Shown: in pieces, positions 1 to 64,000 of the stretch
Layout: the number at the start of each line of letters is the position of its first letter
Numbering within the stretch: the stretch's first letter is position 1
Assembly (NCBI GenBank): GCA_963752285.1
Contig: CAVVXN010000001.1
Location: 672,001-736,000 of the forward strand
Reading direction: 5' to 3'
Length of the DNA stretch: 64,000 bases
DNA from: an uncultured Planctomycetota bacterium
Lineage (GTDB): Bacteria > Planctomycetota > PLA2 > JAEUHO01
Position numbers and translations under genes: made by a program
Notes under the pieces: generated by a model
Told to the model about the DNA's origin: nothing
What the model saw: the letters and a program-made list of their open reading frames with translations, nothing else
The model's database searches: none

Positions 1-437
1 TCCGTGTCGAGGTCGTAGACGCCCACCACCACGGGTACGGCGGGCGGCGCCTCTCCCTCCGGCTTCTCCCCCTCCGGCTCGGCGTCGGGAGATCCCTCCG
101 CCGGCTTCGGCTCCGACGAGGGCGCCTCGGGCTCGGTCGGCTTCTCCTCGGCCGGCGTTCGCGCCGGTCGCCGGGGCCGCGGCCGGTCCGCGTCCGGGTC
201 CTGGCGCTCTTCCTCGTCCATCGCCGCCTCGAGGTCGCGCACGCGCTTCTCGAGCTCGTGGAAGCGCGTCTCGAGCGCCCCCGCCTCGGCCGCGAGCGCC
301 TTCGCGCGTTCCTCGAGGGGCGCCGCCTCGCCGGCCCGGGCCGCCGCGGCACCGGCGACCAGGGGGAGGCCCACGACGAGGGGGGCGAGGAGGAGCCCGA
401 GGAGGAGCCTGCCGACCGGTCGCGGGGCGGATCTCAC
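1..437 (-). CDS. Hypothetical exported/membrane protein, partial (runs off window start)
   Basis: Read manually: GTG at 437 opens VRSAPRPVGRLLLGLLLAPLVVGLPLVAGAAAARAGE..., a signal-peptide-like N-terminus, then a coiled-coil-like and a Pro/Glu-rich stretch, open to position 1. TACCAT -10-like hexamer lies 6 nt upstream. Confidence 0.7.
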   Translation of the reverse strand, partial: MRSAPRPVGRLLLGLLLAPLVVGLPLVAGAAAARAGEAAPLEERAKALAAEAGALETRFHELEKRVRDLEAAMDEEERQDPDADRPRPRRPARTPAEEKPTEPEAPSSEPKPAEGSPDAEPEGEKPEGEAPPAVPVVVGVYDLDT

Positions 438-573
438 GGCGGCATGGTAGCCGGGCGGAGGCATCCGTCGCACGGGGCCCCGGCGGTCCGTACCCTCGTC
501 GCGACTCGGGGTCGTGGGCGGCGCGCCGTGCTCGGACGGCCAGGGCGCCACGCCGAGGGAAGGGCGGCGCGGG

Positions 574-1515
574 ATGCGCATCGCGGTCACGGGGGGCACC
601 GGGTTCGTCGGGCGGCGGCTGCTCGACGCGCTCGAGCGCGCGGGCCACACGCCCGTCGTCCTGACGCGGAGCGCCGAGAAGGCGCGCGGGCTCTTCGCCG
701 ACCGCTACGAGATCCGGGGGGTGGACCCCGCGGACGCGGCGGACCTCGCGACCGCGATCCGGGGCGCCGAGGCGATCGTGAACCTGGCGGGCGAGAACCT
801 GTTCGCCCACCGGTGGACCCGGAAGACGAAGCAGCGCATCCGCGCGAGCCGGGTCGAGACCACCCGCGCGCTCGTGAGCGCGATCCGGCTGCTCGACCTC
901 CCGGACCGCCCGGAGGCGCTGATCTCCGCGTCGGCGATCGGGGTGTACGGCGACCGCGACCCGGACGTGCCCGTGGACGAGCGCACGTTCGACGCGTCCC
1001 GTCTCACGCCCGGCGGATTCCTCGCCGACGTCTGCCAGGCGTGGGAGCGGGAGGCGCTCGACGCCGAGCGCCTCGGCGTCCGCGTCGTCGTGCTCCGCAT
1101 CGGGGTCGTCCTGGGTCCCGGCGGCGCGCTCGAGGCGCTCGAGACGCCGTTCAAGCTCTTCCTCGGGGGCGCGGTGGGGAGCGGCCGCCAGGCCGTGTCG
1201 TGGGTGCACATCACGGACCTCGTGGCGATCGTCCGCTTCGTGATCGAGCACCACGAGATCCGCGGCCCGGTGAACGCGGTGGCTCCCGGCGCGGTGTCGA
1301 ACCGCGAGCTCACGCGCGCGCTCGGCCGCGCGCTCGGCCGGCCGGCGTGGGCGCCCGTGCCCGTGCCCGCACTCCGGCTGCTCCTCGGCGAGGTGGCCGA
1401 GTCGCTCTCGACGGGCCAGAACGTGCGGCCCACGCGGCTCCTCGAGGCCGGCTTCGCGTACCGCTACCCGACGATCGACGAGGCGATGAAGGGCGTGTAC
1501 GGCGCCGCGCGCTGA
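574..1515 (+). CDS. TIGR01777/YfcH-like NAD-dependent epimerase family (SDR) protein
   Basis: MRIAVTGGTGFVG Rossmann motif, NLAGENL..RWT...SRV, SASAIGVYG, FLADVCQAWE, SWVHITD, GPVNAVAP. Confidence 0.92.
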   Translation: MRIAVTGGTGFVGRRLLDALERAGHTPVVLTRSAEKARGLFADRYEIRGVDPADAADLATAIRGAEAIVNLAGENLFAHRWTRKTKQRIRASRVETTRALVSAIRLLDLPDRPEALISASAIGVYGDRDPDVPVDERTFDASRLTPGGFLADVCQAWEREALDAERLGVRVVVLRIGVVLGPGGALEALETPFKLFLGGAVGSGRQAVSWVHITDLVAIVRFVIEHHEIRGPVNAVAPGAVSNRELTRALGRALGRPAWAPVPVPALRLLLGEVAESLSTGQNVRPTRLLEAGFAYRYPTIDEAMKGVYGAAR

Positions 1516-1611
1516 GGGGGGGCCCGGAGGGCGCCCTCCCTCGGCGCGCGGCGTGGCGCTTTGGCGCCGCCCCCGGTTCGTCCCGGGGGCGGGCTCGGCG
1601 CGGCGGGGATC

Positions 1612-2427
1612 CTACTTGTCGCCGTCGCTGTCGCTGTCGCCGTCCCCCTCGTCGTCCGCGCCCTCCTTGTGCTTCTCCTGCGCGGCCTTCTCCGACGCGG
1701 CCGTCACGGCGAAGGGCTTCCACGAGAGTCCCTCGCCCGAGAAGGTCACCGTCTGCTTGCGCTTCTCGGCCTTGACGAGGTCCTTGAACCCGAGCTTCCA
1801 CTCGACCGTGCGGCTGTCGGTCTTCGACCCGTTCGTCTCGACGATGTCCGTCGGGAGCGTGAGGGTCGTGGCGAGCTCGAGGTCGCCCAGGAAGGGCTCG
1901 AACATCTGCATCATGAACTGCATCTGCTGCTCGTCCTCGGCGCTCGATCCGCCCATGCCCTCGTGCTCGTTCACGTAGCCCTGCATGAAGCGGTAGTTGC
2001 CGTCGTCGAGCTTCTCGAGCTTCACGTCCATGCCCTGGACGAGGCCCGACTCGAAGAGGTCCTTCAGCGAGTCGAACTCGACCTCGATCGTGTTCGACAT
2101 GGTGGCCTCGTCCTTCTTGGAGGAGACGGAGACCACCCGGACGTGCTCGTTGCCCTCGAGGAGCTTCTTGACCTTCTCCGGCGAGGTGTCGTCGAGGGGG
2201 TTCTTCTCGTCCTCGGAGCCCTCGGCGCCGCCGCCCATCATCGCGCCCATCTGCTCCTTGAGCTGCTTCAGCTTGGCGAGGTCGAGGCGGATGTCGATCT
2301 TGACCGTGCCCTTGCCACTCGCGTCGATCTTGGCCGTCGTCTTCTGCTTGATGCAGCCGGGGAGAAGAGCGAGCGCGAGCGCGAGCACCGACAAACCGAC
2401 CGAACGGCGGATCGTGGCAGTCGTCAT
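1612..2427 (-). CDS. Lipoprotein, LppM-like fold (tentative)
   Basis: Lipobox LPGC after hydrophobic stretch; IDASGKG and LTLPTDIVETNG..SRTVEW motifs; acidic tail. Confidence 0.75.
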   Translation of the reverse strand: MTTATIRRSVGLSVLALALALLPGCIKQKTTAKIDASGKGTVKIDIRLDLAKLKQLKEQMGAMMGGGAEGSEDEKNPLDDTSPEKVKKLLEGNEHVRVVSVSSKKDEATMSNTIEVEFDSLKDLFESGLVQGMDVKLEKLDDGNYRFMQGYVNEHEGMGGSSAEDEQQMQFMMQMFEPFLGDLELATTLTLPTDIVETNGSKTDSRTVEWKLGFKDLVKAEKRKQTVTFSGEGLSWKPFAVTAASEKAAQEKHKEGADDEGDGDSDSDGDK

Positions 2428-2495
2428 GGGGGACTCCGGGGGAAAGGGAGGCGACAGAGGCTACCGCACTTCCGGTCGGGCGCCTCCGGCGCCGC

Positions 2496-3350
2496 CTAAC
2501 GCCGGCCGCGCGCCCGCTCCAGGACGGTCTTCTGCTCGGCCTCGGAGAGCACGCCCACGGCGGCCGCCGCGGCGGCCAGGTCGCGGGCCTCGTCGAGACT
2601 CGGGTCGAAAGCCCCGGGTTGGTCCCGGAGCGCCTCCCACTTGGCCCGGAGCTCCTCGCGCGTCAACAGCCCCATGCGGAAGAGCTCCTCGGCCAGGTGC
2701 AGCCGGACCCGGTACCGGGCGGGCAGGCCGAGGCGCGGAAAGATCGACGGCTGGACCCGCGCCGGCCGGAGCTTCAGCGCGTACCACCCCGTCGCGAAGG
2801 ACCGCGCCGGCGCCTCCTCGAGGGGCACCTTCGCCTCGACGAGCGCGAACCCCGCGCGGTACAGCTCGGCGATGATCCGGTCCGCCCCGCCGCTCGGGTC
2901 GCGGATCACGACCCGGCCGTCCGGCTTCAGGGCCTCGTGGATCCCGGCGAGGAAGCCGGCGAGGGCGCGGCGCTCGACCCAGTCGATCACGTCGTTCATG
3001 AAGATCGCGTCGAGTCGCCCCGCGGGGAGCCGGGGGTCGTCGGGGACCGAGTGGACGACCTCGACGTTCTCCACCTGCTCGGCCTCGACCCGGTGACGGA
3101 CGGTCGCGATCGCCTCCGGGTCGATGTCCACGGCGTAGACCTTCCCCGTGGGCCCGACGGCCCGCGCGAGGGGGAACGTCCACGTCCCGTTTCCGCACCC
3201 GACGTCGGCGATCGTCTCGCCGCGGCGCGCCGCGAGGAGCCCGAGGACCGGCTTCGTGTCGGGGTCGGGCTCATCGCCGTGGGCGACCACGGCGAGCGCG
3301 AGCGCGAGCGCCCCGAGGAGGTAGAGCGGGGCGAGGCGGAGTCGGCGCAT
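2496..3350 (-). CDS. Class I SAM-dependent methyltransferase with N-terminal signal peptide
   Basis: MRRLRLAPLYLLGALALALAVVAHG leader; IADVGCGNG motif I; VYAVDID; LKPDGRVVI; GGAGG RBS upstream. Confidence 0.85.
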   Translation of the reverse strand: MRRLRLAPLYLLGALALALAVVAHGDEPDPDTKPVLGLLAARRGETIADVGCGNGTWTFPLARAVGPTGKVYAVDIDPEAIATVRHRVEAEQVENVEVVHSVPDDPRLPAGRLDAIFMNDVIDWVERRALAGFLAGIHEALKPDGRVVIRDPSGGADRIIAELYRAGFALVEAKVPLEEAPARSFATGWYALKLRPARVQPSIFPRLGLPARYRVRLHLAEELFRMGLLTREELRAKWEALRDQPGAFDPSLDEARDLAAAAAAVGVLSEAEQKTVLERARGRR

Positions 3351-3406
3351 CGGACGTCCTCCCGATCCCCCGAGGCTACCCAGAACCCCCGGTCCATGAT
3401 GGCGGC

Positions 3407-3541
3407 GTGGCCGAGAGGGACGAGCCCCCGCCCGACGACCCGACGCGCCCCTCCTTCGGATGGGACCTCCTCGGCCGGGCCCTCTTCGTGCTGGTCCTCG
3501 CGGGCCTCGCCCTCCTCGCGGCGTGGGCCGTCGGCCGCTGA
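3407..3541 (+). CDS. Small single-pass membrane protein (44 aa)
   Basis: VAERDEPPPDDPTRPSFGWDLLGRALFVLVLAGLALLAAWAVGR*; GC3-biased codons; fills an intergenic gap; CATGAT 6 nt upstream of the GTG. Confidence 0.6.
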   Translation: MAERDEPPPDDPTRPSFGWDLLGRALFVLVLAGLALLAAWAVGR

Positions 3542-3577
3542 GCGCGCCGGCCCTTGCGGGCGCCCGGGGGCCGGGCG

Positions 3578-4291
3578 TCAGTCCCAGCGTTCGCGGTGGA
3601 GGTTCGCCTCGGGGATCTCGCGGCGCCGCGCGAGGTCGAGCGCCAGGTCCACGAAGTCCGCGGATCCGCAGGCGTAGACGAGCGTGCGCTCGGGGTCTCG
3701 GGCGAGCGCTTGGAGGAGCGTGGCGTCGATGCGACCCCGGCGGCCCGTCCAGGGGGCGCCGTGCGGCGCGCGCGTGACGGTCGGCGCGTACGTGAACCAC
3801 GCGTGCCGGCGTTGGAGGCGTTCCATCTCGTCCCGGTAGATCAGGTGCTCCTCGACCTGCACGCTGTGCACCAGGACGACGGGGTCGGTGCGGCCGCGCT
3901 CGTCCGCCTGGCGGACGAAGGAGCGGTAGGGCGAGATCCCCGAGCCGTTCGCGAAGAGCACCACGTTCCGACCCGGCTCCGCGCGGATGCGGAATCGGCC
4001 CAGGGGACGCGACACCTCGACCGTCGCCCCCACCGGCAGCGCGTAGAGATGCGCGCCGAAGTCGCCTGCGCCGCGCACCGTCACCTCGACCTCCGGGAGC
4101 TCGGACGGGCTGCTCGAGATCGAGTACGCGCCCCCGGAGGGCGGAGGCGCCGCGGCGTCGTGGACCCACACGTGCTGCCCGGGCTCGAACCGGAGGTCCG
4201 GCGCGGCGGCGGCGTCCAACCCCAGACGGATCGAGCGGTCGATCGACGTCTCGTCGTGGACGCGGAGGATCCGGGCGGGCAGGCGGACCAC
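3578..4291 (-). CDS. FAD-binding ferredoxin-NADP reductase-like oxidoreductase (start uncertain)
   Basis: FEPGQHV, AYSISSSP, PLGRF, LFANGSGISPYRS, VYACGS, terminal HRERWD. Confidence 0.85.
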   Translation of the reverse strand: MVRLPARILRVHDETSIDRSIRLGLDAAAAPDLRFEPGQHVWVHDAAAPPPSGGAYSISSSPSELPEVEVTVRGAGDFGAHLYALPVGATVEVSRPLGRFRIRAEPGRNVVLFANGSGISPYRSFVRQADERGRTDPVVLVHSVQVEEHLIYRDEMERLQRRHAWFTYAPTVTRAPHGAPWTGRRGRIDATLLQALARDPERTLVYACGSADFVDLALDLARRREIPEANLHRERWD

Positions 4292-4455
4292 GGGGGGCTC
4301 CGGGCGCCCCGGGGGGCGTCCCCGGGGGGCGCCGCCCCTCGTACCACGTGCGGCCGGGCCCCGACCGCGGCGTCCGGGCGGCGTGGACCGCGCGCGTCGG
4401 ATCGGGCGGGAGCCCGCGGGGTCGTAGGGCCTTCGGGTATCCTCCTCGCCCGTAC

Positions 4456-4896
4456 ATGCCGAGACTCGTGATCCAGAAGGGCGAAGCCGCGGGTCAGGAC
4501 CGCATCCTCGGCGGAGAGTGCGTCCTGGGCCGACACCCGACCGTCGACTTCGTGATCGACGACACGCTCGTCTCGCGCCGCCACTGCAAGGTGCTCTCCG
4601 TCTCGGGCCACTGGGTCGTGGAGGACCTCGGCTCGACGAACGGCACGCTCGTGAACGGCCAGCGCACGCGCCGCGCAGGGCTCCGCGACGGCGACGTGAT
4701 CCAGATCGGTTCCACGCAGCTCCTCTTCGTGCAGAAGGACCTCCTCGACGCGATGGGGCACGGGAAAGCGCAGGCCGCGCCGGTGCCCCCGTCGATCCCG
4801 GAGGTCGCGGTGCCCCCGCCGGCGGTCGCCGCGCCCGCCCCTCCGACGTCCTCGCCGAAGCCCGCCGCGCCCGTGCCCCGCCGACGCCGGCGCTGA
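4456..4896 (+). CDS. FHA domain protein with Pro-rich tail
   Basis: LGRHP...VSRRHC...EDLGSTNGTLVNG...LRDGDVIQIG. Confidence 0.92.
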   Translation: MPRLVIQKGEAAGQDRILGGECVLGRHPTVDFVIDDTLVSRRHCKVLSVSGHWVVEDLGSTNGTLVNGQRTRRAGLRDGDVIQIGSTQLLFVQKDLLDAMGHGKAQAAPVPPSIPEVAVPPPAVAAPAPPTSSPKPAAPVPRRRRR

Positions 4897-4976
4897 TCGG
4901 GCCGGTCGGGGCCGCCCCGCGTACCCTCCCCCGGATCGGGTCCACCGGTCCGTGACACGCCTCGAAGGGAAGCGCC

Positions 4977-6143
4977 ATGGCGAAGTACGAAGCCCCCGAC
5001 TTCTACGGGCTCGACGCCCTCCTCTCGGAGGAGGAGCGCATGATCCGCGACACGGTGCGCGACTGGGTCTCGGAGCGCTACCTGCCGCTGGTGGAGGACG
5101 CGTACCGCGAGGGGTACTTCCCGAAGGACGTGGTTCCCGAGCTCGGCGCGATGGGGATCCTCGGCGGGAACATCGACTACGGCGACTTCCCGCGGTTCAA
5201 CAACGTCGCGTACGGGCTCATCATGCAGGAGCTCGAACGCGGCGACTCGGGCCTCCGGTCGTTCGCGAGCGTGCAGGGCGGTCTCGTCATGTACCCCATC
5301 TGGAGGTACGGCACCGACGAGCAGAAGGAGCGCTGGCTGCCCCCGCTCCACCGCGCGGAGAAGGTCGGGTGCTTCGGCCTGACCGAGCCCGACCACGGGA
5401 GCGACCCGGGCGGCATGGAGACGCGCGCGCGCCGCGAGGGCGACGGCTACGTGCTGAACGGCGCGAAGATGTGGATCACGAACAGCTCGATCGCCGACGT
5501 CGCCGTCGTGTGGGCGAAGCTCGACGGCGAGATCCGCGGCTTCCTCGTCGAGAAGGGCACGCCGGGCTTCACCGCGCCCGAGCAGCGCCGAAAGCACAGC
5601 CTGCGCGCGTCCGTCACGGGCGAGATCGTCCTCCAGGACGTGCACCTCGGCCCCGACGGGATCCTCCCGGGAGCCAAGGGCCTCGGCGGCCCGCTCTCGT
5701 GTCTGAACCAGGCGCGGTACACGATCGCGTGGGGCGCGATCGGCGCCGCGATGGCCTGCTTCGACGAGGTCCGCCAGTACGGGCTCTCGCGAAAGCAGTT
5801 CTCGCGCCCGCTCGCGTCGTTCCAGCTCTACCAGGCGAAGCTGGCGCACATGCTGACCGAGATCACGAAGGGCCAGCTCTTGAACCTCCAGCTCGGCCGC
5901 TTGAAGGACGAAGGCCGGGTGACGCCGGCGCAGATCAGCATGGCGAAGCGAAACGGCTGCGCCGAGGCGCTCGACATCGCACGCATGGCCCGCGACATGC
6001 TCGGCGCGAACGGCATCACCGACGAGTACCAGACGATGCGCCACATGTGCAATCTGGAGAGCGTGAAGACCTACGAGGGGACTCACGACATTCACTTGCT
6101 AATCCTAGGCAAAGAGATCACCGGCCTAGACGCCATCGCCTGA
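4977..6143 (+). CDS. Acyl-CoA dehydrogenase, glutaryl-CoA dehydrogenase-like
   Basis: ELERGDSGLRS, GCFGLTEPDHGSDP, NGAKMWITN, LGANGI, TYEGTHDIH. Confidence 0.93.
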   Translation: MAKYEAPDFYGLDALLSEEERMIRDTVRDWVSERYLPLVEDAYREGYFPKDVVPELGAMGILGGNIDYGDFPRFNNVAYGLIMQELERGDSGLRSFASVQGGLVMYPIWRYGTDEQKERWLPPLHRAEKVGCFGLTEPDHGSDPGGMETRARREGDGYVLNGAKMWITNSSIADVAVVWAKLDGEIRGFLVEKGTPGFTAPEQRRKHSLRASVTGEIVLQDVHLGPDGILPGAKGLGGPLSCLNQARYTIAWGAIGAAMACFDEVRQYGLSRKQFSRPLASFQLYQAKLAHMLTEITKGQLLNLQLGRLKDEGRVTPAQISMAKRNGCAEALDIARMARDMLGANGITDEYQTMRHMCNLESVKTYEGTHDIHLLILGKEITGLDAIA

Positions 6144-6244
6144 CGGGCGGAGGGCCGAGTTCGCGGGCCTTCCTCCTCCTTGCGTCCATTCGGACGCGGC
6201 GTCGTCGTCAGGCCCACTCCTTTCGGCCCTCCGCCCGTCAGGCG
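6137..6244. repeat. Perfect 22-bp inverted repeat enclosing nested hairpins (REP/MITE-like element)
   Basis: CGCCTGACGGGCGGAGGGCCGA (6137-6158) is the exact reverse complement of TCGGCCCTCCGCCCGTCAGGCG (6223-6244); inner GGGCCT/AGGCCC and GCGTCC/GGACGC stems. Confidence 0.85.
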
Positions 6245-6254
6245 CGGTACGGAC

Positions 6255-6523
6255 GGGTGGGGTGCTCGTGGCCTTCGCTTCGCTCGGCCACCTCGCTGGC
6301 GGGTGGGGTGCTCGTGGCCTTCGCTTCGCTCGGCCACCTCGCTGGCGGGTGGGGTGCTCGTGGCCTTCGCTTCGCTCGGCCACCTCGCTGGCGGGTGGGG
6401 TGCTCGTGGCCCTCGCTTCGCTCGGCCACCTCGCTGGCGGGCGGAGTGCTCGTGGCCTTTCCTTCGCTTGGCCACCTTGCTGACGGGGTGCCGTGGCCTT
6501 GCTTCGCTCGGCCGGGTCGCTGG
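6255..6523. repeat. 46-bp tandem repeat, about 6 copies, each with an internal hairpin
   Basis: Unit GGGTGGGGTGCTCGTGGCCTTCGCTTCGCTCGGCCACCTCGCTGGC at 6255, 6301, 6347 (identical), 6393 (1 change), 6439 and 6485 (degenerate); GTGGCC...GGCCAC palindrome in each. Confidence 0.95.
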
Positions 6524-6543
6524 GGGCGTGGGAGAATCGGGGG

Positions 6544-7371
6544 GTGCGTCGGTGGATCCTGTCCCTGCTCGTGGTGCTGGGCGTCGGCGGGCTGCTCGTG
6601 TGGGGGCTCTCGGGGCCGTCGGGGGGGCGTCCCGGCGGGGCGGCGCTCTCGACGGGGGGTGGGGGGGAGGCGGGCGGGGCGCCGGCGGTTCCGGCGCCGA
6701 TCTCGCCGGAGCCGGCGGGGCCCGCGCTCGCCGGGCGGCCCGTCGATCCGGCGGCGCGCGGTCCCGAGTGGCCCGTCGTCCCGAGCGACTCGATTCCGCG
6801 GGGCGGGCTCGACGTGGCGGTCCTCGAGCCCGACGGGACGCCCTTCCCCCTGGCGGGCGTGAACCTCAAGCTGGTGCGCCAGGGCGCGGACTTCTGGGCC
6901 GAGCCCATCCCCCGGCGCGACGAGGACCACAAGGTCTTCTCGTACCGAAACCTCGTGTGGGGCAAGGTGACCGTCCACGTGTGGGGAGACCACATCGTCC
7001 ACGCCACGCGCGAAGCCGACGTGCCGAACGGCGAGGTCCAGCGCGTCGAGGTGTTCGCCGATCGCGGGGGCTCGGTCCACTGGCGCGGGACGCTGCCCGA
7101 CGAGAAGGCGCCCGAGTCCGTCACCGTGACGCTGCTCGACGCGAAGACGAAGCGACCCGTGGCCGTGCACCACCAGACCCGTCTCGCCGACGCGCTCACG
7201 AACGACGTTCGCACGGCGACCGTGACGCTGCCGCCCGACGGGTGGGCGTTCGCGATCCCGCCCGGCGACTACGTCCTCCACGCGACGAGCAAGGAGGGCG
7301 ACACCGAGGACGTGCCGGTCCACGTCGCGATCGACGAGACGTCCGAGGTCGAGATCCCCTTCCGCTACTGA
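6544..7371 (+). CDS. Hypothetical N-terminally anchored protein with beta-rich (Cna-B/carboxypeptidase-regulatory-like) domains
   Basis: VRRWILSLLVVLGVGGLLVWGL TM segment, Gly/Pro linker, VAVLEPDGTP and IPPGDYVLHA motifs. Confidence 0.7.
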   Translation: MRRWILSLLVVLGVGGLLVWGLSGPSGGRPGGAALSTGGGGEAGGAPAVPAPISPEPAGPALAGRPVDPAARGPEWPVVPSDSIPRGGLDVAVLEPDGTPFPLAGVNLKLVRQGADFWAEPIPRRDEDHKVFSYRNLVWGKVTVHVWGDHIVHATREADVPNGEVQRVEVFADRGGSVHWRGTLPDEKAPESVTVTLLDAKTKRPVAVHHQTRLADALTNDVRTATVTLPPDGWAFAIPPGDYVLHATSKEGDTEDVPVHVAIDETSEVEIPFRY

Positions 7372-7423
7372 CGGCGATCGCGGCGGACGCGCCCCGCCCC
7401 GGGACGCCCGCGCGACCGGCGGC

Positions 7424-7834
7424 TCACGCGAGCGCCTTCACGAGGGCGGAGAGGAACCACTCCACCTCCTCGTCGCCGAGGCCCGTCTGCGCGCGGATCG
7501 ACACGGGCAGCGCCACGGACCGCGCGCCGCGGAACCGCTCGAGCCGCTCGCGCGCGAGGGACCCCGCCTCGGTCAGCCGCGCGAGCCGTCGCCGGCGGTC
7601 GAGGCCCGGGCGGCGCTCGACGAGACCTTCGGCGGCCGCGCGGTCCACGAAGCGCGTCGCCGTGGACGCGTCCCGCCCGATCCGGTCGGCGAGCGCGCCC
7701 ATCGGGACCTCCTCGTCCGCGCCGAGCGCGAGCAGCACCCGCGCCGTGGCGGCGCGGACCCCGGCGCGACGGGCGTCCTCCTCGAGCCCGCGGGCGAGGA
7801 GGCGTTCCAGGTCGTCGAGGAGGCGGCTCTTCAT
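7424..7834 (-). CDS. MarR family transcriptional regulator
   Basis: LADRIGRDASTATRFVDRAAAEGLVERRPGLDRRRRLARLTEAG winged-helix pattern. Confidence 0.88.
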   Translation of the reverse strand: MKSRLLDDLERLLARGLEEDARRAGVRAATARVLLALGADEEVPMGALADRIGRDASTATRFVDRAAAEGLVERRPGLDRRRRLARLTEAGSLARERLERFRGARSVALPVSIRAQTGLGDEEVEWFLSALVKALA

Positions 7835-7836
7835 GC

Positions 7837-7849
7837 TTGCATCATGCAA
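7837..7849. promoter_or_regulatory. Palindromic operator TTGCAT-C-ATGCAA overlapping the putative -10 of marR
   Basis: Perfect 6-1-6 AT-rich inverted repeat ending 2 nt upstream of the marR ATG. Confidence 0.6.
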
Positions 7850-9104
7850 CCGATTGAGGGCCCGCGCCGGCGGCGGACGCTGCCGCCGCCCCGCCGGCCA
7901 CCCAGCCGCTCGACCACGCCCACTGGAAGTTGAAGCCCCCGATCCGGCCGTCCACGTCGAGGATCTCCCCGGCCAGGAAGAGCCCCGGCCGGACCCGACT
8001 CTCCATCCGGTCCAGGTGGACCTCCCCGAGCGGGACACCGCCCGCCGTCGCCTCGGCGTACGCCCAGCCCCGCGGGCCCACGACGGGCAGCGCCGACGCC
8101 ACGAGCGCGCCCGCGAGGCGGCGGCGCCCCTCCCGGGGGAGGTTCGCCGACCGCTGGTCGGGCCCGACGCCCGCCTCGGCGAGCAGCGCCTCGGCGAGAC
8201 GCCGCGGGAGCCGCGTCTGGAGCCGGGAGAGGAGCCGGTCGCCGCCGCCCTCGGCGAGCCATCGCTCGACCGAAGGCGCGGTCTCGCCGGGGAGCCAGGA
8301 CGCCACGAGCCGCGCGGCGGGGTCGTCCTCGCGGGCGTCGATCCACCAGCGGCTCACGTCGAGCACCGCGGGTCCGCTCAGCCCGAAGTGGGTCAGCAGC
8401 ACGGGACCCTCGAAGCGGACGAGCGCGTGTCCCCGCCCGTCCTCGACCGTCAGGGCCGCGGGCGCGCTCACCCCGCGAAGCCGGGTGTACGGGTGCCCCG
8501 GGGGGAGGAGGAGGGGGACGAGGGCGGGGAAGATCCGCGGCGTCGTCGCGTGGCCGAGGCGGCGCGCGAGCTCGTACCCGTGCCCGTCCGACCCGGTCTC
8601 GGGGACGCTTCGGCCCCCCGTCGTGAGGATGGTCCGCGCGCCGAGGATCCGACCCGCGGGACCTGCGGCGACGAGCCCGCCGTCGCTCGGTTCGAGCGAC
8701 GCGACGCGCCACGGCCACCGGATCTCGACGCCCGCGGACCGCGCGGCCCCGACGAGCGCGTCGAGGACCGTCCGCGCGCGGTTCGTGGACGGGAAGAGCT
8801 TCCCGGTCTCCTCCCGGACCAGCTCCACCCCGATCTCGCGGAAGAACGCGACGGTCCTCCCGACGTCGAAGCGGCCGAGCACCTTGCGGATCGCCGCGCG
8901 CGAGCCGCCCGCGAACCCCGTCTCGTCCACCACGTCGTGCGTGACGTTGCAGCGGCCGCCGCCCGCGATCAGGATCTTCGCGCCCAGCCGTCGCGCCCCG
9001 TCGAGCGCCACGATCCGCGCGCCCGGGCTCTGGCGGCCGGCCGTGATCGCGGCCATGAGCCCGGCCGCGCCGGCTCCCACCACGACGACGTCGGCCCGCT
9101 CCAT
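7842..9104 (-). CDS. HI0933/YhiN (BaiN) family flavoprotein
   Basis: VVVGAGAAGLMAA, KILIAGGGRCNVT, GKLFP, TGGRSVPETGSDGHGY, LLTHFGLSGP, GEILDVDGRIGGFNFQWAWSSG. Confidence 0.93.
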   Translation of the reverse strand: MERADVVVVGAGAAGLMAAITAGRQSPGARIVALDGARRLGAKILIAGGGRCNVTHDVVDETGFAGGSRAAIRKVLGRFDVGRTVAFFREIGVELVREETGKLFPSTNRARTVLDALVGAARSAGVEIRWPWRVASLEPSDGGLVAAGPAGRILGARTILTTGGRSVPETGSDGHGYELARRLGHATTPRIFPALVPLLLPPGHPYTRLRGVSAPAALTVEDGRGHALVRFEGPVLLTHFGLSGPAVLDVSRWWIDAREDDPAARLVASWLPGETAPSVERWLAEGGGDRLLSRLQTRLPRRLAEALLAEAGVGPDQRSANLPREGRRRLAGALVASALPVVGPRGWAYAEATAGGVPLGEVHLDRMESRVRPGLFLAGEILDVDGRIGGFNFQWAWSSGWVAGGAAAASAAGAGPQSVA

Positions 9105-9209
9105 CGCCGGGAGTCTACGGGCGGGTCGCCTCCCGCATGGCCCGCGGCGGGCCGGCCGGGTATGACGGTCGTCTCGCCGCCGGTCGGGTCGGGGGCGCGG
9201 GAGGTCGAG

Positions 9210-10073
9210 ATGGGTGCCGGGACCGTGCTTCCGAGCCGGCGTGCCCGCGTGTGGGGGACGCTCCTCGTCGCGCTCGGGCTCTCGATCGGGCTCCTCCTCT
9301 GGGCGAACGCATCGAGGGGGACCCGCGCGGTGCACCCCGCCGCCGGCCCCGTCGCGCTCTCGTCCGCGCGCCGGCCGATCGTGGTGACGGTCGTGGACGA
9401 GGCGGGGGCCGTCGTGCCGGGCGCAGAGGCCTTCGTCCGCTCCGAGCCGGGCGCGGCCGACGCCCCGGGGACCACCTGGTCGCCCGAGGACGGGCGGCTC
9501 GAGCTCCCGTGGTCGGGCGCGCCGCGGTCCGTGGTGGTCCAGGCGCCGGGCTTCCGGATGCTCCGCGCGGACGACGTGCGCGGAGACCGGCGCCTCGTGC
9601 TGCGCCCGGGCTACGTCGTCCGCCTCCACGTGACCGGCGACGCGGACCGGCCCGCGCCGCCGCTCCACGTGGTCCTGCAGGTCCGCGCGGCCCCGTCGCC
9701 CCCGGAGGGGACGGACGGTGGAGCCCGGGCCCCGACCGAGGCGGACCGTCTCGCGGCCGTGGTCCGCCTGATGGAGCCCGTCGCCCCGCCGACCGAGGGC
9801 ATCCCGCCGCTGCCGCGCGAGGGGTTCGGCATGGCGCTCGACGAGCGCCGGGCGGGCGCGGGCGTGCGCGTTCCCGTCGCGGGACGGTACGTCGTCCGGT
9901 GGGGCCTCCTCGACCAGCGACGCGGTCGTTGGTACTCGCTCCCCGACGGCGCGAGCACCGAGATCGACGTCGCCGACCAGGACGCGCCGCAGGACTTCGA
10001 CGTGCCGGTCACGTCCGAGGCCATCGCGGCGACGAAGAAGGGGCTCGACGCCACGTTCGAGCTCGGGCGCTGA
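9210..10073 (+). CDS. Hypothetical membrane-anchored protein
   Basis: GGAGGT RBS; TM segment VWGTLLVALGLSIGLLLWA; VTVVDEAGAVVPGAEAFV and VQAPGF beta-sandwich-like motifs. Confidence 0.7.
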   Translation: MGAGTVLPSRRARVWGTLLVALGLSIGLLLWANASRGTRAVHPAAGPVALSSARRPIVVTVVDEAGAVVPGAEAFVRSEPGAADAPGTTWSPEDGRLELPWSGAPRSVVVQAPGFRMLRADDVRGDRRLVLRPGYVVRLHVTGDADRPAPPLHVVLQVRAAPSPPEGTDGGARAPTEADRLAAVVRLMEPVAPPTEGIPPLPREGFGMALDERRAGAGVRVPVAGRYVVRWGLLDQRRGRWYSLPDGASTEIDVADQDAPQDFDVPVTSEAIAATKKGLDATFELGR

Positions 10074-10076
10074 ACG

Positions 10077-11810
10077 GTGCGCCAGTCGAGGGCGTTCCTC
10101 CAGACGCTCCGCGCCGCGCCGGCCGACGCCGAGGTGCCGAGCCACGTGCTCCTCGCGCGCGCGGGGTTCGTGCACAAGGTCGCGTCGGGGATCTACGACT
10201 ACCTGCCGCCGCTCGTGCGCGTGCTCGCGAAGATCGAGCGGATCGTGCGCGAGGCGATGGACGCCGCCGGCGGTCAGGAGATGCACCTGCCCGTGCTCCA
10301 GCCGAAGGAGCTCTGGGAGGCGAGCGGTCGCTGGGAGCGCTACGTCGCCGACGAGATCCTGTTCCGCCTCGAGGACCGGCGCGGCGCGACGCTCTGCCTG
10401 GGCCCCACGCACGAGGAGGTCGTGACGCGGCTCGTGGGGGACAAGGTGTCGTCGTACCGGCAGCTGCCGCTGCTCCTCTACCAGATCCAGACGAAGATGC
10501 GCGACGAGATCCGCCCGCGCTTCGGGCTGATGCGCGGGCGCGAGTTCCTGATGAAGGACGCGTATTCGTTCGACGTGGACCTCGCCGGGCTTTGCGCGTC
10601 CTACGACGCGATGGACGCGGCGTACCGCCGGGTGTTCGAGCGCTGCGGGCTCGCGTTCCTCTCGGTCGAGGCCGACGCCGGCGCGATCGGCGGGGCGGGG
10701 CGGAGCGAGGAGTTCATGGTCCTCGCCGACACGGGCGAGGACGAGATCCTCCACTGCGAGGCGTGCGGCTACGGCGCGAACGTCGAGAAGGCCTCGAGCC
10801 GCGTCTCGCCCGCGCCCGACGGCGGCGCGCCGCGGCCGCTTTGCCGCGTCGCGACGCCGAACGTGCGCTCCGTGGAGGAGCTTCACGGGTTCTTCCCCGA
10901 CGTCCCCCCGGCGCGGATGGTCAAGACGCTCTGCTACGCCGCGCGGTACGGCGACCGCGTCGAGGACGTCGCGGTGTTGATCCGGGGCGACCTCGCCCTG
11001 AACGAGGTGAAGCTCGTGAACGCGCTCGGCGCCCTCGCCGTCTCGCTCGCCGACGACGAGCAGGTGCGGCGGATGACGGGCGCCGAGCCGGGGTTCGCCG
11101 GCCCCGTCGGGCTCGCGGCACACGTGCGCCTCCTCGCCGACGCGACCGTCGAGGGCATGACGAACGTGCTCGCGGGCGGCTGCGAGACCGACGTCCACTG
11201 CCTCGACGTGAACCTCGGCCGCGACGTCGCGCGCCCGCCCTTCGCCGACCTGAAGGCCGCGCGGGCGGGCGAGGGCTGTCCCTCGTGCGGCGCCCCGCTC
11301 CTCTCGGCGCGCGGGATCGAGGTGGGACACATCTTCATGCTCGGGACGAAGTACAGCGAGAAGATGGGCGCGACGTTCGCCGCCGAGGACGGGAAGAGCC
11401 TGCCGTTCGTGATGGGCTGCTACGGGATCGGGGTGAGCCGCATCGCGGCCGCGACCGTCGAGCAGCACCACGACGACGCCGGCATCGTCTGGCCGGCCTC
11501 GATCGCACCCTGGCACGCGCACGTCCTCTGCCTCTCGCCCCGGGACGAGCGCCAGGCCGCGCTCGCCGAGCGCCTCCTCGGAGAGCTCGAGGCGGCGGGC
11601 GTCGAGACCCTCCTCGACGACCGCGAGGTCTCGGCCGGCATCAAGTTCAAGGACGCGGACCTCGTGGGGATCCCCTTCCGGGTCGTCGTCGGCCGCCTCG
11701 CCGGCGAGGGAAAGGTCGAGCTCCAGGCCCGGGCGGGCGGCGAGAAGGAGGTCGTGTCGGCCGTGGACCTCGCGGCGCGCGTCCGGGCGCGTCTCGCCGC
11801 CTCCGTGTAG
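10077..11810 (+). CDS. proS: Proline--tRNA ligase (bacterial type with INS editing domain)
   Basis: LGPTHEE, RDEIRPRFGLMRGREFLMKDAYSF, RGIEVGHIFMLGTKYS, MGCYGIGVSR, KFKDADLVGIP. Confidence 0.98.
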   Translation: MRQSRAFLQTLRAAPADAEVPSHVLLARAGFVHKVASGIYDYLPPLVRVLAKIERIVREAMDAAGGQEMHLPVLQPKELWEASGRWERYVADEILFRLEDRRGATLCLGPTHEEVVTRLVGDKVSSYRQLPLLLYQIQTKMRDEIRPRFGLMRGREFLMKDAYSFDVDLAGLCASYDAMDAAYRRVFERCGLAFLSVEADAGAIGGAGRSEEFMVLADTGEDEILHCEACGYGANVEKASSRVSPAPDGGAPRPLCRVATPNVRSVEELHGFFPDVPPARMVKTLCYAARYGDRVEDVAVLIRGDLALNEVKLVNALGALAVSLADDEQVRRMTGAEPGFAGPVGLAAHVRLLADATVEGMTNVLAGGCETDVHCLDVNLGRDVARPPFADLKAARAGEGCPSCGAPLLSARGIEVGHIFMLGTKYSEKMGATFAAEDGKSLPFVMGCYGIGVSRIAAATVEQHHDDAGIVWPASIAPWHAHVLCLSPRDERQAALAERLLGELEAAGVETLLDDREVSAGIKFKDADLVGIPFRVVVGRLAGEGKVELQARAGGEKEVVSAVDLAARVRARLAASV

Positions 11811-11838
11811 CCGCGCCGCGCGGCGTTCCCGACGCGCG

Positions 11839-13656
11839 TCACTTCTCGGTGGCGCGGACCTGGAGCTCGTAGAGCCGGCGGTACATCCCGTTCTGGCGGA
11901 GCAGGGCGTGGTGGTCGCCGCGCTCGCGGATCCGGCCGTGGTGGAGGACGAGGATCTGGTCGGCGTTCCGGATCGTCGAGAGCCGGTGCGCCACGACGAT
12001 CGTCGTGCGGCCGCGCCGCAGGGTCTCGAGCGCGTCCTGGATCAGGAGCTCCGTCTCCGTGTCGATCGACGACGTGGCCTCGTCGAGCACGAGGATCGCC
12101 GGGTCGTGGACCAGGGCCCGGGCGAAGGCGAGGAGCTGGCGCTCGCCCACCGAGAAGTTGACGCCCCGCTCCTGGACGTCGTGGTCGAGGCCCTGGGGGA
12201 GGCGCGCCACGATCCGGTCGGCGTGGACCGCGCGGATCGCGTCCTCGACGCGCGCGCGCGGGATGTGGTCGTCGAAGAGCCGGATGTTGTCGAGCACCGT
12301 GCCGCGGAACAGGAACACGTCCTGGAGCACGACCGCGACGTGGCGCCGGAGCGCGCGCTGCGGGACCGTGCGCACGTCCACGCCGTCCACGAGGACCCTT
12401 CCGGTCTTCACGTCGTAGAACCGGCTGATCAGCGAGAGGATGCTCGACTTCCCCGCGCCCGTCGGGCCGACCAGCGCCAAGGTCGTGCCCGGCGTGGCGT
12501 CGAACGACACGCCCGTGAGCACGGGCTCGTCGGGCTTGTACGAGAAGCCGACGTCCTCGAACGTCACGCGCCCCGCGACGGAGGGCAGCGGCGTCGCGTC
12601 CGGCAGGTCCCGCACCTCCGGCACCGCGTCGGCGATCTTGAACACGCGCTCGCCCGACACGATGGCCTGGAGCATCATGTTCAGGTTCTCGGAGAGCGCG
12701 CGGATCGGCTCGAAGAAGCGGTCGATCAGCAGGTAGAACTGGATGAACTCGCCGACGGTGAACGAACCGCCCGCGATGCCCGACGCGCCGAACCCGAGCA
12801 CGAGCGCCACGTCCAGGGCGGAGAGGACGTCCACGGCGGGGAAGAAGAACGCGAAGTTGTAGACGGTGGCCATGTGGGCCTTGCGAAGGCGCTCCACGTG
12901 GTCGTCGTACCGCTCCCGCGCGTGCCGCTCGCGCTGGAACAGGCGCGTCACGCGCACGCCGCCGATCGCCTCGGTCGTGAACGCGTTCGTGGACGCGACC
13001 TCGGCGCGGACCCATCCGAAGGCCCGCCGGCTGCGACGCGTGAAGATCCAGGCCACGCCGATCAGGAGCGGCATCACGATCAGGACGAGCAGCGCGAGGC
13101 GCGCGTTCACGAGGAAGAGGACGCCCAGGATCAGCACGAGCTTCAGGGCGTCGTGGAAGACGGCCGCCACGCCCGACTGGAAGAACTCCTCGATCGCCTC
13201 GATGTCGCCCGTCACCCGGGTCGTGAGGACGCCCACGGGGTGCTTGTCGAAGAACGCGAGGCCCATGCGCTGGATGCGCGCGAACACGTCCTGGCGGAGG
13301 CTCATCCCGATCTCGCGTCCCGCGCGGACCGCGAGGAGCACTTGCCAGCCCCGGACGAGGCTTCCGAGCGCGAGGACGCCGAGGAACGCGCCCCCGAGGA
13401 GGAGGAGCCGGCCGTGCGCGCCCCCGGGCACGGGCAGCCCCCTCTGGAGCGCGTCCCAGGCCGTCCCGATCGGGCCGTCCACCGTCATCTTCGCGATCTG
13501 GGGCATCAGCAGGTCCACGCCGGCGAGGAGCACCATCGTGCCCACGCTCCACGCGACGAGCCCGCGGTGCCGCCCGACGTACGCGAGGAGGCGCGCGAGC
13601 GTCCGGAGCGGCGCCTCGAAGGGCGGCGGCGGCGGCGGCGCGGCCGCCGCGCTCAC
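11839..13656 (-). CDS. ABC exporter, fused TMD-NBD (heterodimer subunit, MdlB/YheH-like)
   Basis: TM domain; GPTGAGKSS; degenerate signature FSVGERQ; ILVLDEATS; AHRLST; GTG overlaps the upstream TGA. Confidence 0.93.
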   Translation of the reverse strand: MSAAAAPPPPPPFEAPLRTLARLLAYVGRHRGLVAWSVGTMVLLAGVDLLMPQIAKMTVDGPIGTAWDALQRGLPVPGGAHGRLLLLGGAFLGVLALGSLVRGWQVLLAVRAGREIGMSLRQDVFARIQRMGLAFFDKHPVGVLTTRVTGDIEAIEEFFQSGVAAVFHDALKLVLILGVLFLVNARLALLVLIVMPLLIGVAWIFTRRSRRAFGWVRAEVASTNAFTTEAIGGVRVTRLFQRERHARERYDDHVERLRKAHMATVYNFAFFFPAVDVLSALDVALVLGFGASGIAGGSFTVGEFIQFYLLIDRFFEPIRALSENLNMMLQAIVSGERVFKIADAVPEVRDLPDATPLPSVAGRVTFEDVGFSYKPDEPVLTGVSFDATPGTTLALVGPTGAGKSSILSLISRFYDVKTGRVLVDGVDVRTVPQRALRRHVAVVLQDVFLFRGTVLDNIRLFDDHIPRARVEDAIRAVHADRIVARLPQGLDHDVQERGVNFSVGERQLLAFARALVHDPAILVLDEATSSIDTETELLIQDALETLRRGRTTIVVAHRLSTIRNADQILVLHHGRIRERGDHHALLRQNGMYRRLYELQVRATEK

Positions 13657-15419
13657 GTGAGGTCCTCCATCTCGGCCTGGAGGCGCTGGTTCGCGTACGT
13701 GCGCGCGTACCACCCGCCCTCCCGGAGCAGCGCCTCGTGCGTGCCCGACTCCACGACCCGGCCCTCGTCGAGGACGAAGATCCGCGAGGCGTCGCGCACG
13801 GTCGAGAGACGGTGCGCGACGATCACGACCGTTCGCCTTCCCATCTCGCTCTGGAGCCGGTCGAGGATCCTCGCCTCGGTGTGCGTGTCCACCGAGGAGA
13901 GCGCGTCGTCGAGGAGGAGCACCGGCGCGGGACGGAGCAGCGCGCGGGCCAGGGTGGCCCGCTGCTTCTGTCCGCCCGACAGGGTGATCCCGCGCTCGCC
14001 GACGATCGTGTCGAGCCCGCGCGGGAACGCCTGCAGGTCGGCCTCGAGCCCCGCCGCGCTCGCCGAGACCATCGCGCGTTCGGGCAGGAGCACCCCCTCG
14101 ACCGCGTACCCGAGGTTGCCCTGGAGCGTGTCGGAGAAGAGGAACGCGTCCTGGGGCACGGAGGAGAACGCCTCGCGCAGGCGGTCCAGCGGGATCCGCG
14201 TGACGTCCACGTCGTCGAGGAACACCGTGGCGGCCGGCGGCTCGTAGAGCCGCGTGAAGAGGTCGAGGACCGTGCTCTTCCCCCCGCCCACCGGGCCCAC
14301 CAGCGCGACCGTGGCCCCGGCGGGGATCTCTAGGCTCACGTCCGAGAGGGCCGGCGCCTCGGTGCCGGGATAGGCGAAGGTCAGACGTTCGACGCGGAGC
14401 GCGCCCCGGATCCGCTCCGGTCGCACCGGCGGGGACGTCGGCGCGTCCACCTCGACGGGCTCGGAGAAGATCTCGTCGATGCGCTGGATCGCGGCGGTGG
14501 CGCGTTGGAGCGCCGACACCACCCAGCCGACGCTGATCATCGGCCAGATCAGCATCCCGACGTACGCGAGGAACGCGACCAGGTCACCCCGGCCGAGGGA
14601 CCCGTCCATGACGAGCGAGCCCCCGTAGACCAGGACGATGAGCTCGGCGAGGGCGCCGAGCGCGTAGATGGTCCCGGTCAGCCACGAGCGTTGCCGGGCG
14701 AGCCCGATCGTCTCCTCGAGGAGCTCGCGGTTCGCGCGCGAGAACGCCGAGATCTCGACGTCCTCGGTGGCGAAGGCGCGGACCACGCGGGCGCCGGCGA
14801 AGCTCTCCTGGGCGCGCGCCGAGAGGTCGCCGATGCGGTCCTGCACCGCGCGCGAGCGGCGCATGACGCCGGGCGCGAGGACACGCACCACGCCCATGAT
14901 GCCCAGGAGGGGCACGAGGGCCGCGGCGCTCACCGCGACCGACAGCCCGGCCATGGCGAGCAGCGCCAGCGGGAAGAGGACGACCGTGCTCGCGATGTAC
15001 ATCGGGCCCGGCCCGACGACCCAGCGCACGGCCTCGACGTCGCTCGTGAGCCGGGAGAGGAGGTCGCCCGTCCGCATGCGGTCGAACGCCGCCGCGGGGA
15101 GGCGTTCGACGTGCCCGAAGAGGTCCTGCTTCAGGTCGCGCTCGACGTAGCGCGAGGTCCCGATCAGGAGGAGTCGCTGGATCCAGGTGAGGAGCCCCGC
15201 CCCGGCGCTCACCGCGAAGAAGGTGACGGCCGCGCCCCGGGCGCCCGCGACCGCGTCCGGCCCCCCCTTCTCCAGGTACTGGAGCGCGCGCCGGAGCAGG
15301 AGCGGCGCGTACACCATCAGGACCCGGCTCCCGACCACGCACGCGAGGCCCACGGCCAGCGCGCGGCCGTGCCGGGGGAGGTAGCGGAGCACCCGGCGGT
15401 ACGGTCGGGATCGCTCCAC
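13653..15419 (-). CDS. ABC exporter, fused TMD-NBD (heterodimer subunit, MdlA/YheI-like)
   Basis: GPVGGGKST; LSGGQKQR; degenerate Walker B LLLDDALSSVD; AHRLST; AGGAGG RBS. Confidence 0.93.
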   Translation of the reverse strand: MERSRPYRRVLRYLPRHGRALAVGLACVVGSRVLMVYAPLLLRRALQYLEKGGPDAVAGARGAAVTFFAVSAGAGLLTWIQRLLLIGTSRYVERDLKQDLFGHVERLPAAAFDRMRTGDLLSRLTSDVEAVRWVVGPGPMYIASTVVLFPLALLAMAGLSVAVSAAALVPLLGIMGVVRVLAPGVMRRSRAVQDRIGDLSARAQESFAGARVVRAFATEDVEISAFSRANRELLEETIGLARQRSWLTGTIYALGALAELIVLVYGGSLVMDGSLGRGDLVAFLAYVGMLIWPMISVGWVVSALQRATAAIQRIDEIFSEPVEVDAPTSPPVRPERIRGALRVERLTFAYPGTEAPALSDVSLEIPAGATVALVGPVGGGKSTVLDLFTRLYEPPAATVFLDDVDVTRIPLDRLREAFSSVPQDAFLFSDTLQGNLGYAVEGVLLPERAMVSASAAGLEADLQAFPRGLDTIVGERGITLSGGQKQRATLARALLRPAPVLLLDDALSSVDTHTEARILDRLQSEMGRRTVVIVAHRLSTVRDASRIFVLDEGRVVESGTHEALLREGGWYARTYANQRLQAEMEDLT

Positions 15420-15835
15420 GCCTCGCTCCTCCTGCCCCGCGGCGCGCCCGGCCGCCCGGGGCGCCGCCCACGCCACCTCGCTCGGCCGGCCGGGGGCCGC
15501 GCGGGGCGCTTCGAACGGCGCGCCCCGGACCGGGCCGGGGGGCCGAGGTTCCCGGGCGCGCGCGCCAAGGGTACGTGGTCGGCGGGGACAGGGCGAAGTC
15601 GGGGACGCGGGTGTGCGCCGTCGCACGTCGGGTGGGGCCGCACGGCCGGGGGCGCGTGCGCCGCGTTCCGGCGGCGAGCCCTAAGCGACCCGAGGACAAG
15701 CAGTTGGGATGAGGTGCCGGTGCCTTCTCGCAGATGGCATGGCGCTTGTTGTTCGAGGGGCGAGGTTCGGCGTCCCTAGTTCCTGAAGACAACCCCCTTT
15801 TTCCGTAGCCCAAAGCCCCAAATGCCGGATCTCGA

Positions 15836-15877
15836 CGGGGGAGACGAGCTCGGGCTCGTCTCCCCCGATTTCTTTCC
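15836..15877 (+). terminator. Intrinsic terminator-like hairpin
   Basis: 14-bp perfect stem CGGGGGAGACGAGC-TCGG-GCTCGTCTCCCCCG followed by ATTTCTTT on the + strand. Confidence 0.7.
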
Positions 15878-15967
15878 GGCGCGAACGACCGCGCGCGGGG
15901 GACGGGAGGCCGGGGCGCGCGCGTCGCGCCCCGGAGGGAAGGGGGGGATGCCGCGGGGACCGCGGGG

Positions 15968-18493
15968 CTACTTGCCGTCGCCGGGGCCCTTCTTGGACTC
16001 GCCGGTCCCCTTCTTCGCGTCCCCGGCGTCTTTCGTCGCGCCCTCGCCGGCCTTCTTCCCGTTCTTGTCGTTCTTGTCGTCGGGCGCCGGCTTCACGACC
16101 TGGGCCACGGGACCCGCGTGGCCGGTGTGCCACTCGCCCGCGAGCTCGAGCGCGCCGGCCTTCGCCTCCACCGTGATCTTCTGGATGAAGACGGTGAGGT
16201 CGTCGTCCCCCTTGGACGGCTCGCCGCCCACCGGCACGGCGAACGCGAGCTCGAACGTGTCCGCCACGGACGTGACCTCGATCGTGACGCCGGGGACGCC
16301 GTCCTTCGCGTGCTTCACCTCCATCTGGCCCGACTGGATGGTGGACTGCGAGAGGAAGCCGACGAAGTCGAGGCTCGGGAGCATCAGGCAGAGCCGCCCG
16401 TACCAGAAGCCGACGAGGTACGTGCCGGGCTCGACGGTTCCCTTCATCGTGGGCGGCGCCTCGGGCTTCGTGCGCCGGCGCCCGCCCCGCTTCTCCTCCT
16501 TCTCCTTCTCCTTGAGCGCCGCCTCGCGATCGCGGACCCAGACGTTCGCGAGCGGCACGTCCGTGTGGAACATGCCGAGCGTGAACGGATCCTCGTCGTT
16601 GTCGCTCTCGTCGAGGAGGTTCTTGCGGGTCTTGATCTTCGGTTTCTTCGCGCCGGGCGGGAGGAGGCTCTTCTTGGGGATCAGGACGAGCGCGTGCGAC
16701 GCGCCGCCGACGTACACGTGGTGCTCGACGTTCGCGCCCTGGCCGGCGAGGTGCACGGCCGTGGCGCCGCCCCAGCGGTCGAGCGCGACGTCTTCACGCT
16801 GGACCTGACGTCCGCGGCTCGCGCGGGCGATGATCCCCTCGAGCCGGTCCTGGCCCGGGTTCGCGTACCAGCCGCACCGGAAGCCGACGTTCTCGAAGCT
16901 GTTCTCGGGGCGCGGCGGGTTCTTCGTGCCCGTGCCGCTCCAATTGCGCGCGGAGAGGCGCAGCGCCAGCGGGTCCACGTCCTCGAAGGACGCGCCGCGG
17001 AGGACCTTCACGTACGCGCCCATCCAGGGGTGGTCGCGCGTCGCCCCGGGGTAGCGATCGAACCAGGACGACGTCCACTCCCAGACGTTGCCCAGCATGT
17101 GGTACGCGCCGCACCAGGACATGCCGTCGTAGGGCGGCACCGCCTCGCGCCACTTCTTCGAGAAGGCAGGCGGGTTCCCGTCCACGGGGATCGGGCAGGG
17201 CTGGAAGTGGGAATCCACGATGATGCCGCCCCAGACCGCGTGGCTCTCGTCCGCGAACCACGTGTTGCCCCAGGGGTAGACGTAGCCCTGTGGACCGCGC
17301 GCGACGTACTCCCACTCCGGCTCGGTCAGGACGTGCTTGCCGGCCCACTCCGCGTACGCGGCGGCGTCGATGTACGAGACCCAGCGGACCGGGAGGTCGA
17401 GGATCTCCTCCTTGGGCTCGAGGCCCTGCCAGTCCTGCGGCGGCACGCGGTCGTAGAACTTGAACTGGATGTCCGGGGGGAGCGGCGCGCGACGCATCTT
17501 CTTGAAGGTGCCCTTGAGGTCCACCTCGTCCTTGCCGGGCAGCTTCACCACGAGGTTCGGGAGCTTCGTCGTGAGCTCGTCGGTGTTCGCGAGGAAGAGG
17601 AGCCACGTGTAGACGGCGTCGCTCTTGGACACGTCCGCGAGCGCCATGCCGAGCAGGTGGGCGCACACCTCGTCGAGGTTCGCGAGATCGCCCGTCGTCT
17701 TGTGCTCGGCGGTCGCGACCTCCTTCAGGAACTTCACGTACTGCGCGTTCGTGACCTCGTACTGGTCGGCGAAGAAGCCCGGCATGTCCACCTGGTACTG
17801 CGGGCTCTCGAACTGGAAGAGCGCGAAGACCTCGGGGTTCCGGTTGTTCAAGAGCTTCGCGAGATCGGCCGGCGGCGTGCCGATGACCGCGCGGCCCGCG
17901 GGCACGTAGATCATGCCGGCGGGCGCCTTCACGCCGGTCGGGCTCTCGAGGAGCTCGGTCACCTTGCGCTCGGTCTTGGGCGCCGCGGCGGCCGCGGTCG
18001 TCGAACCCCCGTCCTTGGGGTCGGGATTCGCTGCCGCGCCGTCCTTCGGTTCGCCGTCCTTCGGTTCGCCGTCCTTCGGCGCGTCGCCCTTGGGCTCGTC
18101 CCCCTTGGGCTCTTCGGGCTTCGCGGGTCCCGTGCCGTCGTCGCCCTTGGGCTCGTCGCCCTTGGGTCCGTCGCCCTGGGGCTCTTCGGGCTTCGCGGGC
18201 CCCGTGCCGTCGTCGGCCTTGGGCTCGTCGCCCTTGGGTCCGTCGCCTTGGGGCTCTCCGGGCTTCGCGGGCCCCGTGCCGTCGTCGGCCTTGGGCGGGT
18301 CGGCCTCGTCCGGGACCTCGTCCGCGACCGCGGGCCCCTTCGGGGCGGGCGACGCGCCGGCGAGGCGGGTCACGTCCGCGGTCCGGCCTCTCTGCGTGCC
18401 GCCCACGCCCGCGTCGGGTCCCGGTGAGGCACACGCCGGACAGAGGTACACGGCGAGGAGCAGGAGGGGGATCGAACGGACGAGAAGACGCAT
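15968..18493 (-). CDS. Exported FGE-sulfatase (SUMF1/EgtB/PvdO-fold) domain protein
   Basis: Signal peptide; GMIYVPAG, DQYEVTNAQY, PVRWVSYIDAAAYAEWAGK..LTEPEWEYVARG, YPWGN, MLGNVWEWT, VLRGASF, NVGFRC. Confidence 0.9.
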   Translation of the reverse strand: MRLLVRSIPLLLLAVYLCPACASPGPDAGVGGTQRGRTADVTRLAGASPAPKGPAVADEVPDEADPPKADDGTGPAKPGEPQGDGPKGDEPKADDGTGPAKPEEPQGDGPKGDEPKGDDGTGPAKPEEPKGDEPKGDAPKDGEPKDGEPKDGAAANPDPKDGGSTTAAAAAPKTERKVTELLESPTGVKAPAGMIYVPAGRAVIGTPPADLAKLLNNRNPEVFALFQFESPQYQVDMPGFFADQYEVTNAQYVKFLKEVATAEHKTTGDLANLDEVCAHLLGMALADVSKSDAVYTWLLFLANTDELTTKLPNLVVKLPGKDEVDLKGTFKKMRRAPLPPDIQFKFYDRVPPQDWQGLEPKEEILDLPVRWVSYIDAAAYAEWAGKHVLTEPEWEYVARGPQGYVYPWGNTWFADESHAVWGGIIVDSHFQPCPIPVDGNPPAFSKKWREAVPPYDGMSWCGAYHMLGNVWEWTSSWFDRYPGATRDHPWMGAYVKVLRGASFEDVDPLALRLSARNWSGTGTKNPPRPENSFENVGFRCGWYANPGQDRLEGIIARASRGRQVQREDVALDRWGGATAVHLAGQGANVEHHVYVGGASHALVLIPKKSLLPPGAKKPKIKTRKNLLDESDNDEDPFTLGMFHTDVPLANVWVRDREAALKEKEKEEKRGGRRRTKPEAPPTMKGTVEPGTYLVGFWYGRLCLMLPSLDFVGFLSQSTIQSGQMEVKHAKDGVPGVTIEVTSVADTFELAFAVPVGGEPSKGDDDLTVFIQKITVEAKAGALELAGEWHTGHAGPVAQVVKPAPDDKNDKNGKKAGEGATKDAGDAKKGTGESKKGPGDGK
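18040..18295 (-). repeat. In-frame 72-bp (24-aa) and 15-bp (5-aa) tandem repeats in the FGE-sulfatase gene linker
   Basis: KADDGTGPAKP(G/E)EPQGDGPKGDEP about 3 times, then PKGD(E/A) and PKDGE pentamers. Confidence 0.9.
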
Positions 18494-18814
18494 GACGACT
18501 CGTTTCCTCGGTCTCGGTCTCGATCGCGCTCTGGGCGGATACGGGCGATCCAACGCACGGTAGCACAGAGGACGCGGTGGACCGTCGGCGCGGACGGCCG
18601 CGGGGGCCGACCGTCGCCCGCGCGGCACGGTCCCCGGAGGTCGCCGCTGCGGGTCACCGTCCCGGGGTGCCGAGGCCCACGCCGGCGCCCGGTCCCCCCG
18701 ACGGCGGTCCCCCCGTGGATGGGGGGGGAACGGCGGCTGGCGCCCCAGGGGTTGGGGCTCGTGGGTTGCGATGTCGGCGGCAGGGTGTACGGTGGGGCGT
18801 GGCGGAGGAACAAG

Positions 18815-19549
18815 ATGGGCAACTTCGAGAAGCTCTCGGTGCTCGTGATCGCCGTGATCATCGTGATGATCCTCGCGGTCGCGATCCACACCTGGACCAG
18901 CGATCCGGCTGCGCCCGAGGTGGCGAACGCGCCGGTCTCGCCGCTCGACATGCCGAGCTCGCCTCCGCCCCCGGGAGAGTCCGCGCGGGATGCGAGCGGG
19001 ACGTTCCCCGACCCCTGGGCGTCCTGGGACACCTCGCGCCAGGGCGACACCAAGCCGACGACGACCCCTGCGGCCGAAACCCCCGGCGCGAAGTCGGTGA
19101 CGCCCCCGGCCGAGAAGTCCGCGACCACGGACGCGCCGCCCGCGAAGGAGGAGGCGTCCGAGCCGCTCGACCGCAAGGTGAAGGTCCAGCGCGGCGACAC
19201 GCTCGGCCTGATCTCGCTTCGCGCGTACGGGACGACGAGGCACTGGACGCGCATCGCCGAGGCCAACCACGTGGACCCCGAGAGGCTCCAGGTGGGGCAG
19301 GAGCTCGTGATCCCGCACATCGAGGGCGCGAAGACCGACGCGCCCGGGACCCGGGCGGTCTCCCCCTCCTCGGGAAGCCCCGCGAAGGGGCAGAGCTACA
19401 CGGTGCGCCGCGGCGACACCATCCAGAGGATCGCGAAGGCCGCGTACGGCACCGTCGAGCGCTGGCCGGACATCTGGTTCGAGAACATGGAGCGCATCGA
19501 CGACCCGAGCCGCCTCGGCACGGGCATCGAGCTCCGCCTTCCCCGCTGA
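18815..19549 (+). CDS. Membrane-anchored protein with two LysM domains
   Basis: N-terminal TM; VQRGDTLGLIS..YG...W.RIAEAN...LQVGQELVIP and YTVRRGDTIQRIA..YG...W; GGAGG RBS. Confidence 0.92.
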   Translation: MGNFEKLSVLVIAVIIVMILAVAIHTWTSDPAAPEVANAPVSPLDMPSSPPPPGESARDASGTFPDPWASWDTSRQGDTKPTTTPAAETPGAKSVTPPAEKSATTDAPPAKEEASEPLDRKVKVQRGDTLGLISLRAYGTTRHWTRIAEANHVDPERLQVGQELVIPHIEGAKTDAPGTRAVSPSSGSPAKGQSYTVRRGDTIQRIAKAAYGTVERWPDIWFENMERIDDPSRLGTGIELRLPR

Positions 19550-19695
19550 GTCGTTCGTCCGGGCGCGCGGCCGCCACCGCGCGCTCGGGTTCGTGGGTCT
19601 CTCTCCTCCTTGGCGAACCGGGGGGACCCGACCGCGAGGCCGGGTCTCCCCGGCACTTCCCGCCGCGCGCGCCTCCCATGCCGCGGGCGCGTAGC

Positions 19696-20766
19696 ATGTC
19701 CGCCCGCGTGCAGAGCGACGTCCAGCACCAGCGCGACCTCGGGCCGGAGCCGCCTCCGGACGACGCGTCGGGCGGCCCCGTCGCCGCGACGCTCCTCGCG
19801 CTCCCCGCGTTCCTCTTCGGCGTGGCCGTCCGGGCGAAGGGCCTCGCGTACCGCGTCGGGCTTCGCCGCGCGCATCCCCTCGGGCGGCCCGTGGTCTCGA
19901 TCGGGAACCTGGTCGCCGGCGGGACCGGGAAGACCCCGTTCGTCGCGTGGCTCGCCGGCGCGCTCCGGCGGGACGGGCGCCGGCCCGGGATCCTCTCGCG
20001 CGGGTACGGACCGCGCGCGGCCGGCCTCGACCTCTCCGACGAGGGCGCGGTGCTCCGACACCTCCTCGGGCCGGACGTGCCGCAGGTCGAGGACGCCGAC
20101 CGTGTTCGCGGCGCCGCTCGCCTCCTCCGGTCGCACCCCGACGTGGACGTGCTGCTCCTCGACGACGGCTTCCAGCACCGGCGGGCGGCGCGCGACGTGG
20201 ACGTGGTCCTCCTCGACGCCACGCGCCCGTTCGGCGGCGGGCACCTCCTCCCGTGGGGACGGCTCCGTGAGCCACCCTCGGCGCTTGGGCGCGCGGACGG
20301 GGTCGTCCTGACACGGGTCGAGCGCGTGGACCGCGCGCGCCTCGACCGGATCCGGGCCGAGGTCCGCCGGTGGACGGGCGCGCCGATCGGGTGGGCGCGC
20401 ACGCGTGCGGTCCGCGTCCTCGAGGACGGCCGGACGAGCCCGCCCGAGAGCCTCCGCGGCCGCGGGGTGCTCGCGCTCTCGGGCATCGGAAACCCCGACG
20501 CCTTCGCGGCCTTCCTCTCGACGGACCTCGGCGCGCGGGTCGCGGGCCGGATCGACCTTCGCGACCACGCGCGGATCGACGAGGCGACATGGGCGCGGGC
20601 GGTCGAGGCGGCGAGGCGCCTCGGGGCGGACGTCGTCGTCGCGACGCGGAAGGACGCGGTGAAGTCCGCGCGCCTCCCCGCCGGGGTGGCGGTCTTGGAC
20701 ATCGGTCTCGACGTCGAGGGAGACCTCGCCTGGACCCGCGCGGAGTCGCTCCGGCCGCGGAATTGA
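19696..20766 (+). CDS. lpxK: Tetraacyldisaccharide 4'-kinase
   Basis: VVSIGNLVAGGTGKTP, ILSRGYG, SDE, LLDDGFQH, LLPWGRLREP, SGIGNP, TRKDAVK. Confidence 0.95.
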   Translation: MSARVQSDVQHQRDLGPEPPPDDASGGPVAATLLALPAFLFGVAVRAKGLAYRVGLRRAHPLGRPVVSIGNLVAGGTGKTPFVAWLAGALRRDGRRPGILSRGYGPRAAGLDLSDEGAVLRHLLGPDVPQVEDADRVRGAARLLRSHPDVDVLLLDDGFQHRRAARDVDVVLLDATRPFGGGHLLPWGRLREPPSALGRADGVVLTRVERVDRARLDRIRAEVRRWTGAPIGWARTRAVRVLEDGRTSPPESLRGRGVLALSGIGNPDAFAAFLSTDLGARVAGRIDLRDHARIDEATWARAVEAARRLGADVVVATRKDAVKSARLPAGVAVLDIGLDVEGDLAWTRAESLRPRN

Positions 20767-20822
20767 GGGCCCGGTCCTGAGTGTCCGGTCGTGACCGACC
20801 GCGGCGTCCGGGTCCGATCCGG

Positions 20823-21641
20823 TCACGCGCGGCCGAGCGCGTAGATCGAGCCGGTGGGGAGCGATACGCCTCGTCGGGCGACGAGCGCAGGGAGCCGGCG
20901 TCCGGGCGCGAGCCTCGACGCGGCGGTGGCCAGCGAGAAGACCGTCCGGACGGGGACGAACGAGACCCGGGCGAACCCCGCGCGAAGGAGCGTCCTCTGA
21001 AGCGTCCGACGCGTGAAGTAGACCAAGTGCTCGTGCGGCGTCACGAGCGGCCAGTGCCGGCCCGAGACCCGCGCCCAGAGGCATCCCACGTCGGGCACCG
21101 TGACCGCGAGCGTCCCGCCGGGTCGGAGCGCGGCGTGGATCCGCGCGAGGGGCGGGACGGGGCGCGGGAGGTGCTCGAGGACGTCGAAGAGCGTGACCAC
21201 GTCGTAGCGCCCGGGCGCGAGCGGCGCGTCCTCGATCGTGCCCGCGAGCACCGGGAGCCCGGTCCGCGTCCGCGTCCGACCGGCCACCTCTTCGCTCGGC
21301 TCGAGCCCCTCGGGACGGTAGCCCGCGCGGGCCGCCTCGAGGAGCAGGGCGCCGGTCGCGCAGCCGACGTCGAGGAGGCGGCGCCCGCGGGGCCCTCGCG
21401 GGAGCGCCCGGAGCCGGCGCCGGAACTCCCGCCGGAACAGGCGCTCGTCGGCCGCGTAGTCGAGGTAGCCGCGCTCGGGGTCCGCGTAGTAGCGCGCGTC
21501 GTAGAGGCGGACCGCCTCGGCGGGGGAGGGCAGCGCGCCCACGCGCACGAGGCCGCAGCGACGGCAGCGGACGAGCCGCGCCCCGCGGACCTCGAAGAGC
21601 GTTCGCGGGGGGCCCGGCGCCTCGCAGAGCGGACAGGTCAA
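20823..21641 (-). CDS. Class I SAM methyltransferase with N-terminal CxxC..CxxC zinc ribbon
   Basis: CPLC...CRRCGL; LLDVGCATG; FDVLEHL; PHEHLVYFT; TTG start overlapping the upstream TGA. Confidence 0.88.
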   Translation of the reverse strand: MTCPLCEAPGPPRTLFEVRGARLVRCRRCGLVRVGALPSPAEAVRLYDARYYADPERGYLDYAADERLFRREFRRRLRALPRGPRGRRLLDVGCATGALLLEAARAGYRPEGLEPSEEVAGRTRTRTGLPVLAGTIEDAPLAPGRYDVVTLFDVLEHLPRPVPPLARIHAALRPGGTLAVTVPDVGCLWARVSGRHWPLVTPHEHLVYFTRRTLQRTLLRAGFARVSFVPVRTVFSLATAASRLAPGRRLPALVARRGVSLPTGSIYALGRA

Positions 21642-22315
21642 CGCGCCGCGGGTCCCGGCCCGCGCGGCGCGCGCGCCCGCCCGTTCGAGCTCGGGCGGTG
21701 CCCGACGAGCGTCCGGTCGGCGTAGACCCGGGACGCGGGCAGGACCCGCGCCTCGAGGCCCCGCGCCTCGAGCGCCCGGGCCCACTCGGCGCCGGTCCGG
21801 AACCGGCCCTTCGCGCCGCGCGTGATGCCGAGCGTCTGGAAGACGTGCTCGTGGGCGCGGGCCAGCCGGTGGTGCCAGCCCGCTCCGGCGTCGGGATCGC
21901 GGAGCACCACGGTGCCGCCCGGTCGCAGCGCCGTCGCGGCGCGGTCGAGCAGCCGATCCTGCGCGGTGGCGTCGAGGTAGTGGAGCACGTCCACGAGCGC
22001 CACCCCGTCGCACGCCGGGATCTCGAACGTCTCCATCGAGTCGAGCGCGGCCTCGATCGGGAGCCCGTCGAGGCTCGACCGGAGCCGGGCGACGCGGTCC
22101 GGGTCCCAGTCCACCGCGACGACCCGGCGGTCGGTCCCGCCGCGCACCCAGAGGTGGGCGAGCAGGCCCTCGCCGCAGCCGAGGTCCACGACGAGACCGC
22201 GGGGGGGGAGGAGCCAGGCGAGGTCGTCGAGCCCGCCCCACGCCAGACGCAGGCGGCGGTAGAGCGCGGCGGAGAGCGCCCCGTCGGGCCAGGCTTCGAG
22301 GAGACGCGCGGACAT
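21638..22315 (-). CDS. Class I SAM methyltransferase
   Basis: VVDLGCGEGL, VAVDWD, VDVLHYL, LRPGGTVVLRD. Confidence 0.88.
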   Translation of the reverse strand: MSARLLEAWPDGALSAALYRRLRLAWGGLDDLAWLLPPRGLVVDLGCGEGLLAHLWVRGGTDRRVVAVDWDPDRVARLRSSLDGLPIEAALDSMETFEIPACDGVALVDVLHYLDATAQDRLLDRAATALRPGGTVVLRDPDAGAGWHHRLARAHEHVFQTLGITRGAKGRFRTGAEWARALEARGLEARVLPASRVYADRTLVGHRPSSNGRARAPRGPGPAAR

Positions 22316-22695
22316 CCGGACATGCTCCCCGAAGTCGAGCCCTCCCGCGAGCACGGGGCTCCTCCCGCCGCGAGGTTCGCGCCGGCTCGCGGGTCGCGGG
22401 TCGCGGGTGGTGGGTCGCGTGCGGTGGGTCGCGGGTCGCGCGGGCGCGGACGACCCGTTGGGCGCGCGACGCGTTCGACAAGGGGCGCGAGGGCGCCCCG
22501 CTCGTGGGCGATCGGCGGTCACGCGCTCCCCGACCGGGTGTCCCTCGGACGCCCGGGCCCCGACTTCGCGGGGAGCCGCCGGCGTCCCCGCTTCCCCTCC
22601 CGGCGACGGGGGCCGACCACGACCGCCGACCGGTTCGTCGGGGTCCCGGTAGGCGCGGGGCCGCGCGACGCGCGACGGTTCACGGGGGATCCGCC

Positions 22696-23886
22696 CTAGG
22701 GAAGCATCTTCTTGTGGTCGGCGAGCTTCTCCGGGAGGTACGTGTCCATCACGAAGTTCAGATGGTGCTTCGCGAAGGCCTGTTGCTCGGCGCGGACCCC
22801 CATCGCGATCTGCTGCTGGACCGCGCGGGTCCACTCCGGGTACGCCTTGAAGAAGGGGTCGTTCTTGAGCGCCGCGCGGGCCCGCTTCACGTCCACGTCC
22901 TTCAGGGGGTGGGTCGGGAGCTGGTAGTCGATGATGTCCTGGGGCGTCACACCGAGCAGCCGCGCGCGCGGGACGCAGTAGAACCGGTTGATGTGCGCCG
23001 CGTTGCCGCTCCCGACCTTCAGGGTGCGGTAGATGTTCGCGAAGCCGTACGGGTCGCAGTCCGTGAAGACGTACACGGGCAGGTCGAAGCCGTCGGAGAT
23101 GCGCCGGAGGAACCGCCGCGTGGCCCGCGAGGGGACGCCACCCAGGTTCACGATGATCGACTGCGTCGTGCGCCACCAGCGGTGGTGCGCGAGGCGCTGG
23201 TACATGCCGCCCGTCTCGACCGCGAGGATGAACTTGGCGTCGGTCTCGAACTCGAGGCCCTCGACGAGGCTCGGCACCGTGTACGAGCCGGAGCCGAGCG
23301 AGCGGCAGTCCACGCGCACCGCCTCGTTCGTCTCGTGGTCGAAGTCGATGACGGTCAGGTTGCCGGCCACGGCGCCGCCGTGCTCCTCGGGGATGAACCG
23401 GAGCTGCTCCCGCGAGACGCCGTGGACCGAGAACATCGCCTCGACGTCGTCCATCACGGCGTCCGACTCGGCCTGCTCGTTGAAGCGTGCGTCGCCCCAG
23501 TTGATGCTCTGGTAGTACACCTCTCGCTTCGAGGCCAGGTCGTCGATCTGGATCATCTCCTTCGACAGCGCCATGAACTTGAGCGTCTGGGCGAACGTGC
23601 GCACGGTGTTGACCGAGAGCGTGCGGACGAGGCGCTTGCGACCGATCTCGAAGTGCCCGTGGTCGCGCGAGAGGCTCACGTTGCCGAGGCTCCGCTGCGG
23701 CGTGTGGATCTCGGGGCGCTCCCCCTTCACGAGCGTCTGGTGGATCCGGCCGGCCTCGCCGACCAGCGCCTCGACGGTCTGGTCGTCCGACGCGCCCGTG
23801 GCCGTGCTGGGGCGCCGCCGCTTCGGGGGCTCTCCCGAGGCGGGCGGAGGTGTCTTGCCGGGAGCCTTCTTCTTCCGTGCGGCCAT
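22696..23886 (-). CDS. top6A: DNA topoisomerase VI subunit A (Spo11-like)
   Basis: KREVYY catalytic Tyr region, QAESD..MDDVE, ILAVETGGM (TOPRIM Glu), GVPSRATRRF, FTDCDPYG (DxD), AEQQAF. Confidence 0.95.
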   Translation of the reverse strand: MAARKKKAPGKTPPPASGEPPKRRRPSTATGASDDQTVEALVGEAGRIHQTLVKGERPEIHTPQRSLGNVSLSRDHGHFEIGRKRLVRTLSVNTVRTFAQTLKFMALSKEMIQIDDLASKREVYYQSINWGDARFNEQAESDAVMDDVEAMFSVHGVSREQLRFIPEEHGGAVAGNLTVIDFDHETNEAVRVDCRSLGSGSYTVPSLVEGLEFETDAKFILAVETGGMYQRLAHHRWWRTTQSIIVNLGGVPSRATRRFLRRISDGFDLPVYVFTDCDPYGFANIYRTLKVGSGNAAHINRFYCVPRARLLGVTPQDIIDYQLPTHPLKDVDVKRARAALKNDPFFKAYPEWTRAVQQQIAMGVRAEQQAFAKHHLNFVMDTYLPEKLADHKKMLP

Positions 23887-25556
23887 CAGACCTTCCGGCT
23901 GCGACGCAGCGTCTCCTCGAGCACCGTGCTGACCTCCGCGGTCTCCTTCTCGTCGAGGTCGAGGAGGTCGCGGAGCGCCTCCGCGATGGGAGGCAGGTAC
24001 TTCGTGATGTAGTCCGTCTTGCGCTGGGCCTCGGCCAGACGGCGGCGCTTCCGGATGAACGAGCCGACCCGACGGCCGACCTCCTGGAGGCCGAGCCGGA
24101 TCTCGCGCACGATCTCGTCGTACGACGCGACGGCCTCCTTCGACTCGCTCGTGAAGGGGACCCAGACGCTCGCGACGTGGACGAAGATCGCGAGGGGGCC
24201 CACGGGGAGGCTGCCCTTGGGCTGCTGGAGATCGTACGAGCGCCACGACGTCGAGACGACCGCCTTCGTCATGGCGCACGCGCCACCCTGGTAGAGCAGG
24301 GGAACCCGGTTCGCGAAGCGGAACACGCGCGCGGGCTGGTCGCCGGGCAAGGGCTCGCCGTACGCGAGCCCGACCTCCACCTGGAAGGGGTGGCCCCGGT
24401 ACACGGACGGCGCGCGGGTCACCGACTCGTAGAGCGCGGCCTCGACCTCCTTCTTGAGACCCTCCTTGATGGCCTCCTCGCCGATCGGGGAGAGGCAGTC
24501 CGTGGGCGGCGCCATCACCTTGACGGTGTTCATCGCCTGGTGGAGCTTCTCGGCCTGGCCCCGCATCACCTTGCGCGGCGACACGTTCTCGGGCAAGCCG
24601 GCCTCGACGAGGATCTCGGCCGCGACGCGGTCGCTGACGCGGCAGAACTCCTCCTTCAGGAAGGTGGAGACGCGCCGCGCGTTCGTCGCCGAGAGGAGCT
24701 TCATGAGCGTCCCGAGCTCGACGCCGTACGGGTGCGGCTGGATCTCGCGCGGCGGCTCGGGGATCGTCTGGATGGCGCGCACGAAGACGTGGGGGAGCTG
24801 GTCGCCGGGCGCGAGGAACCGGAGCAGCGCGTGGGGATTCGCGAGGGCGGTCTGGCGGAGGTACTCGAAGACGCTCTTCTGCCCCGTCTGGTACCGGCCC
24901 TCGAGCTCGATCTCGAGCCGGGTCCCCCGCGGGTGCGGGAACTCGTCGAGCTCGCTCTCCTTCACGATCTGGGGCTCGTTGCGGCGCGTGTCGATCTGGA
25001 GCTCGAAGTGGTTCGCCTTCTTGCGCGGTCCCGTCCGGGTCGTGATCAGGATCGGCATCCCCGTCGTCAGCTGCCCGTACAGGGCCGCCGCGGAGATGCC
25101 GATGCCCTGCTGGCCGCGGCTCATCCGGAGCCGGTGGAACTTCGAGCCGTAGAGCAGCTTCCCGAAGATGCGGCTCACCTGCTCTTTCACGATGCCGGGA
25201 CCGTTGTCGGTCACGACGAGACGGTAGCGGTCCGTGGTCCCGGCGGGGCCCCGCGACCGCGCGGCGGGACGCCCGTCGCCGTTCCCGTCGCCCGTGGCCG
25301 TGCCCTGCCGCACGAGGGCGAGCTGCACCTCGATCTCGGGGAGGATCCCGGCCTCCTCGCAGGCGTCGAGCGCGTTGTCCACGGCCTCGCGCACCGCCGT
25401 GAGGAGCGCCTTCGAGGGGTTGTCGTAGCCGAGGAGGTGCCGGTTCTTCGCGAAGAACTCGGCGACCGAGATCTCCCGCTGCGTCCGGGCGAGCTCCTCC
25501 GCGGTGGCGCGGAGGCCCTCCTGCTCGGCGGATCGGGAGACGCGGTGGCGGACCAT
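23886..25556 (-). CDS. top6B: DNA topoisomerase VI subunit B (GHKL ATPase)
   Basis: EISVAEFFAKN, REAVDNALDACE, DNGPGI, GSKFH..SRGQQGIGIS, RFANRVPLLYQ, VPFTSESKEA; stop overlaps the top6A start (TGATG). Confidence 0.96.
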   Translation of the reverse strand: MVRHRVSRSAEQEGLRATAEELARTQREISVAEFFAKNRHLLGYDNPSKALLTAVREAVDNALDACEEAGILPEIEVQLALVRQGTATGDGNGDGRPAARSRGPAGTTDRYRLVVTDNGPGIVKEQVSRIFGKLLYGSKFHRLRMSRGQQGIGISAAALYGQLTTGMPILITTRTGPRKKANHFELQIDTRRNEPQIVKESELDEFPHPRGTRLEIELEGRYQTGQKSVFEYLRQTALANPHALLRFLAPGDQLPHVFVRAIQTIPEPPREIQPHPYGVELGTLMKLLSATNARRVSTFLKEEFCRVSDRVAAEILVEAGLPENVSPRKVMRGQAEKLHQAMNTVKVMAPPTDCLSPIGEEAIKEGLKKEVEAALYESVTRAPSVYRGHPFQVEVGLAYGEPLPGDQPARVFRFANRVPLLYQGGACAMTKAVVSTSWRSYDLQQPKGSLPVGPLAIFVHVASVWVPFTSESKEAVASYDEIVREIRLGLQEVGRRVGSFIRKRRRLAEAQRKTDYITKYLPPIAEALRDLLDLDEKETAEVSTVLEETLRRSRKV

Positions 25557-25711
25557 CGGGGGGGGATCCTACGCGCGCGGGCCGACACGGCCCGGTTCCG
25601 CTCGGAGGACCGCCCATCCGACATCCGGGGGCGAAGCGAACGCGGCGCGCAGGGCGATTGTACCCCCGGTCGCGGCGATCGCGCGGGCGTCGCCGCGCCA
25701 CGCCTCGTGCG

Positions 25712-26902
25712 CTACTCCGGCGTGCCGACGTCCTCGAGGATGTCCGTGCGCTCCTGTCTCAGGAGCAGCCGGAACCCCTGGATCGGCTCGCCCTCCTTCG
25801 CGCCGGGCACGCGCTCGACGACGAAGAGCTCGTCGCGTCGCGAGGTCTCCTTCTCGCCGATGATGCGGAACGAGAAGAACGAGCTCCGCACGTCGAAGTC
25901 CAGGCTCGGGTCCACCTGGTTCGCCTGCAGCGCCTGCGCGTCGATCCCGTCCACCTGGCTCAGCTGGTCCACCGACGTGAAGGGGTTCCCGGACGTGGCG
26001 CCGAGGGTGTCGTTCGTCGTGGTGCCGGACGTCGCGCCGCTCGTCGTGCCGCTCGTCGAGCCGCCCGTCGTGTCGCCCGGGGTGGAGCTGTCGTCGGTCG
26101 AGGGCGCCGTCTCGCGGTGCTCGACGATGCGGTCCGCGAGCTCGGGGTTCTTGAAGAAGTAGGCCCTCAGCACCACGGCGTCCGCCGTGTTCAGGTTGAG
26201 CTTCCCCGTCCCGTAGAGCGTCAGGTAGCGGGCGAGGCCCGCGCTCACCTTGTCCTCCTTCCGCTGGTCGTAGAGGAGGAACGAGAAACGCTGGTCGCGG
26301 ACCGGGGGCAGGAAGTCGAGCTCCTCGAGGATCAGGATCGTGCGGTTGTCCGCCATGCTCGGGCTGGGGATGTTGGCGCGGATCGGGCCCTTCGACAGGT
26401 ACTCGGAGATCTCGTTGGCCCACGTCTCCGCGTCCCCGTCCGAGATCTCGTTCTCGGTGTCGCGCCGGAACTCCCGGAGCAGGCGTTGGAATCGCTCCTT
26501 CGCGAGCTTGCGGCGGTCGAGGTCCTTGTCCGCGAGGAGCCGCAGGTTGAACTTGCCCTGCTCGTCGTAGGGGTGGGTGGTCAGCGCGACGTCGGACCCC
26601 AGCTCCGTCCGGCTGAGGATCTGCGAGCTGTTCCACTCGTCGTCCTTGCTGTCCACGTCGTTCGACTCGGCGTCGAAGCGGAGGTACGAGAGCATCACCT
26701 CGTACTGCCCGTCGATCGCGTTCTCGACCTGCAGCTCCTGGGCGACGTTCATGGCCGTCTGCGACTCGAGCTGCACCTGCATCGCGAACTCCCCGGCGAA
26801 GGGGATCAGGATCAGCGAGAGGAGCATCACGAGCAGCAGCGCGATGCCGCGCTCGCCGGCGCGCGGGGCACGGACGCGGGGGGAGGGGGGCACGACGATC
26901 AT
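25712..26902 (-). CDS. gspK: Type II secretion minor pseudopilin GspK-like protein
   Basis: ERG|IALLLVM class III leader lacking Glu5; DEQGKFNL; LEELDFL; GKLNLNTAD; PFTSVDQL..VDGI; VRSSFF. Confidence 0.8.
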   Translation of the reverse strand: MIVVPPSPRVRAPRAGERGIALLLVMLLSLILIPFAGEFAMQVQLESQTAMNVAQELQVENAIDGQYEVMLSYLRFDAESNDVDSKDDEWNSSQILSRTELGSDVALTTHPYDEQGKFNLRLLADKDLDRRKLAKERFQRLLREFRRDTENEISDGDAETWANEISEYLSKGPIRANIPSPSMADNRTILILEELDFLPPVRDQRFSFLLYDQRKEDKVSAGLARYLTLYGTGKLNLNTADAVVLRAYFFKNPELADRIVEHRETAPSTDDSSTPGDTTGGSTSGTTSGATSGTTTNDTLGATSGNPFTSVDQLSQVDGIDAQALQANQVDPSLDFDVRSSFFSFRIIGEKETSRRDELFVVERVPGAKEGEPIQGFRLLLRQERTDILEDVGTPE

Positions 26903-27111
26903 CGAAGACTTGGACGACGGCCCGCGGTCGGGTCTTCGAACGAGGATAGCCCCGCGTCCCGGGGCCTCGCGCCCCGTCCGACCCCTCCGGGTCGGCCGTG
27001 CGACGCGCGGTCCACGGGCGGGGGACGGGCCCCCGGTCGCCGAGCCCCTCGCGCGGCGCTCGGCCCGTGAAGGAATGGGCCGAACCCCGGACTCGATTCC
27101 TTCACGGGCTC

Positions 27112-28563
27112 TCAGGGCGCGATCACCCGGACGAGGTCCTGGCCTCCGGGGGGGGCCCGGTAGAGGAGGATCACCTGGTCCTGGCCCCGACCCTCGAGAT
27201 CGCCCACGTAGCCCTCGACGTTCGGGCTCGCGCCGACGGGGGGGATCGAGACCTTCCGGCCCTCGGCCGCCCACACCGTCCCCGGCACGCCGCCGTGCAC
27301 CTCGAGCGTCTCGGGCCCCGTGCGGATGAGGAGGTCCTTTCGGCGGTCGCCGTCGAAGTCGCCGCGGGCGAGGATCGTGAAGGAGCGGCTGACGTCGATG
27401 TTGCCCGCCTGGCTGAACCGGAGCCGCACGCCGATGTCCGACGAGATGCTCGCGTCGGGCGACTGCGGGTAGAGGCCGCCTTCCTCGCGCTGCAGGAACG
27501 CGAGCGTGCTCGCCGTCACCTGGCCCAAGATGGCGCGGGCCGTGTTGCGCGCGTCGATGGGGATCGTCGTCACCACGAAGTCGAGGCGGCCGTCGCCGTC
27601 GAGGTCCACGTAGTCGGGGTCGAGCTGGAACCCCTCGAGCCGCAGCACGGCGGCCGGGGGCCGGAGCCCCCCGGCGCCCGGCAGGAGCTTCCCGTCGGAG
27701 AACGTCGGCCTCGGCGTGCGGAAGAAGGCGTAGCTCCCCTCGCGGTTCGTCCCCTGCTCGAGCACCAGGTCCGGCGCGCCGTCGGCGTCGAGGTCGAGGA
27801 CGCGGCGCACGCCCTCGGGCGGGAGGAACCCCGCGTCGTACGCCACCTGCTGGTCGCCGACGAAGGCCAGGAGCGAGCGTCCGGAGAGCGTCCACAGCGA
27901 CGGCGCGCCCGGGTCCGGCGCGCCCGCGGGACAGCGACCGAGGACGAGGCGGGGGTGGCCGATCACGATGCGCGCGGCGTCCTCGAGGAAGCCGCCGGCG
28001 GGTTCCAGCATCTCGAGCGGCGGCGCGGCGAGGTCCACGGGTCCGTGCGCGGCGTACGGCCCCCCGAGGACGCGCCAGCCGGTCGGGGTGGGGAGGAGGA
28101 GGGTCCCGTCGGCCCGCGCGAGGTCCACGAACGCGGCCTTGTGCGCGTCCCGCCACGAGGGCGGGTCGGGTGCGCCCTCGACCGGCGTCGAGGCGCCGGT
28201 GTCGAGCGCGACGTGGCGGAGGCCCCTCGGTCCGAGCACGAGGAGGCCCGCGCCGCCCGGCGCGGTCGGGGGCGCCGCGTCCACGAAGTCCACGTCGTCT
28301 TCGAGCGCGACCCGGGAGGTCGGCTTCGGGTCGGGCAGGTCCCTCGCGCGGCCCGCGTACACGTACACGTCCCGCGCGCGGAGCAGGAGGAGGTCGTCGA
28401 TGCCGTCACCGGTCGCGTCGGCCACGAGGAGCCCGTCCACGAGCGGCGGGCCCTCGAGCGTCACCGGGGCGCTCGACGCGCGCGCGGGGCGCGTCCCGAG
28501 GAGGAGCGCGGCGAGCGCGAGGAGGAGCACGGGGAGGGGGCGCGCATGCGGTCGTCGTCGCAT
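27112..28563 (-). CDS. Exported FG-GAP/VCBS repeat protein
   Basis: Signal peptide; repeated DxxGDGxxDL motifs (DATGDGIDDL, DLDADGAPDL, DLDGDGRLDF, DFDGDRRKDL). Confidence 0.88.
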   Translation of the reverse strand: MRRRPHARPLPVLLLALAALLLGTRPARASSAPVTLEGPPLVDGLLVADATGDGIDDLLLLRARDVYVYAGRARDLPDPKPTSRVALEDDVDFVDAAPPTAPGGAGLLVLGPRGLRHVALDTGASTPVEGAPDPPSWRDAHKAAFVDLARADGTLLLPTPTGWRVLGGPYAAHGPVDLAAPPLEMLEPAGGFLEDAARIVIGHPRLVLGRCPAGAPDPGAPSLWTLSGRSLLAFVGDQQVAYDAGFLPPEGVRRVLDLDADGAPDLVLEQGTNREGSYAFFRTPRPTFSDGKLLPGAGGLRPPAAVLRLEGFQLDPDYVDLDGDGRLDFVVTTIPIDARNTARAILGQVTASTLAFLQREEGGLYPQSPDASISSDIGVRLRFSQAGNIDVSRSFTILARGDFDGDRRKDLLIRTGPETLEVHGGVPGTVWAAEGRKVSIPPVGASPNVEGYVGDLEGRGQDQVILLYRAPPGGQDLVRVIAP

Positions 28564-28565
28564 GG

Positions 28566-30074
28566 CTACCTCCTCGGCGAGACGACGTAGATCCGGTCCT
28601 CGCTCCACACGACCGCGTCCGCGAGGCCGTCGCCCGTCAGGTCCTCGACGACGAGCTGCGGCGCGAGGGGCGACGGCATGCGCACGCGCGGGAGGATCCG
28701 GTTCGTGAAGGAGATCGGGTCGCCGGGCCCCTCGGCGTTCTTCGCCACCGCGCCGAGGATCTCCAGGCCCTTCAGGTTGCCGAGGTCGAGCAGGTCGGCG
28801 CGGCCGTCGCCGTCGAAGTCGCCCTCGAAGGAGGCCGACCGGCCGAAGTGGTTGCTGACCGCCTCCTCGCGCGAGTAGGGCCGCTCCACCGAGAATCGCG
28901 GCGTGGTCTCGAAGGTGCCGCGCGCGCGGTCGAACCGGAAGCCGACGTACCAGATCGTCGGCTCGGCGCCGAGGACCCGTCGGATCAGGTCGAAGCGTCC
29001 GCCCCGGATCGAGTCGTTCACGTAGTCGAGCGCGCCGTCGCCGTCGAGGTCCACGAAGGTGGGATGGAGCGCGACCGACTCCGTGTCGATGCGCACGCGC
29101 GGCTCGACGAGCCGACCGGTCTTCGGATCGACGAACGGCCCCGGGTAGTGGAGCAGGCGCGTGCGGAACGTCGTGAAGTCGGTGCGGTTCCCCGTGACGA
29201 GGGTGACGAGGAGGTCGGTCTTGCCGTCGCCGTCCACGTCGGCGAGCTGGATGCGGGGCGTGTGCACCTCGTCGGGGCCGAGGTCCGTCTTCACGAAGGG
29301 GAGGGGGACGCGCCACTTCGGCTCCCCGCCGGTGTCCGCGGCGAACACGAGGAGCGTGTCGCCGGCCACCGTCACGAGCTCGCGCTTGCCGTCGCCGTCC
29401 ACGTCGGCGGGGGCGAGACCGGGCACGCTCGCGTACCGGAGGAAGAGGTGCTCGGCGTCCGTCGCGCCGCGGTTCTCCACCTCGAGCCCGAGGTGCCGCG
29501 GGGCCGCCTCCTCGCGGCCGAGGAGGACGAGCTGCCCCGACCCCTCCGCCGTCGGGAACCAGCACTCCTCGACGCCGTCCCGGTCGAGGTCCGCGTGCCC
29601 GTCCCAGAACGTGATGCGGCGGCCCGCGCTGCGTCCGAAGAGGGTCGAGAGGCCCGCACCCACCGCCTGGAGCGTCCCCTCCCCGCTCGGCGCGAGGTCA
29701 TGGACCCCCTGGCGATCGAAGAACCGGACGCGCGCGGCCCCGCCGGAGCCGAACCGTCCGACAGAGATCGCGCCCGCGCGCGCCGCCACGCCCTCGTCCA
29801 GGGGGACGCGCCGCGCCGCTTGGGCCGTCCAGAACGTCCCCTTCACGGGCGTGGCCGGCGTGGGGAGGACGAGCAGCTCCTCGCGGGTCGCGCCGTCCTC
29901 CCCGCTCCTCGCGAGGAGGAACACGAGGTCCTTCCGGCCGTCGCCGTCCACGTCGAGCACGCGTACGTCCTCGACGCGCCCGCCCGGGGCGAACACGTAC
30001 TGTCCGATCTCGATCGCCCACGCCGCCGCCGGGAAGAGGCCGAGCGCGGCGAGGACGATCAACCCGCGAGCCAT
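28566..30074 (-). CDS. Exported FG-GAP/VCBS repeat protein
   Basis: Signal peptide ending AWA; seven DxDGDG-like motifs, consistent with a beta-propeller. Confidence 0.9.
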   Translation of the reverse strand: MARGLIVLAALGLFPAAAWAIEIGQYVFAPGGRVEDVRVLDVDGDGRKDLVFLLARSGEDGATREELLVLPTPATPVKGTFWTAQAARRVPLDEGVAARAGAISVGRFGSGGAARVRFFDRQGVHDLAPSGEGTLQAVGAGLSTLFGRSAGRRITFWDGHADLDRDGVEECWFPTAEGSGQLVLLGREEAAPRHLGLEVENRGATDAEHLFLRYASVPGLAPADVDGDGKRELVTVAGDTLLVFAADTGGEPKWRVPLPFVKTDLGPDEVHTPRIQLADVDGDGKTDLLVTLVTGNRTDFTTFRTRLLHYPGPFVDPKTGRLVEPRVRIDTESVALHPTFVDLDGDGALDYVNDSIRGGRFDLIRRVLGAEPTIWYVGFRFDRARGTFETTPRFSVERPYSREEAVSNHFGRSASFEGDFDGDGRADLLDLGNLKGLEILGAVAKNAEGPGDPISFTNRILPRVRMPSPLAPQLVVEDLTGDGLADAVVWSEDRIYVVSPRR

Positions 30075-30255
30075 CCCCGGATGCTACCCGCCTTGAGACG
30101 CGCGGACGCCGAACGGACCGCCGGTGACCCGGCGCGCCCCCGCCCGTCTTCCCGAAGCGCGGCGGGGGACCGCGGCGGGGGCGCGGCCGAAACGGCGCGG
30201 GCGCCGGGCGAAGCGGGGGCTCGGCACGGGCGTGACTTCGTTCGGCGTCTTCGCG

Positions 30256-31479
30256 CTACGCGTGGATGTCGCGGCGGGCGAAGACGCGCGTGGCGAGGAG
30301 CAGGAGCGCGGCGCCGGTCACGAGGGCCGTCGCGAGGCCCGCGCCGAGGAGCGCGGGGTCCCACCGTTCGCTCAGCGCGCGCCCGATCTTGTCCTGGAGC
30401 TCGAGCAGGCGGTCGGGGTAGCCGGTGTAGATCCCCTGCAGGACGTCCCGCGGGAGGCGGAGCAGCACGTCCGCGAAGCGGAGGCCCGCGAACACGAGGA
30501 ACGCGGTCGAGAGCGCGGCCACCACGCTGTCGAAGACCGCCGAGATCGCGAGACCGACCAGCGAGGTCACGGCGAGCGCGCCCAGCCCGGCCAGCACGGC
30601 CTCGACCGCGTGCGACGCCATCTCCGACGCGGGCGCGAACACCTGGACCGCCGCCGACTGGGGCTCGCCGAACATCGGCTCGAGGTGCTGGACCACGTCG
30701 CCGAGACCGTCCACGGCCGCGGCGTGTCCGAGTGAGACGGTGGCCGCGACGAGCCCGAAGAGGAGGGTCGCCCCGAGCAGCACGAGTGCCTTCGCCACGA
30801 TCCAGTCGCTGCGCCGGTACGCGTGCGGGAGCATCATCTTGAGCGTGCCGCCCGTCGCCTCGCCCGCGAGGGCCGTCGCGCCGAGCACGAGCAGGAACAC
30901 CTCGCCCGCCCACAGGCCCGCGGCGAACGAGCCCGACGCGACCGACCATCCGCTCGTCTCCGCGCCGCGGTGTCCCGTCATCGCCGCGAAGAGGGTCACG
31001 AGGGCCGTGGCGACGAGGCCGGCGCAAAAGAGCCGGCTCTTCCGGGTCTTCAGCGCCTCGCTCCGGAGCAGGCGCCCGAGGCGGCGCAGGGCCGCGAGAT
31101 CCGAGAGCAGCACCACGAGGAGCACCGCCCACGGCAGGTACGAGTGGAGCGACGCGAGGAATGCGGGCCCCGGGGCGTGCGGGGTCTCGCCCGGGGACGG
31201 ACGCGCCGCACCCAGCGCGTCCGTCCCGAGCGCGAGGGCCATCCCGACGAGGGCGACGACGACCGCCGACACGAGCGCGCGGGCGAGCCACGCGGGCCCA
31301 AACGGGCGCCACGGGGAGACCCCGGCGACGGCCCCGGCCGCGAGGAACGCGAGGAGCTCGGTCCCCCACGTGGCCCCGGGGGCGAAGCGCGCCGTCGCGG
31401 CCCAGGCCACGACCGCCCAGGCGACCCACGCCTCCACGTGGGACCGGCGGACGCGGCGGTCGGCGCCGGGCCCGATCAC
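30256..31479 (-). CDS. ABC-2 type transporter permease with extra N-terminal TM region
   Basis: Multiple TMs; LRSEALKTRK, LAGEATGGTLKMML...RSDWIVAK, C-terminal FARRDI. Confidence 0.85.
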   Translation of the reverse strand: MIGPGADRRVRRSHVEAWVAWAVVAWAATARFAPGATWGTELLAFLAAGAVAGVSPWRPFGPAWLARALVSAVVVALVGMALALGTDALGAARPSPGETPHAPGPAFLASLHSYLPWAVLLVVLLSDLAALRRLGRLLRSEALKTRKSRLFCAGLVATALVTLFAAMTGHRGAETSGWSVASGSFAAGLWAGEVFLLVLGATALAGEATGGTLKMMLPHAYRRSDWIVAKALVLLGATLLFGLVAATVSLGHAAAVDGLGDVVQHLEPMFGEPQSAAVQVFAPASEMASHAVEAVLAGLGALAVTSLVGLAISAVFDSVVAALSTAFLVFAGLRFADVLLRLPRDVLQGIYTGYPDRLLELQDKIGRALSERWDPALLGAGLATALVTGAALLLLATRVFARRDIHA

Positions 31480-32390
31480 CCGATCACCCCCTCGGTCTTC
31501 TCGAGGAAGTACCGCTCGAGGCTCGCGCGCACGGGCGTGACCGCGACGGCGGGAAGACCCGCCTCGAGCAGCGCGCGGTGCACGTCTCCGAGCACGGCCT
31601 CGTCGCCGGCCACGTAGAGGAGGCCGTCGTCGTCCACCCTCGCGGCGAGCGTGGACCGCGCGCGGCCGAGCGCGGTCGCGGCCCGCGCGTTGTCGGCCGT
31701 CTCGATCCGGAAGCCCGAGATCGCCGACGAGAGGAGCTCGTCGATCCGGCCCTCCGCGACCATGCGCCCTCGATGCAGGATCCCGATCTCGTCGCAGAGG
31801 GTCTGCACGTCGTGGAGCAGATGGCTCGAGAGGAGGAACGTGACGCCGAACCGGTCGCGCTGGTCGCGGATCAGCTTTCGCATCTCGCGCATGCCGGCCG
31901 GGTCGAGGCCGTTCATCGGCTCGTCCAGGACGACGAACCGCGGGCGGCCGACGAGCGCTTGCGCGATCCCGAGTCGTTGGCGCATGCCGAGGCTGTAGCC
32001 GCCGGTCTTGCGGTCCTTCGCCTCCGCGAGCGCCACGGCCTCGAGGAGGTCGTCCACCTCCGACGCGGGCGCGCCCACGAGCCGCGCGTGGACGAGCAGG
32101 TTCTCGCGGCCGGTCAGGTAGGGGTAGAAGGCGGGGACCTCGACCAGCGTCCGCAGCCCCTCCGCGGCGCCCAACCGGTCGTGGAGGAGGTCCCGGCCGA
32201 GGAGGCGCACCTCGCCGGCCGTCGGCGCCACGAGGCCCGCCAGCACGCGGATCGTGGTGGTCTTGCCCGCGCCGTTCGGGCCGATGAAGCCGTAGATCGT
32301 GCCCTCGCCGACCGTCAGGTCGATCCCGGCGAGCGCGACGACCGCGCCGTAGCGCTTCGCGAGTCCCCGCACCTCCACGACGGCGGTCAA
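31476..32390 (-). CDS. ABC transporter ATP-binding protein (BcrA-like)
   Basis: GPNGAGKTT, YSLGMRQRLG, VVLDEPMNGLDP, SSHLL. Confidence 0.95.
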   Translation of the reverse strand: MTAVVEVRGLAKRYGAVVALAGIDLTVGEGTIYGFIGPNGAGKTTTIRVLAGLVAPTAGEVRLLGRDLLHDRLGAAEGLRTLVEVPAFYPYLTGRENLLVHARLVGAPASEVDDLLEAVALAEAKDRKTGGYSLGMRQRLGIAQALVGRPRFVVLDEPMNGLDPAGMREMRKLIRDQRDRFGVTFLLSSHLLHDVQTLCDEIGILHRGRMVAEGRIDELLSSAISGFRIETADNARAATALGRARSTLAARVDDDGLLYVAGDEAVLGDVHRALLEAGLPAVAVTPVRASLERYFLEKTEGVIG

Positions 32391-32394
32391 GGCG

Positions 32395-33033
32395 TCACTT
32401 CCAGAGGTCCGTCACGAACGACTCGACGGCCGTCGCCACGCGGGTCCCCATGTACAGCATCTCGTCCACGCGCGTGCGCGAGAGCTTCTTGAACTCGGCG
32501 TCGTCGATCAGGGCCAGGTTCGCCTGCACGTTCAGGGCGGCCGACTTCAGGGTGGCGCGGCAGAGCTCCGTGCCGACCGCGCCGTCGCTCGCCGCGTTCT
32601 TGTTGCCGGACTCGACCGCGTTCTTGGCCAGGCCGATCACGTCCACGCACTGCTCCATGACGCGGAGCGGGACCTCGACCGCGGTGCGCAGCGCCGCCTG
32701 GATCCGGTCGTGGCGCAGGGCCTTCTCCTCGTCGGTCCGGCGGGGCAGCGCGTACGCCTTCGTGACCGCCTCGAACGCCTGCGCGTCCTCGCGGGCGAGC
32801 CCGAGCAAGCGGCGCGAGGCCTCGTCGGCGCCCTCGGCCACGGCCTCCATCAGGCGGTGCTGGCTCTGGTAGCGCGGCCGCGCGAGCGTCACGCGCGCGA
32901 GCATCGCCACCAGGGACGCGCCGATCGCGCCGGCCACCGCGGACCCGGTCCCGCCGCCGGGGACCGCGTCGCCGCTCGCGAGCGCCCCGAGCAGGGCGCC
33001 GACGGTCGAGGTCTCGGGATCGGGTACCGCCAT
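32395..33033 (-). CDS. Formiminotetrahydrofolate cyclodeaminase/cyclohydrolase family protein (FTCD C-terminal domain only)
   Basis: LASGDAVPGGGTGSA, D..AF..V..AY.LPR.T.EEK..R, GNKNAASDG, LNVQANL..IDD. Confidence 0.9.
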   Translation of the reverse strand: MAVPDPETSTVGALLGALASGDAVPGGGTGSAVAGAIGASLVAMLARVTLARPRYQSQHRLMEAVAEGADEASRRLLGLAREDAQAFEAVTKAYALPRRTDEEKALRHDRIQAALRTAVEVPLRVMEQCVDVIGLAKNAVESGNKNAASDGAVGTELCRATLKSAALNVQANLALIDDAEFKKLSRTRVDEMLYMGTRVATAVESFVTDLWK

Positions 33034-33061
33034 GTTCGCTCTCTCCCTCGCCGGAGCGCCC

Positions 33062-33703
33062 TCAGACTACCCACGGCGCGAGTCGGGCGGCGAGGTCGCC
33101 GCCCTTGCGCACGTCGAAGTAGAGGTACGGGACCCCCGCGGCCCGGGCGGCCGTTGCGTCGTAGTCGGTGTCGCCCACCATGCGCGCGGCGCCGGGCCCG
33201 ACCCCGAGCCGCGCGAGCGCCGAGAAGAGGAGGTCGGGGCGGGGCTTCTCCGGGAGGCCCTCGCCGGCCGCGGCCAGGGCGTCCACGCGGCCCTCCAGGC
33301 CCGTGCGGGCGAGGATCTCGCGTGCGAGGGTCGCCTGCGTGTTCGTGACCACCGCGGTCTTGAGGCCACGCGCGCGGAGCCGGGCGAGGACCTCGAACAC
33401 CCCGCGGCCGAGACGCATGCGACCCACGTGGCGGGGCATCGCCTCGTCGTAGCGGCGTCGGATGTCGTCGGCCGAACGCCCGGGGTAGAGGTTCTTCACG
33501 TCGTCCTCGACGCCCTGTCCGAAGTACGAAAGGACCTCCGACTCGCTGAGCGTGGCGTAGCCGAGGTCCCGGCGCACCTCGTTCACGACGCCCGCCCAGG
33601 CGTCGAGCGAGTCCACGAGGACCCCGTCGAGGTCGAAGAGGATCGCCCGGACCTCGTCGTCGCGGTCGTCGATGCCAGGCCCCCCGCTTCCTCGGACGCT
33701 CAC
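33062..33703 (-). CDS. HAD-superfamily hydrolase (phosphoglycolate phosphatase-like)
   Basis: ILFDLDGVLVDS, VVTN, KPRPD, MVGDTDYD; GTG overlaps the hutI stop. Confidence 0.9.
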   Translation of the reverse strand: MSVRGSGGPGIDDRDDEVRAILFDLDGVLVDSLDAWAGVVNEVRRDLGYATLSESEVLSYFGQGVEDDVKNLYPGRSADDIRRRYDEAMPRHVGRMRLGRGVFEVLARLRARGLKTAVVTNTQATLAREILARTGLEGRVDALAAAGEGLPEKPRPDLLFSALARLGVGPGAARMVGDTDYDATAARAAGVPYLYFDVRKGGDLAARLAPWVV

Positions 33704-34983
33704 GCTCGCCGTCCCGCGCCGACGCGGCGCCCCTGGGACACGACGACGCGCCCGCCCGCGACGACGGTACGGACCAGGTTCGTCCCGAGACGATAGGGCA
33801 GGTGGACGTAGGCCGGCGCGTCCAGCACGACGAGGTCGGCGCGGCGCCCCGCCTCGATCCGGCCCGCCTCCGCGTCGAGCCCGATCGCACAGGCCGCGTT
33901 TTGGGTGATCGCGACCACCGCCTCCTCGGGCGTCATGCCGAGCTCGGCGCACCCGAGCGCCGCCACGAGCCCCAGGTTCTCGGTGGGAGAGGAGCCCGGG
34001 TTGAAGTCCGTCGCGAGCGCCACGGGGACCCCCTCGTCGATGAACGCGCGCGCGTCCGGCCTCGCGAGCCCGAGGAAGAGGCAGGACGCCGGGAGGAGGA
34101 CGGCCACCACGCCCGCCTCGCGAAGGCGCCGCCGGCCCGCGCGGCCCGTCGCGTCGAGGTGCTCCGCGCTGATCGCGCCCACCTCCGCGGCCAGCCGCGC
34201 GCCGCCGCCGTCGCGGAACTGGTCGGCGTGCACCTTCGGACGGAGGCCGTAGCGCCGTCCGGCCTCGAGGATTTGCCGCGCCTCCGCGACCGTGAACGCG
34301 CCCTTCTCGACGAAGACGTCCTGGAACGTCGCGAGCCGGCGCTTCGCGACGCGCGGGATCATCTCCTCGATCACCTCGCGCACGTACGACGCGCGGTCCT
34401 TCGCCGCGCGCGCGGGGAGCGCGTGGGCGCCGAGGAGCGTCGCGACCACCCGTACCGGGTGCCGCTTGGCGGCGCGCCGGATGGCCTCGAGGCTCTTCAC
34501 CTCGGCGTCCACCGCCAGGCCGTACCCGCTCTTCGCCTCGACGGCGGTCGTGCCGTGGAGCAGCATCCGGTCGAGATGGCGGCGGACGGCCGCGGCGAGC
34601 TCGTCGGTGGAGGCGTCGCGGACGCGCTCCGCCGACGCGAGGATGCCGCCACCCGCGGCGAGGATCTCCTCGTACGTCTCCCCGCGGCACCGCCGCGCGA
34701 ACTCGTCCGCGCGCGAGCCGACGAACGCGGGGTGCGTGTGGGCGTCCACGAAGCCCGGCAGGACCACCCGGTCGCGGCACGAGACGCGCCGGAGCGCCCG
34801 GTACCGCCGCGCGAGGTCCAGGGCCGGGCCCACCTCGAGGACCCGGCCCCGGTGGACCGCGACGGAGGCGTCCTCGACCACGCCGAGGTCGTTCGACGCG
34901 GCGCGGCCGGCCCGGGGCCCCTCGCCGCCCGCGAGGGTGACGACCTGGTTCGCGCGGACGAGGAGGAGGTCGATCGTGCGCAT
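33700..34983 (-). CDS. hutI: Imidazolonepropionase
   Basis: PGFVDAHTH, GGGIL, EAKSGYGL, LLGAHA, KVHADQ, SAEHL, ALATDFNPGSS. Confidence 0.96.
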   Translation of the reverse strand: MRTIDLLLVRANQVVTLAGGEGPRAGRAASNDLGVVEDASVAVHRGRVLEVGPALDLARRYRALRRVSCRDRVVLPGFVDAHTHPAFVGSRADEFARRCRGETYEEILAAGGGILASAERVRDASTDELAAAVRRHLDRMLLHGTTAVEAKSGYGLAVDAEVKSLEAIRRAAKRHPVRVVATLLGAHALPARAAKDRASYVREVIEEMIPRVAKRRLATFQDVFVEKGAFTVAEARQILEAGRRYGLRPKVHADQFRDGGGARLAAEVGAISAEHLDATGRAGRRRLREAGVVAVLLPASCLFLGLARPDARAFIDEGVPVALATDFNPGSSPTENLGLVAALGCAELGMTPEEAVVAITQNAACAIGLDAEAGRIEAGRRADLVVLDAPAYVHLPYRLGTNLVRTVVAGGRVVVSQGRRVGAGRRA

Positions 34984-35003
34984 GGGTCCGCGCCGCCGCG
35001 GGG

Positions 35004-36707
35004 CTACCGGGCCTCGGCCGCCGGCATCCGGATGCCCTGGAGCCGCGCGAACGAGCGCGCGGTCTCGTAGCCCGCGTCGGCGTGGCGGACGACGCCGAGC
35101 CCGGGATCGGTGGTCAGGGTCCGCTCGAGGCGCCGCGCGGCGGCCTCGGTGCCGTCCGCGACGATGACCTGCCCCGCGTGGATGCTGTTGCCGATCCCGA
35201 CGCCGCCGCCGTGGTGGATCGAGACCCACGTGGCGCCGGCCGCCGTGTTCAAGAGGGCGTTCAGGAGCGGCCAGTCGGCGATCGCGTCGGACCCGTCGCG
35301 CATGCCCTCGGTCTCGCGGTTCGGGCTCGCGACCGAGCCCGCGTCGAGGTGGTCGCGTCCGATCACGATCGGGGCCGAGATCTCGCCCTTCGCCACCAGG
35401 TCGTTGATCGCGAGACCGAACCGCGCGCGCTCGCCGTACCCGAGCCAGCAGATGCGAGAGGGCAGTCCCTGGAACTTCACGCGCTCCCGCGCGAGGCGGA
35501 TCCAGTTCGAGAGATACGTGTCGTCGGGGAAGAGCTCCAGCACGAGCTCGTCGGTGCGGTGGATGTCGGCGGGGTCGCCGGAGAGCGCGACCCAGCGGAA
35601 CGGGCCCTTGCCGAGGCAGAAGAGCGGACGGATGTACGCCGGCACGAAGCCCTCGATGTCGAAGGCGTTCTCGGCGCCGCCCTCCGTCGCGCCGCCCCGG
35701 AGGTTGTTGCCGTAGTCGAACGCGACGGCGCCGCGGCGCTGGAGCTCGAGGATCAGCTCGACGTGGCGCTTCATCGTCGCGAGCGCCTGCCGCTCGTAGC
35801 CCTTCGGGTCGGTCGTGCGGAGCCGGCGTGCGGCTTCGAGTGAGAGACCCGTGGGGACGTACCCGCCGATCGGGTCGTGCGCGCTCGTCTGGTCGGTCAC
35901 GACCGCCGGAACGAGGTCGCGCTCCACGAGGCGCTCGAGGAGGTCCACGACGTTCGCGGTCACCCCGATCGAGATCGCCTCGCCCCGGTCCGCCGCCTCC
36001 GTCGCGAGGTCGATGGCGCGGTCTACGTCGTCCTCACGTCGGTCGAGGTAGCCGGCCTCGATGCGCTTCTCGATGCGCGCGGGGTCCACGTCGGCGCCGA
36101 GGAACGTCGCGCCGGCCATCGTGGCCGCGAGCGGCTGGGCGCCGCCCATGCCCCCGAGGCCCCCCGAGACGAGCAGGTGCCCCGAGAGGTCGCCGCCGAA
36201 GTGCGTGCGCCCGCACGCCGCGAACGTCTCGTACGTGCCCTGGAGGATGCCCTGCGTGCCGATGTAGATCCACGAGCCCGCGGTCATCTGGCCGAAGATC
36301 GTGAGCCCGAGCGCCTCGAGGCGCGCGTGCTCGTCGCGCGTGGCCCAGTGGGGCACGAGGTGGCTGTTCGCGATCAGGACGCGCGGGGCGTCCTCGTGCG
36401 TCCGGAAGACCGCGACCGGCTTCCCCGACTGTACGACGAGCGTCTCGTCCGTTCGCATGTCGCGGAGCGTGTCGAGGATCGTCCTCACGTCGGCCCAGGA
36501 GCGCGCCGCGCGGCCCGTGCCCCCGTAGACGACCAGGTGCTCGGGGTCCTCGCCGACCTCGGGGTCGAGGTTGTTCAGGAGCATCCGCCGCGGCGCCTCG
36601 AGGAGCCAGCTCCGGGCCTCGATCTTCGTGCCGCGCGGCGCCCGGACCGGCCCCGTGTAGCCCGCCGCGAAGTCCTTGGGGGGGCGGGCGTCCAGGGCGG
36701 TCGTCAT
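35004..36707 (-). CDS. hutU: Urocanate hydratase
   Basis: [73 protein letters not shown]. Confidence 0.98.
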
Positions 36708-36806
36708 GGCGGCTCCTCTCGCCGGCGGCTCGCGCGCGCGGGCCGGCCATCGTACGCGCGTGGCCGAGCCGGGAGGTGGGTGGGGTCGGGCGTATGCTTG
36801 GCGGCG

Positions 36807-37763
36807 ATGGCCCGCCTGCGACACCTGGTCGCGCTCGCGTTCTTCCTCGGCCTCGTCCTACGTGCCGGTGCGGCGGAGCCCTGGGGATTCGACCCGCGCT
36901 TCCGACTCGGCCCCGCGGACGAGGTCCTCGTGAAGGGGCCGCCGCCGCTTCGCCGTGCCGACGTGGACGCGTTCGTGGACCTCCTTCAGGCCTCGTTCGA
37001 CCTGCGCGTCCCGGCCGACAAGGAGCGGGCGCTCCGGGACGCGCTCGAGACCGACTTCGGAAAGGCCGACCCCGCGGCGCGCGCGCGCCTGCTCGCGCTG
37101 ACCGAACCGATCGACGACCTCTGCGCCGCGGCCGCGAAGCGCGACCTCGGGACGACGGAGCGAGGCCTCGAGACGTTCCGCCGCGCGCTGGACGCGTTCC
37201 TGGCCGAGACGCCCGACGCGCCGTCGAGCCGCCTCGTCGGCGAGGTCCTCCGTGCGCGCGGGCGCGCGGCGTGGGACGGCGAGCCGCCGATCCACGCGCC
37301 CGCGGCCGACGCCTGGCTCGACCTCGTCGAGCTCGTCGTCTCGCTCGGGCGGAACGAGGACGTCGAGCCGACGCCGGGACAGCGGAGCGTCGTGCGGGAG
37401 GAGCTCGGCGCCGCGTTCCACGGGCTCGACCCGAAGGTCCGGACGCGCCTGCTCCACGCGCACCGGACCCTCGTTCGCCTCGAGGCGCACTGGGACGCGG
37501 CGGACGAGGCCCGCCGCCTCGTGCTGCGCATGGACGCCGCGCACCTCCTGGCGGACGCGCTCCCCGAGGACGAGCGCATCACCGTCGAAGAGGGAGGCGA
37601 CGCCGTCCGCTACGCGCGTGTCGCGACGCTGCTCCGGACCGTGCAGTCCGACTACGAGGCCTGGTCGAGTCTCGCGCACCAGGTGGCGCCCGTGCTCGAC
37701 CTGGTCGATCGCTGGCTCGGGCCGCCCCCCCTCGAAGGCGCGGGCGCCCTGCTCGCCCGGTGA
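36807..37763 (+). CDS. Hypothetical exported helical protein
   Basis: [24 protein letters not shown] signal peptide; GC3-biased codons; TATGCT 8 nt upstream. Confidence 0.75.
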
Positions 37764-37832
37764 ACGGGTCGGTCCGAGATCCGCGCCCTCCTCGACCTCC
37801 GCCCGGCGGCCTTCGGACGCGGGGGCATCGCG

Positions 37833-38855
37833 GTGTACGCCCGCGAGATCGCCCTGGCCCTCGCGCGGTGCGCGCCCGAGCACGAGTGGGTCTGGTGGCT
37901 CGAGCGGTTCCGGCGTCGGGGCGCGGTCCCGCTCGAGGTCCCGGACGGCGTCCGCCTCTGCAGCGGGCCGATGCCCTCGATCGTCTCGACGGCGCTCGCC
38001 CGGTTCGGGCTGGGGCCCGACCGCAGGGTCGGCGGCGTGGACGTCGTCCACGCGACCGACTACGTCGCGCCCCCGCCGCTTCGCGCGCCGCTGGTCGCGA
38101 CGATCCACGACGTGCTCTTCGAAACGCTCCCCGACGGCTTCACCGCGCGCATGCGCGCGGGCCTCCGCAGCGCGACGCGCCGCCTCGTCCGTGCCGCGCG
38201 GCGCCTGATCGTGCCCTCCGCGCGGACCCGGGACCAGGTCGTCGCGTGGTACGACGCCGATCCCGACCGCGTGGACGTCGTGCCCCACGGCGTCCGCCCG
38301 CTGCCCCCCGTGGAGCCCGCGGCGGGGGAGGGGCGGTACGTGCTCTTCGTCGGCACGCTCGAGCCGCGGAAGAACCTCGCGCGTCTCCTGGACGCGTTCC
38401 AGGGTCTCCCCGCGTCCGACGCGCGGCTGCTGGTCGCGGGGCCCCGGGGCTGGGGCGACGACGACCTCGTGCGCCGCCTGACGGTCACGCCGCGCGTCCG
38501 CTGGGAGGGACTCGTGGGGCCCGCACGGCTCTCCGCGCTCTACCGCGGCGCGGCCCTCGTCGCGTACCCGTCGCTTGGCGAGGGCTACGGCCTCCCCGTG
38601 CTCGAGGCGATGTCCGTCGGCTGCCCGCTCCTCGTCGCCGCGGACACGCAGTGCGCGGACCTCGCGGGCGACGCCGCGCTGACGGTCGCGGGCGACGACA
38701 CCGACGACCTCGCCCGCGGCCTCCTCCGTCTCCTCGACGACGACGACCTCCGGCGCCGCCTCGGCCGGGCGGGGCTCCTCCGCGCCGCGGGCCGCACCTG
38801 GGACGCGGCCGCGCTCGGGACGCTCGGCAGCTACGAGAAGGCGCTCGCCTCGTGA
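37833..38855 (+). CDS. Glycosyltransferase family 4 (true start probably near 37760, see findings)
   Basis: ATIHDV, FVGTLEPRKNL, YPSLGEGYGLPVLEAM. Confidence 0.9.
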   Translation: MYAREIALALARCAPEHEWVWWLERFRRRGAVPLEVPDGVRLCSGPMPSIVSTALARFGLGPDRRVGGVDVVHATDYVAPPPLRAPLVATIHDVLFETLPDGFTARMRAGLRSATRRLVRAARRLIVPSARTRDQVVAWYDADPDRVDVVPHGVRPLPPVEPAAGEGRYVLFVGTLEPRKNLARLLDAFQGLPASDARLLVAGPRGWGDDDLVRRLTVTPRVRWEGLVGPARLSALYRGAALVAYPSLGEGYGLPVLEAMSVGCPLLVAADTQCADLAGDAALTVAGDDTDDLARGLLRLLDDDDLRRRLGRAGLLRAAGRTWDAAALGTLGSYEKALAS

Positions 38856-39898
38856 TCGCGATCGACGCGACGCCGCTCGCGTTCGGCCCGCGTCGCGGCG
38901 TCGCGCGCGCGCTGGGTGCGCTCCTCCAGGGCCTCGCCGAGGTGGCGCGGCCCGTTCCCGTCGTGCTCCTCGCGCCCGCGGCGCTCCCGCCCGACGTGCC
39001 CGTCCTCGACGGCGTCCTCGTCTCCGAGCCGGCGGCCCGGACCGCGCGCGCGTTCCGCCGGCGCGCGCCGGGTCTCCTCGACCGCGCGGGCGCGCGCGTG
39101 CTCCTCTCGCCGTGGTCCGCGTTCCCGAGGACCGACGTCCCCGTGGCCGTCATGGTCCACGAGGTCCCCTTCGCGGGCCGCGGTCCGATCGAGGGTCGGG
39201 CGCGGCGTCTCGTGCACCGCCGCTGGCTCGAGCGCGACCGCCAGGCCGCGGCGGTCCTCGTACCCTCCGAGGCGACGCGCGCCGACCTCCTCTCGACCGT
39301 CGCCGTCGATCCTGCGCGCGTCCACGTCGTGCCGCACGGCTTCTGCCCCGCAGCGTTCGTCGCGGCGCGGGCCCAGGCGCGTCCGGGGCGCGTGGACGTC
39401 GTCGCGGTCGGCACGGGCGCCGGCGACGGACGAAAGAAGGGCGTGGACGTGCTCCTCGCCGCGCTCGACCTCCTTCGCCCACGCCGCCTCAGCACGGTGG
39501 TCGTCGGACGCCTCCACGGCCCGCGCCCGGACGGCGTCGTCGAGATGACGTGGCTGCCCGACGCCGAGCTCGCGGCGCTCGTCGCCTCGGCGCGCGTGCT
39601 CGTGCACGCCGCCCGGTCGGAGGGCTTCGGCTACCCCCCCCTCGAGGCGATGGCCGCGGGCGTGCCGGCGGTCGTCTCGAGCGCGGCGTCGCTGCCCGAG
39701 GTCGTCGGCGACGCGGCGCTGCTCGTCCCGCCCGGCGACGCGGCCGCGCTGGCCGCGGCGCTCGCGCGCGCGCTCGACGACGACGCGCTCCGCGCGGAGC
39801 TGGTACGCCGGGGCGAGGTCCGCGCGCGCGCCTTCCCGCCCGCGACCGCCGCGCGTCGCGCGCTCGAAGTGCTCCTCGCCGTGGCGCGGCCGTCGTGA
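38852..39898 (+). CDS. Glycosyltransferase family 4
   Basis: VIAIDATP..GVAR, KKGVDVLL, SEGFGYPPLEAMAAGVP, SLPEVVGDAA. Confidence 0.9.
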   Translation: MIAIDATPLAFGPRRGVARALGALLQGLAEVARPVPVVLLAPAALPPDVPVLDGVLVSEPAARTARAFRRRAPGLLDRAGARVLLSPWSAFPRTDVPVAVMVHEVPFAGRGPIEGRARRLVHRRWLERDRQAAAVLVPSEATRADLLSTVAVDPARVHVVPHGFCPAAFVAARAQARPGRVDVVAVGTGAGDGRKKGVDVLLAALDLLRPRRLSTVVVGRLHGPRPDGVVEMTWLPDAELAALVASARVLVHAARSEGFGYPPLEAMAAGVPAVVSSAASLPEVVGDAALLVPPGDAAALAAALARALDDDALRAELVRRGEVRARAFPPATAARRALEVLLAVARPS

Positions 39899-40873
39899 TC
39901 CGCCACGTCGTCCTCGACCTCACGGCCCTCTCGACCGAGCCGTCGGGCGCGCGTCGCCGCTGGCTGGAGATCGTCCCGCGGCTCGTCCGCCTCCGCCCGG
40001 ACGACGTCTTCGAGGCCCACTGGGCGAAGGACGGCGGCGGCCCGCCGGCGGACCTCGTCGCCGACAACCTCGTCCATGCCGTGGTGGACGTGTCGTGCCG
40101 CGGCGGGGTCCGGCGGTGGTGGCGTCGTGCGCGGTCCCTCGCGCGCCGCCGGCGCGAGGCGGCGTTCACGCACCTGTTCGTGGATCACGGACCGGTCCCC
40201 GCGCTGCCCGGCCTCGCGACCGTCGTCACGCTCCACGACTTGAGGTTCGTCCACGGGTGGGGCGGGGCGCTCCGCGCGGCGTACGCCCGCGTCGGCTACG
40301 GTCGGGCGCTTCGTCGCGCGGCGGCGGTCGTGGCGGTCGCGCCCTCGGTCGCCGATGAGGCGCGGCGCCGTTGGGGCGTTCCGGTGGCGCTCGCGCCGAA
40401 CGCAGCGTCCGCCGCGTTCGTGCCGGGGGACGGGCCGCGCGCGGGCGCGATCGTCGTCGCGCGGGACGAGCCGCGGAAGGCCCGCGGCGCCGCGGTACGT
40501 GCCGCCGCGGTCGCGGGACTCGCCCTCGACGTCGTGGACGGGCACCTCCAACGACGACGCGCTCGCGGCGCGTCTGGGACGCGCGCGCTGGCTCCTCGCA
40601 CCCTCGCTCGAGGAGGGCTTCGACCTCCCCGTCGTGGAGGCGCTCTCGTGCGGGACGCCCGTCGTCGCGAGCGACATCCCCGCGCACCAAGACCTCGTGG
40701 ACCTCGGCGCCCGGGGGATCGTCCTCGTGCCCCCGCCCGTCCGCACGGCCCGGGGGCTCTCGTGGCCGGGGGCCGCCGAGACCCTCCGGGGCGCGCCGCC
40801 GACGGTCGTCCGGCCCCCGCCTCTCTCCTGGGACGAGACGGCCCGCGTCCTCGCGGGCCTCCTCCAGGGTTGA
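39895..40873 (+). pseudogene. Glycosyltransferase family 4, frameshifted near 40540 (real or sequencing error)
   Basis: N-half (VIRHVVLD...TLHDLRF...EPRKA) and C-half (PSLEEGFDLPVVEALSCGTPVVASDIPAH) lie in different frames; span is 979 nt (3n+1). Confidence 0.8.
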
Positions 40874-40920
40874 GGACGCGCCGGGTCCCCGGGCGGACCG
40901 CCCCGGTCCCCCGCCCGCGG

Positions 40921-41274
40921 TCAGCGCGTCGGAAACGCCCGGGCGAGCGTGGTCTCGGCCAGGCGGAGCGCGTGGCGCTTCGCGCGCGGGACCTCGCCGA
41001 GCGCCGCCTCGATCTCGGCGCGGCCGACCGCCGTGGCGCCGGCGGTCCGGCCCACGACGAGCGTCGCGAGGGCGCTCCCGACCGCGATCGCGCCCGCGCA
41101 GCCCGTGACGGCGAACCGCGCGTCCACCACCACGCCCGCCTCGACCCGGAGGTCGAGCCAGAGTCGGTCGCCGCACGCCGGGTCCTCGGCCTCGCCCCGG
41201 TGCGTCGCCCCGTCGAGCCGCCCCTGGCGGCGTGGACGTTGGAAATGGTCGAGGAACGCGGCCGCGTACTCCAT
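40921..41274 (-). CDS. IscU/NifU-N-like Fe-S scaffold protein
   Basis: Y....LDHFQRPR..G, ACGDRL, GC..AIA.GS, KRHALRLA. Confidence 0.85.
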   Translation of the reverse strand: MEYAAAFLDHFQRPRRQGRLDGATHRGEAEDPACGDRLWLDLRVEAGVVVDARFAVTGCAGAIAVGSALATLVVGRTAGATAVGRAEIEAALGEVPRAKRHALRLAETTLARAFPTR

Positions 41275-41329
41275 CGGCCGCATCGTACGACGGCTCGACC
41301 GCCGGGGCGGGCGCGCGTACGATCCCGCC

Positions 41330-41953
41330 ATGGCGCGTCTCGTCGGTACGGAAGGCACCCTCACCGGGCGGACGTTCGAGATCGATCCCGGCCTGACGCT
41401 CGGTCGCGAGGGCCACAACGACATCGGGATGCCCGCGAACCGCCACGCCTCGCGCGACCACGCGAAGGTCTGGAAGGACGGCGTGGCGAGCTGGGCGGTC
41501 GCGGACCTCGGCTCCACGAACGGGACGTTCGTGAACGACGACAAGGTGATGCGTCGTCCTCTGAAGGACGGCGACCTGATCCGGATCGGCGACGAGACCT
41601 TCCGCTTCGAGCTCGGGGAGGAGGACCGGCCGAAGCCGAAGGCGAAGCCGGTCGAGGAGAAGCCCGACCTCGCGGCCGTGCTCCGCGGCGAGGTCAAGCC
41701 CAAGCCCGTGGCGACCGGCCTCGGCGCGGTCGGCGCCGACGCGCTGCAGGTGAAACAACGCGTGCTCCAGTACCGGAAGAAGGGCGCGCGCGGCAGCCCG
41801 CTCACCGTGGACTACGGTCAGCTCGCCGGCCTTCGCAAGTGGCTCGTCATCGTGTTCGCGATCGGCGTCCTCGTGGCGATCTTCCTTCTCTCGAAGGGCG
41901 TGACCGAGCGCGCGCGTCCGCCGCTGCCCGAGCTCCCGCCGACCGGGCGCTGA
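41330..41953 (+). CDS. FHA domain protein with C-terminal TM helix
   Basis: LGRE...ASRDHA...DLGSTNGTFVN...LKDGDLIRIG; TM WLVIVFAIGVLVAIFLL. Confidence 0.9.
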   Translation: MARLVGTEGTLTGRTFEIDPGLTLGREGHNDIGMPANRHASRDHAKVWKDGVASWAVADLGSTNGTFVNDDKVMRRPLKDGDLIRIGDETFRFELGEEDRPKPKAKPVEEKPDLAAVLRGEVKPKPVATGLGAVGADALQVKQRVLQYRKKGARGSPLTVDYGQLAGLRKWLVIVFAIGVLVAIFLLSKGVTERARPPLPELPPTGR

Positions 41954-42116
41954 CGCGGCGCGGACGCCGGCGTCCGTACCGCGCGTTCGAATCGGCCGCG
42001 CGCGGTCCACATTCGGTCCGGACCCGGACCGCGGGCCGGATCGGGTCCGGTAGAGATTGGCGCGCGGGCGTTCGAGGGGTTGAATCGCCGAACCGCGCCC
42101 ACTCGAGGTTTTCCCC

Positions 42117-43343
42117 ATGAAGAAGATCGCCGTGAAGAACCCCGTCGTCGAGCTCGACGGCGACGAGATGACCCGCGTCCTCTGGCAGTTCATCCGCGAC
42201 CGCCTGATCCTGCCGTACCTCGACGTCCGGCTGCTGTACTTCGATCTGGGGATCGAGAACCGCGACGCGACCGACGACCAGGTCACGCACGACGCCGCGA
42301 AGGCGATCAAGGAGCACGGGATCGGCGTCAAGTGCGCCACGATCACGCCCGACGAGGCGCGCGTCGAGGAGTTCGGGCTGAAGAAGATGTGGAAGAGCCC
42401 GAACGGGACGATCCGCAACTTCCTGGGCGGCACCGTGTTCCGCGAGCCGATCCTCTGCCGGAACGTGCCGCGGCTCGTCCCCGGATGGACGAAGCCGATC
42501 GTGATCGGCCGTCACGCGCACGCCGACCAGTACCAGGCGACCGACTTCACGACGAAGGGCGCCGGGCGCCTCGTGATCCGCTTCGAGCCGAGGAACGGGG
42601 GGAAGGCGGACGAGCACGAGGTGACGGTCTTCGAGGGCGACGGCATCGCGCTGGCGATGTTCAACACGGACGAGTCGATCCGCGGCTTCGCGCACGCGTG
42701 CATGAACTACGCGCTCGACATCCGTTACCCGCTCTACATGTCCACGAAGAACACGATCCTCAAGCGCTACGACGGACGGTTCAAGGACATCTTCCAGGAG
42801 GTGTACGACCGGGAGTACCGCGCGAAGTTCGAGAAGGCCGGCATCTCGTACGAGCACCGCCTCATCGACGACATGGTGGCCCAGACCATGAAGTGGGAGG
42901 GCGGCTTCATCTGGGCGTGCAAGAACTACGACGGCGACGTGCAGTCGGACAGCATCGCGCAGGGCTTCGGGAGCCTCGGACTCATGACCTCGGTGCTGAT
43001 CACGCCGGACGGCAAGACGGTCGAGGCCGAGGCCGCGCACGGGACCGTGACGCGCCACTTCCGCATGCATCAGCAGGGCAAGAAGACGAGCACGAACCCG
43101 ATCGCGTCGATCTTCGCGTGGACCCGCGGCCTCGCGTACCGCGGCAAGTTCGACGGAAACGACGAGCTGGTGCGCTTCGCGCACACGCTCGAGAAGGTGT
43201 GCGTGGAGACGGTCGAGTCGGGCCGCATGACCAAGGACCTCGCGCTCCTCGTCCACGGCAAGAAGCTGTCGGACGACGACTGGCTCACGACGGAGGCCTT
43301 CCTGGCCGCGCTCGCCGAAGGGCTGGAAGCCAGGCTCGCCTGA
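42117..43343 (+). CDS. icd: NADP-dependent isocitrate dehydrogenase (IDH1/2-like subfamily)
   Basis: [57 protein letters not shown]. Confidence 0.98.
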
Positions 43344-43617
43344 TCGACGCGCGGCGCGCGGGGGAGGGGCCGCGACCGACCCCTGCCCACGCCCCACGCC
43401 CACGCCCCACGCCCCACGCCCCACGCGCACGGGAACGAGCCCGAGCGCGCGACCCGAAGCGCGGGCGTGGGGCGTCGAGGGGGTCTTCGGCCCTCGCTCC
43501 CCTCTCCCGAGCGCGCCGGCCCTCGGCCCGCGAGAGCGCGCTCCCTCTGGCGCTCGTGACGGAGGCGGGCGTGGGTAGACTCCGGTGCGGGCGCTCGGGG
43601 CCGGACGGAGGCGCGCC

Positions 43618-44517
43618 ATGCGGGTACCGGGACGCGGGATCGTCGGGACCGCTCTCTTCCTCGGGGCCCTCGCGGCCGGGGCGCTGGCGAAGGACGCCCG
43701 GCCGAGCGCTCGCGACGGCTTCACGAGCCTCGTCGCCATCGTGACGCCCAGCGGCGAGGCGGCCCACCCGGAAGCGTGGCCGGAGGCTCTCGTCTCGCAC
43801 CGCGACTGGCGCGGCGCGCCCGAGCAGGTCCAGGCCTGGCGTCGTGAGGGCGTGGCGCGGCTCGCCGCGGCCGAGGTGCTGAAGGTCCGCGAGGACCACG
43901 ACGACGCGTACGTGCGGGTCCGGCTCGCCGACGGCGAGGCCGAGGTGCCGCTCCGGTGGACCGCGGGGCGCTGGGCGCTCGGCGCGCCACGCGAGTGGCT
44001 CGTCCGGGGCGCGGCGCTGGACGCCGCGAATGGCGAGGCCGCGGCGACGATCCGCCTCGCGGCGTTCACCGACCCGGACTCCTACGGCCCGAGCGCGTTC
44101 TCCTTCACCTACGTCACGCAGGACCCGAAGGCGTGCCTGAATCGGATGGACGTCTGGTACTGCCGGAACGGGGACCTCCACCGCGCGGGAGACGGCGGGT
44201 TCCAGGACCTCGGTCGTGGGCGTCTCGAGAAGGCGGGCACGATCGGGCTCGGCGGTCCGTGGACGGACACGGTTCGGCCCCGCAAGGGCGGTCTGTACGT
44301 GCTGCACGTGCGTCGGCCGGGGCGCACCGACTTCTTCGTACGGCTTCGCGCGACGGCGGTGAGCCGGGAGGAGGTGAGCCTCGAGTGGAGTCTCCTCTCG
44401 CTGGGCGACGGGGCTCCGGCGTCCATCCACGAGGCGCAGCCGTGGCACGCGACGGACCCGAACGTCGGCGAGCCCGGCGCGGACGGCGCGCCGGGTCTCT
44501 GCGGAACGGGCGGGTAG
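43618..44517 (+). CDS. Hypothetical exported protein
   Basis: GGAGG RBS; signal peptide ...LGALAAGALA; GC3-biased codons. Confidence 0.72.
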   Translation: MRVPGRGIVGTALFLGALAAGALAKDARPSARDGFTSLVAIVTPSGEAAHPEAWPEALVSHRDWRGAPEQVQAWRREGVARLAAAEVLKVREDHDDAYVRVRLADGEAEVPLRWTAGRWALGAPREWLVRGAALDAANGEAAATIRLAAFTDPDSYGPSAFSFTYVTQDPKACLNRMDVWYCRNGDLHRAGDGGFQDLGRGRLEKAGTIGLGGPWTDTVRPRKGGLYVLHVRRPGRTDFFVRLRATAVSREEVSLEWSLLSLGDGAPASIHEAQPWHATDPNVGEPGADGAPGLCGTGG

Positions 44518-44743
44518 GGCGACCGCCCAGGGGGCCGGAGGCTCGGCGGCCGCCGCCCCGGAGTCGATCCACGAGCCCGAGCCCTGGACGCAGCCCGATC
44601 CCGGCATGGGGGCTCCGGGCGAGGACGGACGCGCGGCGCTCTGCGGACGAAGACGCGGGACGGTAGAGAGACGCCCCTCCCGACGAGAACGGCCGCCGCG
44701 ACGGGGTCGCGGCGGCCGGCGGAAGCCCGGGGGGAGAGGGTGC

Positions 44744-45259
44744 TCAGTTCCCGAAGACGTCGTCCAGGGTCTCGGCCGAGCCCTTCTCGAACTCGCCGGC
44801 GTCGAGCGTGAGGCGCGAGGTGGGTCGCCCCGTCTCCTTCTTGCGGAAGATGTCGCCGAGGCGCTTCGCCGACTCCGCGGCGTAGAGACGCACCATGCCG
44901 ATGGTCGTCGTGTCCTCGAAGAGCGCCGTCAGCAGCGCGCGATCGCCCACCAGGGAGAGCTGGATGTTCCCGCTCCGTCCCTGGTGGAAGAGCGCGGTGA
45001 AGTCCTGCTCGCCGAACTGCTTCGCGAGGGCCTTCGTGGCCGCGAACGAGCCGGCCACGAGCGCGCTGATCGTGTCGAGGTCCACGCCTTTCGTCGCGCC
45101 ACGCGCCGTGATCATGTGACCGTCCTGATCGACGAGCAGGGCGCACTTCGCCGCGCTCTTCTTCAGGAAGGCGTCCATGATGGCCTCGATGGCCGAGATG
45201 TCCTCCTCGTAGAACACGAGGGCCTGCTGGCGGAGGTCCTGGTCACGGATGCTGCTCAT
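44744..45259 (-). CDS. mglB: Roadblock/LC7 protein, MglB-like GAP
   Basis: LVFYEED, ALLVDQDG, SALVAGSFAAT.ALAK..GE..F..LFHQG, T.IGMVRL, C-terminal LDDVFG helix as in myxobacterial MglB. Confidence 0.9.
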   Translation of the reverse strand: MSSIRDQDLRQQALVFYEEDISAIEAIMDAFLKKSAAKCALLVDQDGHMITARGATKGVDLDTISALVAGSFAATKALAKQFGEQDFTALFHQGRSGNIQLSLVGDRALLTALFEDTTTIGMVRLYAAESAKRLGDIFRKKETGRPTSRLTLDAGEFEKGSAETLDDVFGN

Positions 45260-45286
45260 GGCGTTCTTCCTGCTCGGTTCTTGCGG

Positions 45287-46312
45287 TCAGACGTGCGACA
45301 CGACGAAGTAGATGGCCCCCGCGATCAATCCGGCGAGGGCGAGGAAGAGGGGGATCTTCGCGCCCATCCGCGGCCGGTTGAGGCCGCGCATGCTCACCAC
45401 GCGGTCCTGCATCGAAGCGTGGGGCGCCTCGACGCGGGCGGACGGGGCGGGCGACGACGGGCGTAGCCGGCTCTTCGGGGCGGGCGACGACGGCTGCGGG
45501 CGCGCGGGCTCGTCCTCGACGGCCGTGGCCGCGCCGGCGGTGTGCCGCGCGGGCGCGGCCGCGGCGGCCGCGATGGCGGGCGTCGCGGGGCGAGCGGCGG
45601 GTGAACCGGTCGGTGCGGAGACGACGGGGGTCGCGGACGCGGGCTTCCGAACGGGCGGCGGCGCGGTGTGCGTGGGGCCGACGGGCGCGGGACGGGCCGC
45701 GGCCGGCCGCGGGCGCGGCGCGGCGAGACCGCCCTTGTTCACGCTCTCGAGGACGCGTCCGGCGAGGTCCTTGAGCGTCGGGAAGACGCCCTCTCCGCGC
45801 GGCGCGATGGCCTCGTGGAACGGGAAGCCCCAGGTGTTGATCTCGCGCTGGAGGTCCTCGATCGCCATCGCGTCGGGGAGGTCCCGCTTGTTGTACTGGA
45901 TCACGATCGGGACGTCGGAGAGGGACTTCCCCATCTCCTTCAGGTTCTCCTCGAGGTCCGAGAACGACTCCTTGTTCTCGCGGAGCTTCGCGGTGCTCGA
46001 GTCGGCGACGAACACGATGCCGTCCACGCCCTGGAGAACGAGACGACGCGTCGACTTGTAGTAGATCTGGCCGGGAACCGTGTAGAGCTGGAACTTCGTC
46101 TTGATGCCCGCGATCTGACCCAGGTCGAGGGGCATGTAGTCGAAGTAGAGGGTGCGCTCGCCGGTCGTCGCGATCGAAGTCAGCTCACCACGAGACTCGG
46201 CAGGCACCTTGCCGTGCACGAGCTCCAAGTTCGTCGTCTTCCCGGACATTCCCGGCCCGTAGTAGACGATCTTGCACTGGATCTCCTTCTGCGCGAAGTT
46301 GATCTGGACCAT
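45287..46312 (-). CDS. mglA: MglA-family small GTPase with Pro/Ala linker and C-terminal TM anchor
   Basis: KIVYYGPGMSGKTTN (G1), ERTLYFD (G2, Arg finger), YTVPGQ (G3), NKRDL (G4), AIAPRGEGV (G5); tail IPLFLALAGLIAGAIYFVV. Confidence 0.93.
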   Translation of the reverse strand: MVQINFAQKEIQCKIVYYGPGMSGKTTNLELVHGKVPAESRGELTSIATTGERTLYFDYMPLDLGQIAGIKTKFQLYTVPGQIYYKSTRRLVLQGVDGIVFVADSSTAKLRENKESFSDLEENLKEMGKSLSDVPIVIQYNKRDLPDAMAIEDLQREINTWGFPFHEAIAPRGEGVFPTLKDLAGRVLESVNKGGLAAPRPRPAAARPAPVGPTHTAPPPVRKPASATPVVSAPTGSPAARPATPAIAAAAAAPARHTAGAATAVEDEPARPQPSSPAPKSRLRPSSPAPSARVEAPHASMQDRVVSMRGLNRPRMGAKIPLFLALAGLIAGAIYFVVSHV

Positions 46313-46416
46313 CGATCGCTCCCACTCTTTTTCCCTGGCACCCGCGGCGTCTGGCCCCCCTGTTCTCGGGCAGCCGGTTTCCGGACTCCGCTTTTCGGCT
46401 CAATCGTCGGACTTCC

Positions 46417-46770
46417 TCAAGCGACGAGCTCCGCCTCCCGCTCCACGCGGTGTGCGGCGCTTCGGATCTCGATGCTTCCGGGACCGATCTCCAGGCGGGC
46501 ACCGAGCAATACGAGGAGGTAGGCGGGGCCGGCCTCGACGAGGATGACCTTGCCCTGCTCCGCGGCGACCTCGACCTGGTTGAACGCGTCGAGGCCCGCG
46601 TCGCGGAGGCTCTTGCCGATCTCGCGTACGATCGCGGCCCCCAGGGCGGAGAGTCGCTCGACGTCCACGCCTTCCCGGACCGCGCTCGCGATGAGCAGGC
46701 CGTCCTTCGACAGGACGACGCTGCCGCGGCCCGAGATCGTGCCGTTCAGCTCGGCGAGGATCTCCTTCAT
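46417..46770 (-). CDS. Roadblock/LC7 protein (MglC-like)
   Basis: GSVVLSKDGLLIAS...LSALGA...EQGKVIL; 117 aa; ATG overlaps the upstream TGA. Confidence 0.88.
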   Translation of the reverse strand: MKEILAELNGTISGRGSVVLSKDGLLIASAVREGVDVERLSALGAAIVREIGKSLRDAGLDAFNQVEVAAEQGKVILVEAGPAYLLVLLGARLEIGPGSIEIRSAAHRVEREAELVA

Positions 46771-47873
46771 CGCTTCCCTCCGAGGCTGCCTTCGAGGTGG
46801 ACCGAGACGCGCTCCCACAGCCGCTGGGGCTCGGGGTTCTGGTTCCAGCGCGCGCCGGTCACGACGCCGCCCACCTCCCCGACGGCGACGATCCCGAACG
46901 GTCCCTGGATCGTGCAGCGGCGGAACGCGCCGAGGTCGAACTCGCGGGCGTAGCGCGCGACCATGCGCGCCACCGTCCGCGTGACGTCCACGAGGCCCTT
47001 GTCGCTGCCCTCCGCGCGGGGGTTGACCGATTCGCCGTCGGGCGTCCCGCGCACGTGCGCGATGAGGGTGCCGCCACGCTGCAGCATCACGATCTCTGCG
47101 GCGGAGCCGGCCTCCACCAGCGCCCGTGCCGCCCGTTCCGCCCGGTCCTCGTCGAGACGGCTCACGCGGCTTCGGCGGCTCCGCAGGGGCCAGGTCGTCG
47201 GCTCGCGCACGAGCGCGCCTTCGACCTCGATGCGCTCGAACAGCCCGTCGTGCGACGTGGGCGCCTCGCCGGACGCGATGCCCTTCAGCTTCTCGAGCAC
47301 GGGCTCGAGGAGCGGATCGCCCTCGGCGATCGCCTCGAGGTCACGGACGACGGCCGCGAGCGCGCGGTCCGCGCCGGTGCAGTAGTACAGCTCGGCGAGG
47401 AGGAGGCGCGGCTTCACGGCCTCGGTGTTCAGGGCGGCGGCGCGGAGGAGCCGGCGCTCGGCGCCGTGCGCGTCGTTCGCCCTCAGGTCCTCGAAGAACG
47501 CCTGCAGGCTCATCTCGCCGAGCAGGAGGTGCGCCGCATCGCGGTCGGGATGGGCGTTGGCGTAGGCGAGCGCCTCGTGCCGGGCCTCGGCGAAGAGACC
47601 GAGCTCGAGGTAGAGCGAGATGAGCTGCTCGTAGGCGCGCGCGTCCTCGTTCCGCTCGATGCGCGCCTTGAGGCTCTGGATGCCCGTGCGGGCCTGGGCC
47701 CGCCGAATCGTGAGCTCGAGGTCGTGGAGCGGGTCCGCGTCCGGGTAGAGCTCGAGGCCCCGCTGCACGATCTTGCGGGCCTGATCGAAGTCCTCCGCCG
47801 CGAGGCGGCGCTGCGCCTGCTGGATCAGCTTGTCCAGCGAGGCCCTCGAGAACAGGTCTCCAATCCGTCCCAC
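46767..47873 (-). CDS. TPR-repeat protein with C-terminal roadblock-like domain
   Basis: TPR-like helices (GLELYPD, AYEQLISLY, AHLLLGE, PRLLLAELY); C-terminal EFDLGAFRRCTIQGPFGIVAV resembles the roadblock beta-sheet. Confidence 0.75.
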   Translation of the reverse strand: MGRIGDLFSRASLDKLIQQAQRRLAAEDFDQARKIVQRGLELYPDADPLHDLELTIRRAQARTGIQSLKARIERNEDARAYEQLISLYLELGLFAEARHEALAYANAHPDRDAAHLLLGEMSLQAFFEDLRANDAHGAERRLLRAAALNTEAVKPRLLLAELYYCTGADRALAAVVRDLEAIAEGDPLLEPVLEKLKGIASGEAPTSHDGLFERIEVEGALVREPTTWPLRSRRSRVSRLDEDRAERAARALVEAGSAAEIVMLQRGGTLIAHVRGTPDGESVNPRAEGSDKGLVDVTRTVARMVARYAREFDLGAFRRCTIQGPFGIVAVGEVGGVVTGARWNQNPEPQRLWERVSVHLEGSLGGKR

Positions 47874-48271
47874 CGGGTATCTCCGCGGGCCTCGGCCACG
47901 GGGGCCGGGGCCAGGGGGCCTATCGACCAGCGGGCCGGCCCGGATGAAGCGCGGAGGCCGGAGTCCGCCTCGCGAGGCCCGGGCGGGACCGAGGCGCCCC
48001 CCCCGCGCGCGGTCCCCGCCCGCACGGCCCTCAGGACCCACGAGCGGCGCGACGTGTTCTTGACCCGCGCCGGTGCAAGGCCGACTTCCGATCGCTCGAC
48101 GATCGCGCCCTCGTCTACCGGGCGTCCTTCGCGCACCGGGGCCCCGAGGACCCGGCGGGCGGAGGAAGCGACCCGGAAGCGGGTCACCGACGACGAATCA
48201 CGAGCCGATCGGGGCCCGGCGTGCCGAGGGCGGCGCGGCCCACGAAGCCCACGAAGCCCACGAAGCACGCG

Positions 48272-51200
48272 CTAACGCGCGACCGCGACGAGGTGCCCCT
48301 GGGCGAACACGTACACGGAGCCGCCCAGGGGGAGGAGGGGGCTCGTGGCCGAGGCGCCGTCGATCCCGGTCTCCGAGAGCGGGCAGCGCCAGGCCGTCAC
48401 GTCGGGGGCGGCGAGGTCCACGGCGCGGAGCACGGCGTCCCGGTCGAGGGCGTACACCTGGTCGCCCTGGCCCGCGACGGTCGTCGCCCCGTTCCCGAGC
48501 CCGGCGAGGCGCACGGTCTTGGCGTCCCGGGCCATCCAGTGGACGCCGTCGCTCTCGATCCAGGCGACGCCCGTCGGCGAGACGTAGGCGTTCGCGGAGA
48601 GCGGCGCGGCGTGTCCCGCGGGCACGAGCGTTCCCTCGGCGGTCAGCACGCGGGCCTCGGCGTTCGCGCCGCCCAGGAGCACGGCGCCGTCGCCGAGGGG
48701 CAGAGCGAGCAGGAGGCCGCGCGCCGACGAGGCGAGTTGCTTGACCTCGCCGGTGCTCGCCTGGAAGAGGTACGCGTCCCCGCGCACGGTCGTCAAGAGG
48801 AAGCCTCGCTTGCTCCCGTACGGATGCTGCGCAGGCGCGCCGCCGATGGACTTGTGCCACGCCGACTTGCCCGTCGCGAGGTCGTAGCCGTACACGTTGC
48901 CGCGTTCGTCCACGACCACCACGACGCCCTCGAGGAGCGCGGGCTCGTGCTCGATCTGACCGAGCGCCTGCACCTCCCAGGGCTCGCCTTCGAGCGGCCG
49001 CACGATGAGCGTGCGCTGGCCCACGATGCGCCACTCGACGCCGCCGGCGAGCGTGCCCCCCGAACGGACCGGCTCGTGGCGCTTGAAGTCCTTCGGGGCC
49101 TCCAGGGAGCCGTCGTCGGGCGCCACGGGCTGGAGCGCCTTGCCGTCTTCGGTGAGCAGCACCGGGATGTCGTTCGAGGCCCACAGCGCGCGGTACGGGC
49201 CGCGCAGCGGCGTGACGGCCCAGCGCGGGCCCTCCGGCAGGGACTCGTGGCGGAGCGGCGACCAGCGCGCGGCCGCCGTGGCGTCCGAAGCGATGGCGTC
49301 GAAGTCGGGCAGCGTCACGTGCTCCGGCACGTGCCCGGGGAGCCGCAGCGACAGCTCGGTCGGGCCGAACGGCGAGTACTCGAAGGTGCACGGGGTCGTG
49401 AGCCCGGTCGGCTCGTCGCCGAGCCACACCGCGGCCGCCGCGGGCTCGGTCTCGACGTGGACGGGCAGGCGCACCTCACGTGTCAGGTCGCTGTCGAGCT
49501 GGTGCGCGAACAGCGCCACGCCGAGCTGGAAGGCCTTCACGACGTCGTCCGAGGCGCGGGCCGCGTCGATCTGCTTCCGGGTCTCCTCGAATTCCGCCGT
49601 GTACCGGTGGACGTGCTCCAGGAGCAGGTCGGCGCGCGCCGCGAGGGCCTCGTCCGTCATCGCGAGGTTGCGGGCGAGGCGCAGGCTCTTGTCGGCCTCG
49701 CGGAACCGTCCAGCCGCGTGCGATGCCTCGCCCTTGGTGAGCGCGACCTTCGCTTCGGTCTGCGCGTTCGTGACCGCCTCGTTCGCCTGCGTCCGGAGCG
49801 CCTCGAGGCGCGCGCGCAGGTGGTTCAGCACGGCGAGGGTGCTCTCGCGATGGTCGGTCGCCTGGTACTGCTCGATCTCGGTCGCCAGGCCGAGCACGAC
49901 GCCGTTGGCCGACTCGACCTCGTGGTCCACGGCGCGCGTCATGTCGATGGCGGCCTTGCCGAGGCCCTCGTCGGGCGCGTCGGCGTTGCGTGCCTTCGCG
50001 AGACGTCGCACGAACTCCTGGACCAGCGTCACGGTCTGCTGCTCCGCCTGGTCCACGGCGTGCTCCGCGCGCGCCTGGACCTGGTGGATGGACCGTCCCG
50101 CTTCCTGGTTGTACGTCCACCACGCCCCCGCCAGCCCGAGCAGGACGAGGCCGAGGACGACGACCGCGACGGCGAGCCGCTTCTTCTGCCGGTGCTTGCG
50201 CTGCTCGCCCTCGATCAGGTGCAGACGCCCCCGCGCGTCCGCGCGGGTCGGGTCGAGCTGCAGCGTGCGACGGAGCAGGTCCCGCGCCGGCGACGTCCGA
50301 CCTTGCGCGAGCAGGTCCTCGGCCCGGCGGAAGAGCGCGACGGCGGCCTCCGCGCGGTCTCCGCCCGAGGCGTAGAGGTCGGCGAGGACGAGGAGGTCCT
50401 CGCTCGGCGCGTCGCCGGTCTGCACGAAGGCCCGCAGCCGTTCCGCGGCCTCGAGGGGCTGCCGCGCCGTCACGGCGGCGTGGATCAGCGTGCGGAGCGC
50501 CTCGAGCGCCTGGCCCTGCCGGTCGGTGAGCCACGGCCGGTTCTTCACGTAGTAGTCGGTGAGGCGGGCGGCCGAGCCCATCTCGCCCTTTCGCAGGTCC
50601 ATCGCGCGGCGGAGCGCGTCGAACACCCCGATCGGCTTCACGTCCTCGGCCTTCAGGGCGTACGTCTCGAGCTGGAGCGCCGCCTCCTCACGCCGGCCGG
50701 CCGCCTCGAGCGCGTCGGCGTAGCGGATCCACGCCTCCGGCGGCGCGTCGCCGCGGTCGATGGCGCGTCGGAGGAGCGGCAGGGCGCGGAGCGACTCGCC
50801 CCGCGAGAGGAGGTCCTCGCCCCGCGTCAGGAGGTCCTCGGTCGCGACCGGACGGACGCCGCCGCCGTGGAGCAGCGCGGCGACGACCTGGATCACCGTG
50901 AGGTCGTCCACGTCGCTCGCCTCGACGACCTGCTCGAGCGTGCGATAGCCGTCGATCGAGTGGACGACGGGGTCGGCGAGAGCGGGATCGACCTCCTCGG
51001 CCTCGAGCGCGCCCGCGACGTCCACGCCGATGCCGGTGCCCTCGTACACCTCCTCGGTGCTGGGCACGACCTGCGAGAGCTCGGCCCACTGGTCCATCTT
51101 GCGCGTCAGCTCGAGCAGGAGGGCCTCGACGACGATCCCCGGCTCGATCGGACGCCGGGGCCGACCGTCCGGCCACTTGTCGGTGCCGTCGGGCGCGAGG

Positions 51201-51598
51201 ATCTGGCCGTCCGCGAACTCGAAGCGGTTGATCGCGCGGAGCTGGAGCCTGAGGAAGCGCTCGTGGACCGAGTGCTCGACCGCCTCCTCCAGGACCGGCT
51301 CCTCGAGGACGCCGAGGTCGAGGAGGATCCGGCCGAGGTACTCCCCCGACGCGGCCTGGATCCCCTGCGCCCGCTCGAGACGGTCCTCCGCCACGAGGCC
51401 GCGCCGGCGGACCACCCGGAGCAGCGCCCGGCTGGCTCCGGCGTCACCCTCCACGAACGCCGCCCGACCCCGATCCACGTGGATCGTCCGGGCTCCGCGA
51501 TCGGTCTCCAGTACCAGCGTCCCGACCTTCTGGTTGAAGGCGAGCATCTGGAGGAGCTCCCGGAGGTTGAAGGTCTCCAGAGTCCCCTTGATCGTCAC
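48272..51598 (-). CDS. Large bitopic protein: DUF4388 - TPRs - TM - coiled coil - PEGA - PQQ-type beta-propeller
   Basis: IKGTLETFNLRELLQMLAFNQKVGTL (DUF4388); TM LAVAVVVLGLVLLGLAGAWW; VETEPAAAAVWLGD...TTPC (PEGA); GNVYGYDLATGKSAW (PQQ repeat); GAGGA RBS. Confidence 0.85.
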   Translation of the reverse strand: MTIKGTLETFNLRELLQMLAFNQKVGTLVLETDRGARTIHVDRGRAAFVEGDAGASRALLRVVRRRGLVAEDRLERAQGIQAASGEYLGRILLDLGVLEEPVLEEAVEHSVHERFLRLQLRAINRFEFADGQILAPDGTDKWPDGRPRRPIEPGIVVEALLLELTRKMDQWAELSQVVPSTEEVYEGTGIGVDVAGALEAEEVDPALADPVVHSIDGYRTLEQVVEASDVDDLTVIQVVAALLHGGGVRPVATEDLLTRGEDLLSRGESLRALPLLRRAIDRGDAPPEAWIRYADALEAAGRREEAALQLETYALKAEDVKPIGVFDALRRAMDLRKGEMGSAARLTDYYVKNRPWLTDRQGQALEALRTLIHAAVTARQPLEAAERLRAFVQTGDAPSEDLLVLADLYASGGDRAEAAVALFRRAEDLLAQGRTSPARDLLRRTLQLDPTRADARGRLHLIEGEQRKHRQKKRLAVAVVVLGLVLLGLAGAWWTYNQEAGRSIHQVQARAEHAVDQAEQQTVTLVQEFVRRLAKARNADAPDEGLGKAAIDMTRAVDHEVESANGVVLGLATEIEQYQATDHRESTLAVLNHLRARLEALRTQANEAVTNAQTEAKVALTKGEASHAAGRFREADKSLRLARNLAMTDEALAARADLLLEHVHRYTAEFEETRKQIDAARASDDVVKAFQLGVALFAHQLDSDLTREVRLPVHVETEPAAAAVWLGDEPTGLTTPCTFEYSPFGPTELSLRLPGHVPEHVTLPDFDAIASDATAAARWSPLRHESLPEGPRWAVTPLRGPYRALWASNDIPVLLTEDGKALQPVAPDDGSLEAPKDFKRHEPVRSGGTLAGGVEWRIVGQRTLIVRPLEGEPWEVQALGQIEHEPALLEGVVVVVDERGNVYGYDLATGKSAWHKSIGGAPAQHPYGSKRGFLLTTVRGDAYLFQASTGEVKQLASSARGLLLALPLGDGAVLLGGANAEARVLTAEGTLVPAGHAAPLSANAYVSPTGVAWIESDGVHWMARDAKTVRLAGLGNGATTVAGQGDQVYALDRDAVLRAVDLAAPDVTAWRCPLSETGIDGASATSPLLPLGGSVYVFAQGHLVAVAR

Positions 51599-51791
51599 GT
51601 AAACGTCCTCTCGGATCGCATTGCGACCCGATGCCGCCAGCCGTAGACTGGCCTCTCGGGTCCGGTCGGCCCTCCTATCGGCGCGAGTCGGACCTGCGCC
51701 TGAGCCCTTGCGCCGCCGGGGCCCCTGCCCGGCCAACGAGAGACCCCGACATCCCCGTGGCCGCGTGGCGGGGGGGACGAGACCGACCCGG

Positions 51792-52331
51792 ATGAAACGG
51801 CGGACGGGACCCATCGCCGCGACGCTTCGCTGGCTCCGGGCCTTGCTGTTCACGGCCAAGGCCCGGCTCCTGCTCCTCCGCGGGGACCGGCCGCGCGCCA
51901 TCGCCGCCCTGGAGGCGGCCGTGGCCACCCGGCCGTGGGCCTTCCGTCCCCTCCTTCGGTTGGCGAGGGCCTATCTCCTGACCCGGGACACCTGGCGGGC
52001 CCACCGGACCCTGGCGCAGGCCCGCGAGGCGCACCCCGAGAGGTTCGCCCGCGTGGTCCCGGGCTGGCTCCGCCGCCAGGACCTCGACCTCGACGTCCTC
52101 GGCCAGGTGCTCGCCCCCGGCGTGCTCCGCCCGGGCTCGGGGGGACGGGTGCCCGCCACGGCGCCGACGCGGTCGCTCTCCGGGCGGCCCGTGCGCCCCG
52201 GGAGCCTGCCCTGGGGGGACTGCACGAGTCTCGACGAGTACACGCGCTTCCGGGCCATGCCCCCGATCACGGCCGCCGAGCGGGCCTCGATCGACTGGGA
52301 CGCGCTCCTCGACGACCTCCTCGACGACTGA
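51792..52331 (+). CDS. Hypothetical TPR-containing protein with acidic C-terminal motif
   Basis: AIAALEAAVATRPWAFRPLLRLARAY TPR-like; C-terminal PWGDCTSLDEYTRFRAMPPIT...IDWDALLDDL. Confidence 0.65.
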   Translation: MKRRTGPIAATLRWLRALLFTAKARLLLLRGDRPRAIAALEAAVATRPWAFRPLLRLARAYLLTRDTWRAHRTLAQAREAHPERFARVVPGWLRRQDLDLDVLGQVLAPGVLRPGSGGRVPATAPTRSLSGRPVRPGSLPWGDCTSLDEYTRFRAMPPITAAERASIDWDALLDDLLDD

Positions 52332-52494
52332 GCGCCGGCGGACGGGACCGCTCGGCTCCGTCCGAACGACCGTGGCCCTCGCGCCGCCCGTTCGGGTCGC
52401 CCCGCCCGAACCCGCGGGCCGTCCGCTCCGTTCGTCCGTCGAGGGTCCTTCTCGCGGTCGCGGGTCGCCGAGGGCCTCGTCGAGGAGGTGAGGC

Positions 52495-53955
52495 ATGCGA
52501 CGGAAGTCGATCTGGGTCCCGATTCTCTTCCTGGCCATCGCCTTGGGAGTCCCCTCCGGCGTGCGCGCCGACGACGGGGCCGACGGCGGCGGCCTGGCCC
52601 CCGGCGCGGGCGTCCCGCGAACGGACGCGCTCACGCGGGGGCTCGAGGTCCTCCACGTACGCATGCAGGCGAAGCTCGGGGTCGCCGACACGCTGCGCGC
52701 GGAGGGGCGGCTCGAAGAGGCGCTCCAGGCGTACCGCGAGGTGGACGCGATCTACACGCAGGGCATCACCCGGCTCGAGGCGATGCTGGCCGGGGCCGCC
52801 GCGCCCTCGCCGGCCGTCGCGACCGGGCCGACGCCTTCGCGTCCCGAGAAGGCCCCGGGCGACAGCGTGGGGCTCGCGCTCGCGTGGCTGGCCGCACACC
52901 AGTCCCCCTCCGGGGCGTGGGAGGCCGCGGGCTTCGACGCGTGGTGTCGGGGCGAGGCCCAGGCCCAGGGCCCCGACGGGCTCGGGGGCCCGAGCTACGA
53001 CGTCGGCGTCACGGGGCTCGCCCTGTGCGCGTTCCTGGGGGTGGGCTACACGGACCGGGGCGCGCCTCCGTTCTCGCAGACCGTCTCGCGCGGGCTCCGG
53101 TACTTGAAGCAGGTGCAGGACGCCGAGGGCTGCTTCGGTCCCCGCACGAGCCAGCACTACGTCTACAACCACGCCTTCGCCTCGCTCGCGATGGTCGAGG
53201 CGTACGGGGCGACGGGAAGTCCGATCTTCAAGGGAAGCGCACGGCTCGCCGTGGACTTCATCCTGAAGGCGCAGAACCCGTACTACGGGTGGCGCTACGG
53301 CGTCCGCCCCGGCGACAACGATACGGCCGTCACGACGTGCATGGTGCTCGTCCTCGGGTCGGCGAAGGCCATCGACGACGACGCCCGCCGGCGGGGACAG
53401 GACGCTCCGTTCGACATCGACCCGTCCGCGTTCCGCGGCGCGCTCGCGTGGATCGACAAGATGACCGACCCGGGGACGGGCCGGGTCGGCTACGTGTCGC
53501 GCGGCTCGCCGCCCGCGCGGCCGATGGAGGCGATCGACAGCCACCCGGCCGACGAGTCCGAGGCGATGACGGCCGCGGGGCTCCTCGTGCGGATCCTCGC
53601 GGGCGCGGCGAAGGACACGCCCCAAGCGGTCCGCGCGGGGACGGCTCTCCTCCTCGCGAAGCCGCCGCGGTGGTCCGCGGACGGGCGGACCGTGGACATG
53701 ATGTACTGGTGGTTCGGCACGCTCGCGACGTTCGACGTCGGCGGGGACGCCTGGCGCGGCTGGAGCGCGTCCCTCGCGGCGGCGGTCGTCCAGAGCCAGC
53801 GCCACGACACGGACGCATGCCACTACCTCGGCTCGTGGGACCCGGTCGGCCCGTGGGGCCGAGACGGCGGGCGCGTCTTCTCGACCGCGCTGATGGCGAT
53901 GACCGCGGAGGCGTACTACCGGTACGACCGGGCCGCCCTCGCGGGCTCGCGCTGA
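52495..53955 (+). CDS. Exported prenyltransferase/squalene-cyclase-like (alpha/alpha barrel) repeat protein
   Basis: Signal peptide; WLAAHQSPSGAW, VTGLALCAFLG.G, YLKQVQDAEG, QNPYYGWRY, YWWFGT, GSWDP..PWG..GGRVFSTA. Confidence 0.85.
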   Translation: MRRKSIWVPILFLAIALGVPSGVRADDGADGGGLAPGAGVPRTDALTRGLEVLHVRMQAKLGVADTLRAEGRLEEALQAYREVDAIYTQGITRLEAMLAGAAAPSPAVATGPTPSRPEKAPGDSVGLALAWLAAHQSPSGAWEAAGFDAWCRGEAQAQGPDGLGGPSYDVGVTGLALCAFLGVGYTDRGAPPFSQTVSRGLRYLKQVQDAEGCFGPRTSQHYVYNHAFASLAMVEAYGATGSPIFKGSARLAVDFILKAQNPYYGWRYGVRPGDNDTAVTTCMVLVLGSAKAIDDDARRRGQDAPFDIDPSAFRGALAWIDKMTDPGTGRVGYVSRGSPPARPMEAIDSHPADESEAMTAAGLLVRILAGAAKDTPQAVRAGTALLLAKPPRWSADGRTVDMMYWWFGTLATFDVGGDAWRGWSASLAAAVVQSQRHDTDACHYLGSWDPVGPWGRDGGRVFSTALMAMTAEAYYRYDRAALAGSR

Positions 53956-54027
53956 CGTTCCGACGGGACGCGTATGTGAGCTCCGGCTCCGCGAGGCGCG
54001 CGTATCCTCCCGGGCCGGAGGTGGGCC

Positions 54028-55224
54028 ATGACGACCGAGCCTCGGCGCCCGAAGCAGGGCTTCTCCACGCGCGCGATCCACGGCGGGCAGGCGCCCGATC
54101 CCACGACCGGCGCGGTCATGCCGCCCGTGTACCTCACGTCCACGTACGCGCAGTCGGCGCCGGGCGTCCACAAGGGCTACGAGTACTCGCGCACCGCGAA
54201 CCCGACGCGGAACGCTCTCCAGGCGAACCTGGCGGAGCTCGAGGGCGGGACCGACGCCGTCGCGTTCTCGTCGGGCCTCGCCGCCACGCACGCGGTCCTC
54301 AGCATGCTCGGCACGGGCGACCGGATCGTGCTCGGCCACGACGTGTACGGCGGGACGTACCGGCTCGTGGACAAGGTGATGAAGCGCTGGGGACTTCGCT
54401 ATCGCGTGGTGGACACGACCGATCTCGGCGCGCTCGAGAAGGCGCTCGCCGAGGAGCCCACGCGGCTCGTGTGGTTCGAGTCGCCGACGAATCCGCTCCT
54501 CCAGATCACCGACGTCGCCGCGGCGTCGAAGATCGCGCACGCCGCCGGCGCCCTCGCCGTCGTGGACAACACCTTCGCGACGCCGTATCTCCAGTCGCCG
54601 CTCGCGCTCGGCGCGGACGTCGTCGTGCACAGCACCACGAAGTACCTCTCGGGTCACAGCGACGTGGTCGGGGGCGCGGTCGTCACGAGGGACACCGCGA
54701 TCGCGGGCGAGCTGCGTTTCCTCCAGAACGCGATCGGCGCGGTCCCGGGCCCGCTCGACTGCTTCCTGGTCCTCCGCGGCACGAAGACCCTCGCGCAGCG
54801 GATGGAGGTCCACTCCGACAACGCCGAGGAGGTCGCGGCGTGGCTCTCGTCGGACGACCGCGTTCGGCGCGTCTTCTACCCGGGCCTCTCCGACCATCCC
54901 GGGCACGCGATCGCCTCCCGCCAGATGCGCCGCTTCGGCGGGATGGTCTCCTTCGAGCTCGACGCCGATCTCGAGGCCGCGCGGCTCTTCGCCTCCTCGA
55001 CCCGCCTCTTCACCCTGGCCGAGAGCCTGGGCGGCGTCGAGAGCCTGATCGACCACCCGGCGTCCATGACGCACGCCTCGGTCCCCCCCGAAGACCGCCG
55101 GAAGGCCGGCTTCGCGGACGGCCTCCTCCGACTCTCCGTCGGCCTCGAGGACACGGACGACCTCATCCAGGACCTGGAACAGGCCCTGACCCGAGCGACG
55201 GCCGACGACGCGGTCCGCGACTGA
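54028..55224 (+). CDS. metB: Cystathionine gamma-synthase/lyase (Cys/Met metabolism PLP enzyme)
   Basis: TRAIHGGQ, YSRTANPTR, YGGTYR, ESPTNP, DNTFATP, HSTTKYLSGHSD, AESLGGVESL. Confidence 0.9.
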   Translation: MTTEPRRPKQGFSTRAIHGGQAPDPTTGAVMPPVYLTSTYAQSAPGVHKGYEYSRTANPTRNALQANLAELEGGTDAVAFSSGLAATHAVLSMLGTGDRIVLGHDVYGGTYRLVDKVMKRWGLRYRVVDTTDLGALEKALAEEPTRLVWFESPTNPLLQITDVAAASKIAHAAGALAVVDNTFATPYLQSPLALGADVVVHSTTKYLSGHSDVVGGAVVTRDTAIAGELRFLQNAIGAVPGPLDCFLVLRGTKTLAQRMEVHSDNAEEVAAWLSSDDRVRRVFYPGLSDHPGHAIASRQMRRFGGMVSFELDADLEAARLFASSTRLFTLAESLGGVESLIDHPASMTHASVPPEDRRKAGFADGLLRLSVGLEDTDDLIQDLEQALTRATADDAVRD

Positions 55225-55412
55225 CCCCGCCGCCACGCCCCGCGTGCCGGCGGGGCCGCGAGCGGGACCGGGCCCCGCCGAAGGGCTCGCGATCGGCGCG
55301 CCGAGGGCCTCCGGGCGTGGGGACGGCGCCGCCGCGGGCGCCGGCACGCGAGGAGGAACTTGGCGGCCACCCGGAGCCGCGGCTACCCTTCGTGGCCCCC
55401 GGGAGAGCCGTC

Positions 55413-55514
55413 ATGGCCGTCAACCGCCGACTCCTCAAGAAGGCCAACCACGGCAAGCGTCCGTGCTCCGGCCACTATTCCCGCGCCAAGAAGCGGATCA
55501 CGACCCCCCGCTGA
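55413..55514 (+). CDS. Small basic protein, ribosomal protein bL37-like (33 aa)
   Basis: MAVNRRLLKKANHGKRPCSGHYSRAKKRITTPR contains KANHGKRP as in mycobacterial bL37; GGAGAG RBS. Confidence 0.75.
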   Translation: MAVNRRLLKKANHGKRPCSGHYSRAKKRITTPR

Positions 55515-55610
55515 CCCGTCCTGCGCCCGGAGGACCCGGCGCTCGGCCGTTCCCCTCCGCGAGAGGCCCGCCCCGGCGGGGCCCGGGGCGCGCGCCCCCG
55601 GCCGCGGGCC

Positions 55611-56606
55611 TCAGCGACGCCGGCCGGCGTCCACGCGGAGCACCTCGAGCGCGTGGCGCATGTCGCCGGGGAGGGGGGCGTCCACGGCGATCGTCTCGCC
55701 CGTCCGCGGATGGGGGAGCACCAGCCGGGCGGCGTGGAGCGGCGTGCGCCTGAGCCGCGCGTCGAGGATGCCCCGCGGGTCCACGAGCCGCCAACCCCGG
55801 CGGTTCCCGTAGCGGGGGTCCACGAGGAGGGGATGGCCGATCGCGCGGAGGTGCGCCCGGATCTGGTGCGTGCGACCGGTCCCGAGCTCGAGACGGAGCC
55901 GGCTCGCCTCCGCGAACGCCTCCAGGAGCGCGTAGCGGGTCAGGGCCGGCCGTCCGTGGGCACGGTCCACGACGACGCGACCGCGGCCGTCGGGGGGGGC
56001 GAGGGGCAGGTCGATCTCCCCCGACGCCGGATCGGCGACGCCTTCGACGATGGCCTCGTAGACCTTCTCGACCCCGCCCTGTGGATCGCCCAGGCGCTTC
56101 GCCGTCTCGGCGCGGAGCACCTCGCCGCGGACGAGGGCGATCGCGCCGCTGGTGTCGCGGTCGAGCCGGTGGACCAGGCCGAAGCCCTCGAGCACGTCCG
56201 CCTTCAGGCGGTCGATCAGCGTCTCGACCGCGCCCAGGTCCGCGCCGCCGTGGACGGGCATCCCCGCCGGCTTCGAGACCACGAGCAGGTCCGGATCGCG
56301 GTGGAGGACGACGACCTGCCGCGGCGCCCGCGCCTCCTCGCGTGCCCGGACGACCTCGCGCCGGCGGCGCTCGACCCCCGCCAGGGCCTCGCCGAGACCG
56401 GGGATCTCGAGGGTGTCCCCCGCGCGGAGCAGCGTTCCCGGCCGCGCGGGCCGCCCGTTCACCCGGACCTCGCCCGCCCGGGCGACCTGGGCCAGGCGCC
56501 TCCTTGACCAGCGGGGGAACGCGTTCGCGAGGAACCGGTCGAGGCGCATGCCGTCGGCCGGGCCGGGGACGCGGGCGCTTCGGCGGGGGGGGGCGCTCTC
56601 GGACAT
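55611..56606 (-). CDS. RluA/RluD family pseudouridine synthase with S4 domain
   Basis: RLDRFLA..VRVNG (S4), KPAGMPVH, VHRLDRDTSG, TGRTHQIRAH, LHAARL..PHP. Confidence 0.95.
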   Translation of the reverse strand: MSESAPPRRSARVPGPADGMRLDRFLANAFPRWSRRRLAQVARAGEVRVNGRPARPGTLLRAGDTLEIPGLGEALAGVERRRREVVRAREEARAPRQVVVLHRDPDLLVVSKPAGMPVHGGADLGAVETLIDRLKADVLEGFGLVHRLDRDTSGAIALVRGEVLRAETAKRLGDPQGGVEKVYEAIVEGVADPASGEIDLPLAPPDGRGRVVVDRAHGRPALTRYALLEAFAEASRLRLELGTGRTHQIRAHLRAIGHPLLVDPRYGNRRGWRLVDPRGILDARLRRTPLHAARLVLPHPRTGETIAVDAPLPGDMRHALEVLRVDAGRRR

Positions 56607-56620
56607 GGCGGGGGCGGACG

Positions 56621-56697
56621 TGGTGGGCGAAGAGGGACTCGAACCCCCGGCCTCCTCGGTGTAAGCGAGGCGCTCTAGCCGACTGAGCTATTCGCCC
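56621..56697 (-). tRNA. tRNA-Val (TAC)
   Basis: Reverse complement GGGCGAATAGCTCAGTCGGCTAGAGCGCCTCGCTTACACCGAGGAGGCCGGGGGTTCGAGTCCCTCTTCGCCCACCA; cloverleaf with encoded CCA. Confidence 0.97.
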
Positions 56698-56758
56698 TCC
56701 CGCGCGGTCGGGGGGCGATTATGCCCGAGGGTTCCGCTCCGGACCGCCCCGCAGGCCG

Positions 56759-56792
56759 AAAAAAGAGGGCCCCTCGACGAATCGAGGGGCCC
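56759..56792 (-). terminator. Intrinsic terminator downstream of tRNA-fMet
   Basis: GGGCCCCTCGA-TTCG-TCGAGGGGCCC followed by TCTTTTTT on the - strand. Confidence 0.85.
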
Positions 56793-56796
56793 GAGC

Positions 56797-56871
56797 TGGT
56801 AGCGGGGGCGGGAGTCGAACCCGCGACCTCCAGGTTATGAGCCTGACGAGATACCACTTCTCCACCCCGCG
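56797..56871 (-). tRNA. Initiator tRNA-fMet (CAT)
   Basis: Reverse complement CGCGGGGTGGAGAAGTGGTATCTCGTCAGGCTCATAACCTGGAGGTCGCGGGTTCGACTCCCGCCCCCGCTACCA; C1:A72 mismatch typical of initiators. Confidence 0.95.
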
Positions 56872-57083
56872 TCGGGGCAAGGCGTGATGGTAGCCGCCGC
56901 CGGAACCCCCCGGAAGGGAAGTCGAGGGTGGGGCGGGCTCCCCGGGGCGATGAACCCGGGCTTCGCCCTCGGACCCTCGGGCGCTCGGAACATGGTCCCG
57001 ACGCGAACCGTCAACTCAACATGGGGCCATGGTCCGTGCCCCTGATTGGAGCGGTAGAAATGATTCGACGTGTTGGAGAGTTG

Positions 57084-57692
57084 ATGACAGCCGATCGCGA
57101 CGTGGGAGGACTGCTCCGGGACCTGGTGGATGGTGACCCGGAGCACGGCCTCGTCGTTCTCATGAGCGACCGTCGCGCCATCTATTCGAACGTCGCGGCA
57201 CGTTCGTACCTGCGGGACGGGAGTCCCCGTGGAGACGAGTCCCTGTTGCCCGAGAGCATCGATCGGATGCTCGATGGCTTCATCGGGCGGTCCCACGGGC
57301 AGCGCGGCCCGTCCCTGATGGAGTTCTACTACCCGAGCGACGCCGAGCGGAAGCTCAAGATCACGCTCGAGGCCCTTCACCGCGACGAGGGACTCTTCGT
57401 CGTCCTGCGCGCGATCAGCGCGACCCCCTGGGCGGAGCCGACCGTCCGTCGCCTGCAGTCGCGGTTCGGTCTGACCGTCCGCGAGGCCCAGGTCGCGGCG
57501 GGCGTCGCCAAGGGGCACACGAACGCCGAGGTCGCCGGGCAGCTCGGGATCGTCGAGAAGACGGTCAAGAACGTGCTGATGTCGGTGTTCAACAAGTGCA
57601 GCGTGAGGAACCGTGTGGAGCTCGCACTGCGCGCGTACGACGCGCCCGTCCCGCACCTGCGGGAGCGGGAGGTCGAGCAGCAGCAGGTGTGA
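57084..57692 (+). CDS. LuxR-type HTH regulator with PAS-like N-terminal region (alternative start 57060)
   Basis: FGLTVREAQVAAGVAKGHTNAEVAGQLGIVEKTVKNVLMSVFNKCSVRNRVEL; GGAGAG RBS. Confidence 0.88.
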   Translation: MTADRDVGGLLRDLVDGDPEHGLVVLMSDRRAIYSNVAARSYLRDGSPRGDESLLPESIDRMLDGFIGRSHGQRGPSLMEFYYPSDAERKLKITLEALHRDEGLFVVLRAISATPWAEPTVRRLQSRFGLTVREAQVAAGVAKGHTNAEVAGQLGIVEKTVKNVLMSVFNKCSVRNRVELALRAYDAPVPHLREREVEQQQV

Positions 57693-58079
57693 CGGGCCGG
57701 CGCCCCGCGGGCGCCGAAGGGCCGCGCCACCTCCCCCCGACGCGCCGGCCGCGAGCCGGCCCGCCGTCCCCCCGCACCGGACGCCCGGCCCCGGGGGCCG
57801 GGCGTCCGGATCCTCGTGCGAGCGCGCGGGAGCCGGTCCGGGACTCCGTGTCGCGAAGGCGCTCGCGTCCGCGTCGGACGTGGTCCCGACGAGGAAGCGG
57901 TTCCGCACGCGTCGCGCCCGCCAGGTCGAGGAGATGGACCGATAGGCGTAGCGCCCGTTACGTCGAGGAATTCGCGACTGCGAAGCCGTCGAAGATGGGG
58001 TAGAGCCGGGATGCGAGAGCGAGACGTATTCGCGGACGGGCCCTTACCCTCCGCGGCGGCGCGCGGCAAGATGAGGGTC

Positions 58080-58766
58080 ATGCGGATCGCGCCCTGCCGG
58101 CCCCTCGAGACGACGTGGGAGGACTGGCTGCTCGGCGGCGGCGCACAGGCCTCCTTCGAGAAGCCGGGGCAGCCCCTCGAGGTCGAGATCGGTCCGGGCG
58201 AGGACGCGTTCCTCCTCGAGCAGGCCCTCCGCCGCCCGGACACGAACTGGCTGGGCATCGAGTACAGCCGCAAACGCATCCAGCGTCAGGCGCGCATGGT
58301 GCTCGACCGCGCGGGCCCCCTCGGGAACCTCCGCCTCATCTGGCGGCCCGCCGGGGACCTCGTCGGGCCCTTCCTCTCTCCGCGGAAGGTCCGCGCGTAC
58401 CACGTCTACTTCCCCGACCCGTGGCCCAAGAAGCACCACCACCGCTTCCGGCTGCTCGACCCCCACTTCCTCGGGGAGCTCGAGCGGAGCCTCGAGGTCG
58501 GCGGGGACCTCCTCTTCCTGACGGACCACCTGCCGTACGCCGAGGCCGTGCTCGAGGCCGTCCTCGCCGTGCCCGGACTCGGGAACACCTTGCCGCCTCC
58601 GGGCTTCGAGACGCTCGGCGCGCGCCAGCGGTCCACGGTCTTCGAGGCGCGCTGGCGCGCGGCGGGCCACGACATCTACGGGCTCCACCTCCGCGCGGGG
58701 GCGGCCGGCGCCGACCCGGACGCCGCGGGGACCGTGGCGACGGACCTGGGGTCGGGGCGCACGTGA
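58080..58766 (+). CDS. trmB: tRNA (guanine-N7)-methyltransferase-like
   Basis: EVEIGPG, NWLGIEYS, YFPDPWPKKHHHRFRL, TDH..YA, STVFEARW. Confidence 0.88.
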   Translation: MRIAPCRPLETTWEDWLLGGGAQASFEKPGQPLEVEIGPGEDAFLLEQALRRPDTNWLGIEYSRKRIQRQARMVLDRAGPLGNLRLIWRPAGDLVGPFLSPRKVRAYHVYFPDPWPKKHHHRFRLLDPHFLGELERSLEVGGDLLFLTDHLPYAEAVLEAVLAVPGLGNTLPPPGFETLGARQRSTVFEARWRAAGHDIYGLHLRAGAAGADPDAAGTVATDLGSGRT

Positions 58767-59680
58767 CCGGCCCGCGGCGCCCGATTCCCGGTCTCGCGTT
58801 CCTCCTGTGCGCGACCGCGCTCGCCGGCTGCCGCGGAACGGACGCCGTCGTCACGCTGAACGCGGACGGCTCGGGCACGATCGAGCAGACGCTCCGTGGG
58901 GACCCCGGCGCCCCGAGCGGGCTCGGCGCCGCCCTCGCGGCGCTCGGCGGGGCCGCCCCCGTGGGCGACCTCCGGGCGGACCCTCTGGACCCCGCGTGGG
59001 ACCGCGCCGCGGTATCGCGCGTCGCGCCCCGTCGGGGCGGCGTGCCGGGCCTCGCGCTCGTCCAGGCGCGGCGCACCGACGGGGAGGGGGGCTCGACCCT
59101 CCGCCTCTCGTGGCGCTTCCGCCACCTCCACGACGCGGTCGAGGCCGGGGTGTTCGCCGCGACCGACGTGCGCCTGGAGCACGAGCGGCTGGGACCGCGT
59201 CCCGAGGACGGCGCCCGCTGGACCCTGGAGCTCTCCCTCTCCTGGCGCTGCTTCGGCGACCCGACGCGGGGCGAGATCGCGGGTCGGCCCCGCGCCGAGG
59301 TCGTCCGGGCGCTCGCGCCGGTGCTCGAGGGCCTCACCGTGTCGTGGCGGGTCGCCGTGCCGGCGCCCGTGCTCGAGACGAACGGGACGCTCGCCGCCGA
59401 CGGTCGCACGGTCACGGCCTCGGTGGACCTCGCGGCGCTCGAACGCCCCGAGGGCGCGCGCCTCCTCGTGCGCTTCGCGGACACGCCCGATCTCGAGCTC
59501 GAGCCGTTCCGCGAGCGCGCGGACCCGTGGCTCGTGCTCCGCCGCCTGCTCGCGCCCCCGCCCGGGAGTGTCCACCTGGTCGCGTCGGCCGCGGACGCCC
59601 CGGCCGACGTCGTCCCGTCCGGGGCTGCGGGCGCGCCGACCGGTCGAGAGGCAAACGGCGCGAGCCCGCCCCCGCGCTGA
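58763..59680 (+). CDS. Lipoprotein, LppM-like (paralog of 1612-2427)
   Basis: Lipobox LAGC; LNADGSG; VPAPVLETNG...GRTVT; GTG overlaps the trmB stop. Confidence 0.72.
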   Translation: MTGPRRPIPGLAFLLCATALAGCRGTDAVVTLNADGSGTIEQTLRGDPGAPSGLGAALAALGGAAPVGDLRADPLDPAWDRAAVSRVAPRRGGVPGLALVQARRTDGEGGSTLRLSWRFRHLHDAVEAGVFAATDVRLEHERLGPRPEDGARWTLELSLSWRCFGDPTRGEIAGRPRAEVVRALAPVLEGLTVSWRVAVPAPVLETNGTLAADGRTVTASVDLAALERPEGARLLVRFADTPDLELEPFRERADPWLVLRRLLAPPPGSVHLVASAADAPADVVPSGAAGAPTGREANGASPPPR

Positions 59681-59695
59681 CCGCCGCGGTCCGGG

Positions 59696-62338
59696 TCAGC
59701 CGGGGCGGCCTTCCTCGTCGGCCCTCTGCTTCAGCTCCACGAGGCGCTGGAGCGCCTCGATCGGGGTCATTCGCTCGGGTTCGAGGGCGCGGAGCGCGTC
59801 GAGGGTGGCGCTCGGGGGCGGGGGCTGGAAGAGGCCGAGCTGCACGTCGCGCGGCGCGGACGTGGGCTTCGTACCGAACACGATCCGCTCGGCCGCGCCG
59901 GCCTCGCTCGACTCGAGGTTCAAGAGGATCGCGCGCGCGCGCTCGACGACGGCGTCCGGGACGCCCGCGAGCTGGGCGACGTGGATGCCGTACGAGCGGT
60001 CGGCCGTCCCCGGCTGGATGCGCCGGAGGAACACGACGCGATCGCCCCACTCGCGCACCGCGACGTTCAGGTTCGTGACGGCGGGGAGCTCCTCGGCCAG
60101 GCGCGTGAGCTCGGCGTAGTGGGTGGCGAAGAACGTGCGCGCGCCGACCACCTCGGAGAGGTACTCGGTGATCGCCCAGGCGATCGCGATGCCGTCGAAC
60201 GTGCTCGTCCCGCGGCCCACCTCGTCGAGCACCACCAGGCTCCGCTTCGTGGCGTGTCGGAGGATGTAGGCCGCCTCGCTCATCTCGACCATGAAGGTGG
60301 ACTGGCCGCGCGCGAGGTCGTCCTCGGCGCCGACGCGCGTGAAGATCCGGTCCACGAGGCCGATCCGGGCCTTCGAGGCGGGAACGAACGACCCCATCTG
60401 GGCCAGCAGGACGAGAAGCGCGCACTGCCGGATGTACGTGCTCTTCCCGGCCATGTTCGGACCGGTGATGAGCGCGATGCGGGCGTGCTCGTCGAGGACC
60501 GCGTCGTTCGCGACGAAGCGCTCGCCGGAGTCCATGTGGTGCTCCACGACGGGATGCCGCGCGTCCCGGAGCTCCAGGGTCAGGTCGTCGGTGAGCTCGG
60601 GGCGGACGTACCCGCCGGTCTCGGCCACCTCCGCGAGCGACTGCATCACGTCGAGCTCGGCGAGGACCGACGCGGTCGCCTGGAGCGCGGGGATGCGCCC
60701 CGCCACCTGGTCGCGGAGGGCCTGGAAGAGCTGGCGCTCGCGCTCCTTCGCGCGTTCGTCCGCGCGGAGCACCTTCTCCTCCCACGTGCCCAGCTCCTCC
60801 GTGACGTAGCGCTCGGCGTTCGCGAGGGTCTGCTTGCGCTGGTACTCCGGGGGGACCTTCTCCCGGTGGACGTTCGTGATCTCGAGGTAGTAGCCGAAGA
60901 CGCGATTGAACCCGACCTTCAGGTTGGGGATGCCGGTCCGCTCCGCCTCGGACGCCTGGTACCGGGCGATCCAACCCTTCCCGTCGCGGCCGAGCGACCG
61001 GAGCTCGTCGAGCTCCGCGTCGTGGCCGGTGCGAATCATCCCGCCCTCGGTGATCGTGGGCGCGGGGTCGTCGTCGATCGCGCGCGCGAGGAGCGACGCG
61101 AGGTCCTCGAACGACTCCATGCGGTCGCGGAGGTCCCCGAGCGTCGTCGAGTACGCGCCCGCGAGGAGCGTGCGGACGGGAGGGAGCGTCTCGAGGCTCG
61201 CGCCGAGCGCGGCGAGGTCGCGCGCGTTCGCGCGGTTCGTCGCGACGCGCCCGAGGATCCGCTCCACGTCGCGCACCGCGGAGAACGCCTCGCGGAGGTC
61301 CCTCCTCAGGAACGCGTCCTTCACGAGCTCTTCGACGCCGTCGAGCCGGCGCTCGATCGCCGCCCGGTCGGCGAGCGGCGCGAGCACCCACTCCCGGAGC
61401 GTCCGGGCGCCCATCGCCGTCCGCGTCCGGTCGAGGACCTGGAGCAGCGTGCCGTCGCGCGTGCCGTCCGGGCGCTCGACGAGCTCCAGACGCCGTCGCG
61501 TCGTGGGCTCGAGGACGAGGGTGCCCGCGGGGTCGTGCCGTTCGAGGCGGGTCACGTGGTCGAGCGACGCCATCTGCGTCGCGCGGAGGTACTCGAGCGC
61601 CGCGCCCGCGGCGCCGACCGACGCCGGACGCCGGTCGAGCCCGAACGCGCGGAGGCTCGCCACGCCGAAGTGTTCCTTCAGCGCGCGTTCCGCGGACTCG
61701 GGCTCGAGGGTCCACGTGGGGACGCGCGTGACGGCGGCGGGGACGACCGCCCCGAGACGGCGCTCGAGCTCGGGGCCGTCGCCGTCCTCGGGGACGAGCA
61801 CCTCGGCGGGGCCGATCCGGACGATCTCGCTCTCGAGGTCGTCGTCCGTCGCCTCCGCCACGAAGAACCGGCCGGTCGAGAGGTCGATCCACGCGAGGCC
61901 GTGGCGCGCGCGGCCGTCGCGCCGCGCCGCGGGGCGGATCGCGAGGAGGAAGTTGCTCGCGCCGGCGTCGAGCGCCTCCTCCTCGGTCAAGGTGCCGGGG
62001 GTGAGCACGCGGACGACGTCGCGCTCGAGGATGCGCTTGCCGGGGCCCGGCTCGGTGAGCTGCTCGCAGATCGCGACCTTGCGGCCCTGCGAGAGCAGGC
62101 GGCGGAGGTACACGTTCGCGCTCTTGACCGGCACGCCGGCCATCGGGATGCGGCGCTCGCGGTCGCGGGCCGTGAGGGTGAGCCCGAGCGCCTCGGCGGC
62201 CACCTTCGCGTCGTCGTGGAACAGCTCGTAGAAGTCGCCCATGCGGAAGAAGAGGAGCGCGTCCGGATAGCGACGCTTCGCGTCCGCGAACTGCGACATG
62301 ACCGGGCTGGTCTCGACGGCCAAGGGAGGACGCTCCAT
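59696..62338 (-). CDS. mutS: DNA mismatch repair protein MutS
   Basis: FFRMGDFYELF, PMAGVP, TGPNMAGKSTYIRQ, STFMVEM, LDEVGRGTST, ATHYAEL, SYGIHVA, C-terminal QLGLF clamp-binding motif. Confidence 0.98.
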   Translation of the reverse strand: MERPPLAVETSPVMSQFADAKRRYPDALLFFRMGDFYELFHDDAKVAAEALGLTLTARDRERRIPMAGVPVKSANVYLRRLLSQGRKVAICEQLTEPGPGKRILERDVVRVLTPGTLTEEEALDAGASNFLLAIRPAARRDGRARHGLAWIDLSTGRFFVAEATDDDLESEIVRIGPAEVLVPEDGDGPELERRLGAVVPAAVTRVPTWTLEPESAERALKEHFGVASLRAFGLDRRPASVGAAGAALEYLRATQMASLDHVTRLERHDPAGTLVLEPTTRRRLELVERPDGTRDGTLLQVLDRTRTAMGARTLREWVLAPLADRAAIERRLDGVEELVKDAFLRRDLREAFSAVRDVERILGRVATNRANARDLAALGASLETLPPVRTLLAGAYSTTLGDLRDRMESFEDLASLLARAIDDDPAPTITEGGMIRTGHDAELDELRSLGRDGKGWIARYQASEAERTGIPNLKVGFNRVFGYYLEITNVHREKVPPEYQRKQTLANAERYVTEELGTWEEKVLRADERAKERERQLFQALRDQVAGRIPALQATASVLAELDVMQSLAEVAETGGYVRPELTDDLTLELRDARHPVVEHHMDSGERFVANDAVLDEHARIALITGPNMAGKSTYIRQCALLVLLAQMGSFVPASKARIGLVDRIFTRVGAEDDLARGQSTFMVEMSEAAYILRHATKRSLVVLDEVGRGTSTFDGIAIAWAITEYLSEVVGARTFFATHYAELTRLAEELPAVTNLNVAVREWGDRVVFLRRIQPGTADRSYGIHVAQLAGVPDAVVERARAILLNLESSEAGAAERIVFGTKPTSAPRDVQLGLFQPPPPSATLDALRALEPERMTPIEALQRLVELKQRADEEGRPG

Positions 62339-62477
62339 CTCCGAGGCGGGACGGTCTGCCCCGACAGGAGCGCGAACGTAGCATCCGCCGGCGACGGCGG
62401 CGGCCCCTGCCACGTCGCGCATCGCGTCGCGCGGCGCGGCCCGAGGTCCCGCGCGCGGCGCGTCGCGCGAGGAAAGA

Positions 62478-62521
62478 CCGTGGAGAACCCGTGGGAACCC
62501 CGTGGCGACCCCGTGGCGACC
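62478..62521 (+). repeat. Four direct repeats of CCGTGG with 11-bp period upstream of selA
   Basis: CCGTGGAGAAC, CCGTGGGAACC, CCGTGGCGACC, CCGTGGCGACC at 62478, 62489, 62500, 62511. Confidence 0.8.
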
Positions 62522-62541
62522 CGCACGGTATCCTCGCGCGC

Positions 62542-64000
62542 GTGACCGATCCCGCGCCCGACGTCCTCCCGCCGCTCCGCCCGCCCTCCCCGCCCGAGGG
62601 CGCGGGCGACCCCGCGGCGCTCGTCCGCCGGCTCCCGCCGGTGAACGACGTGCTCGGGGCCCTCTCCCCCGACGACCTCCGGTACGCGCCGCGCGAGGAG
62701 TGGGTGGAGGACGTGCGCCAGGCGCTCGCCGAAGTCCGCGCCCGCGTGCTCGGCGGCGAGATGGGGCCGTTCCGACTCGAGCGCGCGGCGGCGACGGGCG
62801 CGGTCCTCGAGTCGGCCCGCCGGCGCATCGCGCGTCGCCGTGACCCCGGGCTCGTGCGCGTCGTCAACGCGACCGGCGTCGTGCTGCACACGAACCTCGG
62901 CCGCGCGGCGCTTCCCGAGGCCGCGCTGGTGGCGCTGGCCGAGCACGGTCGCGGGTACCAGCTGCTGGCGGCCGATCGCGAAACGGGCGAGCGCGCGCCG
63001 CGCGAGCGGCACCTCGAGACGCTGCTCGCGCGTCTCACGGGCGCCGAGGCGGCCACGGTCGTGAACAACAACGCGGCCGCGACGATGGTCGTGCTCGCCG
63101 CGCTCGCGCGGGACCGCGAGGTGATCGTCTCGCGCGGGCAGCTCGTCGAGATCGGCGGCGCGTACCGGATCCCCGAGGTGATGGCGCAGTCGGGCGCGAG
63201 GCTTCGCGAGGTCGGCACGACGAACCGTACGCACCTCAAGGACTACGAGAACGCGATCTCGGACGCCACCGGGCTCCTGCTCCGCGTCCACACGTCGAAC
63301 TACCGCGTCGAGGGCTTCACGACGGACGTGTCGCTCGCCGACCTCGTCGCGCTCGGGAAGGCCTACGGCGTGCCCGTCGCGGACGACCTCGGCAGCGGCG
63401 CGCTCGTCTCGCTGGCCGCCCACGGCCTGCCGGGCGACGAGCCGCTCGTGCGGGAGAGCGTGGCCGCGGGCGCCGACCTCGTGACGGCGTCGGGCGACAA
63501 GCTGATCGGCGGGCCGCAGATGGGCATCGTCGTCGGCACGCGCGAGAGCGTGGCGCGCGTGCGCGCGCATCCCTTCTATCGCGCGATCCGTTGCGACAAG
63601 CTGTCGCTCGTCGCGATGGAGGCGACGCTGAGGCTCTTCCTCGACGAGGCGAGCCTCGCCCGGGTCCACCCGACGACGCGTGCGCTCGTGCTCTCGGTCG
63701 AGGCCCTGGAGGCGCGCGCGCGCTCGCTCGCGGCGCGCCTCGGTACGCTCGGCGCCGCGCGCGCGTACGAGATCGGCGTCGAGGTCGTGGACGACGCCGT
63801 CGGCGCCGGCTCGCTGCCGACCGAGCGCCTGCCGGGCCGCGCCGTCGTCCTGAGGGCCCGCGAGCGCGAGGCGGGCGAGGTGGCCCGACGCCTCCGCGCG
63901 GCGCCCGTTCCCGTCTTCACGACCGTGCGCGACGGAGGCGTGCGGTTCCACGTGCGGACGCTGCTCGACCGTGACGAAGACGACGTCGTCGCGGCGGTCG
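62542..64000 (+). CDS. selA: L-seryl-tRNA(Sec) selenium transferase, partial (runs off window end)
   Basis: Read manually: VVNATGVVLHTNLGRA, VNNNAAA, SRGQLVEIGG.YRIP, EVGTTNRT, DDLGSG, SGDKLIGGPQ. Confidence 0.96.
   Translation, partial: MTDPAPDVLPPLRPPSPPEGAGDPAALVRRLPPVNDVLGALSPDDLRYAPREEWVEDVRQALAEVRARVLGGEMGPFRLERAAATGAVLESARRRIARRRDPGLVRVVNATGVVLHTNLGRAALPEAALVALAEHGRGYQLLAADRETGERAPRERHLETLLARLTGAEAATVVNNNAAATMVVLAALARDREVIVSRGQLVEIGGAYRIPEVMAQSGARLREVGTTNRTHLKDYENAISDATGLLLRVHTSNYRVEGFTTDVSLADLVALGKAYGVPVADDLGSGALVSLAAHGLPGDEPLVRESVAAGADLVTASGDKLIGGPQMGIVVGTRESVARVRAHPFYRAIRCDKLSLVAMEATLRLFLDEASLARVHPTTRALVLSVEALEARARSLAARLGTLGAARAYEIGVEVVDDAVGAGSLPTERLPGRAVVLRAREREAGEVARRLRAAPVPVFTTVRDGGVRFHVRTLLDRDEDDVVAAV

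Follow-up and report, generated by a model that had tools for sequence, protein, structure and literature searches.

The five genes described here probably constitute a conserved operon of Planctomycetota for a membrane-confined MglA/MglB small-GTPase switch, for which we propose a mechanism and an output from sequence and structure comparisons. The most unusual feature of the cassette is the tail anchor of its MglA, to which the first-pass annotation of this DNA gave too little weight, while it gave too much to the reversed order of mglA and mglB; in Myxococcus, mglB precedes mglA.

Organization and conservation of the cassette

The cassette occupies positions 44744-51598 of the window, the whole stretch of 64,000 nucleotides that was analysed (Table 1). 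All five co-oriented minus-strand ORFs were found in the order originally reported, with GC3 of 0.86-0.95 in a genome of 74% GC. The G2 stop and G3 start share an ATGA, an overlap already noticed in the first pass, and it is conserved among relatives (median G2-G3 gap of -4 nt in 40 loci). The other median gaps are 33 nt for G3-mglA, 25 nt for mglA-mglB and 103 nt for G1-G2. By this spacing the genes are arranged in an operon-like manner, and G2 and G3 are predicted to be translationally coupled. A small ORF on the opposite strand matches TPR_19 (E 4.4e-7), its start being uncertain and probably lying further downstream; a divergent homologue is found directly upstream of G1 in 38/80 loci, making it a candidate sixth component.

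Table 1. Genes and protein regions of the cassette, in window coordinates
Feature	Position	Strand	Description
G1	48272..51598	-	1108-aa bitopic membrane protein
G1 PATAN (DUF4388) domain	51083..51589	-	aa 4-172; alpha-helical insertion at about aa 55-125 with MshEN-like motif
G1 transmembrane helix	50120..50176	-	aa 475-493, mean hydropathy 2.57
G1 PEGA-like region	49274..49486	-	approx. aa 705-775, homologue-level support
G1 periplasmic beta-propeller core	48437..48979	-	PQQ_2 stretch, aa 874-1054
G2	46767..47873	-	368-aa cytoplasmic fusion of TPR (aa 3-218) and Roadblock (aa 242-364), predicted
G3	46417..46770	-	117-aa single-domain Roadblock/LC7 protein
mglA	45287..46312	-	341-aa Group-1 MglA with C-terminal extension
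MglA G domain	45728..46312	-	aa 1-195
MglA linker	45356..45727	-	about 121-124 aa, predicted disordered
MglA C-terminal transmembrane helix	45299..45355	-	aa 320-338, then 3 residues
mglB	44744..45259	-	171-aa Roadblock GAP homologue
Candidate sixth component	51621..52328	+	small divergent TPR protein

The linkage of the DUF4388 and TPR-Roadblock genes to mglA and mglB in relatives, on which the first-pass annotation had staked its reading, held. In a profile census of 80 planctomycete loci, which were picked by similarity to the window's MglA and are not independent, the partners were present wherever the flank sufficed (G1 62/62, G2 74/74, G3 78/78, MglB 55/55), with strand and gene order conserved, and all four accompanied mglA in 46/46 loci with full flanks. 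The named records among these loci are all Planctomycetota or unclassified bacteria, consistent with the non-myxobacterial origin suggested at the outset, and the cassette is also found in two complete genomes (G180 and G221). Mere synteny, with genes adjacent through shared ancestry but functionally unrelated, is a very improbable explanation. Gene order is indeed common among kin, and the 80 loci are relatives, but the linkage of G1 persists at 17-25% identity while the flanks, otherwise unrelated housekeeping genes, differ between clades. Moreover, the G2/G3 coding overlap is conserved, and the linkage outlasts a change of gene order, the five genes lying together in one family (f14) as G2-G3-mglA-mglB-G1. 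Finally, G2 occurs only where MglA does: the MglA G domain was detected in 174/301 sampled Planctomycetota and the G2 profile in 120/301, as a single copy each, with none in the nine MglA-less families among the 30 families listed. The roughly 42% of sampled Planctomycetota without MglA include whole families of complete genomes. In the host genome (89% complete) we detected one MglA and two Pfam Roadblock matches, all within the cluster, which holds the only MglA and the only Roadblock genes detected there.

MglA and MglB

The window's MglA is matched by Arf/Ras in Pfam, and its residues 2-195 find the solved structures 3t12 (E 1.4e-68) and 5ymx (E 1.1e-67). Among the window protein and its homologues, GxGxxGKT, [E/D]RT and NKxD are each retained in 79/79 and TVPGQ in 78/79 sequences; judged by these motifs, MglA bears every Group-1 catalytic hallmark. 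The linker that follows consists of 26% Ala, 21% Pro and 12% Arg, has an in-frame GC3 of 0.94 and varies in length among orthologues (median 115 aa, range 74-266). It leads into a hydrophobic helix (mean hydropathy 2.43), which is located at most 12 aa from the C-terminus in 66/67 complete orthologues and is flanked by a net charge of +1.8 before and +0.26 after. In two genomes of 9.3-9.5 Mb (G037 and G198), a Lys-rich tail replaces the helix of the cluster MglA, which fits selection for membrane contact. Orthologues of family f14 have a long Pro/Ala/Glu tail and no helix; thus, the tail anchor is not universal, and the tether may have functions beyond anchoring.

MglB matches Robl_LC7 (E 2.7e-12) and MglB of PDB entry 6h5b (E 3.6e-25), and it scores 97 bits against the NCBIfam model of the Thermus-type equivalog, under the equivalog cut-off of 200. 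The interface helix and a conserved C-terminal L-D-x-L-F are kept, and from these comparisons we take MglB to be the cognate Roadblock GAP homologue of MglA.

Two additional Roadblock proteins

The Roadblock domain of G2 had no match in the first Pfam scan of the window's protein. Its initial description as a TPR-Roadblock fusion is nevertheless borne out by concordant results: alignment of the G2 and G3 profiles with hhalign (probability 93.6%, E 2e-7, residues 244-366), matches to Robl_LC7 in 15/55 G2 homologues, an AF2 model (pLDDT 90.3) with a C-terminal domain of alpha-beta-beta-alpha-beta-beta-beta-alpha topology, and a Foldseek match of this model to the solved Roadblock homodimer 9jue_F (TMt 0.77, rmsd 2.8 A). 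G3 is recognized directly by Robl_LC7 (E 3.4e-10), and its profile finds Roadblock proteins in the PDB (E 1e-14) and, weakly, LAMTOR2 (E 0.03). In comparisons of Roadblock profile pairs, G3/MglB scored a probability of 93.9%, close to G2/G3, and G2/MglB 11%. Both G2 and G3 are predicted to be cytoplasmic.

The bitopic protein G1

G1 combines PATAN/DUF4388 and TPR on the cytoplasmic side with a single transmembrane helix, a periplasmic helical region, a PEGA-like region and a PQQ_2/BamB-type beta-propeller. In the window's protein, DUF4388 is matched with 60.7 bits (cut-off 25), TPR matches are present and PQQ_2 is borderline (27.5 bits versus a cut-off of 27.6); among homologues, DUF4388 and PQQ_2 (best E 3.3e-42) are each found in 42/42, the BamB model TIGR03300 in 41/42 and the AfsK model in 23/42. 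Of the domains originally assigned to G1, DUF4388 and TPR were thus recovered outright, whereas PEGA has no Pfam match in the window's own protein at E<=0.01 and is matched in 14/42 homologues, with P719 and A722 invariant and T735 and P736 nearly invariant in their alignment. Six basic residues lie just ahead of the transmembrane helix, giving that flank a net charge of about +4, and the flank behind it is nearly neutral, which indicates an N-in/C-out orientation with PATAN and TPR inside and the PEGA-like region and propeller outside, in agreement with the receptor-like topology proposed in the first pass.

The helical insertion of the PATAN domain resembles MshEN: model NF053729 scores 29.2 bits in the window's G1, below the cut-off of 38, and matches 15/42 homologues (best E 2.1e-13), and PDB matches to PilF/MshE c-di-GMP domains were only non-significant (E about 0.5). 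In the alignment, the leading Arg and closing Gln of what we take to be the MshEN motif are both absent from the window's protein. A distant orphan paralogue with the G1 architecture is encoded elsewhere with no GTPase nearby, so that this type of protein can act without MglA. G1 could be a signal sensor passing propeller input to the GTPase; a static landmark or anchor is equally possible.

An anchored GTPase on a platform of Roadblock heterodimers, accompanied by a TPR/beta-propeller membrane protein, could also suggest an analogue of Rag-Ragulator that shapes or sorts the invaginated planctomycete membranes. We regard such an endomembrane or trafficking-like system as improbable. Two non-identical Roadblock domains, the weak LAMTOR2 match and the union of TPR and propeller in one protein speak for it, but the likeness is purely architectural: TPR and propeller are on opposite sides of the membrane, MglA is of the bacterial Group-1 type, and genes for coats, SNARE-like proteins or dynamins are not linked to the cassette in the 80 loci.

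Proposed mechanism and cellular target

According to the mechanism proposed for the membrane-confined switch, MglA would stay on the cytoplasmic membrane through the whole cycle, so that switching would alter its binding partners at the membrane rather than its presence there, and an MglB dimer would switch it off. The C-terminus of G2 and G3, whose Roadblock domains are mutually closest, may form a heterodimer that serves as a platform for regulating or localising MglA or MglB, in an MglC/RomY-like or GEF-like role. The cytoplasmic PATAN/TPR part of G1 would bring this platform to a site that the periplasmic propeller defines or senses, possibly modulated by c-di-GMP via the MshEN-like insertion. 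A signal may run from propeller to GTPase, and the output would be to determine where in the cell an envelope machine acts. Among individual targets type IV pili come first, albeit at somewhat less than an even chance, followed by a site of FtsZ-independent division, budding or envelope growth.

An ordinary motility-polarity module, in which the cassette is the planctomycete counterpart of MglA/MglB/MglC and merely chooses the pole or site of type IV pilus assembly, G1 acting not as a sensor but as a PATAN adaptor in contact with the PilB/PilC motor, can be entertained as the foremost alternative, with about one chance in three. TPR proteins such as SgmX and Bd2492 are MglA effectors, the planctomycete MglA has the Group-1 hallmarks, and ten ATPases of the T2SSE type as well as PilT are encoded in the host genome. 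Furthermore, a Synechocystis PATAN domain is described as binding the N-termini of PilB1 and PilC and localising to the membrane (bioRxiv 10.1101/2021.06.11.447907), and PATAN proteins were among the candidates when Myxococcus was screened for regulators of T4aP (PMC11580455). Against this, a scan of 28 other window ORFs, chosen by a GC3 heuristic outside 15.8-18.7, 19.5-23.9 and 25.5-28.5 kb, revealed no type IV pilus or gliding genes, as the first-pass annotation had also remarked. Genes for pili, gliding, division or peptidoglycan do not recur beside the cassette in any clade of the 80 loci, which also weighs against the output proposed above. No SgmX homologue was found in the 89%-complete genome. 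PilT occurs in 296/301 genomes, among them those of every listed family without MglA, compared with the more restricted MglA, and pili therefore do not need the MglA module. In addition, the cytosol-to-pole relocation of Myxococcus would be impossible for a permanently membrane-bound MglA.

It is less likely still that the switch selects the site of division, budding or envelope growth in FtsZ-less planctomycetes, marking the site of growth or constriction while the propeller reads the state of the cell wall and MglA acts via MreB or wall synthases. Such a role is consistent with MglA binding MreB in Myxococcus (PMC4508894). Likewise, no FtsZ/tubulin was found in the 89%-complete host genome, MreB is present, and the PQQ-type propeller of G1 resembles BamB and the AfsK kinase family. 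However, genes for the wall or for division do not recur in the flanks of the 80 loci, and the many Planctomycetota that lack MglA are also expected to lack FtsZ.

Comparison with known systems

With the Myxococcus xanthus polarity module (MglA, MglB, MglC, RomR/RomX, RomY), the membrane-confined switch shares a Group-1 MglA with intrinsic Arg, TVPGQ and NKxD (identity to 5ymx estimated by eye at about 65% over 193 aligned residues), an MglB homologue (E 4e-25) and one more Roadblock protein besides MglB. In that system MglB is reported as the GAP, RomR/RomX as the GEF and RomY as co-GAP (PMC9481161). The Myxococcus MglA is soluble and of ~195 aa, whereas the planctomycete protein is tail-anchored; the planctomycete operon has mglA ahead of mglB, adds a TPR-fused Roadblock and a PATAN transmembrane protein, and is not linked to motility genes. 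No RomR/RomX, RomY or SgmX was identified, SgmX being the one for which the genome was searched. The Thermus thermophilus MglA-MglB complex (3t12) is the best solved match for MglA, and the small Ala residues of its MglB interface helix are also kept in the planctomycete MglB; it has neither the tether nor partners such as G1, G2 and G3, and the planctomycete MglB does not reach the cut-off of the Thermus-type equivalog.

Eukaryotic Rag-Ragulator and lipid- or TM-anchored small GTPases likewise place a membrane GTPase with Roadblock-fold heterodimers, an analogy only, with no homology beyond common folds. Closer is the actinobacterial conservon (CvnA-D), a membrane-associated heterocomplex according to the reference list of PMC4316618, in whose operon a membrane sensor is likewise combined with a Roadblock protein and a GTPase of the MglA family; its MglA is of Group 2 without the intrinsic Arg, its sensor is a histidine kinase rather than PATAN, and its GTPase is not anchored.

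MglA/MglB and PATAN-Roadblock-GTPase neighbourhoods are already known. PATAN, Roadblock and MglA-family genes are stated to occur together 'occasionally' for Groups 1 and 5 (Wuichet and Sogaard-Andersen 2014, citing Makarova 2006), in a survey that classified only proteins of <240 aa and whose passages on Group 1 name no Planctomycetes. The claim of an undescribed module thus stands in part: the general neighbourhood is in print, while no description of a tail-anchored MglA or of the fixed five-gene cassette was found in the literature searched; supplementary table S2 of the 2014 survey could list such loci. Compared with the neighbourhoods as presented in those texts, the planctomycete set is fixed at five genes and widespread in the phylum, its PATAN domain is part of an 1100-aa bitopic protein, and its MglA is anchored.

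Gene layout of the cassette

The five genes G1 (bitopic PATAN–TPR/TM/PEGA-like/β-propeller protein), G2 (TPR–Roadblock fusion), G3 (single-domain Roadblock protein), mglA and mglB are co-oriented on the minus strand in the order proposed by the first-pass annotation. All five ORFs display coding-type GC3 (0.86–0.95) and are flanked on both sides by plus-strand housekeeping blocks, the upstream one also containing a prenyltransferase-like gene and a Cys/Met PLP enzyme. The noted ATGA common to the G2 stop and the G3 start is present, and mglA indeed precedes mglB, which starts 27 nt past it; the G1–G2 and G3–mglA gaps are 398 and 104 nt, respectively. The window has a G+C content of 74% and comes from a genome of 4.64 Mb in 5 contigs (89% complete). 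Scanning of 44300–52500 for promoters and terminators gave no promoter-like site and one terminator-like site, on the opposite strand within mglA, which corresponds to the level of shuffled sequence, while Rfam matched only two tRNAs in the whole window and no riboswitch near the cassette. Three tandem 9-base units (GCTTCGTGG, read on the minus strand) are located directly 3' of the G1 stop, in a G1–G2 gap that is unusually long compared with the median of 103 nt in relatives.

Coordinates of the cassette genes, their neighbours and other features in the window
Feature	Position	Strand	Length (aa)	Context
tRNA-Arg(CCG) call, 95 nt	4268-4362	+		adjoins FHA ORF start
FHA-domain protein	4348-4893	+		
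Topoisomerase VI subunit B homologue	23889-25556	-		
FHA-domain protein	40949-41950	+		
Isocitrate dehydrogenase	42117-43340	+		downstream block
Hypothetical gene	43585-44514	+		downstream block
mglB	44744-45259	-	171	cassette
mglA	45287-46312	-	341	cassette
G3	46417-46770	-	117	cassette
G2	46767-47873	-	368	cassette
Tandem 9-base units	~48240-48270	-		G1–G2 gap
G1	48272-51598	-	1108	cassette
Small TPR gene	51621-52328	+		upstream block
SelA	62491-63996	+		reaches window end

A Ras-like GTPase with a predicted membrane tail

Residues 2–195 of MglA align end to end with solved MglA of Thermus (E = 1.4e-68) and Myxococcus (E = 1.1e-67). The P-loop, NKxD and the intrinsic Arg beside the G2-motif Thr ([E/D]-R-T of switch I) are found in 79/79 sequences, namely, the window protein and 78 homologues, and the G3 motif TVPGQ in 78 of the 79, including the window protein. 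Such motif features define Group 1 MglA in the survey by Wuichet and Sogaard-Andersen (2014, PMC4316618). As in Group 1, mglB lies within four genes of mglA, both in the window and in 55 out of 55 loci. The window protein, at 341 aa, exceeds the survey's working limit for a small single-domain protein (<240 aa). The surplus over the G domain consists of a linker and a TM helix and includes no second globular domain; complete orthologues have a median length of 335 aa (range 294–480). The linker spans 121 aa in the window (26% Ala, 21% Pro, 12% Arg) and 74–266 aa in orthologues (median 115). It is followed by a C-terminal helix of 19 residues (320–338 of 341; mean hydropathy 2.43), the sole hydrophobic segment of the protein, with three residues beyond it. 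GC3 of the tail is 0.94 in frame and thus coding-like. Across orthologues the helix is kept and the linker sequence varies: in 66 of the 67 complete orthologous ORFs the terminal helix is found ≤12 residues from the C-terminus, the only exception being a 207-aa ORF in locus L070. Net charges of +1.8 ahead of the helix and +0.26 past it agree with a G domain in the cytoplasm. With its only TM helix at the very C-terminus and the bulk of the chain predicted to be cytoplasmic, the window MglA is a tail-anchored protein by the usual definition, the anchor being a predicted one.

Two other types of tail were observed. In two single-contig genomes of 9.3–9.5 Mb (G037 and G198), which have 9–10 MglA-like matches each in all, the cassette MglA (L089:8140-9012, L091:8279-9088) ends in a Lys-rich, Phe-spaced tail without a TM helix, which might bind the membrane as a polybasic or amphipathic segment. 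In family f14 of the phylum sample, the cassette MglA occupies a 431–487-aa frame with a long Pro/Ala/Glu-rich tail, likewise without a TM helix.

Three distant Roadblock domains

MglB matches Robl_LC7 in Pfam (E = 2.7e-12) and solved Myxococcus MglB (6h5b, E = 3.6e-25), and falls below the cut-off of the NCBIfam equivalog NF052242 (97.1 versus 200 bits), a Thermus-type model. Its interface helix hardly varies among homologues, the C-terminal Leu-Asp-x-Leu-Phe is conserved, and the protein is best described as a Roadblock GAP homologue with a putative GAP role. G3 is a plain Roadblock/LC7 protein, the profile of which comes closest to Roadblock proteins of generic and Asgard type (E = 1e-14), with MglB reached only at E = 2e-3. 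MglC, by definition, is a paralogue of MglB with binding to both MglB and RomR and no GAP activity.

In the window G2, Pfam detects weak TPR only. The Roadblock domain assigned to G2 by the first-pass annotation is nevertheless real and lies at the C-terminus: the G2 family profile aligns with that of G3 over residues 244–366 (hhalign 93.6%, E = 2e-7), and Robl_LC7 is matched directly by 15 out of 55 homologues. Consistent with this, the AlphaFold2 model of G2 (pLDDT 90.3, pTM 0.80) displays eleven helices followed by an α-β-β-α-β-β-β-α domain, which Foldseek matches to a Roadblock homodimer of known structure (9jue_F; TMt 0.77, rmsd 2.8 Å, 126 columns). By profile comparison, the three Roadblock domains of the cassette are mutually distant. 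G3 versus MglB yields 93.9% in hhalign, and G2 versus MglB only 11%, which, given the score of G2 against G3, makes the G2 domain closest to that of G3.

The membrane protein G1

The multidomain composition first proposed for G1 was largely recovered by profile searches of the window protein and its homologues. DUF4388, also known as PATAN (PF14332), covers residues 4–172 (60.7 bits versus a gathering score of 25), and is found together with PQQ_2 in 42/42 homologues, with TPR families in up to 39 of the 42. A single hydrophobic helix (residues 475–493) has a strongly basic N-flank, indicating that the N-terminal 470 residues are cytoplasmic. PQQ_2 (PF13360), a BamB-type β-propeller in the C-terminal half, scores 27.5 bits in the window protein, just under the cut-off of 27.6, and reaches E = 3.3e-42 in homologues. 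With PEGA (PF08308), no match at E ≤ 0.01 was obtained for the window protein, and 14 out of 42 homologues match; in the PEGA-like region P719 and A722 are invariant, and T735 and P736 nearly so. This architecture is deduced from profile matches and hydropathy. A PDB sequence search with the N-terminus of G1 gave nothing significant. The NCBIfam match to RodZ (E = 2e-4; 21 bits versus 208) spans the TM and low-complexity region, and a relationship of G1 to RodZ was rejected.

The PATAN domain contains an MshEN-like insertion (NF053729), which scores 29.2 bits against a cut-off of 38 in the window protein and is matched by 15 of the 42 homologues at E ≤ 0.01 (best 2.1e-13). The c-di-GMP-binding motif of MshEN is a tandem RLGxx(L/V/I)(L/V/I)xxG(L/V/I)(L/V/I)xxxxLxxxLxxQ; in the second motif of the window G1, the first Arg and the last Gln of this consensus are missing. 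For the window protein, a response to c-di-GMP through the insertion is a lead only.

Elsewhere in the same genome, a distant orphan has the architecture of G1 in a 1220-aa frame (G000:C5:970486-974145, L086:4487-8146), including DUF4388, a helical region, PEGA and a PQQ_2 propeller. Its neighbours encode EPSP synthase, SAICAR synthetase, AIR carboxylase and enoyl-CoA hydratase, and no GTPase or Roadblock gene was found nearby, showing that this type of receptor is not restricted to MglA.

Conservation and phyletic range

A scan of one genome per species with MglA yielded 250 relatives, of which the best 80 were analysed; all 80 loci belong to Planctomycetota or unclassified MAGs. Partners were counted by comparing alignment-derived profiles with six-frame ORFs, only at loci with long enough flanks. 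G1 is present in 62/62, G2 in 74/74, G3 in 78/78 and MglB in 55/55 such loci, and 46 out of 46 full-flank loci have all four, on one strand and in unchanged order; since the 80 loci were chosen by similarity to the window MglA, these fractions describe one orthologous group and not independent trials. Three G2 and six of the 78 G3 genes lie slightly beyond the first positional window from mglA. In tblastn, the offsets of the four partner genes stay constant down to a G1 identity of 22–25%. Median gaps in relatives are −4 nt (G2–G3), 33 nt (G3–mglA) and 25 nt (mglA–mglB); G2 and G3 share the ATGA overlap in 19 out of 40 loci and overlap in some form in at least 32 of the 40. Family f14 has a permuted cassette, G2-G3-mglA-mglB-G1 (L092:7676-14504, L093:7635-14610). 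Here the gene order has changed and the five genes are still together, so that the linkage has outlived rearrangement. The conservation of gene neighbourhood by which the first-pass annotation proposed to judge its reading is thus evident. By contrast to the cassette, all-against-all clustering of flanking ORFs revealed housekeeping families that vary by clade (GcvH, GcvT, MetRS, lipoate ligase, acyl-CoA dehydrogenase, CTP synthase), the exception being a small TPR gene of divergent sequence, found immediately upstream of G1 in 38 of the 80 loci, including the window.

Among 301 evenly sampled genomes of the phylum, the MglA G domain was found in 174 (~58%), including 96 of the 191 high-quality ones. 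The G2 profile (E ≤ 1e-40) was detected in 120/301, always in one copy per genome, and in none of the MglA-less families (nine of the 30 listed); this threshold misses some MglA-positive families in which G2 is present, such as f14. In the genome of the window (89% complete), the sole MglA and both Pfam-detectable Roadblock genes are those of the cassette, and tblastn found no close paralogues of G1, G2 or G3. ESM Atlas hints at TPR–Roadblock proteins in Gemmatimonadota (score 0.94).

A second MglA-like domain, 26–40% identical, recurs in the family and order inside frames of ~720–830 aa (genomes G002, G003, G004, G007, G010, G017, G019–G024, G026, G028 and G029) and is lacking in the genome of the window. 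A weak tblastn match in the latter (C5:1363209-1363649; 22% identity, E = 1.6e-5) was not counted as a second MglA. The similarity is confined to the N-terminal 147 residues of a 710-aa frame (G000:C5:1361595-1363724; L087:3596-5725, minus strand), the sole Pfam match of which is a sub-threshold HisKA (24.7 bits versus a gathering score of 26.9). The frame may combine a GTPase-like domain with a histidine kinase, or the match may be due to chance.

Other features of the window

The window also encodes a homologue of topoisomerase VI subunit B (Topo-VIb_trans, E = 1.7e-59), a protein uncommon in bacteria, and SelA (selenocysteine synthase), which implies selenoprotein use in the lineage. Two FHA-domain genes are also present, and in 11 related loci an FHA gene is again found downstream of mglB (e.g. 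L021:4209-5066), which may reflect synteny within the lineage or a loose association with the cassette. The tRNA-Arg(CCG) called by ARAGORN was not reported by Rfam at its gathering score; the call may be false, or the tRNA may be unusual or contain an intron.

Possible mechanism and output

Composition, topology and linkage of the cassette are documented; a possible mechanism may be sketched as follows. MglA would stay at the cytoplasmic membrane whichever nucleotide it carries, held by a tether that could reach tens of nanometres, and an MglB dimer would serve as its GAP, as in solved complexes. Translational coupling and mutually closest Roadblock domains suggest that G2 and G3 form a heterodimer, which might regulate or position MglA or MglB, with the TPR part of G2 recruiting something else. 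G1 would dock the assembly via PATAN/TPR at a site set by its periplasmic PEGA-like/propeller part, and the MshEN-like insertion may make docking c-di-GMP-responsive.

Type IV pili are our best single guess for the output. Both PATAN and MglA provide precedents, and pilus ATPases are encoded in the genome of the window. In Synechocystis, the PATAN domain by itself is sufficient for binding to PilB1 and to the N-terminus of PilC and is found at the membrane, and its α-helical insertion resembles the N-terminus of PilB/GspE ATPases (bioRxiv 10.1101/2021.06.11.447907). However, no pilus gene is linked to the cassette in any clade (flanks of the 80 loci), no SgmX match was found in the genome of the window (89% complete), and PilT is near-universal (296 out of 301 genomes) compared with ~58% for MglA, which renders its co-occurrence uninformative. 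Alternatively, the cassette could act in envelope growth or at sites where cells divide or bud without FtsZ. Planctomycetes are not known to have FtsZ, and their envelopes are unusual; in the genome of the window (89% complete), no tubulin-family match was found and MreB is present, but planctomycetes without MglA divide too. We consider it rather unlikely that the cassette represents a eukaryote-like GTPase system, in which a Ras-like switch permanently anchored by a TM helix (in one lineage possibly by a polybasic tail), a heterodimeric Roadblock platform and a TM TPR/β-propeller scaffold specify membrane or envelope sites (budding, FtsZ-free division, invagination) and not motility.

Relation to known systems

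The association itself is partly known. Makarova et al. 2006 already remarked on MglB/MglA homologues in the vicinity of PATAN genes, as cited in PMC4316618 and bioRxiv 10.1101/2021.06.11.447907, and the former calls the PATAN–MglA association occasional for Groups 1 and 5 (Wuichet and Sogaard-Andersen 2014). That survey classified only proteins of <240 aa, and its running text names no Planctomycetes for Group 1. The first-pass suggestion of an undescribed architecture therefore holds in part: searches of the partly accessible literature on MglA, Roadblock, PATAN/DUF4388, planctomycetes and tail anchoring found no description of the five-gene cassette or of an anchored MglA, but the PATAN-MglB-MglA neighbourhood is already in print (PMC4316618). 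ESM Atlas clusters of 365–395-aa 'MglA family' proteins are commonest in Planctomycetota, so that long MglA is already auto-annotated in databases.

Judged from sequence, the cassette is an MglA/MglB switch made membrane-resident by a predicted anchor and hard-wired to a PATAN TM protein and a TPR–Roadblock/Roadblock pair, conserved across much of the phylum. It adds three partner proteins not yet characterised, among them candidates for a scaffold or for the GEF that is missing, and offers a compact testable candidate for how planctomycetes choose division or budding sites and place pili. Furthermore, it occurs in complete single-contig genomes, which probably come from strains in culture; in two complete genomes, G180 and G221, MglA has the TM form. 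Among Ras-like polarity switches of bacteria, MglA/MglB is the best understood, and its mechanism in Myxococcus relies on a soluble GTPase shuttling between the cytosol and the poles. A membrane-fixed MglA with four constant partners in over half of the sampled Planctomycetota would imply a different mode of spatial control: whereas MglA of Myxococcus is soluble, that of the planctomycete cassette has a predicted membrane tail.

Follow-up and report, generated by a model that had tools for sequence, protein, structure and literature searches.

The 64,000-nucleotide stretch of DNA analysed here (the window), from an uncultured Planctomycetota bacterium, carries on its minus strand a gene for a GTPase of the MglA family whose G domain is followed by a tail of 146 amino acids ending in a predicted transmembrane (TM) helix. 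The product is very probably a genuine, conserved, membrane-tethered MglA with its G domain in the cytoplasm. Comparison with homologous sequences indicates that this tailed design is the standard MglA of the Planctomycetota genomes sampled and not one odd gene. No description of an anchored planctomycete MglA of this design was found in the literature, subscription-only papers being outside the scope of the search.

The G domain and its C-terminal tail

The protein sequence quoted in the earlier note is the translation of the open reading frame at 45287..46312, which was divided as follows.

45287..46312, minus strand: predicted tail-anchored MglA, whole gene, 341 aa (ORF list; ATG start, stop codon 45287-45289)
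45728..46312, minus strand: G domain, residues 1-195, group-1 MglA core (PDB matches, invariant columns, AF2 fold)
45416..45727, minus strand: disordered linker rich in Ala, Pro, Ser and Arg, residues 196-299 (composition, GC3 0.935, pLDDT 44-52)
45380..45415, minus strand: juxtamembrane motif, residues 300-311, SMQDRVVSMRGL (alignment A1, C-termini of homologues)
45356..45379, minus strand: basic spacer NRPRMGAK, residues 312-319 (sequence; predicted cytoplasmic side of the helix)
45299..45355, minus strand: predicted TM helix, residues 320-338 (Kyte-Doolittle, AF2, homologues)

Residues 2-192 match the MglA of T. thermophilus (PDB 3t12_A, E-value 1.4e-68) and residues 3-195 that of M. xanthus (5ymx_A, E-value 1.1e-67); after the MglA chains the runners-up in the PDB are Arf proteins, at E-values of 5e-05 or weaker. 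The G1-G5 motifs are complete and align with those of solved MglA, comprising the P-loop GPGMSGKT (19-26), T54, the G3 motif T78 V79 P80 G81 Q82 (TVPGQ, 78-82, in place of DxxGQ) and NKRD (141-144). R53-T54, within ERTLYFD, aligns with the RT of the Thermus and Myxococcus proteins, placing an intrinsic Arg finger beside the G2 threonine. All motif positions are invariant in alignments A1 (27 homologues) and A2 (85 homologues). According to the accessible text of the 2014 survey by Wuichet and Sogaard-Andersen (PMC4316618), an Arg finger adjoining the G2 threonine is one mark of group-1 MglA. The same text states that any sequence above 240 aa was left out, so that tailed forms fell outside the survey. 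At 341 aa the present protein lies beyond its range of 150-240 aa, which is a size filter and not a phylogenetic criterion, and in a tree of G domains it groups with other MglA. The intact core of about 195 aa recognised in the earlier note is thus borne out by PDB matches of E 1e-68 and 1e-67 and by the presence of every motif it named, and we infer from the sequence a functional group-1 MglA, predicted to bind and hydrolyse GTP.

The tail contains 36 Ala, 27 Pro, 14 Arg, 12 Ser and 11 Val residues. In an AF2 model built from 85 sequences the core is folded, residues from about 200 to 310 have pLDDT values of 44-52, and a helix at 320-340 reaches about 94. The disordered stretch between core and helix occupies residues 196-319; composition and predicted disorder both agree with the low-complexity Pro/Ala/Ser/Arg linker of about 125 aa that had been proposed. 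Its juxtamembrane motif has the consensus R-x-[ML]-[QE]-D-R-V-V-x-V-x-G-L in the family to which the window's protein belongs.

The top 19-residue Kyte-Doolittle window is 320-338 (IPLFLALAGLIAGAIYFVV; mean 2.43), after which only S-H-V remains. Kyte-Doolittle analysis of the whole 341-aa protein found no N-terminal or other hydrophobic segment or signal peptide, since the eight best windows all fall within residues 316-341. The protein therefore has a single hydrophobic helix, which lies no more than about 30 residues from its C-terminus, and lacks a signal peptide and further TM segments, the arrangement of a tail-anchored protein, and the TM tail anchor claimed in the earlier note is predicted both by hydropathy (2.43 at 320-338) and by the AF2 helix at 320-340. 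Four basic residues (R309, R313, R315 and K319) lie within the 11 residues ahead of the helix and none lies past it, a distribution that fits an N-terminus inside under the positive-inside rule. Membrane insertion and topology are thus predicted from hydropathy, charge distribution and the AF2 helix, and the permanence of the tether proposed in the earlier note is likewise a prediction from sequence. A CAAX or CC prenylation motif is absent; the protein ends in ...YFVVSHV and its sole cysteine, C13, is in the G domain.

A hydrophobic helix at the C-terminus with basic residues close by has a superficial likeness to C-terminal sorting domains, and the helix could in principle be a sorting or export signal (PEP-CTERM or similar) that displays the GTPase outside the cytoplasm. 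We consider this scarcely credible. The basic residues precede the helix and none follows it, an N-terminal signal peptide and other hydrophobic segments are absent, and an NCBIfam search of the MglA protein returned no sorting-domain model. Moreover, a GTPase requires cytoplasmic GTP, and no hydrophobic segment was found in MglB, the product of the adjoining gene.

Conservation and origin of the tail

The best 120 database homologues were examined for their C-termini. Of these, 115 (294-418 aa) finish in a hydrophobic helix that stops 0-9 residues short of the C-terminus, and five are fragments of 192-265 aa. Planctomycetota loci gave 91 complete MglA ORFs that are distinct from one another, 23 ORFs cut by contig ends and two masked ones having been set aside. 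Of the 91, 83 have a TM end (82 with tail and TM, one with a weaker Gly/Ala-rich TM), six end in a basic amphipathic segment and two (L144 and L147) carry long tails in which no anchor could be recognised; anchoring is not universal because of these last two. No short tail-less MglA occurred among the 91. All 42 non-planctomycete relatives, which are those among the best 80 of 597 relatives, are 191-204 aa in length. Relatives are often mislabelled, in some sources as "signal recognition particle receptor subunit beta", and tailed MglA genes are frequently cut short, the linker being a place where assemblies break. Across a sample of the phylum, 168 of 301 genomes had MglA and 165 had Robl_LC7, the tallies agreeing in 27 of the 30 families itemised, and the module is missing from about half of the Planctomycetota genomes sampled.

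A tree of the G domain only (FastTree, SH-like support, rooted by assuming that the short forms are the outgroup) contains a branch marked 99* that divides the 91 tailed rows from the 42 short ones. The six amphipathic ends, for example ...KGFLGRLFRIFKK (L174) and ...KPLFKKFKKFLDEK (L063), have helical hydrophobic moments of 0.51-0.86, compared with linker maxima of 0.32-0.48, and net charges of +2 to +5. These forms are nested among TM forms and require three changes, at least two of them forced by starred branches. Identity of the window's protein to its relatives is 64-92% in the core, 26-39% in the linker and 17-59% over the last 41 residues, from which it appears that length, composition and a hydrophobic end are conserved in the tail instead of sequence. 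Since the TM helix has been exchanged at least twice for an amphipathic helix within the clade, membrane attachment, and not a particular sequence, would be under selection, and this is the pattern expected in that case. The replacement provides strong indirect support, from sequence, for membrane tethering as put forward in the earlier note.

The tail might also be meaningless, a read-through product arising from the loss of a stop codon, from a frameshift or from faulty assembly, in a genome so rich in GC that long open frames turn up by chance. At 74% GC, the window has 33 ORFs of at least 60 aa in 6 kb and long ORFs in every frame. Assemblies often break in the linker, and eight of 20 fetched regions ended at a contig end just past the G domain. 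The earlier note suggested that reads around 45730 be checked for a lost stop. Public contigs, small ones assembled by Logan from soil and wetland metagenomes, were used for this; the best-matching data set had 0.24 of the words, and no RNA data set was listed. The contigs of one run (X2) matched the helix-coding stretch and the stop codon exactly (45234-45412), and those of a second study (X4) carried the conservative variant A325V. The core/linker junction, 45662-45809, was without contig cover, so that reads could not test for a lost stop there, and the conservation of homologues answered the question instead: close and distant MglA homologues share the tail, which was another check that had been called for. 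The same architecture is present in 89 of the 91 complete distinct homologues (31 family codes) and in 115 of the 120 database matches. GC3 is frame-specific, at 0.93-0.96 in core, linker and helix alike in the MglA frame, and independent contigs reproduce the helix-coding end and the stop codon exactly. The ORF at 45287..46312 is also the sole MglA-like match in the genome to which the window belongs (4.64 Mb, 89% complete), in which no second, tail-less MglA was found. By comparison of sequences the tail is not the result of a lost stop codon; read-through is already contradicted by these data, and the chance that it accounts for the tail is minute.

The gene cluster and candidate partners

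MglA is the fourth gene of a conserved order of five, PATAN-TPR-TM-propeller, TPR-Roadblock, Roadblock, MglA and MglB, which recurs across loci including Brocadiia-labelled ones. Its neighbours in the window are as follows.

44744..45259, minus strand: MglB, 171 aa, Roadblock fold, putative GAP (Pfam Robl_LC7 E 2.7e-12; PDB MglB chains E 4e-25)
46417..46818, minus strand: small Roadblock/LC7 protein, 133 aa as listed (Pfam Robl_LC7 E 4.6e-10)
46767..48041, minus strand: TPR protein whose C-terminal domain is a divergent Roadblock-like one, 424 aa as listed (weak TPR matches, profile-profile comparison)
48272..51928, minus strand: PATAN(DUF4388)-TPR-TM-beta-propeller protein, 1218 aa as listed (Pfam DUF4388 E 2.5e-16, TPR, PQQ_2)

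MglB begins 27 nt past the MglA stop and matches the NCBIfam MglB model with an E-value of 1e-27 and 97 bits, which is under the 200-bit equivalog cut-off. Of 68 loci, counted without de-duplication, 53 have it downstream of MglA and 43, by tblastn, have the small Roadblock gene upstream. The small Roadblock protein probably starts at the ATG at 46770, giving 117 aa and an ATGA overlap with the upstream stop. MglB and this gene, the genome's only two with Robl_LC7 matches, flank MglA. The start of the TPR-Roadblock protein is uncertain, conservation beginning near residue 57. Its C-terminal part was related to the small Roadblock protein by profile-profile comparison (94.6% probability, E-value 7e-08); BLASTP between the two was marginal (E-value 0.005) and Pfam gave no match for the C-terminal 150 aa. 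The probable start of the PATAN protein is a GTG at residue 111 (51598). One hydrophobic segment is present in it, at 582-606, after RKHRQKKR, and of the 38 loci that were fetched together with at most 6 kb of flank on each side, 18 have its gene upstream.

The spacing of the genes, with the ATGA overlap, gaps of 27 nt and 104 nt and no terminator-like site on the minus strand, fits a single operon. A promoter and terminator scan of the cluster detected nothing promoter-like and a single terminator-like site, which was on the wrong strand; shuffles had more. A complex prediction for the TPR-Roadblock protein, the Roadblock protein and MglA residues 1-319 gave a score of 0.00 and a mark of 0.32 and favours neither side. 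A link to type IV pili was sought by gene neighbourhood, and no general adjacency of PilT emerged. A search by tblastn with the genome's own PilT revealed a PilT-like gene in the fetched flank of one of 20 Planctomycetota loci of at least 9 kb (L062) and of one Gemmatimonadota locus; the genome itself has three PilT-family genes, all away from the MglA cluster.

The composition of the cluster and the structure of the tail bear on two further roles for the C-terminus, which we judge improbable even when taken together. The tail may anchor the protein only until cleavage, or until regulated release or masking at the juxtamembrane motif; were the motif a protease site, a signal would free a soluble, Myxococcus-like MglA. 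Such a role would suit a short motif that is kept within families, 8-20 residues ahead of the helix, next to a linker that is not, and that is not docked on the core in the AF2 model (pLDDT < 50). The motif differs between families, however, being DRVVxVxGL (f1), GKVKIKER (f2) or RTIQIR (f53), and there is no protease gene within the conserved cluster. Alternatively, the helix may serve chiefly to pair with itself or with the PATAN-TPR protein, which also has a single TM segment; helix 320-338 carries a small-residue face, G328-x-x-x-G332. The replacement of TM by amphipathic ends nevertheless argues for generic membrane binding and not for a specific contact between TM helices, and a lasting membrane tether is the reading preferred here.

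Proposed mechanism and relation to known systems

In the proposed mechanism, the C-terminus of MglA itself would hold the protein to the cytoplasmic membrane, as a tail anchor with the N-terminus inside, helix 320-338 being inserted in the inner membrane and the G domain exposed to the cytoplasm. MglB is the GAP of MglA in Thermus and Myxococcus, and by analogy the MglB encoded next to the tailed protein would switch it off. In cycling between its GTP-bound and GDP-bound states MglA would not leave the plane of the membrane, so that spatial control would be exerted by lateral capture or local activation and not by exchange between cytosol and pole. The linker would act as a leash whose reach, estimated from general polymer scaling, is typically about 10 nm and at full stretch about 45 nm, and a partner probably docks at the conserved juxtamembrane motif. 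Regulators or effectors are most likely to be found among the co-conserved TPR-Roadblock, Roadblock and PATAN-TPR-TM-propeller proteins, the last of which could couple a periplasmic input to the MglA switch. The output may be the placement of type IV pili or of another polar or envelope machine; a role of the module in pili or polarity is put forward tentatively and is somewhat more probably wrong than right.

A broader and rather unlikely proposal is that the Planctomycetota MglA is a membrane-resident small-GTPase system with a layout like that of eukaryotic Ras, Rab and Rag, evolved independently. Here the G domain would sit on a hypervariable leash with TM and amphipathic anchors interchangeable in evolution, the three Roadblock-fold proteins would serve as GAP and as GEF or platform, and the juxtamembrane motif would be the docking peptide for one partner from the cluster. 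The periplasmic propeller of the PATAN-TPR protein would pass envelope signals to the switch, and sites on the membrane would be marked by the system for an envelope process typical of the phylum, for example the placing of pili, the identity of a bud site or pole, or invagination of the membrane.

Several characterised systems share parts of this design. With M. xanthus and T. thermophilus MglA, as portrayed in the available part of PMC4316618, the window's protein has in common a full-length alignment of the G domain, the Arg finger, TVPGQ and an adjoining MglB gene. Those proteins are soluble and single-domain, of about 195 aa, and exchange between cytosol and pole, whereas the present one has a further 146 residues with a predicted membrane helix.

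Eukaryotic Ras and Rab proteins possess a hypervariable C-terminal region and a lipid anchor, and Miro GTPases are tail-anchored. In all of these, as is predicted for the planctomycete MglA, a conserved G domain leads into a flexible spacer that evolves fast, and the chain terminates in a membrane anchor, so that the switch works on a membrane surface. Where Ras and Rab carry a prenyl group, the predicted anchor of the planctomycete protein is a TM helix, replaced in some relatives by an amphipathic one, and the C-terminus has no cysteine; its linker is several times longer, its G domain is of the MglA type and no GDI-like extraction system is evident. The likeness is an analogy and not family membership, and the loose comparison with anchored eukaryotic small GTPases drawn in the earlier note stands in that sense, the layout being the same and the prenylation motif absent.

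MinD and FtsA have C-terminal amphipathic membrane-targeting helices. The six planctomycete MglA relatives with short basic amphipathic ends and high hydrophobic moments resemble them; the window's MglA differs in having a full predicted TM helix, which should bind irreversibly, while amphipathic helices bind reversibly.

In the Streptomyces conservon CvnA-D, which contains a group-2 MglA, an MglA-family GTPase and a Roadblock protein likewise belong to a membrane-associated complex, as far as the accessible text of PMC4316618 describes it. There a separate protein, a TM histidine kinase, provides the link to the membrane, and the GTPase, according to the same portion of that source (PMC4316618), lacks the Arg finger and has GTPGQ; the window's GTPase carries its own predicted anchor and the membrane partner would be the PATAN-TPR protein. 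Ragulator-Rag also brings several Roadblock-fold proteins and a small GTPase together at a membrane, in the part of PMC10933270 that was available. In that complex the scaffold is anchored and the GTPases bear Roadblock domains of their own, whereas here the GTPase itself would be anchored, and the likeness is one of shared folds. PATAN proteins near MglA and MglB genes are mentioned, with reference to earlier work, in the available text of bioRxiv 10.1101/2021.06.11.447907, and in the window too the neighbours of MglA and MglB include a gene for a DUF4388/PATAN protein. Most of the PATAN proteins described in that text are response regulators and bind PilB1, the motor of the pilus. The protein in the window differs in its size of about 1100-1200 aa, its TPRs, its TM helix and its predicted periplasmic propeller.

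MglA is the textbook bacterial Ras-like GTPase, and its mechanism is understood as that of a soluble protein hopping between poles. A phylum-wide version built into the membrane implies another spatial logic, that of two-dimensional diffusion and capture, or of local activation, and the tailed MglA would offer an experiment of nature on how tethering affects a polarity circuit of GTPase and GAP. It would also be a clear prokaryotic case of a G domain, a variable spacer and a terminal membrane anchor, a layout for which eukaryotes use lipid anchors and which would here have arisen in bacteria known for their unusual membrane organisation.

The MglA gene and its C-terminal tail

An open reading frame of 341 codons with an ATG start (ORF listing) occupies 45287..46312 on the minus strand. 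A search of PDB chains matched its product to the MglA proteins of Thermus thermophilus (3t12_A; residues 2–192, E 1.4e-68) and Myxococcus xanthus (5ymx_A; residues 3–195, E 1.1e-67); next in rank come Arf chains, with E-values no better than 5e-05. Pfam returned generic Arf and Ras models only. AlphaFold2 (85 sequences) gave a folded G domain, and the four motifs listed below are invariant in homologue alignments of 27 and 85 sequences.

Group-1 MglA motifs of the protein
Residues 19–26: P-loop, GPGMSGKT
R53-T54: intrinsic arginine adjoining the G2 threonine
Residues 78–82: TVPGQ
Residues 141–144: NKRD

The sequence criteria that were applied all place the protein in group-1 MglA; at 341 aa it falls outside only the operational 150–240 aa size range of a 2014 survey of prokaryotic small GTPases (PMC4316618), whose available text does not mention Planctomycetes and uses "transmembrane" only for a conservon kinase. 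No second MglA-like gene was found in this genome (4.64 Mb, 89% complete). Many homologues, database rows P0012 and P0013 among them, carry the automatic label "signal recognition particle receptor subunit beta" in one source; the match to solved MglA structures marks them as MglA-type.

The 146-residue tail that follows the G domain contains 36 Ala, 27 Pro, 14 Arg and 12 Ser. The most hydrophobic 19-residue window of the protein is 320–338 (mean 2.43), all eight top windows lie within 316–341, and S-H-V alone follows the predicted helix. In the AlphaFold2 model pLDDT is 44–52 over residues ~200–310 and ~94 over a helix at 320–340. The architecture proposed in the earlier note, an MglA core, a low-complexity linker and a C-terminal hydrophobic helix, is thus borne out by PDB matches, hydropathy and structure prediction. 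Four basic residues lie ahead of the helix and there are none behind it, which fits a cytoplasmic N-terminus. That the helix serves as an export signal is highly improbable, as the charges are distributed in this way and the protein has no signal peptide.

Against ten relatives, identity is 64–92% in the core, 26–39% in the linker and 17–59% in the last 41 residues; the tail preserves its length, its composition and a terminus that is either hydrophobic or amphipathic. The family to which the protein belongs also carries the motif R-x-[ML]-[QE]-D-R-V-V-x-V-x-G-L, 8–20 residues ahead of the helix (here S300-MQDRVVSMRGL-311). Differing short strand-like motifs occupy the same position in other families, GKVKIKER in f2 and RTIQIR in f53. 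The juxtamembrane motif, undocked on the G domain in the model (pLDDT <50), is a putative short linear motif for a partner.

Since the window has 74% GC and abundant chance ORFs (33 of at least 60 aa within 6 kb), read-through was a fair worry, and the earlier note had raised a lost stop codon near 45730. GC3 in the MglA frame is 0.93–0.96 through core, linker and helix, the values for positions 1 and 2 being 0.35–0.80. Among the top 120 hits in a large protein collection, 115 (294–418 aa) place a hydrophobic helix 0–9 residues from the C-terminus and the other five are fragments of 192–265 aa. As the gene is the sole MglA-like one in its genome, it has no tail-less companion there. In two studies, public contigs run over the part of the gene that encodes the helix, stop codon included, and not over the core/linker junction (45662–45809): one is identical over 45234–45412, and that of the other study has G>A at 45339, a conservative A325V change within the helix. 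These observations argue against a lost stop codon. An artefactual read-through as the source of the tail is contradicted by conservation of the tail among homologues and can be given almost no weight; the tailed MglA gene is real.

The MglA gene cluster

MglA lies in a cluster with four other genes, all on the minus strand.

Genes clustered with MglA
48272–51928, minus: PATAN-TPR-TM-propeller protein, 1218 aa as listed; DUF4388/PATAN (E 2.5e-16), TPRs, PQQ-like beta-propeller
Minus: TPR protein, 424 aa; profile-profile match of its C-terminal region to the small Roadblock protein (94.6%, E 7e-08)
Minus: small Roadblock/LC7 protein (Pfam); probable ATG overlaps the upstream stop as ATGA, 46767–46770
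27 nt downstream of MglA, minus: MglB; Robl_LC7 E 2.7e-12, PDB MglB E 4e-25

The NCBIfam MglB model matches the downstream gene at E 1e-27, below its equivalog cut-off. The ATGA overlap of the TPR-Roadblock stop and the Roadblock start suggests that the two genes are translationally coupled and that the Roadblock product has 117 aa, not 133. The PATAN protein possesses one hydrophobic segment (582–606) preceded by RKHRQKKR, from which PATAN and TPR are predicted to be cytoplasmic and the propeller periplasmic. Its probable start is a GTG at residue 111, just ahead of the PATAN domain; homologues align only from about residue 80–111. Away from MglA, the genome carries another PATAN ORF of comparable length (1220-aa open frame, G000:C5:970546-971016).

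By tblastn the same five-gene order recurs in related loci, as far as Brocadiia-labelled ones. In counts that were not de-duplicated, 53 of 68 loci have MglB downstream of MglA and 43 of 68 have the small Roadblock gene upstream; the PATAN protein turns up in 18 of the 38 loci whose fetched flanks reached up to 6 kb per side. The genome has only two Robl_LC7 genes, both flanking MglA. Housekeeping genes surround the cluster (isocitrate dehydrogenase, a Cys/Met PLP enzyme, MutS and urocanase). The interval from the isocitrate dehydrogenase gene to MglB contains a 310-aa ORF (43585–44517, plus strand) with coding-like GC3 (0.92), without a Pfam match or a tblastn match at E 1e-5 in related loci. 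Two tRNA genes (56624–56697 and 56800–56871, minus strand) are the window's only Rfam matches at gathering score.

Distribution of the tailed form and exchange of its anchor

Loci were drawn from 41 related genomes (match in 36), a search across species-representative genomes (the 80 best of 597 confirmed relatives), an even phylum sample of 301 genomes at least 85% complete, and 40 more regions picked to include additional family codes and every short open frame. In the phylum sample MglA was matched at E 1e-40 or better in 168 genomes and Robl_LC7 in 165; the two tallies agree in 27 of 30 itemised families, and all MglA-less families also lack Roadblock genes. Removal of identical ORFs left 116 Planctomycetota sequences.

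Forms of MglA among the 116 Planctomycetota sequences
Long tail with terminal helix, hydropathy at least 1.9: 82 (297–516 aa in total, median 353.5)
Weaker Gly/Ala-rich helix: 1 (locus L064)
Short basic amphipathic terminal segment: 6 (loci L062, L063, L137, L165, L172, L174)
Long tail, no recognisable anchor: 2 (loci L144, L147)
Cut by contig end: 23
Masked: 2
Short tail-less form: 0

The 42 non-planctomycete sequences among the best 80 of the 597 relatives all measure 191–204 aa; their record titles place them in Myxococcota, Gemmatimonadota, Acidobacteriota, Thermodesulfobacteriota, Deinococcota, Bdellovibrionota and others. Each "short" frame of the phylum sample that was followed up proved to be a contig stopping inside the linker, and 8 of 20 fetched regions (L157–L160, L162–L164, L168) end at a contig end 100–250 nt past the G domain. 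Assemblies thus often break in the Ala/Pro-rich linker, and tailed MglA is under-called in MAGs, where truncated genes can pass for short forms. As judged from these sequences, the tailed protein is the standard form among sampled Planctomycetota genomes that have the switch at all.

The tails of L144 (391 aa) and L147 (421 aa) end in charged, repeat-like sequence and are unexplained exceptions. Among the same-order genomes G025–G035, those of sister family f2 have a second MglA paralogue, 43–50% identical over residues 1–250 to 1–280, in open frames of 364–581 aa, and more distant MglA-like domains occur across f2 and the window's own family, f1, in open frames of 370–1900 aa.

For the six amphipathic ends, the helical hydrophobic moment is 0.51–0.86 (linker maxima 0.32–0.48) and the net charge +2 to +5. 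We take them to resemble the reversible membrane-targeting helices of MinD-type proteins.

Amphipathic C-termini
L174: ...KGFLGRLFRIFKK
L172: ...SKGFVGFLKGLFGK
L063: ...KPLFKKFKKFLDEK
L165: ...KPIFKKFEKKFKK

A FastTree tree was built on the first 192 residues only, with 91 tailed planctomycete rows and 42 short rows, which a branch of 99% local support splits from each other. Amphipathic forms are nested among transmembrane ones through three changes, at least two of them forced by well-supported branches. Four of the six fall in one clade: two come from Brocadiia-labelled loci, the others from two closed genomes of 9.3–9.5 Mb. The tree is thus compatible with a single origin of the tail, and the nesting indicates that anchor type has been exchanged in evolution, which is evidence for membrane attachment as the property under selection. 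The earlier suggestion of a membrane-tethered MglA gains support from the predicted helix, its conservation and this exchange. Regulated release, with the motif as a cleavage or masking site, or a helix that mainly pairs with another transmembrane segment, is unlikely in view of the switch from transmembrane to amphipathic anchors and of a cluster without a protease.

Possible output and mode of action

Lipid-anchored eukaryotic Ras and Rab proteins, of the kind to which the earlier note drew a loose likeness, also combine a G domain, a variable spacer and a terminal anchor; unlike them, this protein lacks a C-terminal cysteine and its G domain is of MglA type, and it is not a member of that family. 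Literature searches, run mostly on abstracts and listings of papers available without subscription, found no description of a membrane-anchored MglA; the form is apparently undescribed in the searchable literature.

According to the available text of one preprint, PATAN proteins occur near MglA/MglB genes, and PATAN response regulators of Synechocystis bind the pilus motor PilB1 (bioRxiv 10.1101/2021.06.11.447907); that of a paper on MglA and type IV pili has M. xanthus PATAN proteins among the candidates considered (PMC11580455). Three PilT-family genes in this genome pass the curated cut-off, but of 20 planctomycete loci of at least 9 kb only 1 has a pilus ATPase gene close to the cluster. 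A pilus or polarity output is a reasonable but tentative guess, not a finding.

In the Ras fold the C-terminus exits the domain opposite the switch regions, so that a C-terminal tether should leave GAP and effector binding free. By analogy with known MglA/MglB pairs (structures and PMC4316618), the G domain would bind GTP, MglB would stimulate hydrolysis and the GTP form would engage effectors. The tail anchor would confine the switch to the plane of the membrane, the leash of ~125 residues giving the G domain an estimated range of ~10 nm, and a maximum of ~45 nm, from the membrane by general polymer scaling. A switch so confined would then be controlled in space by being captured laterally or activated locally, and the most plausible agents of this are the Roadblock/TPR proteins and the PATAN-TPR membrane protein encoded with it.
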